Of a stretch of DNA of 64,000 nt, positions 1-64,000 are shown one piece after another. Location: assembly GCF_006345805.1 (NCBI RefSeq), contig NC_043017.1, positions 18,972,001 to 19,036,000 of the forward strand, read 5' to 3'. Below the pieces are notes generated by a model, which saw only the letters and a program-made list of their open reading frames with translations, ran no database searches and had not been told where the DNA came from. This DNA is from Octopus sinensis (lineage: Eukaryota). The translations under genes were made by a program, and so were the position numbers. Within the stretch, counting starts at the first letter, position 1. Every line of letters begins with the position of its first letter.

Positions 1-269
1 GTAGTTCTAGGGTATGCTCACAAATAAGGATTTGAGCATAGAACCTGGGTAGAAAAATAGGGTATGAGTGTTAGGGGTGGGGGAGCAGTGAGTAGGGTAT
101 TGAGCACAAGAAAGAGGATTGGAAAACAATCAGTTTATGAAGAGCAAATGTGAGGAAGAGAAAGATGCAGTTTAGAAGGGGAGTTTCCAGTTTCTTAGGG
201 TAGAATGGGTGAATGTGTGTGGGTAGGAGACAACTCTTGTAGCACTCAGTTTGATGTACAGGTCCTCTC

Positions 270-1130
270 TAGAACCTCATATCGCTAAACATCTCGTATT
301 GTCAATTTCTCTCTGAGCCCCAACATCCTAAGATCAGTCTTCACCACTTCATCCCTTTTTTTTTTCCTGGGTCTCCTTCTTCCAAAGGTCCTATCCACTT
401 TCAGTGACAGGCATTTCTGTATACAGCTGTCTTCACACATACATCACATGTCCAAACCAACACATTCTCCTCTCCTGCATACCACATTTAATCCCTAATC
501 TCTTATGCCTAACTTTTATCTCAACACAGCTGTGCATTGTTGGTGATGCACACTGATGTTGCAAATCCAACTGAGCATACTACCTACATTCCTCTCCAGT
601 CTATGCATGTTCTCTTCAGTTAGAACCCATGTCTCACTCCCATGTAACATAGCCGTTCTGACACGAGCATCATATCATCTACCAACCTACCTTTCACTCT
701 GAGAGAGAGTCCTTTTACTGCCAAGACAGGCAGTAGTTCTCTGAACTTCCTACATCGTATTCTTATTCTAGAAACAATACTTTCAGAGCATCCACCACCT
801 TTTTCTAATTTGGTCAACTAAATAGCAGAAACTATTTACTACCTCAAGAGAGCTTCCTGGGTGGGTAATGTCACTGCATATATGACAGAGTGTAAATGAT
901 TTGAGAGAAAAACTGGGCACACAAGACATCAGATGTAGTGTGTAAGAGAGAAGACTGCACTGGTATGACCATGTAATGCATATGAATGAAGACAGTTGCA
1001 TCAAGAGGTGCTATATCTAATTGTAGAGGAAACATGTGGAAGGGGTAGACCGAGGGAGACATGGAACAAAGTGGTGAGAAAGGATCTACAGACATTGGGA
1101 CTCACAGAAGGGGTGACAGGGGACCAAGAT
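270..1130 (-). mobile_element. Degenerate RTE-like LINE, 3' coding fragment
   Basis: Minus strand encodes GGGCSESIVSRIRIRCRKFRELLPVLAVKGLSLRVKGRL and EENMHRLERNVGSMLSWICNISV...ERRMCWFGHVM, typical of the C-terminal region of RTE-clade ORFs; stops and frameshifts present. Confidence 0.7.
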
Positions 1131-1249
1131 TCCTGGCAGTTTGTTGTGCTTGAAAAGACATGTCAAGCTAAGTAGAAGTGTGGTTGTCCTTGTATACAGT
1201 CCCACCCACTGCAACCCTCTCCAGCTAAGCTTTCCTAATCTGTAACATG

Positions 1250-1395
1250 GCTGGCGTTAGGAAGGGCATCCAGCCGTAGAAACCATGTCAAAACACACAG
1301 GGAGCCTGAACAGCCCTTCAATTAGTCAGCCCCTGCCAAACCGTCCCACCCATAACAGCTTGGAAAACGGATGTTAAATGATGAAGATGATGATA
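1250..1395 (+). repeat. Dispersed repeat with GGCGTTAGGAAGGGCATCCAGC core and (GAT)n tail
   Basis: Same core and TGATGATGA tail recur at about 6133-6448, 20585-20806, 32545-32657, 40051-40146 (inverted) and 51200-51412. Confidence 0.75.
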
Positions 1396-1589
1396 TAAAA
1401 CTATGCGTTAAAAATACATATAGCTTTTCCACAGTCACCGAACCTAATTTGCCTCATAGACCATTCAGGTACAATGCACATAAAGCACCTCCTGTTCAGC
1501 ACTGCCACCTCATTTTTTTTTTTTTTTGTGGAGCATTCGCCGCCCTTCTTACTGTTTACGTATGGATTCTCTCATCATTGGAGGAACAA

Positions 1590-2222
1590 AAATTGAGGAA
1601 TGTTTCAGAACTTTACAACTATATATGAACTTACTCGGGAAACCCACCCATCAGATAACAAACGCGTCCCTGAGGATTTTCTCAGGTGCTTTTGGGTATA
1701 ACACATTACAGCGGCGTACCTCAACTGCTACTTCTGAAATGCCTATACTATCACTACAATATTATCACACAACTGGGTGCCTGTGTTTACGAAATTGTGG
1801 TATGACACGGGCGTCAAAGTTTACTTTCACCTTTTTACAACACTAAACTGCATGCTAAATAGAAACACACACACACACAAACATAGATAGATAGATAGAC
1901 ACGCGCGCTCGCCCACGTCGATGATAACGTAATGGAAAAATGGTTTTTCGACATAGACAAGTCCTGTGTCTAACACACATGGACATGCCTACAAAGTCAG
2001 AAAACAACACAGCTCCCATGACTTTCGGAAACATTTCTTCACACTCAAGAGTTGCTGAAGCATGGAATAAACTGCCTGCGTCAGTTGTTGACTGCCATGA
2101 CACTGCATCCTTTAAGGCCCTCATGCTTTCCAAAATCCGTCGAAACTACACCTGATTATATATACACTTTCGATGAGTTGTAGTGCACCTGAGCACTGTA
2201 CACAATGTTTATTATTATTATT
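1590..2222 (+). mobile_element. CR1/L2-type LINE 3' end fragment
   Basis: THGHAYKVRKQHSSHDFRKHFFTL / RVAEAWNKLPASVV (one frameshift), then a short (TTA)n tail; interrupted near 1780-1960. Confidence 0.7.
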
Positions 2223-2250
2223 TTTAACTGGCAAAGAAGTTCGCCATGCG

Positions 2251-2275
2251 TGCGCATGTTCAACCGGATATTGAC
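2251..2275 (+). promoter_or_regulatory. Conserved ZNF-gene upstream motif, copy 1
   Basis: TGCGCATGTTCAACCGGATATTGAC, 1.4 kb upstream of the ZNF1 ATG; one copy precedes each of the five ZNF genes. Confidence 0.7.
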
Positions 2276-3659
2276 CGAAAACATCACTGTACAGATTGAC
2301 AGCTAAACAATATTTTTATTCCAATCTCAACCATGCAAAGAATATTTTTGTTAGCTGAAACATAAACTCATGGTAAAGTAATCCTATTTATTTACTGTAA
2401 TATTTACATATACCTACTATATTGTAATATTCGTGTTGTACTAATTCTGTATTCAGGTTAACACACATGCCCACTGTCGCCGATTTCCTCAAAAAATTTG
2501 CTATAATTCATACTTGGTATCTTTTGTTCATGTTGTCCTCTTGATTTCCTCTTTTTTTTTTCCATCTTTTATTGATATAATGTTTCATTTTGTTTGATGT
2601 CATCAAATTCGTTGCACCCCTTTAAACGTGAGTTTAGTCACATTTTACCGGAGACTATACGACGATCAGTGACCTCTCTGGAGTCAGACGAGTGTTAAAA
2701 TCCACTATTTTATAGTTCCGATATCTCTAAAGTGTTCGATATCGACCCCTGGGGATCCGTGGGACTATTCAGGGGGTCAATAAATGCATAACAGCGCATC
2801 AACTTTATTATTTATTTTCTTGTACATGCCTGGGGGGAGGGTCGATGAAGAGTCGAGGATTCCTTGAAGGGGTCGATGGCGTAAAAGGTTTAGGGACCCC
2901 TACTATAAGTTAACACGTGTAATGTTACACAATCTAAAGTTGTAGTCTGTAAATATGCTCATTTCAAACAGGGTTGTATGATATAATTTTAAATTAAGAA
3001 GTAAAATTTGAATTGTTCAGGTCAGATTTCACGTCTGTATTTGTTTAAAATACCGTTCGTTATCGTAAAATAGTGAAAGTAAGTTGTCCGTAAAAAATGA
3101 AAGTAAATTGCGATAGAAACCGGAAGTGACGACAGTGATATACCAACATTTTATAAGGTGACCCAGCTATGGTTCACCGAGCCTTATCTTGTTTCCAGTC
3201 ACTGACTACCCACCAGGACTCACATTTCTAACCCTTGAAGCAACTTCTACTGCCTCCATAACCAACTTAATTACCTTCTGCTCACTGTAGAAAAATTTTC
3301 AACTGTTGATTCTCTGCTTTTAAGTAATCCCTATCTTACACTCTTTCTCTATTATTTCAGAACACATTGGTATAAAAGAATTTACACACAAGATACATCA
3401 TCAAAATTTATCAATTAAAAACTAAATGAAGACATTACACATGACTTACAATCCTCTCTGTATAAATCCATTGTTGAATTCCTATTGAACCTTTCCTTTG
3501 AACTGAAATTGTTAAAGTTTCACAACTTTTGCTGTTTAGAATGTGACAAGGTAATTTGGCATCCTCAAGAATTTGACACATATTTGGAATTTGTGATATA
3601 GTGATGTATCGAGGAAGATCACAGTTGTTTGAAATATAACTTGAAGTTTGAATATAACT

Positions 3660-4775
3660 ATGGAAAATGACTTACAAAACAGCCAGGTTAAATGTAAAAC
3701 AGAATCGGAAACTATGGATTTTTGTGAGGAAATGCTGAAAGACAGGGGAAAAACATCATATCACTGTGATATGTGTGGTAAATCATTCTCTCAAAATGGT
3801 AACCTTATTGCTCACAAATGCTTTCATAGAGGAGAGAGACCATATAATTGTGATATTTGTAGTACGTCCTTCTTTGAAGAAAGTGTCTTAAGTAAACACA
3901 AACGTATTCATACTGGAGAGAAACCACATCACTGTGATATTTGTAGCAAATCATTCTATCGAAGTAGTGACTTGACTACTCACATACGTACCCATACAGG
4001 AGAGAAACCATACCAATGTGATATCTGTAGGAAATCATTCTCTCATAGAAATGCCTTAACTATCCACAAACGCATTCATACTGGAGAGAAACCATATCAC
4101 TGTGATATTTGTGGTAAATCTTTCTCTGGAAGTAGTGAATTAACTACCCACACGCGCATTCATACTGGAGAAAAGCCATACCATTGTGATATCTGTGGTA
4201 AGTCATTCACTGGAAGTAGTCACTTAACCAGTCACAAACGCATCCATACAGGAGAGAAGCCATATCACTGTGATATCTGTGGTAAATCGTTCTCTGCAAA
4301 TAGTCAATTAACTATACATAAACGCATTCATACAGGAGAAAAGCCATACCTCTGTGATATCTGTGGTAAAACATTTGTTGCAAGTGGGGAATTAACTGTC
4401 CACAGACACATTCATACAGGAGAGAAACCATATCACTGTGACATCTGTGGTAAATCATTATCTGACCCAGGTAACTTAGCAAAACACAAACGTATTCATA
4501 CAGGAGAGAAGCCATTTCCCTGTGATGTCTGTGATAAATTTTTCTCTGAAAGAAGTCACTTAACTAAACACAAACGTATTCATACTGGTGAGAAGCCATA
4601 TCACTGTGATATCTGTGGTAAAACTTTTTCTAAAAGTAGTAATGCAACTAGACACAAACGCATTCATACAGGTGAGAAACCATACCACTGTGACATCTGT
4701 AATAAATCATTCTCCCACACAGGTAGCTTAGCTAGGCACAAGTGTATTCATACAGAAGAAAAACTATGTTGTTGA
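3660..4775 (+). CDS. C2H2 zinc-finger protein ZNF1 (12 fingers, about 371 aa)
   Basis: Twelve CxxC-x12-HxxxH repeats with TGEKPY linkers. ATG at 3660 in the AATAACTATGG context shared with paralogs; predicted acceptor TTTCAG ends at 3360, predicted donor GT at 2517. Confidence 0.93.
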
Positions 4776-6132
4776 TATTAGTGATAAATATCACATAACT
4801 ACATATGTGCATATTTTTGCAAAAGAGTAAATGCTTTCAACTTCAGAAGTGACTCTGTGTTAATATATACACAGAAATATATTCACACAGAGAATCCATT
4901 TGACAAAGCCTTCAACATCTCAGATAACAATACTTCAATAAAAACCTCTTAACACTATGTTTTGTACAATCACAGCAAATATCTACATTGGTGACAGATC
5001 TTAACGCTAATATTGCTCATGAAAGTACTGTTTCAGCTTCTTCATATATATTCTATACAACATCTGTGCAAAAGAAATAATACATGATACAATATCATTG
5101 TATCTTGTATATAATTTCAATCTTATGCATTTTTATTCATGTATCTAGTAAATATTCTAGTTTAAATTTTAATTATCTGTGTATCCCAATAAAAGACTGG
5201 TTCTGTTGTCAGTAAAATTTATATTTTTGTCATATTTATTTAATGATTCAATGCTAATTTGCATGTATAAATATAAATACATGGTATTATATTTTGTGGG
5301 CCATCCATCAATGCACCCTTCTCCCAGTACACTGGCACAGTTTGGATTGGACAACCATAAATAATAGAGTTCACAAAAAAATGTATTTCTTAAGCTTTAC
5401 ATTAATTGTGTGCTTTGAAATTATAATTTGTTGACAGAAATTGGTATTAAATACTAGGTAAAGAGGTTATCAAACAGTGAATGAGAGATAAAAAAATAAA
5501 ATAACTTGATACATTAAATAATAACAATGATGGTTATAGTATGAACATGTGATATAGCCAGTTAGTTGATGGTAGCCAAGTGAGAGCCAGCAACAAGTAA
5601 AGAAACCTACAGACCAACTTACCTTTCCACCTAAAACCTTACCTGATTACTAAGGTTTAAATGATGGACTGAATTTTGATTACAAAGTTCTACACGCATT
5701 CTAAATAATAATACAACCTTAAATTTATTCAATAAAAATCTTTCAGAATATTTCCCCATCACAACCTACTTTACAACTTAATTATCATTCCACATAGCTT
5801 CACCTACCCCTGAAAATTTTAACTTAACAGAAACTATATAAAGCCAGTTCAATGATAGCTTAGCAGGCCAAAACTTCAAAGTCGCTGTCAATACTATTCT
5901 TGTTAAAGAATAATAAATATAAACTTTACAAAGAGTATTTAGTAATCCTTCAATTTAATATAAATATGGTTTTATAAAAACAAATGTGTGTGAGGATCAT
6001 TATAAAAACAAATGTGTGTGAGGATCATTATCATCAATATTAGGTAAAGTGGGTTGATGCCAACTTTTAAAAAGCCAGAACAAATTCATCACAGATTTGG
6101 CTCTTTTAAGCACCGTTACAGTATTAAATATC

Positions 6133-6448
6133 TGCTGGACACCGTGCCGGTGGCACTTACAAGACACCATTTGAGTGTGATCGTTACCAGCATTGGCTTA
6201 CTGGCACCTGTACCGGTGGCATGTGTAAAAGATTCGAGTGAGGTCGTTGCCAGTACCGCCCCCATGCCGGTGGCACGTAAAAGCACCCACTACACTCTCG
6301 GAGTGGTTGGCCTTAGGAAGAGCATCCAGCTGTAGAAACTCTGCCAGATCAAGATTGAAGCCTGGTGCAGCCATCTGGTTCGCCAGCCCTCAGTCATTCG
6401 TCCAACCCATGCTAGCATGGAAAGCGGACATTAAACGATGATGATGAT
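6133..6448 (+). repeat. Longer copy of the GGCGTTAGGAAGGGCATCC / (GAT)n-tailed repeat
   Basis: Internal GCCGGTGGCAC repeats, the AAGCACCCACTACACTC block and a GATGATGAT tail shared with other copies. Confidence 0.75.
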
Positions 6449-6949
6449 TTTATAGGTGAAACTGCCCAAGCATAACAGTTCATTTTAAAATGGCTATAAA
6501 TATAGAAACACAAGACAGAGAAAAGCATTAGCGGCCCAGGAAAAGACAAGTTTCTTTGTCACAGCTCTACACTGGCTTAAAATGAATCGTTTGCTACCAT
6601 GAACAAATAGCTGTTTAATTGTAAACCAAAACACAACAGATATTCCTGTCTCTCTGCAGGCAAACAGCGCCACAGTCTCCAGCAAGTAACCATTGTAAAT
6701 AGTGTAAAGTTTATGCATAAATAAATCGTTTCATTTACTTATGAGTGTTAGGTTGTTCGTTTCTTTGCCATATTTAAGTCGTTGTAGCTTGTTTTGACAT
6801 TTTGGAAGCTGGTTTGATGGCCTTTTTCTGTCAGGTTAGTTTGCTGGACACTAATTCAATGATAGGCATCAGGGTTACCGTATTAACTTGTAGTTCTACA
6901 TCAGACATCAGGGCCACCTGTGTAACCTATGTAGATAGGTTGTGGATTT

Positions 6950-7470
6950 TTATATTTGGTTAGGCTGAATTTCGCTGCACGCTGTTTCCCAATGAGAACC
7001 AATATCTGGTCTCCCCTTCAGAATCAAGAGACGAGGTCACACCCTTTGACACTATCTCTCTCACACAAACAACATACTGGACACATGCTGTTTGAACCAA
7101 TGCCCAATAAAAGAAAGGCAGCCAACAAACAACGGCCGGTTGTTTTCAATCTCGCGTGATATACAAAATGGTGTTCTTGCGGCGAAACATACATAGGATA
7201 AAAAGACAGTTTCATATTAAAGGAACACCTCCACATGACCTAGCGCTGTATTCCAACATTAGGGTGGAGGTTTCTCCACCCGTATTCTGGCTAAAGCGAC
7301 AGATGCAGTCAACCTCAGAATAAAGGAGGCATATTTCATTAAAAAGAGAGCCCTAGGCTTAGCTGCTTCCAGGGCCTTAACCATCGCTGGTAATAAACAC
7401 CTCATATAGCAAAATGAACGTCTGAAGGTCTTTGATCTGAAAACGCTCACGAATGTGAACTGAACGTAAC
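6950..7470 (+). mobile_element. Degenerate Penelope-like element, GIY-YIG endonuclease remnant
   Basis: Frameshifted VIYKM / CSCGETYIG / KEHLH near 7152-7235. Confidence 0.55.
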
Positions 7471-7966
7471 AACTAGGAACAAGGCTATCCACAAATTACA
7501 TGTCACTTGTAGGTCCTATCTATCTACCTACCTACCTACTCATCAATCTTTAAACTATAATTTCATGACTTTGAAGCTTTCAAAATTTTACGAAATTCTT
7601 CCAGAATTTGACATTTTATACAGTGTTTCGTCGATGGTCTTTTGAAGTTTGCGATGGTCTTTTAAAATTTCACACTTTTTTTTTTTTTTCAATATTTTTC
7701 AGCTTCTCTTGTCTTCTTAAGTACTTCTAACTTCTCTTAACTTCTCGATTTATTCAGTTACAATGTTTCATCCTCTCCTACGAACGGAGTTACCCTGATA
7801 TGCTTCCTTCTATACTATGTCGTTAAAAGACGATGATCATCTACAAAGACCTAACAGCATTGAACATATAGAGAACAAGTCAGGTTATAAATACATTGAA
7901 ATATGTACACATGCTTAATGCAGTGTCCGCACTTGCAATTTCCTTCGCTAAAATGACAATTCGGAT

Positions 7967-7991
7967 TGCGCATGTTCAACCGGATATTGAC
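7967..7991 (+). promoter_or_regulatory. Conserved ZNF-gene upstream motif, copy 2
   Basis: TGCGCATGTTCAACCGGATATTGAC, identical to copy 1; 2.25 kb upstream of the ZNF2 ATG. Confidence 0.7.
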
Positions 7992-8670
7992 TTTGCACCG
8001 CCCGTCTAGGGTGAGGAATGTCGTAAAATATCATTAACTAGTATCAAGTCTATCCAAAGAATTATTTTATTTATTTTCAAACATAAAATAATGGAAAAAT
8101 AGTCATATGTATCTGAAGTTATATGATATCTACATTGTACTGCTCTGTTCAGTAACACATATCGCCACCATTACTAACTTGCGAATACCTGACATTTATA
8201 CAAGGTATTTTTGTTTATAATTTTCCTCAATTTCTTTTTTACAGTTTGATCGTTATAAGTTTTCTTTTGTTTAATCTCTCATAAAATTTGTAACAACATC
8301 CCTGTAAGCAACCTAAACTGGATCACAGATCATCTGCTCAACCAAACCTAGCGGGGTTAAAGAAGAGCATAAAAGCAATTGTATCTTTTTTTTTTACCCT
8401 TTTTTTTCCTGCAAAAAGTTCGAGAAGCGTAAGATGAATTCTCTTTGTAAAGTAATAAAGTATAATATAGCTAAAAGAATAGGATAACTAGTTCTCCGGA
8501 GTAGGGGTATGCAATGTATACATATATCTACCTTAACGCTTACACTAGCAGTACCCATGGAAAATTCCACGTTATTCTGAAAATTTAAAGATAGTTCATA
8601 GACAACTACGAAATATATAATTTCTTTTGAAATTGTCTTTTGTTTGCTACATTTGATTCTTGAGATGGTA

Positions 8671-8841
8671 TTGGGTTGGTGCATAATTATTGCGGCTTTT
8701 TTTCAACAAAAACATCTTTAAATGATTATTCCGGAGCATATTCATCATCTACTTCAATTACTGTTTCCCATTTTGCTTGGCTGACGGTCAGACCGTCATT
8801 TAAAGATGTTTTTGTTAAATAAAATTTATGCACCAACCCAA
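8671..8841. mobile_element. Mariner-type MITE in the predicted ZNF2 intron
   Basis: TIRs TTGGGTTGGTGCATAA ... TTATGCACCAACCCAA flanked by TA on both sides. Confidence 0.85.
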
Positions 8842-9149
8842 TATAATTGTGCACCTAGGTAATATTGAATGTGTAGTCTCAGAAGACATCATATCTGAAG
8901 TCACATCTAGACTTGTTATCTGTTATTACTTTACGTCAAGAGAAAATGGTAAAGTGTAATAATATATGTACGTGTGTATTATATGTATTTATGAGATTGT
9001 GCAAGCAAGGCCGTGTTCAATTTCTGACATCGTTTCAGTTTCAGTCCCACTCTATGGTTCCTTGGATAGGTTTTTGCTACTGTAGCTCTAGGGCGATGGA
9101 AACCGATAGAAGCTTTGTGTGTGTGTGTGTATGTATGTATATATATATA

Positions 9150-9378
9150 TTTCTTTATTGGCCACAAGGGGCTAAACATAGAGGGGACAAACAAGGGCAG
9201 ACAAAGGGATTAAGTCGATTACATCGACCCCAGTGCCTAACTGGTACTTAATTTATCGACCCCGAAAGGATGAAAGGTAAAGTCGACCTCGACGGAATTC
9301 GAACTCTGAACGTAACGGCAGACGAAATATCGCTAAGCCTTTCGACCGTCGCGCTAACGTTTCTGCCAGCTCACCGCC
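9150..9378 (-). mobile_element. tRNA-derived SINE, family A
   Basis: Head GGCGGTGAGCTGGCAGAA, B-box-like GAGTTCGAATTCC, central GGGGTCGATAAATTAAGTACCAG, tail ending AATAAAGAAA next to (TA)n; other copies at 18068-18295 (+), 19541-19681 (-), 39718-39810 (+), 50075-50235 (-). Confidence 0.8.
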
Positions 9379-10188
9379 CTGTATGTATATATATATATGT
9401 ATATATATATATATGTGTGTGTGACTTCGTGATTCCCTTCACTTCTACAGTGCTCAATGGCCTCATCGTTCATACAAACGATGGTATTTACTTTCAGTCC
9501 ACTACCAACTTTTACCTGTTTCCCAGCGAGGTAATATTTCCCCATGGGCAGACATGCTCTTGTACAATATTGGCACACATTTACATCAGTTACAGGACAC
9601 AAAAAAATATACAATCTCGCACATGCGTAAACACATACTTATAAGCATGCAGAATGGGCTTCTTTCAGTTTCCATCAACCAAATCCATTCTCAAGGTTTA
9701 AATAGCCTGTGGCTACAGCAGAAGCACTTGCCTAAGGTACAATACATTGGGACTGAACCTGAAATACTGGAGTTAGCAGGCAAACATCTTAGCCACAAAG
9801 CCACACTTATACCTCAATTTATCATTTTATCAAAATAGAAATGTAGTAAAATTTCCAATGAATTGCTATTTCGGAGTATTCTATATAGCTAATATCATTT
9901 CTCTATTTCAGAATATTGGATGTCATTGGCTTAAGAAGATTTCTTATGCTTCAAGTGGATCTTTTAAAGACAAATGGAGGATGCTGTACAGAGCAGATAT
10001 GATTCTGTTTATATGAACCAGTGGAGGAACTAATGAGAAATATTTCCAGTTCTTCACTGCCTTGAATATGTGCAGGATTATTTCGTTTTTAAATTAAAAT
10101 TGCACAAATTTACAAAATACTTCGCTTTAGGAAATCACAGCAAATGAAGATGCTACAGTAGGAATATTTGTTGGCAATAAGCTAATAA

Positions 10189-11304
<1,116 letters not shown>

Positions 11305-12299
11305 ACCTATCAGCACAATCATTCTATGAAAAGTGTTACTCATAGATGTATTGACACACAGAGCAAATATATGAGTAACACCTCTTTAATCTATAATAAA
11401 CACTATATTTACATTGGTGTGATTTTACCATTGCAATATGTTAATAAATGCATTGTTTCATATATCCCATGAAACTCTCTCCAGAATGGAGAAGAAAAAG
11501 ACAAATTAATAAATACTGTTATAAATCAGAGACATCATAACAGTTGTTATATTATGATGAAATACACAAACCATAGAAAACATTTTATCATTCTATACTA
11601 GGATATAGTTATATCATTATACATTCATTCATGTACTTTATATATTCTAGTTTAAAGTTTATGTATGAAGAATCTTATCAAAGGAATGATTTCATTGTTG
11701 GTAAGATTTGAGTTATTTCATCAGTTCTTAACCATCATTAAGTTAAATGCTAATTGCATGTGTCAATGTAATTGATGTTGAACTGATTGTAAATGCACAG
11801 AGTCGAGTATAGTCTGTGATTAGATGTCTCCTGTCCTTTTATTCATTTCCCATGCTGCCCTGAGAACATGTCTATTGTATAAGATACCACTACATTTTCT
11901 CAGTTTGGAGGTCAGAATCTTTATCCTGACCTTAAAATTCTTTGTGACTTTCTTAATAAATTGTAGCTGAAATAAAACCTGTGTTCTCATATTTGTATTT
12001 TAGTTTCTATTTTTTTATTAATAAAGGAACATATTTGTTGATATGTTGTTATTGATGATAATCTAGAACAAATATGGCAATACAATAGATATATTTATTT
12101 TCAGAATGGTGATCCAGTATTGTTCCTCAGTAATTCAAAGGGATTCTAGCATCCACAGGCAAGATAAAATAATGAACTGTGTTTCTGTAATCTAACCAAA
12201 CTGTGATCGATTTATTCTTAAGCTGGTGCACCTTTCACATCACAAGTTTTGTCAGTCAAGAATTGTTTACCTCCTCCTCAAATTCCTACTCAGCTGCGT

Positions 12300-12960
12300 T
12301 GATATTATTTTGTTCACATTTATCCTGGAGCAATAGGTTCAAACAAGCTGTATGCATTTAATACAGAAGATTCTGGTATGCATTTGGCTGGTACATTTTC
12401 ACCATAACCAGTGGCATTGTTTTCTGATATCAGTGATGGGAAGAGACCTGGTGGTCTTACCCTCTGTCCCTGGGTAGATGCCTCATCTGGGACGCCACAG
12501 TCTGTGACTGTTTTGCCCCCACCCACATCCTGCATGTTGTGGTAAATGGGAGGATCGCTGATTTTGTAGCCAAATGGAACACAACCCTTATTTATCAGCA
12601 CCTGGCAGTGAACTATCTCTTCCAACCTGTGACGTTTGAAACTTTTGAAGGGACTGGGCCACTAACGGCGGAGTTCTTATCATCGTTGGCAGCTCGCCTC
12701 ACCAAGGCGTCAGGTGGTGCCTGTGACGGGGCTTGGTTTTCCCAACGCCTTAGTCTCGCCATTGCCCTTGGTAAAGCCGTGAGCATGCTGGCTTGCTTCA
12801 GTAGGTTCCGTTGAACCTTGTGGTGTGCAATCAATTAGAGCTGCATCGATATTTTTCTTTCGCTTTTTTTTTTTGCTTTATTCTTTGTCTTTTTTGTACT
12901 ATATATATATTATATACAGACATGTTATAAAATTTGTATTTAAAAAAAAAAGAGAAAAAA
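12300..12960 (+). mobile_element. CRE-like non-LTR retrotransposon 3' fragment (restriction-like endonuclease)
   Basis: KRPGGLTLCPW / GRCLIWDATVCDCFA then YQHLAVNYLFQPVTFET...QRLSLAIALG, resembling the RPD..W..D.T RLE region; A/T-rich tail. Confidence 0.6.
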
Positions 12961-13179
12961 ATTTGTAAATATTTCAGGCGAAAAGGGGTGTGATTCAAGG
13001 TATATAGTATGTGCTGTTGTTTCTAGCACATACCGCTACCATGAGGAAACAGTCGGCTGGGTGGGAGCGTACTCACGTATGTATTTTTTATACATTCGTC
13101 TATGCGAAAATATGCGTGTTTACGTTTAAAACGGCGCCTTTGCTGTACACAACTTACAGTTCGTGTGTAATCAAGTCAA

Positions 13180-13200
13180 GCGCATGCTCAACCGGATATG
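13180..13200 (+). promoter_or_regulatory. Conserved ZNF-gene upstream motif, copy 3
   Basis: GCGCATGCTCAACCGGATATG, 1.55 kb upstream of the ZNF3 ATG. Confidence 0.68.
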
Positions 13201-14725
13201 CAAGACACTGCCATGTAATTAAAAAAAAAATGTAAATTAAACCTTCATTCAAAACGCAAGGATTTGAAAACATTTCACATAACGTCAAACAAGGATTCCA
13301 TGGCAGAGTACCATATTACATTATAATATGACTATATATGCAAATCTTTGCCATTCATCAACACATCATGAGCTTCCTGATATTACGTGCGATTTAAACG
13401 AGGTATATGTATTGATATTTCTTCATTCAATCCTTTTCCTTTCAACTGATCTGCCGTAATAATATTCGTGACTTCCATGAAAACAACCTGGCTTTGATCA
13501 CACGTCTACACAATCAAAACAGAGCTACGGTTATGAATAACAATAGATGACTACAGAGAAGAAAGTGTTACAGCCTACTTTTCTCTAGTTCAACATATGT
13601 AATGAGAAATGTGAAAGTGTATTTGTAAGCATTTTCTCTCTCGCTCTGCCAATTTGTCCTTATTCGTACAATGATAGCAACAAGTTTTCATCAAGCAACA
13701 TCTTTCTCACAAAAACAATGCTAATTTCTATCCACTGCTTTACTTGTGTTGAGAGATCTTCATATCTGGGCATTCTTTTATATTACACACGCTCTGATGT
13801 TCAAGACCAACTTTCATTATCTTGACAGCTACCGTCACCGACACACACATATACAGTCGTGCACACCTGTACTTTTTTTTTACTATTGTTATACTTTGTT
13901 ATTTTTTAGATTAGATTTTTGTAATTTTTTGTCTTGTTTCTTGAACCTTTCATACATACACACATGATGGGTTTTCCATCGGTTTTGACGATGAACATTC
14001 AGTGGTTCAATCAAATAAATTACCTTCACAATAAAATTAACGTGTAAGTGGCCGAGTATTCCAAAAACACGTATACCCTTAATGTAATTCTCAAACAGAA
14101 TCAGCGTGACACATTGTATGACAAGGCTGTGCCTTTATACATATACGCACACAGCATCTGGAGTTCGTTCCTCTTTCATGTCAGCAATTTGTCAAGAGAA
14201 TGAAAGTCGTTCTTGAACATCAAAGCGTGTGGTATTATCAGAACAAAAAGTAAATACGTTGAAATCTTTTTACGGATTTTACCGAACACGCCATCAAAAC
14301 AGCTGGGAAGCAATGACAGATAAAATAATCTACTTTCAAGTATCTCCGATATTTAATACTGTTTCTGTTTTATTTCAGATATACCAAATGACACATGCAT
14401 AAAGAATACTGTTCATCATTGAAAACATTTTTTTTTTTAAACTTTACACAACAAAGTTTTTAGTCATTTACAGTAGAATTGGATTGAAATATTTCTGATC
14501 TGGCAGCCAAACCGACTAGATCCAATATTTTCTCTGTATAGAGAAAATCGGCAAACTTCATCTGCATTACTATCTCGAATAATGGACAAGTGAAATTCGC
14601 ATTCAAATTAAATATTTACAAACAAGTTTCCGGCATCATCGTATGTTGACAAACATCTCAGTTGATGTCTCATATTGCAAAAACAAAATAAGAATATACA
14701 AATAACAGTGCGGCAAAGAAAAAAT

Positions 14726-16207
14726 ATGGATAATGAGTCGTATGAGAAACTGGCTGATGACACACGTACAGAGAAAGGGAAAACATGTTGCTGTGACATC
14801 TGTGGTAAATCGTTCCCTAAAAAATACAGCCTAACCATTCACAAACGTATTCATACTGAACAGAATTCATATCGCTGTGATAACTGTGGTAAAGTATTCT
14901 CTCAAAAAATACACCTAACTAGACATAAACGGTATCACACAGAAGACAAACCATACCACTGTAACATCTGTGGTAAAACATTCTTGTCGAAGACTGCATT
15001 GACAGTTCACACATCTAGTCATACTGGCGAGAAACCATATGAATGCGATGTCTGTGGTAAATCATTCTCTGCATCTTATTACTTAACAAGGCACAAATAC
15101 ATTCATACATCAGAAAGACCATATCACTGCGATATATGTGGTAAATGTTTTTATGGAAGTGGTGACTTAACTCGACATAAACGCATTCATACAGGAGAGA
15201 AACCGTATCACTGTGATATTTGTGGCAAATCATTTTCTGGAAGTAATGCCTTATCTAAACACAAGCGTATTCATACGGGAGAGAAGCCATATAAATGTGA
15301 TATCTGTGGCAAATCATTTTTTTCTGGCAATGAATTAATCACACACAAACGTATTCATACAGGTGAGACACCATATCAGTGCGATATGTGTAGTAAATCA
15401 TTCTCTTGCAGAGATGGCTTAACTAAACACAGACGTATTCATACAGGAGAGAAGCCATACCATTGTAATATCTGTGGTAAATCATTTGCTAGAAGTAGTG
15501 ACTTAACAATACACAAACGTATTCATACTGGTGAGAAACCATATCACTGTGATATCTGTGGTAAATCATTCTCTGGAAATGGCAATTTAGCAAAACACAA
15601 ATTAATTCATACAGGAGAGAAACCGTATCACTGTGACATTTGTGGTAAATCATTCTGTGAAAATGGCAACTTAACTGCACATAAATACATTCATGTTGCA
15701 GAAAAGTCAATTAAATGTGAGATCTGTGGTAAATTATTCTCTCGAAGTGATCAATTACATCGGCATAAACGGATTCATACAGGGGAAAAACCATACCGCT
15801 GTGATATCTGTGGTAAAGCTTTCTCTGATAAAAGTGCATCTAACATTCACAACCGTATTCATACAGGGGAGAAACCATATCATTGTGATATCTGTGGTAA
15901 GTCATTTTGTGGCAGCAGTGAGTTAACTAAACATAAACGCACCCATACAGGTGAGAAACCTTATCACTGTGATATCTGTGGCAAGTCATTCTCTGTAAGT
16001 AGTGACATACATAGGCACAGACGCATTCACACAGGTGAAAAACCTTACCAATGTGATATATGTGGCAAATCATTCTCTGAAAATGGTAGCTTGTTGAAAC
16101 ACAAATTTATTCACACAGGGGAAAAAGCACATAGCTGTGAAATTTGTGGAAAATCTTTCTATATTAGAAATAAATTAACTAGACACATGCGTATTCATAC
16201 GGGTTAG
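14726..16207 (+). CDS. C2H2 zinc-finger protein ZNF3 (17 fingers, about 493 aa)
   Basis: Seventeen fingers; first in-frame ATG (MDNE) at 14726 matches paralog starts; predicted acceptor ends 14378, predicted donor GT at 13403. Confidence 0.93.
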
Positions 16208-17188
16208 AGCATATCACTGTGATATATGTAGTAGATCATTCTCTACTGGTAGACAGTCAACTATGCATGCAGGATTTCATACAGAACGATAAACTTTTCA
16301 ATGCAAAATGTGATTCTATATAAAGAGTTACTTGTAGAAACGTACACGCAATGGAAGGTAAATTTAGGTGTGTGACAATAATCTTTCAAAAATCTATGAT
16401 AAACAACTGTATCTAGCATGTATCTATCAGGAATTCAATCACAACATTTGTTATGATTAAATATAGAAAGCCTAGAAAACATTTCGTCATGCTATATTAG
16501 AATATAAATATATCATTATACATTCATTCATGTAACGTTTATTATGTGTGAATCTTATCAAAGGGATGATTTCATTGCTCGTAAGATTTGAGTTATTTTA
16601 ACAGTTCTCCAGCATTGTTAAGCTAAATTTCAATTGCATGTGTCAAGTCAATGTAATTAATCATGAACTGATCCTAAATGCATAGTTTACGATTAAATGC
16701 CTCCTGTGTTTTTATTCATTTTCCTGTGTTGGCGCCAGTTGGACATTTCTGTCATACAAGATATCACCACATTTTCTCAAGCTTGTACTCTCTAGGTTTT
16801 GAAGCCCCAAATCCTCACCATCATTTTAACATCCTTTGTGACTTTTCTTAAATTCAAAATGAAATAAAACTTGAGTTCTCTTCTATTTGTACTTTAATTG
16901 CTTCCTTTTTTTTATTAATAAAGGAACATTTTTGTTGATATGTTGTTATTGAAGATAATCAAAAACAAATAATGGTAACTCGATAGGTTTATGTAAGGTT
17001 TACATTACTCATGTACAGTTTGGAATTCTAAAAACTGTGTGGCATCACGTTAACCAATTTCTTCAACGACAAAAAACAAAAAAATTGTAAATTATGTCTG
17101 GCTCAAGTGTCTTATATTGTCCCGAGCTGACCACAGCTATGTGAATGCATTTGGTAGATGGAAAGTAAAAGGAGTTATATATATAATT

Positions 17189-17593
17189 ACTAGCAGTATC
17201 GCCAGGCGTTGCTCGGGTTTGTAAGGGAAATAACTATATAAGCATTTTTAGGGAGTTATAGCCAAAAAATAGCAAAAGAAAATGGATTAAAAATGGGGAA
17301 AAAATGATGGTAAATTTTTTTTTAAATCGTTGACTCATCGTAGACATTTTTAGATAGTTACTTCCCTTATATAATAGCGAAAAAATGCATTAAAATGGAA
17401 AAAAATTATGGTAAATTTTTTTTTAAATCGTAGACTCATCGTAGACGCGCGCTAATACCCAGAAGGGCTCGATATGAATCACGACTATAAGACACCCGGT
17501 TTTGGTTAAACTGCACCGCAAAATGTGGGAGTAGTTAGGAATCTAAATCGTAGGAGACAGACAGCACACAACCTCACTTTTATATATAAAGAT
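17189..17593. mobile_element. Helentron-associated (HINE/DINE-1-like) non-autonomous element
   Basis: ACTAGCAGTATCGCCAGGCGTTGCTCGGG ... TTTTATATATAAAGAT; same ends at 28658-29172 and 54439-54958. Confidence 0.65.
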
Positions 17594-17736
17594 TATGTGC
17601 GTGTGTGTGTTATTGTCTCATTGCTTATTTACAACTATCACCGTGTGAGAGCTGCAAAATGAACATCACTGTCATTTCTCTGCAAAAGCATGTCTGGTCA
17701 TGGAAAAGTATTACCTTACTTGAAAATACTCTTTAC

Positions 17737-17915
17737 TCTTTTACTTGTTTCGGTCATTTGACTGCGGCCATGCTGGAGCACCGCCTTTAGTCGAGCAACT
17801 CGACCCCGGGGCTTATTCTCTCGGTCTCTTTTTGCCGAACCGCTAAGTGACGGGGACATAAACGCACCAGCATCGGTTGTCAAGCAATGCTAGGGGGACA
17901 AACACAGACACACAA

Positions 17916-17981
<66 letters not shown>

Positions 17982-18040
17982 GACGGGCTTCTTTCAGTTT
18001 CCGTCTACCAAATCCACTCACAAGGCTTTGGTCGGCCCGA
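17737..18040 (-). mobile_element. SINE family B with internal (TA)n, truncated
   Basis: GCGGCCATGCTGGAGCACCGCC / GACAAACACAGACAC / CTACCAAATCCACTCACAAGGC blocks shared with 26231-26616 and 56912-57313. Confidence 0.78.
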
Positions 18041-18067
18041 AAATGTGAAGTTTGATGATAGGAACGC

Positions 18068-18295
18068 GGCGAGCTGGCAGAACAGTTAGCACGCCGGGTG
18101 AACTGCTTCGCAGTATTTCGTCTGCCGCTACGTTCTGAGTTCAAATTCCGCCGCGGTCGACTTTGCCTTTCATCCTTTTGGGGTCGATTAAATAAGTACC
18201 AGTTACGCACTGAGGTCGATCTAATCGACTTAATCCGTTTGTCTGTCCTTGTTTGTCCCTTCTGTGTTTAGCCCCTTGTGGGTAGTGAAGAAAAA
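18068..18295 (+). mobile_element. tRNA-derived SINE, family A
   Basis: Homologous to 9150-9378 in the opposite orientation. Confidence 0.8.
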
Positions 18296-19451
18296 GGTTG
18301 ATGATAGGAATGTCATAGAAAATCCACTTCAATAAATTCTGTGCGAGCATGGAAAAGAGAACATTAAAATGAAGATGATAGCATTGAGGCCAACCAATTT
18401 GCCCTCCACTTCAGCACAGACCCTCCCCAAACTGCAATATATTGATATCATCATTCAATGTCCACATTTCCATGAATGCGCGGGTCATATCAAATTTTAT
18501 GAGGCAGATTTTTTGGTAACTCTGAAAATTTATCGATTTTTTTATATCACAGCTTAATTTTGCCATTAAAAGTAGACAATACTGAAACACTATGACTCTA
18601 ATCCTAACTTTTTCATCAGACAATATAACAGTTATGGTTTCCATTAAAAGCAGACGACACTAAAATATGACAATATATTTCCATTTAAAGCAAACACTAA
18701 AACAATACGTGTGTGTATATATATATAATAATATTAGGGAGTATATCCAAACTTACAGGGAAAAATTAGATTTAGGATTAAATCAAATTTCACAGTATAA
18801 ATATAAATTAAATTTGAGATAAAACCACTATTAGGCAAATCAAACAGTGAAAGACATAAACAAAAAATAAATATAATATAATATATAATATATATATATA
18901 AAATTTAAATCATTAAAATTTTTTATTTTTAAATTTATATTTTCAATTTTTTTCATTTTTAAACTTTTAAACTTTTTTTTTGTGTTTAAGAAAGAAATAT
19001 TATTACTCACCCATTATCTTTATACGTAAATATCCAATATGTGAATATCCAATATGTAAAACTAGACACAATATATGTAACGAAATATCCATAGTGCGAA
19101 CATTTTCTTCAGTTAATCTTGGGATAAGGTAAATTTTGAAACATAAGAAGCCAAATTCTACAAACTTCCATTCACAACGTCTGCTGGCCCATGGCGTGTG
19201 TTCGTGCAAACGTGAGCTTCTATGTGCGCGTGTAACTGTGTCGGTGTAAGTGTATGCGTGCGCATTGCAAGCATGTGTGTGTGATGGTTGGGTAAATTAT
19301 GCCCCTAACGGAACGCAGGAGACAAATTGTTGCAAGGGAGATAACTTTCGATGAACTTCAAATTATTACCGTGATTTCTGAACGTGTATATATATATATA
19401 TATAAATATACATACACACGCATACATATATACACACATACATATGTACAT

Positions 19452-19500
<49 letters not shown>

Positions 19501-20184
19501 ATATATATATACACATGCATACATACATATATATATACATTTCTTTATTGCCCACAAGGGGCTAAACATAGAGGGGACAAACAAGGACAGACAAAGGGAT
19601 TAAGTCGATTACATCGACCTCAGTGCGAAACTGGTACTTAATTTATCGACCCCGAAAGGATGAAAGGCAAAGTCAACCTCGATATATATATATAAGATCC
19701 AAGGATCAACGTGTAGGAAGAAAGTCAGCTTCGAGCCATCTGTAGTGAATATTAAAAAAACAACTTTTAGGGACAATAGTGGTTTATTGAGAGGGAAGGT
19801 TGTGGATTTTCTTATTATCGAAGTACAATAAATTGAATTCTTTTTATATTTCATGGTAGGCAACCAGGGTTGCCGGGTATGCGAAAAGAAAACGAGTTAA
19901 GGAATGGAGTAGATAACATCCAGGCTACATTTTTTTCATAGTGGGTGGAACTTTGGAAGTGCTAAATATCCAAATGAGGTGTATGTATATTCCTCTATCT
20001 ACTATTTTATTCCTTATAAACTGTGAATTTCTGTGTCTAGATCTTTCATACATACTCACCTAGTGTATGGACATGCTAGCCTATCACTTGGGATATCCCA
20101 GAAACAGCTGTAAGATTCAAATTCACCTTACCCTAATTAAATATTTTAATACCTATCCTGCTTGGTTTTTGTTGTCCTTTTTTC

Positions 20185-20228
<44 letters not shown>

Positions 20229-20229
20229 C

Positions 20230-20510
20230 TTGATCACGTGATCGACCAGACCATCAGATGTTGCTACACATCGCTGCTCACAATGCGTTCGCATTGTTTT
20301 AGCCTTCGAATGACGCCACCCCGCTGGCTAAGCGAGCAGGCCAACAGAAGAAAGAGTGGTGAAAGAGTACAGCAGGGATCACCACCCCCTGCCGGAGCTT
20401 CGTGGAGCTTTTAGGTGTTTTCGCTCAATAAACACTCACAACACCCGGTCTGGGAATCGAAACTGCAATCCTACGACCGCTGCCCTAACCACTAGGCCAT
20501 TGCGCCTCCA
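20230..20510 (-). mobile_element. tRNA-headed SINE, third family
   Basis: Minus strand starts GGAGGCGCAATGGCCTAGTGGTTAGGGCAGCG (A-box) with B-box-like GTTTCGATTCCC; set in (TA)n. Confidence 0.6.
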
Positions 20511-20511
20511 C

Positions 20512-20564
<53 letters not shown>

Positions 20565-20803
20565 CATATACATATATATATATGTGCAGGTGGCACGTAA
20601 AATATATATATATGTGCGGGTGGCACGTAAAAAGCACCCACTACACTCACGGAGTGGTTGGCGTTAGGAAGGGCATCCAGCCGTAGAAACACTGCCAGAT
20701 CTGACTGGGCCTGATGAAGCCTTCAAGCTTCACAGACCCCAGTTAAACCGTCCAACCCATGCTAGCATGGAGAACGGACTCTAAATGATGATGATGATGA
20801 TGA

Positions 20804-20846
<43 letters not shown>

Positions 20847-20959
20847 ACGGACTCGCCCATCGGTTTCGATGTATAAGGCTCCAACAACGTACTCTTACTT
20901 TGTCAGTCATAAAGCTTATGTTGAATATAACTTTTAAGACCCACCAACAATTTGCAAAG

Positions 20960-22690
20960 AAGGCCACAAATGTTGGAAGTTTGAGGATTACTGGTCAGTG
21001 TAGGTGGTATAGTTGTAGTTGCTTTTCTCCTTTGCCTTGCACTCCAAAGCCTGTTAATGCTGGTTGCAACAAAGTGTTTAATACCATTTTGACACAACAA
21101 TCTCCAAGGTTATTTGCTCAAAGGTATTGTGAGCTATCTTCATCACTAAGAGGTTGTGCTTCAGCTTTGTCCTTATATCTGTGTTCACTCTCAAGCTGGC
21201 TGTACATGAAGACTTAGGATATTCTTTCATCACTCATTCTGATGACATGACCAGCCCAACACAATTGTGATTGTATAAGGAAGCTTTCAATTCCACCAAT
21301 CTTACACTTGCTAAAAAGTTGGCATTAGAAACTTTGACTTTTAGTGAATAACCTCAGATTGTCCTCAGACAGTTTTTGTGGAAGATGTCTCGTTGCTTAA
21401 TGTGTTGTCTATAGGGTATCCACAATTCTGAGCCATACAAGTGAGTAGTAAGAATGTCTGCTGTATGGACCTACTCTTTGGTGTCAAGTTTGAGGCCCTT
21501 TTTGTTCCATAGGCAATGACAGAATTTACCAAATGCATTGGTTGTCTTTGCAAGACAGTTGATGATTTCATCATCAAGGGAAGCACTCAAATTCATTTTA
21601 CTACCAAGATATGTAAATGACTTCACATAATTAAGGCTTTTCCCATCAAACTGTATAGGAGTGTCAGGAAAATTGTGAACCGGTGGCCTCTGCTTGACAC
21701 CTTGAATTTGTTTAGGAGTAGGGCAAGGTTGGTGGATTACTTCCATCTTCTTTATGCTGATGGTCAAACCAAAGGCTTTACATGCAGCAGAAAACTGGTC
21801 TAGAAGTTCGAGATTCCTCTAAAAAGATCACTACTAGTGCAGCAGCATCTGCAAAAAGTAGATCAGGAATGATACTGGTACATGGCAGTATTCTTGCTTT
21901 GAAATGCTGATGATTGAATAGTCCACCACTTGTTCGAAACTGGAATTTGACATCACTTTGTGCATCACTGAAAATCACTGAAAATAAGAGTGCAAACAAA
22001 ACAGGAGCCATAACACAACCTTGCTTAGTACCATTTGTAACGTCAAAGGAAGCTGAAGATTCCCCACCGGCATGACAGCAGCTTTCATTCTCCCATGAAA
22101 GGAGATGATAACATTTAACATCTTGTCAGGTATACCAAGCTTTTTCAGAACTTTCCATATTGGTTGCTGGTTAACAGTGTTGAAGACCTTTGTAAGGTCA
22201 ACGAATATCAAGAACTCAAGATTTTTCTCATGTACATTTTTCATGACCTGTCGGAGGGAAAAGATTATGTCGATAGTGACACGACCAGAGCGAAATCTGC
22301 ACTACGATTCTGGATAGATATCATTTACGTGTTAGATGATTCTGTCAAGAATGAGTTGAGCAAGAATTTTACCGGCGATATTCCACGATGATTATCACAG
22401 ACATTTCTGATGCTTTGTTCTTATACAGATGTTGAATTGAAGCATCCTTCAAGTCCTGTGGTACACAGCCAACCTTCCAGATGTTTATGAAGAGGTTATG
22501 CAGTTTCTAAAAAAGCTTCTGTCCACCATGTTTGTAAATTTCAGGAGGGATAGCATCACTGCCAGGTGCTTTACCAGAAGAGATCTGTTTAATAGAGTTT
22601 ACCATTTCCAGGAAGGTTGGCTCCAGAGACAATTTCGGTATTACAGTGTGCTGTGGAACAGACATTATGACTTCGTCATTAGTGACTTCA
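20960..22690 (-). mobile_element. Degenerate RTE (BovB-like) LINE, RT region and C-terminus
   Basis: Fragments FVDLTKVFNTV...LGIPDKMLNVIISFH, APVLFALLFS...DLLFADAAALV, FTYLGS...DDEIINCLAKTTNAFG. Confidence 0.85.
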
Positions 22691-23000
22691 ACACCGCTTC
22701 AAAATTATCTTATGTATGGCGATCCTTCGGTATAGGTACACAAGTGACTTTGTTTGCATTTCTGAAGATAGCAGAAACCCTTTTCTCCCACCCCTAACCG
22801 TAACCCTAATCCCCCCATATATAAAAAAAAAATCCCTTTCTTGAAATGTATCCGGTACTTACACCGAATAATCTTTAATTCAAACAACATAAACAAGGTA
22901 CCTCGCTTGTTTACAAGTGCTTTTCTATGCATACATATACATGCATTCGCATATCCAAATGCAAGCTTGCACACACGACTCACTCCACACAACACGCTAC

Positions 23001-23029
23001 CGCCATGCGCATGCTCAACCGGATATTGG
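23001..23029 (+). promoter_or_regulatory. Conserved ZNF-gene upstream motif, copy 4
   Basis: CGCCATGCGCATGCTCAACCGGATATTGG, 1.64 kb upstream of the ZNF4 start. Confidence 0.7.
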
Positions 23030-23650
23030 CTTTAGTCTGCCAATATGAAAGGCTATCCCTAAAGCCGATCGCCCTGCCTAAAGAATACTTTATTTAGCAT
23101 AAACCGTTGTTACCAAAGGCTAATAGCATAACATATTTATTTTCAATTCACCAACACACTGATCATCATCGCCGATTTCCTCAAAAATAACTGTGATTTA
23201 TACGAGGTATATTAATTTATATTTCTTCATTCAACCGTTCGTTTGTTTGTTTTTTTCATTCCTCAACACTGTTTATTTTTGCTTGATCTGTCGTAAAATT
23301 CGTCACATCTCTGAAACAACGTGATTTTGACCAAAGGTCGGATCTTTTCGGTTTGAACGGCAGTTTGTAACATAATTTCTAGGTAACTAAAAAAATTTTA
23401 AACTTCGTATACTGGTAGAATGTGTTTATAAAACATCATTTTCTCTTGGCTTAAATTGAGAAAATTCTATAGTTTGTAACATATTTCGTCTAAAATTTCT
23501 TGCATTTCGGCAATTTTAACCAATCCCTGACCGTCCATTGAGGTGTAAGCATTCTGTGCGTCATCAATATGTCCCTCGTTTAAGAAACAGATTGGGTTTA
23601 TTTACATTTGTGAAGAAAAAAAGATACCCTTCTCCCACCCCTAACCATAA

Positions 23651-23819
23651 CCCTAAATCTAAAATAGATCAATGCTAGGATCATAATTATGGGTGACATT
23701 TTCATTTGACACCGCTAGGAAAAACTCCCATTTTCCCTAGCGGTGTCGTATGAAATTGTCACCCATAATTATAACCCTAGTATCGATCTATTGCATTTTA
23801 ATCTATTTTAGATTTAGGG
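23651..23819. repeat. Imperfect palindrome / MITE-like hairpin in the predicted ZNF4 intron
   Basis: CCCTAAATCTAAAATAGAT...CATAATTATGGGTGACA...GACACCGCTAGG mirrored by CCTAGCGGTGTC...TGTCACCCATAATTAT...ATCTATTTTAGATTTAGGG. Confidence 0.75.
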
Positions 23820-24643
23820 CTAGAGTGTGCATCTATATATATATATATATATATATACAGAATTTCAGGGAAAGAATGATGTGGAAAGAACAGAGATAGC
23901 GTTGAAAAATAAATTCGTACTGAGAAAGAAGCAGGGAGTTGTAAAGCAAACCAGAAATTATGTTACAGACTGACAGATTCAACAAAATTCATTATACTGA
24001 TTGTCGTCATGGTGGTTTTATGTTGTCATTGCCAGCTATGGGCTTTGCTAAGTCTATAAGTTACTTTCTCCTTCTGCCACTAATTGCTGCAGTTTAATGT
24101 AATTTCATAGAATATGATGGCAATAGACTTCACACAAGATCGTATGATGTCATTTTGATAACCAATTAAAGTTTAAAGTTCAGTCATCAACATAAAAGTT
24201 TATATTTACAGTTTATGAATAGAAATGTAGTAAATTTTCTACTGTTGACTGTTTCCTTTTAAATATGCCCTATATCTTATGCTCTTTCTCATTTGTTTCA
24301 GAAAAACCAGATGACATTGGCATAAAAGTATTTTTTCAGACGTATCTTCAATATTCACCCCCTTTAAAAAAAGTCAAGGAAGATATTTTATAGAAAGGAT
24401 ATAACCCTATCTTTTTAAGTGAAATGTTTCTTGTGACCTGAGGTCACTAACAAAATTTCTCTCCTTCATTGTCAGGAATATGTTCAAGATTTGGTTGCAT
24501 TTTAATTAAACTTGGAGAAATTTACAAAGGAGTTTGCAGTATCTTTTGATATCAACAAAAATTACGTGTGATGGAAAAATTGCAGTAGAATTAATTAAGA
24601 AAATATGAGAAGAGAAGTGATCAGAAAAGAATAATTATGGAAA

Positions 24644-25813
24644 ATGAATTCTGTGAAAAAACCAGTGAATATTAAAGCTGAGTCTGAAAGCATAGATTTT
24701 CCTAATAAGATGTTAAAAGATTTAGGAAAAACATCATATCACTTTCATGCAGGAGACAAAACATTCTCTGAAAAAAATCAGTTAACTTTTCATACAGGTG
24801 AGAAAGCATATCACTGTAATACCTGTGGTAAATCTTTCTCTTACAAAAATGCATTAACTGTACATGAATGCATTCATTCAGGACAGAAGCCATATACCTG
24901 TAACATCTGTGGTAAATCATTCTCTGGAAGTAATGACTTAAGTACTCACATACGTATCCATACAGGAGAGAAGCCATATCACTGTGATACTTGTGGTAGA
25001 TCATTCTCTCATAGAAATGCTTTAACTGTACACAAACGTATTCATACAGGAGAGAAACCATATCACTGTGATATCTGTGATAAATCCTTCTCCAGAAGTA
25101 GTGAATTAACTACTCACAAACGCATTCATACTGGAGAGAAGCCTTATCAATGTGATATCTGTGATAAATCATTCTCTGTTAGTTGCCACTTAACTACTCA
25201 TAAGCGTAGCCATACAGGAGAGAAGCCATATCACTGTGCTATCTGTGGTTCATCATTTTCTGCAAAAAGTAGCTTAAATACTCATATGCGACTTCATACA
25301 GGAGAGAAGCCATATCTCTGTGATATCTGTGGTAAATCATTTTCTGCAAAGGGTGAATTAACTGTACACACATATATTCATACAGGAGAGAAGCCATATA
25401 CCTGTGATATCTGTGGTAAATCATTATCTGATCCAGGTAACCTAACTAAACACAAACGTATTCACACAGGTGAGAAACCATATCACTGTGATATCTGTGA
25501 CAAATTTTTCTCTGAAAGAAGTTACTTAACTATTCACAAACGTATCCATACAGGAGAGAAACCATATCACTGTGACATATGTAGCAAATCATTCTGTAAA
25601 ATTAGTAACTTAACTAGTCACAAGCGTATTCATACAGGAGAGAGACCATATCGTTGTGACATCTGTAACAAATCATTTTCTCACAGTGGTTCTTTATCTA
25701 ATCACAGGCAAATTCATACAGAACAGAGTCCATATCAGTGTGATATCTGTGGTAAATCATTCTCTAAAAAAGGTCACCTAGCTACACATGTTCGTATTCA
25801 TACAGAAGAATAA
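24644..25813 (+). CDS. C2H2 zinc-finger protein ZNF4 (12 intact fingers plus one degenerate, 389 aa)
   Basis: Twelve intact fingers, largely collinear with ZNF1. The paralogous ATG at 24637 is out of frame, so the start is uncertain. Predicted acceptor ends 24301, donor GT at 23207. Confidence 0.88.
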
Positions 25814-26230
25814 GGATATTTATCTCACACCTTATTTTTAGAAAAATTATCACATGTAAGCATAAATTATTCTCACAGGAAAGAAGACGTAATAGTCTGG
25901 TAACAAACTTTATATCACATAATCACAACTATATCTTCATTGGTTAGATAATTTACCACTGTGATATTGTTAATAAAACCACTTTTTTTAATATAATCAT
26001 ACATAGTCCATTTGACATATTTCTGAAAGAGGGAAAATGGATGCTGAATGATGATGATGAAAAGGATACTTTTGATTTATTTGACATTGGGTAAATAACT
26101 GAAAATATACATTGCTGTAAATTAGGGATACTATCATGGTAGAGTTGATATGCTATTAAATACATGATGCATAGAAAATACTTCCTTGTGGCACAAGACA
26201 GAATACTTATTTATCTACATGTATCTCTCT

Positions 26231-26616
26231 CTTTTACTTGTTTCAGTCATTTGACTGCGGCCATGCTGGAGCACCGCCTTTAGTCGAGCAAATCGACCCC
26301 GGGACTTATTCTTTGTAAGCCCAGTACTTATTCTATCGGTTTCTTTTGCCGAACCGCCAAGTGACGGGGACGTAAACACACCAGCATCGGTTGTCAAGCA
26401 ATACTAGGGGGACAAACACAGACACAAACACACACATATATATATATACATATATACAACAGGCTTCTTTCAGTTTCCGTCTACCAAATCCACTCACAAG
26501 GCATTGGTCAGCCTGGGGCTATAGCAGAAGACACTTGCCCAAGGTGCCACGCAGTGGGACTGAACCCAGAACCATGTGGTTGGTAAACAAGCTACTTACC
26601 ACACAGCCACTCCTGC
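26231..26616 (-). mobile_element. SINE family B, full length
   Basis: Minus head GCAGGAGTGGCTGTGTGGTAAG, B-box GGTTCAGTCCC, internal (TA)n; near-identical to 56912-57313. Confidence 0.82.
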
Positions 26617-27232
26617 ACCTATATATATATATTTTTTTATTATTATTTCACTTAGGCATAGTGACAGCAATAATCTGGTGTTGGAACTCAATGTACAATG
26701 CTTCAAAACAGAGTAGAGTAGTAATAAGAAATTGGGGATGACAAAGGAATAAGAAATTATGTCATAAGCTTGATTATCTCATGGATGTTTCTGCAATAAG
26801 ATGCAATGCACTCCTAGTTGAATGCTTGTCTATCACTCTATAGCTTCATTGGAGCTTTAAACATGAGGTGCAATTTATATATACATATTTATTAATGTTT
26901 GCTTTTTATGTTCGGTTATAATAAAAACAATTTTACATTAATCTAAAGAAATACTCCATACTTTTGTATTAGAGTACAAATATGTTATTCTTTAATAAAG
27001 AATAAAACACACATACACTTCCTTATTGTTGAGCAGTGTTTTCTTGGTTTTGGCTTACAGCCTGTCGAAATGGAAAATAGCATGCAGGTACAGCGGACAG
27101 TGTACCAAGGGAGACAACCTATATATATATATATTCATAAATGAGGGTGAAAAATTAGATATTAATTTAATAATACCGTCAGTTTAACACCAAGTGGCCT
27201 AGCACATAGAAACCAGGGAGACAGTGAAAATT

Positions 27233-27521
27233 TATATATAAATATAAGAGAGTTAACGATAAGTGGCTAACTCTAGTGCTAGAAATAGCTCCTTTTTCTC
27301 GTATAGCCACCGAAGATTTTTTCCACAGCAGAAACAGCATTACTTTCAACATAAGGGAAGCGAAATACAATCTATTTTTCTTTTTGTTGTATTTCGCTTC
27401 CCTTATGTTGAAAGTAATGTTGTTTTGCTGTGGAAAAAATCTTCGGTGGCTATACCAAAAAGGAGCTATTTCTAGCACTAGAGTTAGCCACTTATCGTTA
27501 ACTCCCTTATATTTATATATA
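27233..27521. repeat. Long near-perfect palindrome (arms about 138 bp, loop 16 nt)
   Basis: Arm 27233-27370 is the reverse complement of 27387-27521 with few mismatches; TA-rich ends. Confidence 0.92.
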
Positions 27522-27579
27522 TTACGGAGATGTACTTGCATAGCGAGTGACTTGATCTGAGATCGTGTGCTGGAACGAA

Positions 27580-27846
27580 AACAGTTGCAGGGTGGAAGGT
27601 GTTTATAAGCCATTTAAGAAACACACAAAACCGTTAGATTCACTTCAACATTTAAATTTAATTTGTCAAAGTATTTTCGTCGCTTTGAGACTGCGACCTG
27701 TTCACTGACAAAACTTCGTGATGAACAGGTCGCGGTCTCAAAGCGACGAAAATATTTTGACAAATTAAAGTTAAATGTTGAAGTGAATCTAACGGTTTTG
27801 TGTGTTTCTTAAATGGCTTATAAACACCTTCCACGCTGCAATTGTT
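27580..27846. repeat. Second long near-perfect palindrome (arms about 125 bp, loop 17 nt)
   Basis: Arm 27580-27704 is the reverse complement of 27722-27846 with about five mismatches. Confidence 0.92.
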
Positions 27847-27930
27847 ATATATATATGCATGTGTTTGTATGTGCGTTAGTATATGTATGCATACGTAGGC
27901 GCCTGGTAAACCAGCCTGCCATGAAGTTCA

Positions 27931-27958
27931 CCATGCGCATGCTCAACCGGATATTGAC
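27931..27958 (+). promoter_or_regulatory. Conserved ZNF-gene upstream motif, copy 5
   Basis: CCATGCGCATGCTCAACCGGATATTGAC, 2.7 kb upstream of the ZNF5 ATG. Confidence 0.7.
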
Positions 27959-28657
27959 TTCGACCTGCTGTAAGATTCTATCTTCAGTAGAATCACATCC
28001 ATCTAAAGATTAATTTCATTGGAAAGTTGTCATATTTACCTATTGTTTTATATATACATGTACATACAAGCACAGTCATCCTCTATTCATCGAGACACAT
28101 GCCCACCACCACAGACTTTCACTTGATAACTTCAAGTTTATACGAGGTATTTATTCCTTCCTTTTATTTTCTTCATTCAATCGCCATTTCTTTTCAGAAT
28201 TGTTTTGCAATTTTTTTTTTAATCTACCAAAATTCATAATCCTCAAAAAAACAACATTGGGTACTATTTAAGAATAGTGGGGGTTTTTTGAACAAAATAA
28301 ATAATTTTTTACTCAAAGTAAATATTTTTTTTTTGGCACTGTCATGGTATTAGGTGTCAGAAGTGAAAGTAGAAAAATCTGACGTCAACTTCGTTTATTT
28401 ACATCAGGTTTATACCTTCGTTAATTTACGCCATTTATTTGCCTATCACCACGCTGTTAGGTTTATAAAACAAAGGAAGTTCAGTTTAAAGTTCATAAAG
28501 AAATATATTTCATTCCATGTTCGGTGCGCGCACTCGCGTAGTCGATCCTACAACGACTAGCTAGCAAATTAAATCACAAAATAATAATTTTGGCGTAACT
28601 TCTGTATACGACCCGGAAGTACCGGATACATTTCAAGAAAGTGTTTTGATTATATAT

Positions 28658-29172
28658 ACTAGTAGTATCGCCCGGCGTTGCTCGGTTTGTAAGGGAAATA
28701 ACTATATAAGCATTTTTAGAGAGTTACTTCCCTTATAGATGCCAATTCGGGCTTTCTTAGCCATTTCTGTTTTGGTGTCTTCAAGCCATGAGGTCGTTGT
28801 TCTAAAAGAACGCTGGTCTCCTTGACAACGCTTTACGACGTTGATTTCCTTACACTCCCTTCCCCACAGCTTCACGAAGGAGGGAAGAAGGGGGAGAAGC
28901 AAACAGGTGCAGGTGTGACCATGGACGCCAACTCCGCCGCCATCGACACACGAAAAATTATGCATTAAAATGGAATAAAAAAATGATGTTAAATTATTTT
29001 TAAAATCGTAGACTCATCGTAGACGCGCGCTAATACTCAGACGGGCTCGATATGAATCACGACTATAAGATACCCGAATTTGGTTAAACTGCACTGCAAA
29101 ATGTGGGAGTAGTTAGGAATCTAAATCGAAGGGGACAGACACTCACACAACTACAGTTTTATATATATAGAT
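28658..29172. mobile_element. HINE/DINE-1-like element
   Basis: Near-identical to 54439-54958 over about 515 bp; ACTAG start and TATATATAGAT end. Confidence 0.7.
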
Positions 29173-29452
29173 ATATATATATGGGGGGGTTAGGGGTGGG
29201 AGAAAAGGGTTTCTGTTATCGTCAGAAATGTAAACAAAGCCACTTACGGGACATATACCGAAGGATCGCCTAATGGCGATGTTTCGTTTGTGATTCAGAA
29301 TGTGAAATTTCTGAAACGTGTCCGAAACGGCAATGAATGATTTTTTTTTTTTAAATAATGAACTGGTATATCAGAATTAGATAGGATATTGCTGTCTGAT
29401 AAATTGCGTCCAAACTTTTGTGGGTGTCTCTCTAAATCTGTGAAACTAAGCT

Positions 29453-29735
29453 CAGGCATGGTGTCTGTGTGGGAAGAAGTTTGGTTCCCAGCTACATGGT
29501 TCTAGGTTCAGTCCCACTGTATGGCATGTTGGGCAAGTGTCTTCTACTAAAGCTTTAGGCTGACCAAAGCCTTGTGAGTGGATTTGCTAGGCAGAAACTA
29601 AATGAAGCCCTTTATATATGTAAGTCTTCCCCTATCACCACTTGACAACCAGTGTTGCTGTGTTTACATCTCCATAACTTAGTGGTTTGGTAAAAGAGAC
29701 CAATAAAATAAGTACCAGGCTTTAAAAAAAGTGCT
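29453..29735 (+). mobile_element. SINE family B, diverged copy
   Basis: GGTTCAGTCCCACTG, GGGCAAGTGTCTTCTACTA and AAGCCTTGTGAGTGGATTTG blocks; a similar copy lies at about 34690-34935. Confidence 0.7.
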
Positions 29736-29769
29736 GGGGTCTGATGTCTGTAATAAGAAAAAAAATAAA

Positions 29770-29916
29770 TGTGAAAATTGGTTGGTGAGAGCTGTACAGA
29801 GATGCTGTCTGTAAAGTGAGGGTTGGCAATGAGTATAGGGAAGAATTACAGGTAGAAGTAGGGGTTCACCAAGGATCAGTCCTCAGCCCCCTTTTATTCA
29901 TCATAGTCCTCCAAGA
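29770..29916 (+). mobile_element. LINE reverse-transcriptase fragment
   Basis: Encodes EVGVHQGSVLSPLLFIIVL. Confidence 0.65.
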
Positions 29917-30377
29917 TTACATGATGTAATTTTTAATTGCAAGTTAAAGTTCTGTTCATCAGGTAAAAATTTGTATTGAACAGTTTATCTACAGAAATTT
30001 CTCATTATTGAATCTCTACTTTTAAGTATTGCTTATTGTTTACACTGTTTCTGTATTGTTTCAGAATATCAGAAGTCTGGCATAAAAGAATATTTTACTT
30101 CACTTCCACCAGAAAACAACTTCTTTTAAAGACCAGAGGAAGACATTGTACAGAAAATAAATGCCCTTCTTTATCTACATCTATGGTGGATTTCCTATGA
30201 AATGTTGGCTCTAAACTGAAATTACTGTCAGAATTTCACTGCGTCACAGTCTGCAATATATACAACACAATCCAATCTTGAATACTAATAAAAACTTGAA
30301 AAGTTTGCAAAGGAGTATGTGGTAACACCAGCTATTGACAAAGATTCCAGTTGATGGCAATATAGCTGTAGAAATAT

Positions 30378-30444
30378 TAGCTTAATTGGTATAGCACTTG
30401 ACCGGTAATCACAGGTATGTGAGTTCAAGTCTCATGGCTGGCTG
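30378..30444 (+). other. tRNA-like sequence (SINE head or tRNA pseudogene) in the predicted ZNF5 5' UTR
   Basis: A-box TAGCTTAATTGG, T-arm GTGAG-TTCAAGT-CTCAT, 3' acceptor strand GGCTGGC; the 5' acceptor strand is missing. Confidence 0.55.
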
Positions 30445-30649
30445 CTGATAAATTTTTCCCTAAAATATAGATATTTCATCCTGTCCCTGCTGTTCTATCA
30501 GCATTTCTGCGTGAGAATAAATCATTTCCTCATCTGTATCTTACAATACATCTCAACACTTCTAAAAGCAAAATATTGTTTGCTTACATTTATCGTAATT
30601 TGATTTTAAAAAACAAAACAAGATAACAAATTGTGAAAGAAGAATAACT

Positions 30650-31603
30650 ATGGAAAATGAAGAATTATGTGAGAAACAGGGTAAATGTGAAACAGAGTCT
30701 GAAAGGATTGATGTTACTACTAATGGGATGTTAAAAGAGAGAAGAAAAACATCTTACCAATGTAATACATGTAAAAAGTCATTCTCTCAGAAATATCATC
30801 TAACAATGCACACACGCGTTCACACAGGGGAGAAACCATATCACTGTGATGTTTGCAGTAAATCATTCTCTCAAAAAGTTCGCTTAACTTTTCATAAAAG
30901 CATTCACACAGGCGAGAAGCCATATCATTGTGATATCTGTGGTAAGTCATTCTCCGAAGGAAGCGTCTTAACTAATCACAAACGTATTCATTCAGGTGAG
31001 AAGCCATACCATTGTGATGTCTGTGGTAAATCATACTTTGTAAGTGCTGACTTGACAGTACACATCCGTATTCATACAGGAGAGAGGCCATATGACTGTG
31101 ATATCTGTGGTAAATCATTCTCTTATAAAAGTTCAATAACTGCTCACAAACGCATTCATGCTGGAGAGAGGCCGCATCAGTGTGATATCTGTGGTAAATC
31201 ATTCTTTGGAAATAGTCAATTAACTGTACACAAACGTACTCATACGGGAGAGAAGCCATATCACTGTGATATCTGTGAGAAATCGTTCTCTCAGACCAGT
31301 AGCTTAACTACTCACAGACGTATTCATACAGGAGAGAAGCCATATCACTGTGATATTTGTGGTAAATCATTCTCTTCAAATAGTAAATTAACTGTTCATA
31401 GACGGATTCATACAGGAGAAAAACCATATCTCTGTGATATCTGTGGTAAATCCTTCTTAGCAAGTGAAAAATTAACAGCACACAAACGCATTCATACAGG
31501 AGAGAAGCCATATACCTGTGATATCTGTAGCAAATCCTTCTCTTCAGCTAGGTATTTAGCCACTCACAAACGTTCTCATACAGGAGAAAAACCATATCAC
31601 TGA
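30650..31603 (+). CDS. C2H2 zinc-finger protein ZNF5 (10 fingers, 317 aa, truncated by frameshift)
   Basis: Ten fingers; ends at TGEKPYH-TGA where CAC TGT GAT has lost 2 nt. Predicted acceptor ends 30064, donor GT at 28147. Confidence 0.9.
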
Positions 31604-34124
31604 TATCTGTGGTAAATCCTTCTTAGCAAGTGAAAAATTAACTGCACACAAACGCATTCATACAGGAAAAAAAATCTTATCATTGTGATGTGGTATTTCG
31701 TTTTCTCATGTAGGTAGCTTAACTAGACACAAATATCTTCATACAGGGGCAAAGCCATTTAACTGACGCTGGTGGTAAATCATTCTCTCAAAAATGTCCC
31801 TTTATTACAATCACTTTGACACAGAAAAGACTATATAACAGTGTACCTTCACCTCACAACACTATATTTTATATAATCACAACTACATTGGTGAGATAAA
31901 TTATAACTGAGATGCTAATAATTATGAGGTTTTTTCTTCCAAAATATAAGCGAAACAAAACTGGTGGATACACACGATAGAAAAACGGAATGGACTAATC
32001 AGGAGCAGATGTGGGTTGGAGAGGTCACAGGATATGTGACAAAAGATTTCACGCAAAGGACACTAAAATAAAAACAATGGTAAAGCTAATAAAAATGTTT
32101 TTTAAATTACCATCCTGAAATATAATATCTGTTTCCACACATGATTTCACATCAGGATTCTTGCAAAACAAATAAACATAAAAATAGGAAAATATGTTCA
32201 TAAATTATTTACAAGATGTAACTAAATAATTTAGGAATAAAGTCTGTTTTCATTTATTCTCTTTGTATTTTGATGTTTTCAACTGTGGAGCTTAGCAATA
32301 GAACACTTGGACAAGGTGTGAATTGTATTTGTGAAGACTCAGTAGATAAGGACCATTTAGTGAAGGCAAGTTGACAATTCTGGTCACAGACTGAAGTAGT
32401 CAAGGTGGATTCATAGAATAACCTCTTAAGAAGGTTTATCAAGAATAAGAGCACAAATTTTTATGAAGATACATTTGGTTTTTGCTAGGTTAGAACTGTT
32501 TAATTAAAAGCACACAGTAGTCTTTAATGTGCTTGGAATAAGAAAGGGCATCCAGCTGTAGAAAGCATGTCAAAACAGACAATTGAAGCCTAGTGCAGCT
32601 CTTGTCCAAAGTGTCCAATCCATGCCAGAATGGAAAATGGACATCAAATGATGATGTCTTCAAATACCTCTAGCACCTTGTATACAAAAATAAACACAAA
32701 GTTCCAAATAACAGGTATGTGTCATACTGTATCATCATTTTTCTGCTGCTTTGTCCCTTAGGTCATCTACATCTCCCCCTCTAACCCAATTCAATTTTTA
32801 CAGTGGTCACTTACCACCCCTCACCCATCTTTCACTCCCCCATACTCATAAAACCTCCACACACCCAGGCTCCTGGACCCTTCTCTCATATTCACGTCTA
32901 TCCACCTCATACCTTGAATGTCCATCCTGACACCACTATCTCTACACCATCAAGGATACTTCCCCATCAGTTAACTTTTATATCATAATTCTATCGAAAT
33001 ACACAGCCTTTGTTTCTATAAATTTTGCGAATAACTTCATCCATCCTAAGCTGGTGTTTGGAACATAAATTAACCTGAAATTTTAGTGGAAGGAATACAG
33101 GCAGGGTGGGTATTATTGATGCTGCTTATTACATCAGGCTTAAACCTTATGTTACCATGTTTTTGCCTTTATTTTAATTAATTTTTAAAATGAGAATTTA
33201 GTAAAATAACTTTCCTTCTGAAGCTGGTGTTTGGAATGTTAACTTACCATGAAATTTTGATGGAAGCTTTTAATGTACATCCCTTCAAACAAGAAATCTG
33301 TATCCAAAAACCAGGGCTGGTCTCAGGTAGGTTGGTATGAAAAGAGTTAAATCTAAAGCAAGGTGTTATTGCATTTTTAAGCAATATTCCTTTACAGCAA
33401 GACATACGTGATGGAACAAGAAATGAAACTGCACTGAAGTGTCAAGAAATAAGGACTCCTACATAAGCAACAGAATTGTAATCTCCCACATCAAGCTCAA
33501 CACTAGCAAAACTAACCTTTCAATCAAGTTGTAACAAGTACAATTTCCTTTAGTTTATTCTATGACTGGCAACAAAACACAAGAACAAATTTTTGACAAA
33601 GAATTTTTCAATTTCAAAATGTGTTCATTGACAGACATCTTTATTTGGAATTTTTAAGTGCAATAACACACCGCAATGTAAAAATTAAAGTAGTGCTTTA
33701 CACTAACCCTTCAGTATTTAAACTGGCCACATCCAGTCCAAAGCATTCTGTTTTATAAGCAAGGTGACTGTCCAGCTTCACACACCTACCCTACAATGTC
33801 ATTCTAAAAATAAACAACCACATCACAGACCTCAAAGCCACAAGGTAAATGCTATATTAATAGATAAGCATTACATTCGACAAAGTTATCTGAATAACAC
33901 TGAGGTATACTGTATTGTTTTTAACACATAACTATAAAAGCATTTTTCTAGGATGGAAACTAGATGCTGCTTTTCAATGATACACCTATATTAAGTGTAT
34001 CATAATACATATCTATCTCCTGTCAAATGTGTCGAGTACTTCATTCCATCACTCCTCGTGTGTGTGTATAATATGTATATATATTTATAAAAGAGAACAA
34101 AGATATAAACAATTATCTTATTAA

Positions 34125-34226
34125 CCTCATTAGCTTACAGCTGTTTCAGTTATAAAATGCAGTTGACTCATAGTTGAGTGCCTGAGTAACACCTTATAAC
34201 TTCATCAGACCCTCAAATATGAAGTG
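34125..34226 (-). ncRNA. Type I hammerhead ribozyme motif
   Basis: CTGATGA (34208-34202), helix II AGTTATAA/TTATAACT, GAAA, self-complementary helix III ACAG/CTGT, triplet GTA (site 34136), helix I with internal loop (CTTCAT/ATGAGG). Confidence 0.7.
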
Positions 34227-34257
34227 TAAATTTTTCTGTTGTTTTCCCAAATAAACT

Positions 34258-34362
34258 GCACTTCATCTCTGAGGCTCTGATGAAGCTACAAGGTGTTACT
34301 CAGGCACTCAGCTATGACTTCACAGCATCTCATAGCAGAAACCACTGTAACCTAATGAAGTT
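34258..34362 (+). ncRNA. Second hammerhead motif, inverted and degenerate
   Basis: CTGATGA 34277-34283, GCTA/TAGC helix II, GAAAC 34338-34342, helix III damaged (ACCACTGT), outer helix I ACTTCAT/ATGAAGT. Confidence 0.55.
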
Positions 34363-34967
34363 CATAATATAATCATTTATTCCTTTGTCATCTCTTTTCT
34401 TATTACTCAACTAACACTTCGTTCAGAAGCATATGAACATTGAGCTCTACACCAGGCTATTAGTCTTGCAAAGCCTGAGCGAAATATATACACATACATA
34501 CATACACATGGTTCAAAAATTGTACAAAAGACAGAAACAGTTGAGGGAAGAGCAAACAAAGTGTAGTAGTTTGACACTCAAGAGAAAGGGAAGAGTTTTT
34601 GATGCTTTGAGCCTGTGCTCTTGCTCAGAAAGAAATGAGGAGAGAAAAAAAATTGTCTGGATTAACGGTTGCACATGTTGAATTCTTTTATATGGTTTAG
34701 CTGTGTGGTAAGAAGCTTGGTTCTGAATCACATGGTTCCAGGTTCAGTCACACTGCATGCCACCTTGGACAAGTGTCTTCTAGTATAGCATTGGGTTGAC
34801 CAAAGCCTTGTGATTGGATTTGATATACAGACACTGAAAGAAGCCCATGGTATATATATATATATGTGTGTGTGTCTGTTTGTCCCCGCCATCACAACCT
34901 ATGTTCGTGTATTTATGTACCATAACTGGTGGCGTTAGGGAGGGCATCCAGCTTTAGAAACCATGCC

Positions 34968-35525
34968 CTTGAATAAGGAAAAAAAGCTTATTCAATCTCA
35001 TTTGAATAAGTTCTTTTTCTTCTTTCATTTTTTTAAAAAATATTTCTGGGGATCATATTTTTACCCTTGTTCCCTTCCAGTATGTCTCTTAATTTGAAAC
35101 TCCCCCTTTACATTAAATATCTCAACCATGAATAAATAAACTGCTCTAACGGTATTTAAACGCAAGTTAATTTACACAATTATAAAAACCCTGTCTTCAT
35201 TGGCAACCACAGTGCGAGCTGCCAGGCTTTGATCATTTATATTCGAGTTTAAATGAGTTAGCTTTTTTTTTATCATTTCTTAATATTCCAAAGATAACAA
35301 TTCTGAAAACAAAAAAGAATAAATAAAATGGAGAATGTTTTTCAAAATTTCAATTTTTAATACTTATGTTCTTTGTTCCTTAACTTTTCCTGTTAAGGTA
35401 TATGGGACAGTCATCTGAAACTGGTGTACTTTCACCTTCATTTTAAATGTCTCATCCTTGAATGAATAAATTATTCTACTTTTAACTCACATGGTACTTA
35501 AATGCATTAAATTTTGGCAATCTTT
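34968..35525 (+). repeat. Segmental duplicate block A (copy at about 40527-41080)
   Basis: Collinear match from AGCTTATTCAATCTC..TTTGAATAAGTTC to GTACTTAAATGCATTAAAT. Confidence 0.85.
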
Positions 35526-36165
35526 CAGTTGTAGCTGCAGACTTGTCCAAAATCACAACTGTTTTGTTTGTTAATTTCTGTAAAGTTTTTTTTATATTTC
35601 TTTAAAGAGAGGAGAAAATGAGAAGGCGATATTTGCTTTGAAGTGAGAGCAGGAAGTTGAAATAGAGAAGGTGAAAAATGTGTTTGTGTATATGAAATGG
35701 ACGTATGTATGTGTGTGTGTGAAAGAGACCGACAGAATAAGTACTAGGCTTACAAAGAATAAGTCCTGGGGTTGATTTCTTCGACTAAAGGTGGTGCTCC
35801 AGCATGGCCGCAGTCAAATGACAAACAAGTAAAAGAGAGTAAGTGCCTCTTTCACATACATGCATGACAACACACCTTTACTTGCTTTCTCACACACACA
35901 CACATACAAAAGAGATGTATGTATATGTATTGATATATATATATACGTGAATATGAAAGATGATGTGTGTGAGAGAGAGAGCGAGTGCCACTTACACATA
36001 TATGCAAAAAGAAAAAAATACAACACACCTTCACTCACTCACACTTTCTCGTTCACAAGCACGCACACGTCCATACATTACTTCAAAGCAAATGTCGCTT
36101 TTTCAATTCTTTGTCTTGCAATTTCTGCTGTTCAAAGTAAATGGTCGCCTTCCAAAATATAAGTG

Positions 36166-37023
36166 TAGGAATGTTACCCGCCGATCGGGGTTGTATGGAT
36201 TTACTGACCCATTAGCAGCTTCATCTTAGAAAATAAGTCCCTACCCTCTCACTCATTCAGTAACTTATTGCACAGGCAAATTATGAAAATATTTGAACAG
36301 CTGTTTTACAAATACGGAGATTTATATGAATTTTCAAAAGAGAGAAGTGTTAAATTTACAAATAAAAAGGCGATTCGAAGCTGCCAGCAAATATTTTAAA
36401 ATCAACAATTTCGTGAACGTTTCAAGTTAAGCGGCGAAGCCACTAGAGCATCTAAATGCAGTTATTGCCGTCAAGACGTTAAATGAAATTTGGCAGAATT
36501 ACGTTTCCCGGCGAAAGTGAAGAACACGTACACCCGCCGGTTAGGATTTGAGTATTTGTTACGCCGAAAACGGGTGGTGTACGTATTCTTTACCTCCGTC
36601 CGTTTTCCAAGGTGCAGATAGCGATTATGTTGATAAAATCTAATCTTTTTTCAGTCCAAGTGCAAATAACTCCCTCATAGCCATCGTATATGTATTCAGT
36701 TATGAAACTATCGATTTTGTATTATAATAGTGTAAAACTAAATTGGGGACTTATTTCATCTAGCTTTCCAACCACAAATATAGGATATTCAAAAATATCT
36801 GGCAAACCTTAGGGATGACCAACGAAAAGCTTCCATGGTCCTTGTCGCCATTTCCCCACAAAAACCATTATAGCTAACGATTATCCAAGACAATACGGAA
36901 GAATGATCTAAAAAACGAGCTCATACAAAATCGCGTATTGAAGTCGATTCATATACAATCAAAACTAGTTCATGGCCCTTTAAAAGCTTCTCAAAAGTCA
37001 TTTACTTTTTGGTAGCTTTCTTC
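36166..37023 (+). repeat. Segmental duplicate block B, H1 3' flank (copy at about 43228-43973)
   Basis: Collinear from AATGTTACCCGCCGATC; 36620-37023 is near-identical to 43572-43973 including the H1 stop codon. Confidence 0.88.
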
Positions 37024-37536
37024 GCTGTTAGTTTCTTGACGGGTTTCTGCTTCTTCACATTCTTCGCTGGCTTCTTCGGGTTTGACTACACTGGATTTTG
37101 CGGGAGAGTTGGCAGACTTCAATGCTGCCTTCTTAGGTGTCGCCGGTTTGTTTTTCACAGTACCAGACATTTTAGCGACTTTCGCAGGCTCGCGTTTTAT
37201 ATCCAAATCTTCGGTGATAATGGACTGAACCGAACCGTAACTAATGTTCACATCCTTTGATAACTTACGGATGGTGATTTTTCGATTTCTCTTCAAAGCT
37301 TCAAGCACATCTGCGATGTTTTTATTCGTTCTGCTGGTTGCGGGTCTCCCTGACCGTTCATCACTATCCACACTTCTCCGGCCATATTGGAAACGTCTGT
37401 ACCAATCGTAGACTTGTGTGCGGCTCATACACTCCTCTCCGTAAACTATCTGCAACTTTGCGTAGGTCTCTAGGCAGGTATCGCCAAGCCTTTGGCAAAA
37501 TTTGATGCAGATTCTCTGCTCGACTTTCTCTGACAT
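36991..37536 (-). CDS. Chimeric ORF: mariner transposase N-terminal HTH domains fused to a histone H1 tail (181 aa)
   Basis: aa 1-115 are mariner-like (EQRICIKFC...VYGEECMSRTQVYDWYRRF..GR..V..DERSGRP...RKITIRKLS..VNISYGSVQSIITEDL). aa ~116-153 align in DNA to the H1 tail at 44290-44410. aa 154-181 are a frameshifted Glu-rich tail. The ORF is open; expression is unknown. Confidence 0.6.
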   Translation of the reverse strand: MSEKVEQRICIKFCQRLGDTCLETYAKLQIVYGEECMSRTQVYDWYRRFQYGRRSVDSDERSGRPATSRTNKNIADVLEALKRNRKITIRKLSKDVNISYGSVQSIITEDLDIKREPAKVAKMSGTVKNKPATPKKAALKSANSPAKSSVVKPEEASEECEEAETRQETNSEESYQKVNDF

Positions 37537-37733
37537 GGTTAATGCGACAAATACACGCTAAACACTTAAGATTCCCAAGAACTACTGTAAACAACGGAAG
37601 TGAGCTAGAATGTAAAAACTTAGTGCGCATGCACAGCAGATTATAAAGTCTCTCAGGTGCCGAGCGGCTTCACTCTGCGTGCTTTATCTTCGTTACCATG
37701 ACAACGGTCATGTTGCTTATTGATCACACCACG
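37192..37733 (-). mobile_element. 5' half of a mariner transposon (left TIR, leader, DNA-binding domain)
   Basis: Minus strand begins TA|CGTGGTGTGATCAATAAG at 37735-37716; catalytic domain and right TIR are absent. Confidence 0.85.
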
Positions 37734-39344
37734 TAAAAAGATTACGTTGGATCAATGATTTGACTGAATTTAATGTACTACCAATAAACACAATGGCCAT
37801 TCAACCGAAAGCCAATAGTTTGTTCAGTGATTCTCAGAGAAAAGGAAGATGCATCTTCTCATTAACAAAATTTGGTTTGAAAGTTTTAAGAGATGCCTTC
37901 ATTTGCACAACGTTAAAATGACTACTGAAGCTATCACTGTCAATCCGGAGATTGCTATAAAACATCCTGAAGAACTGGCGAAAATGACGGTTCTAAGTAT
38001 TCTATGCACAAGAATAAGTAATGAAAGTTGATTTTTTCCCCCCAGGGTGTGTTTTTCTGCCTGGACTTTTGAGTAGAGAGAAAATTAGAACCAGGCTTTA
38101 ACACTTCAAAAACATCCCCTGATGCTAATTGTGGAAGAAAATGTAGTAATATGAAATTAAAGCACTTAGTTATGGTGCTTTTATTTCATAATGCTTACTA
38201 AAATCCAACATCTTTTAAAGGCTTTCATAAGATTAATATATCTGTGATTTAGTGTTCAAACATGGTTGGCTGGCCACAAACCATTACCGAGACAGGTTTG
38301 CACACTTTATAGAGAAGCGCAATGCCAGGCACAATTTTCCAACTAAGTATTACTCCTTTTACACAATGCACAAAGCCACTTAATAAACTCATATAATCAT
38401 TTTTTTGATAAGGCAAAGTACAATTTCTCAAAAACACATCTTTGCTCCAAACAATTGATGGATAGCTAACTACAAGGCATATTATTTTGATAGCTTAATG
38501 AGGAGGATAAAACTGAAGTTAGAGACCTCTGGGAAGAATTCAAATTTGATGGTGATGTAAATAAGTTATAGGATAAAATGAAATCCTCAATCATGAAAGT
38601 TGCTTGAGAAAACATACAGCCAAACTGTATCTATGAATTTATAGGTTTTAAAGCAGGAGAACAGAAGAAAGATTACATCAAATTCAACAAAATACACAGG
38701 CAAATGAAGTCACAGATGATGTAATTCAGTTGCTAGAGAGAGAGAGAGAGCGGTTTCACTTAATGGTGAACTGATAAGATATGTTTTGAGCCTAGGTCAT
38801 AATGTGCTCAGTTCATACACTGAGCCATACAAAAAGATGGGGTATGAAGTCTGTCAAACAACTTCGGATAAGTTCTTAACATGGTTGGGAAATGCTGGGG
38901 TACAAATATATGAAGCCCAGCATAACCATTATACTCATCTGATAAGGGTACATGAAGCATATGCATCACAACCAAATTTATGCAATATGGTGACCTCATA
39001 TCAAGGTAAACAGTGCATAAAAATTCTAACTGGGCTTCAACTTGCAGGTGGAGTTAGAATTTTCTTCAGGTCGAGTAGCCCATACTACTACAAAGGTGCC
39101 TGAATAAGGGTTGTTTAAGGAGAGTGAATGAAATACCCATGTTTACAGCAGTGAATTATTGAAACCCCAAAGAATTCCTCTCAACACTTGGCTTTGATGC
39201 TCCCCCACTACTGCTCATGAACAGAGATGCACATATTGTCATGCACTAAGGTACATGCTCAATCAGCTATGGTCAAGTAAGTCACAAGTAAATCTGTGGT
39301 ATTGAGCAGAAAATTTGCTGTATCCTGTATTTTATACCAAGAGA

Positions 39345-39710
39345 AAACATCTAGATGAAGATCGTCGTGTGTCTATAAAAAAGACAATAAGTACATAGTT
39401 TGGAGTTGATAAGGCAACTGAGCACAGAATTATTCATGAAGATCTGTATATAATGTAAAATTTGGGCAGTTTGTTCCCAGGGTGCTCAGTGACAAGTGTT
39501 CTTGTAACTGACAGAGATAGGCACCAAAACACTTTCACCATTCCTATGGTCCAGGCCTAGCTCCTTTTGACATTTTGTTCGCTAAGCTGAAGAACATCAG
39601 GGACAGTCGCTTTGAAGATGAATGAGGCTGTAACAAGGGTCCAGGACACCTTCACTTTGCAGGCTTTCTATTGGACTTCAAAAAGTGGCTGGAATGTACC
39701 TTGTGTTATC
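39345..39710 (+). mobile_element. Degenerate mariner remnant
   Basis: EDRRVSIK...HRIIHEDL...FVPRVLSD-like frameshifted translation. Confidence 0.5.
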
Positions 39711-42700
39711 TCGCCGAGTTCAAATCCCACTGAAGTCAACTTTGCCTTTCGTTGTTCCAGGGTTAATAAAATGAAGTAACACTCAAGCACTGGGGTCAAT
39801 ACAATCCAATTCTCACATATACATGCAATTTCTGGCCTTGTGCTGATTAGAAAGAACTATACCTGCATTGATTGATTAATAGCTCGTATTTTAAACGCAT
39901 TTCAATATCAACAAGAGGGCGAACAATAAAACTATGTTATTGTAAAGTTATCCAAATTACCCGTTTCTAAATTCCAATTTTTAAAAGTCGAAGGTACAGA
40001 ATACGCACACCCCGTGTTTACACTTAGGGTTACCTTCGAAAACGTGAATGGGCATCATCATCATCATTTAACGTCCGTTCTCCATGCTAGCATGGGTTGG
40101 GCGGTTCGACCGGGGATCTGGGAAGCCAGAAGCCCTTCCTAACGCCAAAGCAGAGGTAAAGAATGCGTACTCCACCCGTTTTCGGTCTAACAAAAACCCA
40201 AACCTTATTCCTAAAACCGGGCGTACGTATTTTTCACTTTCGCAAGTAAGCGTATTCTTTATCTCCGCCTTTTAAAAAAATATTTTTGCCCTTTGTTTCC
40301 TAACGTTTTCCTTGGGGTAAGGGCTCTTCTATATCCACCCACCTTATTCTAAATTCCCTTCGCTCTTGAATAAGGTGTTTGCTTTGTCTTTAAATATCGT
40401 GAGAATGATTTTCATTCTCACGATATTTAAATGCAAATTTACTGACAGATAAATCCCATCATTGACAACGAAAATGCAAAAATTAGGCCAACAAATTAGT
40501 ACTAATTATGTTAGCATTAAAATAAAATGGAAAAGAGCTTATTCAATCTCGTTTGAATAAGTTCTTTTCTTTTCTTTTCATTAAAAAAAAATATTTCTGG
40601 AGATCATATTTTCCCCTTCGTTCCCTTCGAATATGGCACTCTTAATTTGAAATTCCCCTTTACTTTAAATATCTCAATCTTGATTAGACAAACTGTTCTT
40701 ACGGTATTTAAACGCAGGTTAATTTACACAAGCAATTATAAAATCTCTTCGTTGGTGACCACAGCGTGAACTGTCAGACATTGATTGTTTATATTCGAGT
40801 TCAAATGAGTTCTTTTTTTTATTTCTTAATATTCGAAGAGAGATTACAATTCTGAAAAGAATAAAATAGAGAATATTTTTCAAATTTCAATTTTTAATGT
40901 ATGTGTTCTTTGTTCCTAAACTTTTCCCGTTAAGGTATATGGGAGATTTATCCAAAAGGATGACTGTCCCATATACAAAGGAGGTACCTCCACCTCCATT
41001 TTAAATGTCTCGTCCTTGAATGAATTAACTATTATACTTTTAACTCACACAGTACTTAAATGCATTAAATATTTCAATGTTTTAATTTAGACTCAGTAGC
41101 AAAACCGTCTTCGTTAGCAAAACGACAATGAGAAAGTTTATTGTTCGGCGCGAATTTCATTTCCCACCCAACAAGGTTTTCTTTTCAATAACGTGGGAAA
41201 ATAACCGATTGAATTTGGCGGTCGTTTTTTTTTTTTCTGTTACATTATTCAAATAGTAACATTTTTAATCGTAATTGGCACACAGTAACAAGAACTCAAC
41301 ATTGTCCTGCATTCTAGTAGAAACAAGACTAAATTTCGTTCGATAGGACCATAGCAATTTTATAAATTGAAGAAATAAATATCACTACACATTACTATTG
41401 TATCGGGTAGGGAAAAAACCCTGAACTTACAGCATTTAATCTATTAAATAAGAGATACTTGAATCCCCGGATGGTAAATTTAAACAGGTTGAAAGCGATC
41501 TTAAAACAGGAGGATACCTGTTGCTTTATGTTCACAACTTTTTTTTTTTACAGTACTCATCGTTATAAATACATTTCAGTGCCCCACGAGCTACGTTCCC
41601 GAATAACTTTTTTCTAGAAATGTTTTCATGGGTCTACGTTGCGGTTATGTTGAGATACGATATTTCCCCCCTATTATTTAGAAAACAATCCATGCCTTTT
41701 CATAAGTAGAATAATAGTATAACAACAGTTTAGTGCCACCAGTTATCTCACAATTTTAATAGTATGTATTTTCTAGTGGAAATTCACACAAATGTTTTTG
41801 TATGTGTTTATCACGAACATGTTAATGAATCTTTTTTTCTCTTTAGAAAAAAGTTCATTTTCACGTATTAACTTGCACTTGTAAAAGTACTCAGTTACAA
41901 AAGCATCTCGAAAAGCGTAAATTACACAATATTTCAAGCAAAACTGAATTAGATGGGAAAATGCTGCATTTACGAAAACGGTGATTAACGAAGTCAGGGA
42001 CTAGGAAAAGAAATAATGATCCAGAACTCATTTCAGATAGCTTTTTTTTCAAAAATCTACACCCCTGTAAAATTTAGTTTAAAAAAATACATGCATTAGT
42101 CAGCAAATGATGAAGCAAAGTCGCTGGAGGCACTAAACTTTAGTTGTATCGATCTGTTATCTCAGATCGGAGTTATAATTTGCAGAGAATTCACAACCGA
42201 GACATTCAGATCTCTGGTCAGTCCCTTTGGTCAAATCTATTCTAAGCTATCATCGAATACAAATAGAATTGCAATTTGAAGGGAGATGAGCTGCTGGTTT
42301 TAGCCGACTTTTTTTTATTTTGATAACAGCTAGCCACATTGAGATGGCTAGTACACTTTACGTTGTCGAGCTTAGAACTGTTATGAACAAACTGCAGTCC
42401 GTAGGACTTTCTGAATAGCAAGCAACGAAAAATTACCTTTCATTCTTTTATAGTTTGGCTGTTCTGATGAGGAACCATATCTCATGCAGCACACTTTTCG
42501 AAAAATGCTGCCCATTACTGGCTTAAAATGTAAATGAGGACAAGATTTCACCAGCATACTCTACACTCTTGGAAACGTACCTCAGCAAAATTTTAAAAAA
42601 AACATGCATTAATATAACTAAACATCTAAGAGGCCCACTTCCCGTTTAAAATACAAATCCGCCAGCAACAGCCGGAATTTGTGAGTGGTTGGTAACCAGT

Positions 42701-44168
42701 GTCAAAAAAGGCGGGCAAGATTCCTAGACTTGTAGGTATGTCGCCTGCCTTGCAGATAAGATTATAATAACTTATTGAAAATAGAAAATTCACTCACGAC
42801 AAATGAAACTGCGAGACATGTTTAGGTCAGCCTCATTGGTCAAACCTATCTTGCCATGACCATCGAATGTAGGTAAAATTGTTAGTAATTTGAAGGAAGT
42901 TGTGCTGCTGTTTCTAGCAGACCGAGTGGCAGGTTAACAGGTTACACGATGATAAAACGAAAACCACTTCAAAAACTTGAGTGTGGGGTCACTGCGTTTA
43001 CTTTTCAGGCCAATTCTATGGCTTGCATTTCTTAAAGATTCTTGAATGCTCCACTGATAATTTCAACCAGACAGGATTGTCAGTTTAGTGCCCTTTCTTT
43101 TAATAAAGCAATTTTTAAATGAAATAGAACATATTTCGAAGGCGTTGACGAAATTTTCCTTCTATGCACAAATATTCAGTCATGTTGAACTACAGACACC
43201 TTGCGAATACGTCAAGTGTATAAAAAAATGGAAATGTTACCCGCCGATCAGGGTTGTATGTATTTATTGAACAAACAACATCCTAGTCCCTACCCTCTCA
43301 CCCATTTAGTAACATATTGCACATGCAAATGTGCAATATGTTCAAAACTATTTGAACTATTTGAACAGGTGTCTAACAAAGATCTTCAAAGAAATGCTAA
43401 ATTTACGGAAAATGGTTATAAAAAGACGGTTCGAAACTCACTGCAAAATTTTAAATATCTACTTCGAAAACGTTTCAAGTTAAGCGGGAAAGATACTGGT
43501 GCATCTAAATGCAGTTATTGCCAAGGCCTTAAATAGAATTTCGCAAAAATACGTTTTCTAAAATGTAGATAAGCGATTATGTGGATAAAAATCTGATCTT
43601 TTTTCAGTCCTAGTGCAATAACTCCCTCATAGCCATCGTATATGTATTCAGTTATGAAACTACCGATTTTGTATTATAATAGTGTAAAACTAAATTGGGG
43701 GCTTCTTTCATCTAGCCTTCCAACCACAAATATAGGATATTCAAAAATATCTGGTAAACCTTAGGGATGACCAACGAAAAGCTTCCATGGGCCTTTTCGC
43801 CATTTCCCCACAAAAACCATTATAGCTAACGATTATCCAAGACAATACGGAAGAATGATCTAAAAAAACGAGCTCATACAAAATCGCGTATTGAAGTCGA
43901 TTCATATACAATCAAAACTAGTTCATGGCCCTTTAAAAGATTCTCAAAAATCATTTACTTTTTGGTAGCTTTCGTCTAGCCTTCCAACCTCAAATACAAG
44001 GTACTAATAAAAAATTCTTGCAAACCTTAGGGATAACCAACGAAAAGTTTTAAAGGCCCTTGCCGCCATTTCTTCAGGAAACCGTTATATTTAACGATTG
44101 ATCTAAAAAACGAACTCACACAAAATCGCGTATTGAAGTCGATTCATATACGATCAGAACTTGTTGAT

Positions 44169-44184
44169 GGCCCTAAAAAGGGCC
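44169..44184 (-). terminator. Histone 3' stem-loop of H1a
   Basis: Minus strand GGCCCT-TTTT-AGGGCC, 24 nt after the stop codon. Confidence 0.92.
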
Positions 44185-44208
44185 CTTTAAAAGCTTTTCA
44201 AAAATAAT

Positions 44209-44754
44209 TTACTTTTTGGAAGCTTTCTTTGTAGTTGGTTTCTTGACGGGTTTCTGCTTCTTCGCTACCTTCTTCACTGGCTTCTTGGCGCCAGCCTTTT
44301 TGGGCTTGACTACCCTGGCTTTAGCGGGTTTGGCAGACTTTGATGCTGCTTTCTTAGGTTTCGCCGCTTTGGTCTTAGCAGGCTTTTTGCTGACCTTGGC
44401 GGGCTTCTTTACCTTCTTCTGTTTCTTGTCAGCTTTGGCTTCAGCCTTGCGGAGTTTGAAAGAACCGCTGGCACCAACACCTTTAGTTTGAGTAAGAGTG
44501 CGCTTCAGAACACCTTGTCTCAGAGTAAGTTTGATGTTACCGTTGATCCGGGGAGTATTGTTTCCAACTTTGTAATTGGCGGTAATGTACTTCTTGATAG
44601 CAACTTTAGACGAACCACCTTTTTGATTCAGGGATTTGATAGCGCTGGCAACCATCTCGCTGTATTTGGGATGGCTAGGAGGAGCCTTAGGCTTAGTAGA
44701 CTTGGCTTTGGCCGGTTTAGTAGTGTCTTTGGCTGGTTTAGTAGAGTCGCTCAT
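44209..44754 (-). CDS. H1: Linker histone H1 (H1a, 181 aa)
   Basis: Globular domain HPKYSEMVASAI...GGSSKVAIKKYI...QTKGVGASGSFKL, K/A/P-rich tail, intronless, TATA box and stem-loop. Confidence 0.96.
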   Translation of the reverse strand: MSDSTKPAKDTTKPAKAKSTKPKAPPSHPKYSEMVASAIKSLNQKGGSSKVAIKKYITANYKVGNNTPRINGNIKLTLRQGVLKRTLTQTKGVGASGSFKLRKAEAKADKKQKKVKKPAKVSKKPAKTKAAKPKKAASKSAKPAKARVVKPKKAGAKKPVKKVAKKQKPVKKPTTKKASKK

Positions 44755-44841
44755 GATGATTAATTGATATCAATTGCAGTAAAATGACTTGTATCAACAA
44801 CACCGATTTGCGTTAATGCCCGCTTCGAGGAAAGTCAGCCG

Positions 44842-44936
44842 TATTTATAGTGGAGGCACCGACGTAGTAGACGACACTCATTTCACAAGCCAGGAACACT
44901 AACCGCTTCGATTTTCTGATATTTTATGTGTTTACC
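44842..44936 (-). promoter_or_regulatory. H1a promoter: TATA, CTACTACGTCGG element, AC-box
   Basis: Minus strand TATAAATA (44849-44842), CTACTACGTCGGTGC (44870-44856), GGTAAACACAT (44936-44926). Confidence 0.8.
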
Positions 44937-45608
44937 CATCTCGAATAAATTTGATTTTCTTAAAATTTACGATAACTGACACGTTTTTATTTATCACAAA
45001 TTCAACAGTACACATTTCTCTCAATTATTTCAGTCTGTTTTGCCTTCTAAACCGATTTGATATTATTTTAAAGCTTTCTCTTTCGACCTATTACTTACTT
45101 TCCTGATGGGGTATTGTCAGGAAAATTAATTCTTTGTTTATTTTCAAGAATAAAGATGAATATTTTTGCATTGAATAAACAAGAATAACTTTATATCTTG
45201 CTATATAGCCAGAAAAGATATGAAAATTATTGTCATTTCACTTCTAAAAAGCCTGTTCACTTTGCCTCCTATAACACACAGAAGCAATGGTGAATTCGTT
45301 TATTTAGTTGTCATTGAAACACTGCACGAAGAGAAAAATAAGTTTTTTTTTTAATGTCAGATTACAAAAACTAAACATTCAACACAATTTTTCAAAAGGA
45401 ATTCAATATCTTTATTTTATTTTTATTGATTCTGAAGCTATAATTTGAAATAATTTTTTTTAATATTTTTAATTGAAAACTAGCTAAGTACAAAACCGTT
45501 CAAAAGTCTTCGGTTATTTTAAACTATTGTAAATTTCCACTAATTACCAACTTATAAGTAATGTTACGAATTGCGCTTTTTTTTACATATGAAACATTGG
45601 CCCTACTG

Positions 45609-46455
45609 GAGTCATTTCCATGCCTAATCATTATATTTTGTAGTAGGGGTTCTGAATGAGAGGGGAGGATGTGAGCTGACCACCAAAAGTAGCCGTGCAA
45701 AAGTTTTCGGCCACCTCACATTCATTTTTCTGGAGGCTTTCTGATAAATTTTTGCTTATTAGAAAACGAAAGGACCCACGTTACATAACGAAAACAGTGA
45801 AGTTTGGGGGGTAAGAGCCTGATGCTTTGGGGATACATAAAAAGTGATGGTTCAAGAAAGTTAGTTAAAATTGATGGTAACTTGAATAGTGCCAAATATA
45901 ATCCAGTTGCTGAAGGACAATTTGATACCAGACTTGGATGAAGGTGAGATTTTTCAGCACGACGGACCTCCATATTACAGATCATATGCAGCACAACAGA
46001 GTCTGGCTGATGGTGTTATCGTATTGGGAGATGAGCCAGCTCAGAGTCCTGACTAAAATATCATCGATTAAAGGTGGACAGAACTAGTGAAGAGTTCGTC
46101 AGAGGAAACCACGCAATCTAGAAAAGTTATGCGGGCTCAGCCACAGAGAATGGCATCGCATATCTGTGAAGATGGTGAAGGATTTAAACGCATCTCTCCC
46201 TAGGCACATTGAAGCAATTGTTCAAACTAAGGGAAGCCACACGAAATATTAACAATGTACAGTAACTTCTTGAAGTGGACATTATGAAATAATTTTTCAT
46301 TGTAGAAATTTTTCTGTCTTAAAACTCTACATCTTGATTGGTTTATGTGAGGTGGCCGAAAATTTGCACGGCTAGTTTTGGTGGTCGTCTCGCATCTTTC
46401 CCTCTCATTCAGAACCCCTACTACAAAATATAATTATTAAGTATGGAGATGACTC
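45609..46455 (+). mobile_element. Internally deleted Tc1-family transposon with about 110-bp inverted ends
   Basis: 45609-45721 inverted at 46345-46455; interior KTVKFGGKSLMLWG...IFQHDG...PAQSPD*NII...KGSHTKY. Confidence 0.85.
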
Positions 46456-46799
46456 TAACAGGCCCAGAAAACTTTTGTATGGTACTGTACAACAATTTTG
46501 ACAGAATGTTAGAAATTCAGGGGGTTTTTAAGAGAGGAACTCTGAAATATCTTTTTTTCATTAAAAAAAAAACTTCAAAATTCGGTTGATATATTCAAAT
46601 GAAGTACACAGGGAGCATTTAATTTTTAAAAAAATATTCTCTTATTCATGTATTTTAAAAATAATTGTCTCGGAGCGTCATAAGGAAAGACATTAAGTTT
46701 CCATTCAGATGATGTTCAGCTCTAGGTCAACTCCAACTGTGAACGTACCTCTTTTTACAGGTATTTAGTGTTACATTATTTGTGTTCTTCCTCCCCTTT

Positions 46800-48610
46800 T
46801 TAATAATCTCTGTCTTGTCTTCTTGTCTTGAGACAGCATTCACCCGGGGTGGGTTGAGCTGGCTTCATTCATCCTCGATGCTGCATCACTCACAAACGCC
46901 GACCAATCCTGGCGATTTGAGGCTAACCACCGCGTGATCTCCAACCACTCCTTATTCCAGGTTTTTCGTTGTCCACCACATCGCTTTCGCCAAACCTGAA
47001 GGGGAGCTGGGGAAATTGCTTCGTAGATGAATTCTCCTGGTTGACGACGGAGGGCATGACCCAGCCAAAGCAGACGTCTCGTTAGGATGACTTGTCGGAT
47101 AATCTCTGTAGGGTATTTGAAGAGAGATCTAAGTGCTATTTCTGGACTACTGAAGGATTAAGTTAGTTTCTATTGTTCTCAGAGTCCTAACCTTAACCTG
47201 AACTACTATAGCCAATTTTACTTCAAATGCAAACGTGAACATACGGGGTGGTGTGGTATGGTGGTGTTGGGGTGTGGGGAAGCAATGCTGGGGTGTAAGG
47301 GATAGAGTGGAGTGGGATAAGATGTAGAGGGACAGTGGGGTTGGAATGTATAGGAGTGGGGTAACGAGGGAGGGGGTGTCGATGAAAGGAGAGGGTGCAA
47401 GGGAGAAGGTGGATAGGAAAGAAGAGGGGAAATAGGTATCATGGCAAGAGAGGAGAGGTGGGTGGGAGGAAGTAGGTAAGAGAGGAGAGTGGAGGAGGGT
47501 TAGATGAAGAGGGGAGCAGAGTTGAGCCCATATGGCGCAAAGGAGCGAAGAGAAGATTAATCTCTGTTCGTGATGAAGACGGGAGTTCGGATGGCCCCTG
47601 TGCAAGGATAACCCGAACAGAGAAAGGTGTTTTAAACAATGACCGGTAGAGCGGAAATGGCGCAAGACCGGGATGTCGTTGCCGAGTCTGATGTCTCGGA
47701 GGTGTTCCGCGAACCAGTCAGTCAAGCGGCGTCCCGTTTGACCGATGTATAGAGAAGGACAGAGAGAGCAGTAGATACAGTAGATGACGTTGCTGGAAGT
47801 GCAGGTGAAGGAGTCAGTGATATGATAGGGTCGATGGTGGGTGCCTGTGAGGAGGGTGGTGTTGGAGAGATAGGGGCAAGTGTGGAAGCCTGGGCGGGAG
47901 CAGGGGAACGAGCTGGGTTGGGAGGTTGCATTAGGGAAGAAGCTGTGGATCAAGAGGTCTCGTAGGTTGCGGGCTCGTTTCACGGAGGGTAGAGGTCGGT
48001 TAAGGAAGATGTGCGAAGTGAAGGGTTTGGACTGGAGTCGCCGGAAGGCTCGGAGAATGGTGCGTTGGAGAGGTAGGATGGTGGAGAGATAGGTGAGGGA
48101 GAAACGGGAGATGAGTGACGGTGGGGCGGGGGTAGAGAGCGGATGCACGTTTCACGGAAGTGCTCTGGTAACGGCGGTGTGGATGGTGGTAAGCCATGAG
48201 TTGAGACTGAGTCTCAAAGTCATGGTCACTGCAGAGCCTGCGTGGACAGAGGAGTTGGGAATAGGAGATGGAGAGCTTGGTGTGTTTAGGGTGGGGGAGG
48301 AGAAGTTGAGGTATGAATGTGAGTCTGTGTGTTTGTAGTGGATGGAGGTGGTGAGAGTGTAGAGATGAATGCTGACCGAAATGTCGAGAAAGGCGACTGA
48401 AGTGTCGGAAATAGTGCAGGGAAAGTGGCGGGCAGGATGGAAAGATTTGACAAAAAAGAGGAAGGAGTCTAGATGTTTGCGGGAAAGTGAGGTCGCACCG
48501 ATACAGTCGTCAATATAACGACCGTATAGTTCGGGAGTGGGACCAGTGAAACTTGACAATATTTGGGCCTCAACGTAGCCAACGAACAGGTTCGCATAGT
48601 TGGGGCCCAT
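46800..48610 (-). mobile_element. 5'-truncated Penelope-like retroelement (RT plus GIY-YIG)
   Basis: MGPNYANLF...YGRYIDDCIG...FLDISV...YKHTDSHSYL, then VIYCIYCSLCPSLYIGQTGRRL...EH; frameshifted. Confidence 0.88.
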
Positions 48611-50751
48611 ATATAATCAGAAGTATTATTTTTACATTTATAATTTCTTCCATTTAATTGTAACTTATTCTCACTTATCAATAACTATAAGACGTCCAGT
48701 CAATTTTCTAACCTGAAATAGTTGAACATATAATCTCACAATTCAAACATTCTTAACAACCCTAAAACCGACTCAGAGTTTAAATTTGAATGCAAAACCA
48801 GCGGTCTGTTTTAGCCATTATGATTAAAGCAATGCTGTAACACAATTTTAAGCAGAAGTTTTCTTTAATAAAGTTCGCAATTCAGTGAGCTGAAGGGAAA
48901 GGGAAGAAAGTAAGTGTTACCATTTCGGTCAGTATCTAACACCTCGCCTAGACACTGCAGGCTTCCCATCTCAACTCGAGGCCGTAGGACTACAGTGGGA
49001 GACGGCTGGACGGTATGACAATTTTCCCGTACCATTATGGTGGGCCGCTTATCTGGGAGGTCACATGCTGTGACACGTCTCCAGCCGCAACTTAGTGTTG
49101 TTAGCCACCAGTCCCTGCTCCGTTGCTAGTCAAGCTGAGAAAAAAAAAATGTCATGTTATCGATCGCTAGTTGAGACCTCCAGCGATCTTGGTCCCTGGA
49201 CCATATCTCTGTTCATTACTATCGGGGCAGAGACTGCTGTCTGTGAATGCGTGCCTCACAATTCAGAGTGGCTGTTTCAGCGCACCTCCCTCTCTTTCAT
49301 CCGAGGCAACGACTTTCCCATTTTGTCAATTGGTACCAATGAGAAATGTTTCTATATTGTGAAAGGCAAGATTCTCCGTACTCCCGAACATAATAGGTGT
49401 AAGACTGGTATATAACTATTCTAGCGCATCTACCTTCCTGTCTTTCCTTCATTTTGCCGTATAACATTTATTTTTAAAATCCCTACACAAAACTTTAGAT
49501 CTCGTGTCTCACTTCCTACATCCTAACAACTTTTCAAGTTACGTGCCAAAACATTCGAAAGAGAAAACGAAATCAGTATAGGGGAGGTAACTCTAACTCA
49601 CCTATATGAACCGAATAAAACGTCAAATACCAGAAATTGGCGAACGTGTTTTATTATCACTTTTGCGGGTTGAAAAAATAAATTATCAGTCAATCACTGC
49701 AATCAATGATATTAAGTATCCCCTCTCCTCAAAAGTTTCTGGTTTTGTACTTAAATTAGAAACTTATTTGAAATTATTTAAAAAAAATATCAAACGACAT
49801 TAGAAATGTAATATAAACATATTTTTTTGTCCGTAATCAATACAAATCCTGTAATATATATGAAATGTTATTAGTACCTTAAGCTTACAGTATGTTCGAT
49901 TAATCTTACTTAATAAAGTGATGTTTGCTGCTGTGGGACAGGTGGCTGTACCATGGGAGTTACAGGGAAGAAGAGAGGCACAATATTTTGTTCTGTAGAT
50001 GCTGCTGCTGACGTTGATGATGATGATGATAATCCTTTCTATAATAGACACAAGGCATGGAATTGGTGGATGGGGATAGTCGATTACATCGACCCCAAGT
50101 ACTCAACTGGTACTTAATTTATCGACCCCGAAAGGATGAAAGGTAAAGTTGACCTCGGCGCAATTTGAACTCAGAACAAAGCAATGAGTGTAACACTGCT
50201 AAGCATTTCATCCACCGTGCTAACAATTCTGCCAGCTCGCCACCTTAATAAATAATAATGATAATTATTTCAAATTTTGCCACAAGGTAGCCAGTTTTTG
50301 GAGAAGTTTCTGCAATAAGAAGCAGTAAGAAGCAGTGCACTGACAACAGTGCTTTTTCATCGTTCATAGGCTCCAGGAAGGATGGTGCACAAGCGTGCAG
50401 GGCTAAGCGCCCTGCTTCTTATAACAGAAACAGCTGTTAACAAATGAAGTTAATTACATCATTCCAGTTCACTTGTCATAGAATTAATCCTATTATACTC
50501 TCTACTAATCCAGTGCTTTATTCTGAAGCAAATAGAGGGTTCCAACAACAGGTTATTTGTATCACTATGCCTAAGCAAAAGCATAGACATATATATATAT
50601 ATATTTATTTATGTATATATATATATTATATATATATATATATGGAACACTCTGTCGGTTACAACGACGAGGATCCCAGCTGAGATGATTAACAGAACAG
50701 CTTGCTTGTGAAAAGCTTCATGTAATACATCTATTACATATATATATATAC

Positions 50752-50815
<64 letters not shown>

Positions 50816-51058
50816 GTATGTATGTATGTATGTATGTATGTATGTATGTATAGGTGGTCTGCCCCTATTCAAAGCTTGCCCACTTCTTGTTAGATGTGCA
50901 TTTATTCCATGCATAAGCACATAAGTGGCTTTCAAGTCTTGAGGGTTGTTTGAAATTTTGCATTGCAAACAGAGCATATAAGTCTTGTCTTCAAGTGGCA
51001 GTGTTACAGGTCTTGTCAGATTTATGAATTGATATACATATGCATACATGTATGTATG

Positions 51059-51150
<92 letters not shown>

Positions 51151-51411
51151 TGTGTGTGTGTGTGTGTGGGTGGGAGGGTGTATGGAAACTGTAGTTGTGG
51201 CCGATCCCAGTGCCATGTGACTGGCTCCCCATACCAGCCCCGACTGGCTCCCGTGCTGGGGGCATGTAAAAAGCACCCACTACACTCTTGGAGTGGTTGG
51301 TGTTAGGAAGGGCATCTAGGTGTAGAAACATTGCCAGATCAGATTGGGGCTTGGTGCCACCTCCTGGCTTGCCAGTTCCCAGTATGGAAAACGGACATTA
51401 AATGATGATGA

Positions 51412-52608
<1,197 letters not shown>

Positions 52609-53723
52609 GTTTCTTTATTAGCCACACAGGGCTGCACACAGATAGAACAAATTACAAGGTAGAGCTTTTCTTTTGAAGGTATTAAAAAAAAAAAAAAAAA
52701 AAAAAAAAGGAAGGGGGAGGTTCGATCAAAAGGGATCGTAAAAGGAGAGAAAGAGGACAAAAATAAGGGGGGTTAAAAAAAAAAAAAAAAGGGGGGGGGG
52801 GGAGAGGAAAAAAAAATGATCAATAGGGATCGTTATCACAGAAATGTCAATATGAAGTGTAAAGGGGAGGACAGGTGAGGTTTACCCGTGGAAAGAAAAG
52901 CCTGCGGAAAAGACCACGGTAACCTCGGTCAATGAAGTCACATTTTATATTTCTTTTTTTTTTTTTTTTTTTTTTTTTTGCAAATAAGCAACTCTCTGTT
53001 TTCGATTTCTGGGTTCATAGGACTATGCTCAAGGTGGCTTCGTCATTCATACGTGCCATTCTTGCTACATTCACCCATCTTTTTTTAAAACATTCGCTAG
53101 ACAAAACTTGCCTCTCTACTCTCACTTTCCTTTTCAAGTGGTACTTGAAGAAGTTGATGAGAGATTGACCAGAGAGGAAAGTGTTTGTCTCCAATCCTTT
53201 CAGACGCGTCCACCAGATACATTCTTTCGCCATAGCCACAAGGATGATGAAAATAGCTCTTCCTTCCCGTTTGAAGGAAGGAGGCGTGACAATATTGACG
53301 ATAGACTCAGCTGATAAACCGACTCGTCCCACACGTGACACCAGTTGTTCGACATAAGCCCACAGGTCGGAAATTGTTGGACACTGAACGAGTGCGTGCA
53401 GAACGGTTTCGTCGCTCTGACCGCATCTCGGGCAGGTCGGCCCCGTGTTTCTCGAGCCGTGTCTGTAGAGCTTATCCCGAACGGGTAGCGCTTCTCGGTA
53501 GCACTGCCAGGCCAGGGATCTCTGGAAGTTGTCCATGGGCCCTGGCCCGAAAGTCGTCCCGAACAGGCGGGTCAGGTACTCCTCGTCGACGTCCAGGTTC
53601 GCCCCGAGCTCGTCGTCGTACCTCCCCTCCACTAAACCCCTATAGAATGCTTTGGTTGTGTTGAAGTCACTTAAGGTCGACCCAGGACGGCAGAGTTGCT
53701 TGAGAGCAACGCGACACTCGCGG
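52609..53723 (-). mobile_element. 5'-truncated L1/Tx1-clade LINE (zf-RVT region and 3' UTR)
   Basis: LAWQCYREALPVRDKL...CPRCGQSDETVLHALVQC zinc-knuckle region; 3' end AATAAAGAAAC; (AGAT)n on both sides. Confidence 0.82.
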
Positions 53724-53810
<87 letters not shown>

Positions 53811-54438
53811 CTAGATAGATATCTTTTATCTTCTACTTGTTTTAGTGATTGGCTATGTGTGATGCATACAGGGTAGAGACTTTGGTAATGTTCTTCATTT
53901 TGTTTCCTCATAACTTTCAGAGAAACTGGGATTTGTTCATGAATTTTTTCTTTTACAAATACCTTTCAGTTGATGTCGATTGGGATCATATCAAAATTAC
54001 GCATGAAAAACAATGACTGCTGGGTGCGCGGACATACAAACTGGTTTACATCATATATATACATTTACAAAAGGAAATTTAAAACTTCGAAAAAATTCCG
54101 AGATATGTTAGTATGTGAGCACACCCACCTATTTCCTCCTATCTTTTTTTTTTTTTGCACGTTAAATTCCGAAATAATCGTAATCTACACCATCTGAAAA
54201 ATATTTGTAGAAATTTTTATCATAAAATATGCATTTTTTGGAAAGTTATGAAGACACAAATTCGGCAGGGGTGGGCACTATATGTACAAATGCTAGCAAG
54301 ATCACCGTAGGGACTAGCATCATACGTAAAGACACATGCTCTAAAGTTAGAAAATGAAAAATACTGAAAATAAAATACGTTACTTTTACTTCATGTGTGA
54401 TCGTATATTTAAGATTCATATTCTTTAATTTATTCAAG

Positions 54439-54958
54439 ACTAGCAGTATCGCCCGGCGTTGCTCGGGTTTGTAAGGGAAATAACTATATAAGCATTTTTA
54501 GAGAGTTACTTCCTTTATAGATGCCAATTCGGGCTTTCTTAGCCATTTCTGTTTTGGTGTCTTCAAGCCATGAAGTCGTTGTTCTAAAAGAACGCTGGTC
54601 TCCTTGACAACGCATTACGACGTTGATTTCCTTAAACTCCCTTACCCACAGCTTCACGAGGGAGGGAAGAAGGGGGAGAAGCAAACACAGGTGCAGGTGT
54701 TTGAGCGTGGACGCCAACTCCGCCGCCATCGACACACGAAAAATTATGCATTAAAATGGAATAAAAAAATGATGTTAAATTATTTTTAAAATCGTAGACT
54801 CATCGTAGACGCGCGCTAATAGCCAGACGGGCTCGATATTAATCACGACTATAAGATACCCGAATTTGGTTAAACTGCACCGCAAAATGTGGGAGGAGTT
54901 AGGAATCTAAATTGTAGGAGACAGACACTCACACAACTACAGTTTTATATATATAGAT
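54439..54958. mobile_element. HINE/DINE-1-like element
   Basis: Near-identical to 28658-29172. Confidence 0.7.
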
Positions 54959-55089
54959 ATCTCTAATTTTTAAGTTTGAAGGAAATATTTTTATAAAATT
55001 ATATTTTTACTCTTCTACTTGTTTCGGTCATTTGACTGCGGCCATGCTGGAGCACCGCCTTTAGTCGAACAAATCGATCCCAGGACTTA

Positions 55090-55720
55090 TTCAGGGGAAC
55101 CGCTCACAGCCTCTAACAATATCAGAGACCTGGGCGTAATTGTTGATGACAATCTCAGTTGGAGTGCCCACATCAACAATAAGGTCGATATGGCTCGTAG
55201 GATGAGTTCCTGGATCTTAAGAACCTTCTGGTCCAGAGAACAAGGTGTCATCATACCACTTTTCTCCTCCTTTGTACAACCACACCTCGAATACTGCTGC
55301 CCACTGTGGTCTCCCCATACAAGACAAAACATCTCGAGGATTGAATCACCCCAGAGGGCACTCACTAAACTAATTGAAGGCATGGCTGCTCTCGATTATT
55401 GGGACCGCCTTAAAGCCTTGAAACTCTACTCTCTCCAGCGCCACCGCGAGCAGTACATCATTTGTACGGTGTGGAGGACATACCGCCAACTTTGCCCAAA
55501 CGACCTGAACATTAGTTTCAAGGTTCATCCAAGACTGGGACCACGGGCCATACGTCCCCTGCCCAATTCAGGATCACAGCATATAGGCACACTGCAGCAT
55601 AGTTTCTTTTCCTCAACGGGCCCGAAAGAGATCAAAGAGGAAAAGGATCCCATCACCTTTAAACAGAGTCTGGATAGATTTGTAGAGCTCGACGAGGACG
55701 TCCTGCAGACTCTGGTGGAA
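55090..55720 (+). mobile_element. CR1-clade LINE C-terminal fragment
   Basis: IRDLGVIVDDNLSWSAHI...VQPHLEYCCPLWSP...LDYWDRLKALKLYSLQRHRE. Confidence 0.85.
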
Positions 55721-55721
55721 T

Positions 55722-56228
55722 AAAATCCTATTGTAACTGTTCAGAAACCTGTAAAGAAGCTTGAATTTGGTCATTTAACCATTCATCGACATCTGCATGC
55801 CATCGGAAAAGTCAGCAAATTTGGTCAATGTACACCTCACAAACTGTACGAGTCTAATGCTCGGTCACATACAACGAGGGTGTCATTCCAAAGGCTGGAG
55901 CAGTTTGAATGGGAAATGATGTCCCACCCACCATATTCGCCGGACATTGCCCCATCTCTGATTATCATTTATTCCGCAGTCTTCAAAATCATTTGGACGG
56001 AAAAAATAATGAATTCTGTAGATGAGGTCAGAACAGTACTGAAGAAGTAATTTTCGTCACGGACAAGTGAATTTTGGAAGGGAAGCCTTGCAAGTCTACT
56101 AGATAGATGGAAGAGCATTGCAGAAATGAAGGAGAGTATATTTTAGATTAGAAAAGAACTTTGCTTATCTTAATTTTGAAAGATAAAAAAGGTATTAAAA
56201 AGACCGCATTGTTTATGGGATGACCCAA
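55722..56228 (+). mobile_element. Mariner 3' remnant
   Basis: HPPYSPDIAP / DYHLFRSLQNHL motif and right TIR TTATGGGATGACCCAA followed by TA. Confidence 0.8.
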
Positions 56229-56254
56229 TATGTGTGTGTGTGTGTGTGTGTGTG

Positions 56255-56334
<80 letters not shown>

Positions 56335-56396
56335 GTGTGTGTGTGTGTGTGTATAATGAAAAATACACATTGTGTACATGACATTACCAATGAGTG

Positions 56397-56435
<39 letters not shown>

Positions 56436-56706
56436 AAACTGAGAATTTGTGTCTGTGTGCATCACTAAAACTCGAGAACTACCCAACCGATTTCATTCAA
56501 ATCTTACATATGCCTTACTTAGGGTCCATGCAGTGTCATGGGCTAAAAAAAACTTTCAACTTCTTGCCTAATGCGAGTCCGGAGCAATCTATTATCTCTT
56601 ACGCTATTTCAGTATTACGCGTCAAAAGTGAAACAATACTATCTCGATTTTAACGTAAGATAATACTTTCAGTTTTAATAGGTTTCACTATTAATACTTT
56701 CACGTA

Positions 56707-56773
<67 letters not shown>

Positions 56774-56911
56774 GATATATATATATAGATATATATATAT
56801 ATAAATTTATATATTAATTTTATTTCTATTACTTTCACTATGTATTTATATACATGTTTGTGTGTGTATGTGTATAGATGTATATATATATATGTATATA
56901 TTTATATATAT

Positions 56912-57313
56912 TCTTTTACTTGTTTCAGTCATTTGCCGGCGGCCATGCTGGAGCACCGCCTTTAGTCGAGCAACTCGATCCCGGGACTTAGTCTTTGCAA
57001 GCCCAGTACTTATTCTATCGGTCTCTTTTGCCGAACCGCTAGGTGACGGGGACATAAACACACCAGCATCGGTTGTCAAGCAATGCTAGGGGGACAAATA
57101 CAGACACACAAACACACACGCACATACATATATATATATATATACATATATACGACGGGCTTCTTTCAGTTTCCGTCTACCAAATCCACTCACAAGGCTT
57201 CGGTCGGCCCGAGGCTATAGAAGAAGACACTTGCCCAAGGCGCCACGCAGTGGGACTGAACCCGGGACCATTTGGTTGGTTAGCAAGCTACTAACCACAC
57301 AGCCACTCCTGCC
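56912..57313 (-). mobile_element. SINE family B, full length
   Basis: Near-identical to 26231-26616. Confidence 0.82.
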
Positions 57314-57454
57314 ATAATATATATATATTAATTTTATTTCTATTACTTTCACTATGTATTTATATACATGTTTGTGTGTGTATGTGTATAGATGTATATA
57401 TATGTATATATTTATATATATATATATATGTATATATTTATATATACATATGTA

Positions 57455-57486
<32 letters not shown>

Positions 57487-59278
57487 AAAAATTTAGCAAT
57501 TAAGGACAACTACTTAATAAGGAAAACTTAACAAGAAATTGTCAGGTAGATAGCGTAAAAACCTCATAAGAGAAAAAATTTCGAAAAAAATTATTTCTTA
57601 TTGAACATATTAATTTATATATAGAGGGCATTATACATACATGTATGTATGTATAATGCCCTCTATATATAAATTATATATATATATATATAAATCCTTA
57701 AAATCCTTAAAAATGTTTTAGCCCGAAGGCTATATATGCATATATATATATTATGTATTTATATATATATATGTGTATATATATAGTAGATAAACTTAAC
57801 TATGTATACACACACACACACACATATGTATACGATGGGATGTCGAAAAATTCCTGGTGTAAGGGTATCGCCAAAGGCCTGGTTGGAAGCCCAACCTTCT
57901 GAGTTTTTTACAGAGCTTAAAAATACTGAAAGATACGTGTGCGAATCTGAGATGGGAATATGCTAAATAAAACCATAATTAACTGATCCTCCTGTATTTT
58001 CTTTTACTCAAAGCACTTCTCGTACATACATGCATACATACATACATACATACATACATACATACATACATACATACATACATACATACATACATACATA
58101 CATACATACATACATACATACATACATACACACGCACGCACTCCTACACAAATTCATAAGCATAGTATTACTAATTAAAAAAAAAAAACTTTTATTGTGA
58201 TGGATTTTTCATGTACAATTAAAATATTTTTGTTTGTAGCTATATTGAAAATATATTTTCGCTAATAATTATAGTAAAAATGCTATATTTCTCCATAAAT
58301 GAGAAAAGGTTAAATTGACAAAAAGTTTTCAACAGTTTCAAGAAAATCGGTCTTAAAATATAATTTATATCTTAAGAACCTTTTATTTTAATAAATAGCA
58401 AATAGGAGTCAAGTTAATAATTAATGCAATAAAGTTTTAACTTTTCTCCTTTACTTTTGTATTTTAATATTTTCGATGTTTTATATTGTTTCATACTGTA
58501 GTTAAGATTATGATATTTTGGTGGTAAATATTTTATTTCGATTAACTTATTAAAAAGAACAGTATTTATATTGCTAGTCCTCTTACCTTCGCAACACGAA
58601 GTTACCGAATTCTTAATTAAATTGTCCAATAATTAATTTATTAGCTTGTAATTAATATTTTGATGTGTCTTCTTAAGTAATCAGTTAGCAATTAATTTCT
58701 TGACTGAAAGAAAGATTATGCGAGTTAAACTACCTGCCGAAAACGCGGCAAAACAAACTTATATAATTTAATCTAATTATTAAAACTCTAAAATCAAAAT
58801 ACAACTACGATAATGATTCGATTTACAATATATATTGTATTATTTGACAATAATATTTTAATTTTATTTACATCCAAACAAAACTTTCCAATATGTTGCT
58901 TACGGTTGTTGATGGCTGCAACCGTAACTCTGACGTGTGTTACCTGCTCAAATACAAACGACAATATCATCTAAATAATAAACTTATTTTTTCAAAATTA
59001 TGTTATGAATATTTAGAATAGGATCTCATCTTAATTTCTGGTCACGAAAAATGTATACTTTTAAATAAATTATGGAATTTTATTTAAAATTTCACAAGTA
59101 ATCATGTTGTGAGCAGTATGAGTTGTCTACATATAAAATGCTTTCTAACTATAATTCGTCATATAAAAACTTGGAAAAACACATGGAATGATAGAACAAA
59201 GTGTTTTCTTTTATTTTGTCAAAAAATTGCCGAATAAAGATACATTTTAATATCCGAACTGGTTAATTTTGTAAGGCT

Positions 59279-59373
59279 GGTAAACACATTTCATTGAAAA
59301 CGTTCACTGTTAACGTTGTGCATATCAACAGCAACCGGGTGACTTCTACTACGTCGGCGCGTTTGCTATAAAT
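59279..59373 (+). promoter_or_regulatory. H1b promoter: AC-box, CTACTACGTCGG element, TATA
   Basis: GGTAAACACAT 59279-59289, CTACTACGTCGGCGC 59346-59360, TATAAAT 59367-59373. Confidence 0.8.
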
Positions 59374-59463
59374 CGCCAGCCGTAACTCTGCCCATTCATA
59401 TCACACGTTTGACATTCGCTCAGTAAATATAATCGTTTTCTCTGTAAACCACAATCTACCACA

Positions 59464-59994
59464 ATGACTGAGAAAGCCGCTAAGAAGAAAGTACCACCCA
59501 AACATCCCAAATTCAAGGAGATGATTAAAGCTGCCATAACAGCTCTTAAAGAGAGGAACGGTAGCTCTCGAGCCAGCATTGCAAAGCACATATTGGCAAA
59601 CAACAACGTCGAGAATAACACTCAGTTCCTGAGCAACTTGAGGCTTGCTTTGAGACATGGTGTTGATGGGGGTTCCCTGATCCAGACTAAAGGCTCCGGT
59701 GCTTCTGGTTCTTTCAAGGTAGCTAAATCCGACAAGGCTAAGAAACCTGCGAAGCCTAAGGGAGCTGCTAAGAAGAAAGTGGCTGCCAAGAAGAAGCCCA
59801 GTGGCAAGAAAGGTGCTGCTGCTAAAAAGGCAAAGGCCACAAAAACAGCAAAACCCAAGGGTGCCAAGTCGCCAGCTAAAAAGAAGCCAGCAGCTAAGAA
59901 GACACCTAAGAAAGCTCCCGCAAAGAAGGCTCCCGCAAAGAAGCCTGTTGCTAAGAAAACCAAGCCTGCCAAGAAAGCCGCTGCTAAGAAGTAA
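59464..59994 (+). CDS. H1: Linker histone H1 (H1b, 176 aa)
   Basis: Globular domain HPKFKEMIKAAI..LKERNGSSRASIAKHI...QTKGSGASGSFKV, K/A/P-rich tail, intronless, TATA box and stem-loop. Confidence 0.96.
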   Translation: MTEKAAKKKVPPKHPKFKEMIKAAITALKERNGSSRASIAKHILANNNVENNTQFLSNLRLALRHGVDGGSLIQTKGSGASGSFKVAKSDKAKKPAKPKGAAKKKVAAKKKPSGKKGAAAKKAKATKTAKPKGAKSPAKKKPAAKKTPKKAPAKKAPAKKPVAKKTKPAKKAAAKK

Positions 59995-60027
59995 ATTGAG
60001 CAAGCGTTTTATTTTCCACAACTCAAA

Positions 60028-60043
60028 GGCCCTTTTTAGGGCC
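60028..60043 (+). terminator. Histone 3' stem-loop of H1b
   Basis: GGCCCT-TTTT-AGGGCC, 33 nt after the stop codon. Confidence 0.92.
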
Positions 60044-61604
60044 ATTATTCCCTCTTGATAGTCATCTTAGGGCAGTCACGATGTGCTTTTCTCCCTCGCA
60101 AGAGTTTTCTGTTACATTTTCTTTTGTGTTATGTCGTTAGCTCGGTCATTACTCGTTCATTTTTCTATTCCCTCTATTACTAGTTTTCTATTTGTTTGCA
60201 TCTATTTGTTTCTGTCTCATGTTCACCAATTTCGTAATGTTTTGGTGTTGGGTCAGGTTTTCGCATGCGATTTAGTGTTGTCCTTTCTGGCTTTCTTTCG
60301 TCCACCTCCCAATCTTAATATTTCAGGTCTTGTGATTGAGTTTTCGGTCATCAGGCTTTAGTTGACATTTGGGAGCAAATGCAGATTTTTACCACTTACA
60401 TGTTGTGATATTTAGCTAATGCCGTGTCCCTTCATAAGGTAGTCATAGCCTGGTCCATCTCATTTGCGTCGCAATACTAGGATTTGTGTATATTACTGGG
60501 TTAAGTATTATCTTGGTTTGTGCGATCGGAAATTTTAGGTGCTATGGAATTGCGGCAACATTAGGCTGCTATGTCTAGTACGACTATTTGGTCTCTTTCA
60601 GTTGGCGGTAACAGCTAAACGTGTCGTTAACCGTCTGAAGTCTATTTGAAAAACCTTCAGATGGTTCCCAGTTTTTCTTAACTGCTCTGGTGAGAAGGAT
60701 AACTTGAACCCTTAACCAGATAACGAATGCCGTTACTTCCATCCTAGAGGTCTGTTCCATAACTATCGGTATTTAAACAGGCAGATTGTTCCGAAGTCCC
60801 ATACACTATTTGGGGGCGAAAAGTTCGGAAATCGGGAGCAAATATTTATTGCCTGTCACAATTCTACAAAATAAAGGAAAATGTGGTGTTGGATGGGAAT
60901 GCTGTTCCGAATTTCATATTTCCTTGAATCTATCGTTATAAAAAATATTGCTGTGAAATTTAATTTAAATTTATTTCACGTGGTGTCAATTTTTATTACT
61001 CCTAAAGCCATCGTTTATCTGAAATTTATTTTTCGCGGCTAAAAGCAGACCCCTATAGGGCTGCATTCACTATACAAATCTATAATTCGTTTCATGTCTA
61101 ACAGTCAAATTAGCTGTGTCCGCCCACTTTCTATTGTAGCTTATGTTTTTTAGCTCCTTAAGCTTAACCTCCGGGGTCCGCCACTTTAATTAATGAAGAT
61201 GACTGCTTTACTTATGTGGCATACTAATAACCTGCTAGAAATAACAAGGAATATGTTCATTCTCCCACACATTCCAACCGCCAAAGTAATTCGAAAAAGA
61301 TAAAAAAGGCGGGACGTTTTCCTCTAGGGTATGTCTGATCAGGCTGACTGGGTTAAGTCACTCTGTTCAGCAACACGTTTCCTGCTTCTAGCTTTGTTAC
61401 GCTCTCATGCAGCAGGTAACCGTTCCCTGACTTTAAAGCGCGGAAGCCGGTTTTTCAAATTCTCCGAAGCAGTTTTTATTTGTTTCGCCCATTTGGGCTG
61501 CTATAAAGGGTAAGCTTATAGTCGAGCAAATTCGCCTCGGTTCTTATTCTATTATTGGTCTCTTTACAGGGATGTAAGCAAACCGACCATGAGTGTCTGA
61601 CAAT

Positions 61605-61613
61605 GGTGATTAC

Positions 61614-61666
<53 letters not shown>

Positions 61667-61672
61667 TGTATG

Positions 61673-61704
<32 letters not shown>

Positions 61705-61811
61705 TGTATATATATGTATGTATGTATGTATATATATGTATGTATGTATATATATGTATGTATGTATGTATATATATTATATGTATATATATATATGTAT
61801 GTATGTATATG

Positions 61812-61843
<32 letters not shown>

Positions 61844-61989
61844 TATGTATTATATATATGTATGTATATATATATATGTATATGTATGTATATATAATAT
61901 ATATGTATGTATATATATATATATGTATATATATAATATATGTATATATATATATATGTATATATATATATGTATATGTATGTATATAT

Positions 61990-62026
<37 letters not shown>

Positions 62027-62035
62027 GTATGTATG

Positions 62036-62067
<32 letters not shown>

Positions 62068-62073
62068 TGTATG

Positions 62074-62122
<49 letters not shown>

Positions 62123-62160
62123 GTATGTATGTATATATATATGTATGTATATATAATATA
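61605..62160. repeat. Compound (TA)n/(TATG)n microsatellite
   Basis: Direct reading. Other tracts include (TG)n 56230-56352, (TACA)n 58020-58130 and (TA)n near 17925, 19460, 51070 and 56710. Confidence 0.95.
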
Positions 62161-62161
62161 T

Positions 62162-62371
62162 GGTACTACTAGCGTACAGTGGTCCCGGTGCGCGTACTCG
62201 CGTCTCCGGGCTAGCTAGTCATAAGTAGTCGATCCTACGACTAACTAGCAAAGTAAATAAAACACAATAAATTATTTTTTTAAACAGTAACAGAAATACA
62301 AAGTAAGGATCGACTGGTCATGACTAGCTTGCGCGTGTGTGCGCACCGGGACCACTGATCGCTAATGGTAC
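62162..62371. mobile_element. MITE-like element with imperfect TIRs
   Basis: GGTAC..TAGCG..CAGTGGTCCCGGTGCGC ... GCGCACCGGGACCACTG..CGCTA..GGTACC; related interior sequence at about 28515-28600. Confidence 0.65.
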
Positions 62372-63474
62372 CTATATATATATGTATATATACGAAAGCC
62401 TTCCACCTGCCATCTTCACATGCAAGGCATTCATCGACCCAGAGCTTATGCGGCACTTGTCCAAAGTGCCGTACAGTGGGACTTAACTAGTTGCTGCAAA
62501 GCCATACCTGCATCTTCTCTAATTACAGATAATAATCTCTATCGCCTTAATTGTATTAAGAAAGAATTGTCTTTAGATTGAAGATTGGATAATATATATA
62601 AGCCCTATTTTTATTTTAATGGCAATTAACAAATTTCTATAAAAAGACCTTATCTCACGGAGCCTTTATAACAGGTTAGCCCTTACCATAGTGATCCTCG
62701 TCATTTTTTGTTTACTAGGTAGAGGAAAAAGTTCGTGCACTGTGTTAAAATAATGGACTGAATGAACAACACTCACCATAGATATATTAAAAAGCATTAT
62801 TTTAACACGGCGCGCGAACTTTGTCTTCAACCTAATAATATATCTGGAAATGAAGAGAACAGGGCATGGCATTTTTAGGGAATATTTATTTACCTAGCAG
62901 CTCGGATGTACCGGGTAGAACTCTGTTTTTTAAGCACTTGAATTGTGAACACTTGATGCTGAACAAAGGGATTTTGCCACCCGACTCGCGTGTACGGGAT
63001 GCCCTCTTGATTTTATTAGTAAAGAAAAATACAAATGAAGAGAAATAAGCAGGCAGTATTAAAGTATGGTCAAAATTGTCACCAGTAGGGAGCAAACCTA
63101 CCTGTTGGTAATAAGTAAAAGGGGATATTGAATATTTATGATGGGGCGAATATTCGAATGACTGAAAACATTGTTTATTGTGGTAGGTATATTTCAAGTC
63201 TCAGACGTGTGTGAGTGTATATATTAGAGCTTTTTGGGTCTTATTTCTAGCAATGTAGGTATTAGAACACAATTGTCATATTTAGAGACGATTGTAGATT
63301 TCCTTTTTGGTAACAAGTTACATACGGCTGTCTATATTATATATATGTGTGTGTGTGTATCCTATATATATTTTCATATATAAATATATGTATGTATAAG
63401 AAGTATTGGTGTCAAGAAGACCCAAAGGTGTCAGGTAACGCTAAGTGCTATATATATGTGTGTGTGTGTGTATG

Positions 63475-63551
<77 letters not shown>

Positions 63552-64000
63552 CAAAGATCGATAATTACATTAACGATCTTTTCCCTATTTATATAAATGT
63601 ATATACATATATGTGTGTGTGTGCGCGCGTATGAAACTTTTACGACAATCTTGTGGTCCGACTCTTTATTTGAATAAATTTCATCTCATTCGCCTAAATC
63701 TTTCTGCCGATGAAATTATTATTGTTTGTTGAGTATAATACTTGACTTCTGACTTAGGTAGGGTGACGAGATTTTATGTGAAATATCTGGAGTGGTGGAT
63801 CTTCAGGTGCCGCAGTAAAAACATTTTTTCGGATGGGGTCAGAGTGCGGTCAGGTCACAACCACCATCATCATTATCCTTCGATCACCTATTTACTGACT
63901 GGTACAACTACTGTCACCACCACCGTTCAGAGTAACCTCTACCAGTTCGTTCGCCTTGTTAGAAATAGCAGACATGTGTCCTTAAATCACACTCTCCCGC

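What the first reader, a model, noticed from the sequence alone, without database searches (positions are those of the whole stretch)
36991..37735. Open chimeric gene: mariner DNA-binding domain fused to a linker-histone H1 tail
Seen: a mariner left end (TA + TIR, leader, ATG) runs into an uninterrupted 181-codon ORF. About 115 codons encode the two transposase HTH domains. At the point where the WVPxxL-type linker and DDD domain should begin (TEDLDIKR), the DNA switches to sequence that aligns with the tail and stop codon of H1a 7 kb away. The junction peptide KREPAKV resembles both sides (transposase xRRVxAKFVP, H1 KKPAKV), which hints at microhomology. Established: hosts have domesticated mariner DNA-binding domains by fusion (SETMAR), and the HTH pair binds cognate TIRs. 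Inference: a young TE-histone fusion that could bring an H1-derived module to dispersed mariner TIRs and MITEs. I know of no described transposase-H1 fusion. It may equally be a neutral deletion product.
Basis: partly seen in the sequence, partly recalled or inferred. Interest (0 to 1): 0.85.

Follow-up and report, generated by a model that had tools for sequence, protein, structure and literature searches.

The report
Truncated mariner joined to H1 pseudogene
In the Octopus sinensis genome, the front end of a broken mariner transposon is joined to the decayed, frameshifted tail of a duplicated histone H1 gene. The result is a real 181-codon open reading frame that looks like a gene fusion but carries nothing that could act as histone H1, and it is most likely genomic debris.

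Summary
The sequence observation largely holds. ORF 36991-37536 (-) is open for 181 codons. Residues 1-116 are a mariner paired helix-turn-helix DNA-binding domain behind a left TIR and leader. At 37180-37190 the DNA switches to sequence homologous to the H1a tail and its 3' flank.

Three corrections change the meaning:
- **Decayed donor.** The H1 part is only 80% identical to H1a. It comes from a separate, decayed H1 copy (H1psi) that has lost half of its 3' stem-loop.
- **Frameshift.** A 17-nt deletion puts the last 24 codons out of the H1 frame. The acidic EECEEAETRQ... end is a frameshift product, and the stop is not the H1 stop.
- **No H1 features.** There is no globular domain. The tail's net charge is about 0, against +29 for the same stretch of H1a.

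The window is Octopus sinensis CM016879.1. RefSeq already models this locus as 'protein GVQW3' (XP_029648964.1), starting at Met37 and spliced at the old H1 stop. That form would lack most of the first HTH.

No right TIR, no catalytic domain and no orthologue were found, and no test of selection was informative. The best reading is a neutral, microhomology-mediated deletion product in a decaying tandem H1 array. A role as a TIR-binding repressor is not excluded but is unlikely.

The parts
37706..37735 (-). Mariner left end: TA dinucleotide (37734-37735) plus a 28-nt terminal inverted repeat, CGTGGTGTGATCAATAAGCAACATGACC.
   Evidence: Read directly. It is the only copy in the window even when 3 mismatches in 28 nt or 6 in 24 nt are allowed, so no right TIR is present.
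37537..37705 (-). Mariner 5' leader. Together with the TIR it contains three out-of-frame upstream ATGs (37711, 37699, 37630). The last opens an 88-codon ORF that overlaps the main start.
   Evidence: Aligns with the leaders of mariner relatives L002 and L003. Upstream ATG scan.
37189..37536 (-). Mariner-derived coding part, residues 1-116: HTH1 (residues 3-50, 37387-37530), the SGRP linker (residues 62-65) and HTH2 (residues 71-110, 37207-37326).
   Evidence: Pfam HTH_48. PDB SETMAR DBD and Mos1. AF2 helices 3-16, 21-35, 39-50, 71-83, 89-96 and 100-110. Foldseek. Colinear without indels with relatives P0002-P0005. tblastn with full-length relatives stops at 37174-37177.
37180..37190 (-). Junction zone between mariner and H1psi, with imperfect microhomology (CCTGCGAAA).
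   Evidence: Three-way comparison of alignments A1 and A2. GCGAG upstream is mariner-specific and GTC downstream is H1-specific.
37066..37188 (-). H1psi tail still read in the H1 frame (residues 117-157, PAKVAKMSGTVKNKPATPKKAALKSANSPAKSSVVKPEEAS).
   Evidence: tblastn places H1a residues 116-154 on 37194-37069, in frame with the ORF. Alignment A1.
36991..37065 (-). H1psi tail read out of frame after a 17-nt deletion (residues 158-181, acidic), plus the TGA stop (36991-36993). The former H1 TAA lies at 37002-37004. The GTAAAT at 37000-37005 is the splice donor implied by the RefSeq CDS.
   Evidence: Alignment A1. tblastn places H1a residues 151-181 on 37094-37005 in another frame. The +1 frame of H1a reproduces the peptide. 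Comparison with the P0001 sequence.
36601..36990 (-). 3' flank of H1psi. The stem-loop remnant (about 36970-36985) lacks the 5' arm because of a 12-nt deletion. No AATAAA or ATTAAA follows for 1.6 kb.
   Evidence: A1. Rfam Histone3 matches H1a (27.1 bits, E=5.8e-6) but nothing here at E up to 10. Poly(A)-signal scan.
35273..35302 (-). Last coding exon of the RefSeq model XP_029648964.1 (NCYLWNIKK*). It lies in a dispersed repeat (34980-35525, similar to 40531-41082).
   Evidence: L001 is identical to the window. Gene span 37428-35273. The acceptor TTTTCAG|AATTGT was read directly.
44145..44754 (-). H1a: an intact linker-histone gene (CDS 44209-44754) with a 3' stem-loop (44145-44189). It is the reference paralogue, not the donor.
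   Evidence: Pfam Linker_histone E=4e-26. Rfam Histone3.
43552..43976 (-). copyB: the last roughly 30 nt of an H1psi-type CDS plus its 3' flank, abutting H1a's own flank. It is 96% identical to 36601-37023 and shares the stem-loop deletion.
   Evidence: blastn. Alignment A1. Identity counts.

Best explanation
This is a by-product of decay, not a working fusion gene.

**Origin.** The octopus once had a small tandem array of linker-histone H1 units on the minus strand: H1a, a unit now reduced to copyB, and a third unit, H1psi. A mariner element sat upstream of H1psi. A single deletion then joined the mariner, just after its second helix-turn-helix, to the H1psi tail. It removed the mariner linker, catalytic domain and right end, and also the H1psi promoter, N-terminal tail and globular domain. 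The deletion could be end-joining at a short microhomology, or a flanking deletion made during repair of a mariner excision.

**Why the ORF is open.** The join happened to be in frame, which is a 1-in-3 chance. The H1 tail is poor in T, so it stays free of stops even after a 17-nt deletion shifted the frame. That gives a 181-codon ORF.

**What a product would be.** If made, the protein would be a mariner DNA-binding domain followed by 65 disordered residues of about zero net charge. It would have no H1 activity.

**Shown and inferred.**
- Shown: the anatomy, the frameshift, the loss of the stem-loop, the absence of H1 features, and the RefSeq model.
- Inferred: the order of events, the deletion mechanism and the lack of function.
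For: - **Mariner part is a 5' fragment only.** There is no right TIR in the 64 kb. There is no transposase catalytic-domain similarity next to it and no Transposase_1 Pfam match.
- **The upstream flank (37736 onward) is not H1.** tblastn with H1a and H1b at E up to 10 finds nothing there, and blastn finds nothing either. This rules out a simple insertion of the mariner into H1.
- **The H1 part is decayed.** It is 80% identical to H1a in the former CDS and 85% in the flank. It carries a 17-nt frameshifting deletion and a 12-nt deletion of the stem-loop.
- **The tail is not H1-like.** There is no Linker_histone domain. Tail charge is about +7 then -7, against +29 for H1a (with the frame boundary). 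The tail is disordered.
- **The tail peptide is unique to this locus.** No protein among 1.84 billion representatives shares it except the locus's own RefSeq model.
- **A decaying tandem array is visible.** copyB, flank2 and a further block are colinear between the two loci.
- **No 3'-end signal.** There is no canonical 3'-end signal for the unspliced ORF, and there are three out-of-frame upstream ATGs.
- **The RefSeq CDS drops residues 1-36**, which form helices 1-2 of HTH1.
- **Truncated HTH-only mariner ORFs are common.** Other genomes hold them under the routine name 'GVQW3-like' (P0006, P0007, P0009). The nearest relative, P0002, even has a fortuitous Lys-rich tail.
- **No orthologue or second copy is on record**.
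Against: - The mariner-derived 116 codons have no stop, frameshift or indel against relatives.
- The invariant W45, R64 and P65 are kept.
- The fold is predicted with high confidence.
- RefSeq predicts a spliced protein-coding gene here, which may reflect transcript evidence that I could not see.
- dN/dS against distant relatives is 0.23-0.28, and about 0.42 on the fusion branch. This does not demonstrate neutrality.
- Absence of orthologues was tested only at the level of predicted proteins, not genome DNA.
Confidence: 0.8

Rival explanations
1. This is a young lineage-specific gene. The retained mariner HTH pair binds cognate TIRs or MITEs and acts as a truncated-transposase repressor or regulator. 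The ex-H1 tail serves only as a disordered C-terminal extension.
For: - The HTH1, SGRP linker and HTH2 are intact and confidently folded, and resemble the SETMAR DBD/TIR complex.
- A spliced RefSeq model exists.
- Domestication of DNA-binding modules alone from Tc1/mariner is documented in Drosophila (PMC13548663).
Against: - The RefSeq CDS starts at Met37 and lacks helices 1-2 of HTH1.
- The left TIR is retained, and there are out-of-frame upstream ATGs.
- No orthologue or paralogue is on record.
- No cognate TIR lies elsewhere in the 64 kb.
- The locus fails the published criteria that separate domesticated genes from debris, namely synteny, orthology and expression (PMC13548663), or those criteria could not be tested here.
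Confidence: 0.1
2. One reading: a transposase-H1 fusion that brings an H1-like chromatin-compacting module to mariner TIRs.
For: The DNA downstream of the junction is truly H1-derived. Thirty-seven of the residues in the H1 frame are moderately basic (9 Lys).
Against: - There is no globular domain.
- The last 24 residues are an acidic out-of-frame product, and the tail's net charge is about 0 against +29 in H1a.
- The ex-CDS is no more conserved than the flank.
- The spliced RefSeq form replaces the end with unrelated residues.
Confidence: 0.02
3. The junction is an assembly artefact caused by the 96% identical repeat shared with the H1a locus.
For: A 425-bp block (36601-37023) is 96% identical to 43552-43976. 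Raw reads could not be inspected.
Against: - The mariner/H1psi junction (37180-37190) lies about 160 nt outside that block.
- The intervening DNA (37024-37185) is only about 80% like H1a and is otherwise unique in the window. Collapsing the repeat cannot create the junction.
- The same sequence underlies the GenBank record and the RefSeq annotation.
Confidence: 0.03

Closest known systems
RefSeq 'protein GVQW3 / GVQW3-like' models (truncated mariner N-terminal ORFs in invertebrate genomes)
   Same: This locus is itself annotated as protein GVQW3 (XP_029648964.1). Similar HTH-only ORFs of 118-121 residues are annotated in bees and in O. bimaculoides (P0006, P0007, P0009).
   Different: Here the C-terminal extension comes from an H1 pseudogene tail rather than from random flanking or internal transposon DNA. 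The annotation does not record that origin.
SETMAR (Metnase), the primate SET-Hsmar1 fusion
   Same: A mariner paired-HTH DNA-binding domain inside a chimeric ORF. The SETMAR DBD bound to its TIR (7s03) is the best match by both sequence and structure.
   Different: From established knowledge, SETMAR keeps a functional host domain (SET) at the N-terminus and the whole transposase at the C-terminus. It arose by exon capture and splicing, and it is conserved under purifying selection in anthropoids. Here the transposase fragment is N-terminal, the host part is a frameshifted pseudogene remnant, and no conservation is known.
Domesticated Tc1/mariner DNA-binding-module genes (Drosophila CG4570, cag; PMC13548663) and host-transposase fusions (bioRxiv 10.1101/2020.05.07.082677, listed)
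   Same: Only the DNA-binding module of the transposase is retained.
   Different: Those genes have lost their TIRs, have syntenic orthologues, and show expression and purifying selection. This locus keeps a TIR, and none of the other criteria could be shown.
Histone H1 pseudogene in a decaying tandem histone array
   Same: The H1-derived part has a frameshift, has lost its stem-loop and is truncated. A sister remnant (copyB) lies next to the intact H1a.
   Different: The remnant is joined in frame to a transposon ORF, which gives it a start codon.
Truncated-transposase repressors (P-element KP protein; dominant-negative mariner transposase fragments). Cited from my own knowledge, not tested here.
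   Same: An N-terminal DNA-binding fragment without the catalytic domain could compete for TIRs.
   Different: There is no evidence here of expression, of cognate active elements or of repression.

Membership tests
mariner (Tc1/mariner) transposon, complete element | Two terminal inverted repeats flanked by a TA duplication | tested here: not met
   Only the left TA+TIR is present (37706-37735). No second copy exists in the 64 kb with up to 6 mismatches in 24 nt.
mariner (Tc1/mariner) transposon, complete element | N-terminal paired HTH DNA-binding domain (HTH_48 type) | tested here: met
   Pfam HTH_48 at E=7e-8, above the curated cut-off. SETMAR and Mos1 by sequence and by fold.
mariner (Tc1/mariner) transposon, complete element | DD(34)D catalytic domain (Pfam Transposase_1) | tested here: not met
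   No Transposase_1 hit. tblastn with relatives that carry the catalytic region matches only residues 1-121, at 37536-37174.
linker histone H1 | Winged-helix globular domain (PF00538) | tested here: not met
   The domain is absent from the ORF. It is present in H1a (E=4e-26) and H1b (E=2.9e-27). No H1 globular similarity lies upstream of the mariner end.
linker histone H1 | Strongly Lys-rich C-terminal tail | tested here: not met
   Net charge is about 0 over 65 residues, against +29 in the equivalent part of H1a. The last 24 residues are out of frame.
linker histone H1 | Replication-dependent 3' stem-loop | tested here: not met
   Rfam Histone3 matches H1a (27.1 bits, E=5.8e-6; below the 34-bit gathering score) and gives no hit in 36850-37050 at E up to 10. 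A 12-nt deletion is visible in A1.
domesticated transposase / host-transposase fusion gene | Syntenic orthologues in related species | not testable with these tools
   No octopus genome DNA other than this record is searchable here. At the protein level, the 90% cluster of the RefSeq model has one member, and the next hit is 74% identical and from another locus. The exact ORF is not on record.
domesticated transposase / host-transposase fusion gene | Purifying selection after the fusion | tested here: inconclusive
   dN/dS is 0.23-0.28 against relatives with dS of 0.5-0.7. The fusion branch has 10 synonymous and 16 non-synonymous changes (about 0.42). These branches mostly record evolution as a transposon. 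The ex-H1 CDS is no more conserved than the flank.
domesticated transposase / host-transposase fusion gene | Loss of transposon ends | tested here: not met
   The left TA+TIR and leader are retained intact.
domesticated transposase / host-transposase fusion gene | Expression as a stable mRNA and protein | not testable with these tools
   Only a Gnomon model exists (XP_029648964.1), and its supporting evidence is not visible here. The unspliced ORF has no stem-loop and no AATAAA or ATTAAA for 1.6 kb.
domesticated transposase / host-transposase fusion gene | Functional host-derived domain | tested here: not met
   The host part is a frameshifted, disordered remnant with no Pfam domain.

The most novel reading that the evidence does not exclude
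This is a very recently born, Octopus sinensis-lineage gene. A mariner paired-HTH domain has gained a new basic-then-acidic disordered tail from a frameshifted H1 pseudogene, and a splice donor from the old H1 stop codon. It is expressed, and it binds cognate mariner TIRs or MITEs as a repressor or regulator. That would be gene birth from two pieces of junk caught at an early stage.
Probability: 0.06. Interest if true: 0.5.

Novelty: new member of a known kind. Interest (0 to 1): 0.15.

Why it matters
As it stands, this is mainly a caution. It is a clean worked example of two dead coding sequences, a 5' transposon fragment and a histone pseudogene tail, forming a long open and annotated 'gene'. 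Lys-rich tails are poor in T, so they stay open in more than one frame. It also shows that RefSeq 'GVQW3' models in invertebrates can hide chimeric debris. If the low-probability alternative were true, this would be an unusually early snapshot of transposase DNA-binding-domain domestication in a cephalopod. It would still not be an H1-function fusion.

Tried and rejected
- **Mariner inserted into an H1 gene.** Rejected: the DNA upstream of the left TIR has no H1 similarity by tblastn at E up to 10 or by blastn.
- **Internally deleted but complete element (MITE-like) with H1 filler DNA.** Rejected for this window, because no right TIR exists.
- **The acidic end reflects A-to-G (Lys-to-Glu) changes or a real acidic-tailed H1 variant.** Mostly rejected. 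It is the +1 frame of the H1 tail. Only two true Lys-to-Glu codon changes precede the deletion (A1). No protein with this tail exists among 1.84 billion representatives.
- **Upstream flank 37760-38031 as a pogo/Tigger-like fragment (a guess from memory).** No Pfam support, so dropped.
- **Rfam at gathering threshold on the whole window.** It missed the histone stem-loops. Local E-value searches were needed.
- **dN/dS against the nearest available relatives.** Uninformative, because they are too distant.
- **Exact-sequence look-up of the 181-residue ORF in public assemblies.** Nothing found.
- **Identifying run SRR8281669, the source of the closest mariner relative, from the literature.** Nothing found.
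- **Literature searches for a described transposase-H1 fusion.** Nothing found.
- **ORFs at 47150-48610 that looked retroelement-like.** No Pfam match.
Full report
**Identity of the window**

The nearest protein to the ORF is a 150-residue RefSeq model, 'protein GVQW3 [Octopus sinensis]' (XP_029648964.1, UniRef A0A6P7TD09). The DNA around that gene was fetched from GCA_006345805.1 chromosome CM016879.1. It is base-for-base identical to window 29273-43428. The window is therefore octopus nuclear DNA. It has about 36% G+C and a + strand cluster of C2H2 zinc-finger ORFs. It also holds two intact linker-histone genes, H1a at 44209-44754 (-) and H1b at 59464-59994 (+).

**What is at 36991-37735**

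The minus strand carries, in order:
- TA plus a 28-nt mariner-type TIR (37706-37735);
- a 199-nt leader;
- an ATG ORF of 181 codons (37536 down to 36991).

Residues 1-116 are a mariner DNA-binding domain:
- Pfam HTH_48, the 'HTH domain in Mos1 transposase', scores above its curated cut-off (E=7e-8).
- The best solved relatives by sequence are the SETMAR DNA-binding domain (7s03, E=1.4e-6) and Mos1.
- An AlphaFold2 model built on 17 homologues gives two three-helix bundles (residues 3-50 and 71-110) at pLDDT of about 90 or more.
- The top Foldseek matches are the SETMAR DBD/TIR complex and Mos1 transpososomes.
- This part is colinear, without indels, with mariner relatives. It keeps the invariant W45, R64 and P65.

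Nothing else of the transposon is present. No Transposase_1 domain was found. There is no catalytic-domain similarity next to it, and no right TIR anywhere in the 64 kb.

**The H1-derived part**

From about 37190 downwards, the DNA is homologous to the H1a tail and continues into H1a's 3' flank (36754-37150 against 43970-44371, E=4e-83). Alignment with the DNA of two mariner relatives (L002, L003) and with H1a puts the switch inside 37180-37190. The fusion reads CCTGCGAAA there, the mariner relative TCTGCCAAA and H1a CCCGCCAAG. That is an imperfect microhomology.

Three points change the meaning.

- **H1a is not the donor.** The ex-coding DNA is 80% identical to H1a, and the flank is 85% identical. 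A third H1-type remnant, 'copyB' (43552-43976), lies directly after H1a's own flank. It keeps only the last roughly 30 nt of a CDS plus flank, and it is 96% identical to the fusion's 36601-37023. Further colinear blocks, 76-78% identical, follow in both loci. This looks like a decaying tandem array of H1 units: H1a, copyB and the unit fused to the mariner (H1psi).
- **The H1 frame is broken.** Against H1a, H1psi has +6, +3 and -17 nt indels. tblastn places H1a residues 116-154 in the ORF's frame but residues 151-181 in another frame. Reading the H1a tail in its +1 frame gives ...EEAETRQETNYKESFQKVNYF*. That is the fusion's C-terminus, EECEEAETRQETNSEESYQKVNDF*. Only residues 117-157 are in the H1 frame. 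The acidic end is a frameshift product. The former H1 TAA (37002-37004) is read through to a TGA 8 nt further on.
- **The gene-end signal is gone.** H1a has the histone 3' stem-loop GGCCCTTTTTAGGGCC (Rfam Histone3, 27.1 bits, E=5.8e-6), and H1b has the same motif. H1psi and copyB share a 12-nt deletion that removes its 5' arm, and nothing matches Histone3 there. No AATAAA or ATTAAA follows for 1.6 kb.

**Is there any H1 module?**

No.
- The globular Linker_histone domain is absent.
- The in-frame stretch has 9 Lys and 2 Glu in 41 residues. The out-of-frame 24 residues are strongly acidic. The 65-residue tail therefore has a net charge of about 0, against +29 for the same part of H1a.
- The tail is predicted to be disordered (pLDDT below 56).
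- A HMMER search of the tail alone against 1.84 billion representative proteins returned only the locus's own RefSeq model and one low-complexity hit. No genuine H1 variant with such a tail is known.

**Is the open frame remarkable?**

Not really. Of the three forward frames through the H1-derived 195 nt, exactly one is free of stops. An in-frame join therefore had about a 1-in-3 chance. After the 17-nt deletion, the new frame stays open because the Lys-rich tail is only 9-15% T on the sense strand, and the same frame is open in H1a. The closest mariner relative found (P0002/L002, from a Logan assembly) is also truncated just after HTH2. It runs into A-rich DNA that translates as KKKKNSKKKKIKK. 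HTH-only mariner ORFs are routinely annotated as 'GVQW3-like' in bees and in O. bimaculoides. Such ORFs are common debris.

**How it arose (inferred)**

The DNA upstream of the left TIR has no H1 similarity. The mariner therefore did not simply insert into H1psi. The simplest history is a mariner copy lying upstream of H1psi, followed by one deletion. That deletion ran from just after HTH2 to codon ~117 of H1psi and was joined at the short microhomology. A flanking deletion during repair of a mariner excision would give the same structure. The order of the frameshift and the fusion cannot be determined. In either order, the tail shows no sign of constraint.

**Is it a gene?**

RefSeq's model starts at Met37 (37428). 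It uses the GTAAAT formed by the old H1 stop codon (AAG TAA AT) as a splice donor after 37006. It ends in a 9-codon exon at 35273-35302, inside a dispersed repeat. That form lacks helices 1-2 of HTH1. The leader upstream of Met1 has three out-of-frame ATGs, one of which opens an 88-codon overlapping ORF. I could not see what evidence supports the model.

The other tests gave the following:
- dN/dS against the only available relatives is 0.23-0.28, and about 0.42 on the fusion branch. These relatives are distant (dS 0.5-0.7), so the test says nothing about the time since the fusion.
- No orthologue or second copy is on record at the protein level. Other octopus genomes could not be searched as DNA.
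[quoted passage not shown] This locus fails the criterion that can be tested, because it retains a TIR. It is untested on the others.

**Comparison with known systems, and verdict**

The DNA-binding domain works like that of SETMAR or Mos1. The locus is not a member of the class of established host-transposase fusions. It is not an H1, and it is not a complete mariner (see the membership table). My literature searches found no described transposase-H1 fusion, and this locus is not a convincing first case.

The most likely reading is a neutral chimeric ORF made from a 5' mariner fragment and a frameshifted H1 pseudogene tail. I put that at about 0.8. A residual possibility of about 0.06-0.1 is a young HTH-only TIR-binding protein whose tail is incidental. 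Interest is low (0.15).

Noticed in passing
window 44145-44754 (-) and 59464-60043 (+): Two intact, divergent linker-histone genes (46% identical to each other), each with a 3' stem-loop GGCCCTTTTTAGGGCC. They sit as solitary genes inside a + strand cluster of C2H2 zinc-finger ORFs (3648-4775, 10219-11304, 14675-16207, 24644-25813, 30650-31603).
   Followed up: partly
window 43552-43976 vs 36601-37023: A 425-bp block (end of an H1 CDS plus its 3' flank) is 96% identical between the two loci. The colinear neighbouring DNA is only 76-78% identical (36170-36506 vs 43233-43556; 34980-35525 vs 40531-41082). This suggests a recent gene-conversion tract within an old tandem duplication. The junction of copyB with H1a's flank also sits at a short GA(C/A)GAAAG match.
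   Followed up: partly
window 36503-36598 and 40153-40258: A roughly 95-bp element with 31-nt inverted-repeat arms (MITE-like) is present in the fusion locus but absent from the paralogous position in the H1a locus. A second copy, 78-81% identical, lies 3.6 kb away in inverted orientation.
   Followed up: partly
window 37000-37005, 44203-44211, 59989-59997: The H1 stop context AAG-TAA-AT creates a GTAAAT splice-donor-like hexamer in all three H1 copies. The RefSeq model uses it as a real donor in the pseudogene copy.
   Followed up: partly
window 55844-56032 (+): A weak similarity to the C-terminal region of a mariner transposase (tblastn with P0004 residues 162-223, E=7.5e-4). It is probably an unrelated second mariner remnant.
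   Followed up: no
window 53018-53911 (-), 51316-52760, 47147-48610 (-): A retroelement ORF with a zf-RVT domain (E=3.8e-8). Beside it is a long tandem repeat that translates as SIYLSIYL in several frames. Two ORFs of 333 and 152 residues have no Pfam match.
   Followed up: partly
window 30378-30435 (+): A borderline tRNA-like match (29.1 bits against a gathering score of 29) lies about 200 nt upstream of a zinc-finger ORF. It may be a SINE head or a chance match.
   Followed up: no
L002 1-1010 (Logan SRR8281669) and L003 (soil metagenome): The two nearest mariner relatives share about 25 nt (AAGTTAAAT..CGAAGGTG) upstream of the position that aligns with the fusion's TA+TIR. The exact 5' terminus of this mariner family is therefore not settled, and the fusion copy might lack a few terminal bases.
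   Followed up: no
window 34089-34396: A large hairpin-forming inverted repeat with 147-nt arms, 79% complementary and separated by 14 nt. It lies downstream of the RefSeq terminal exon.
   Followed up: no
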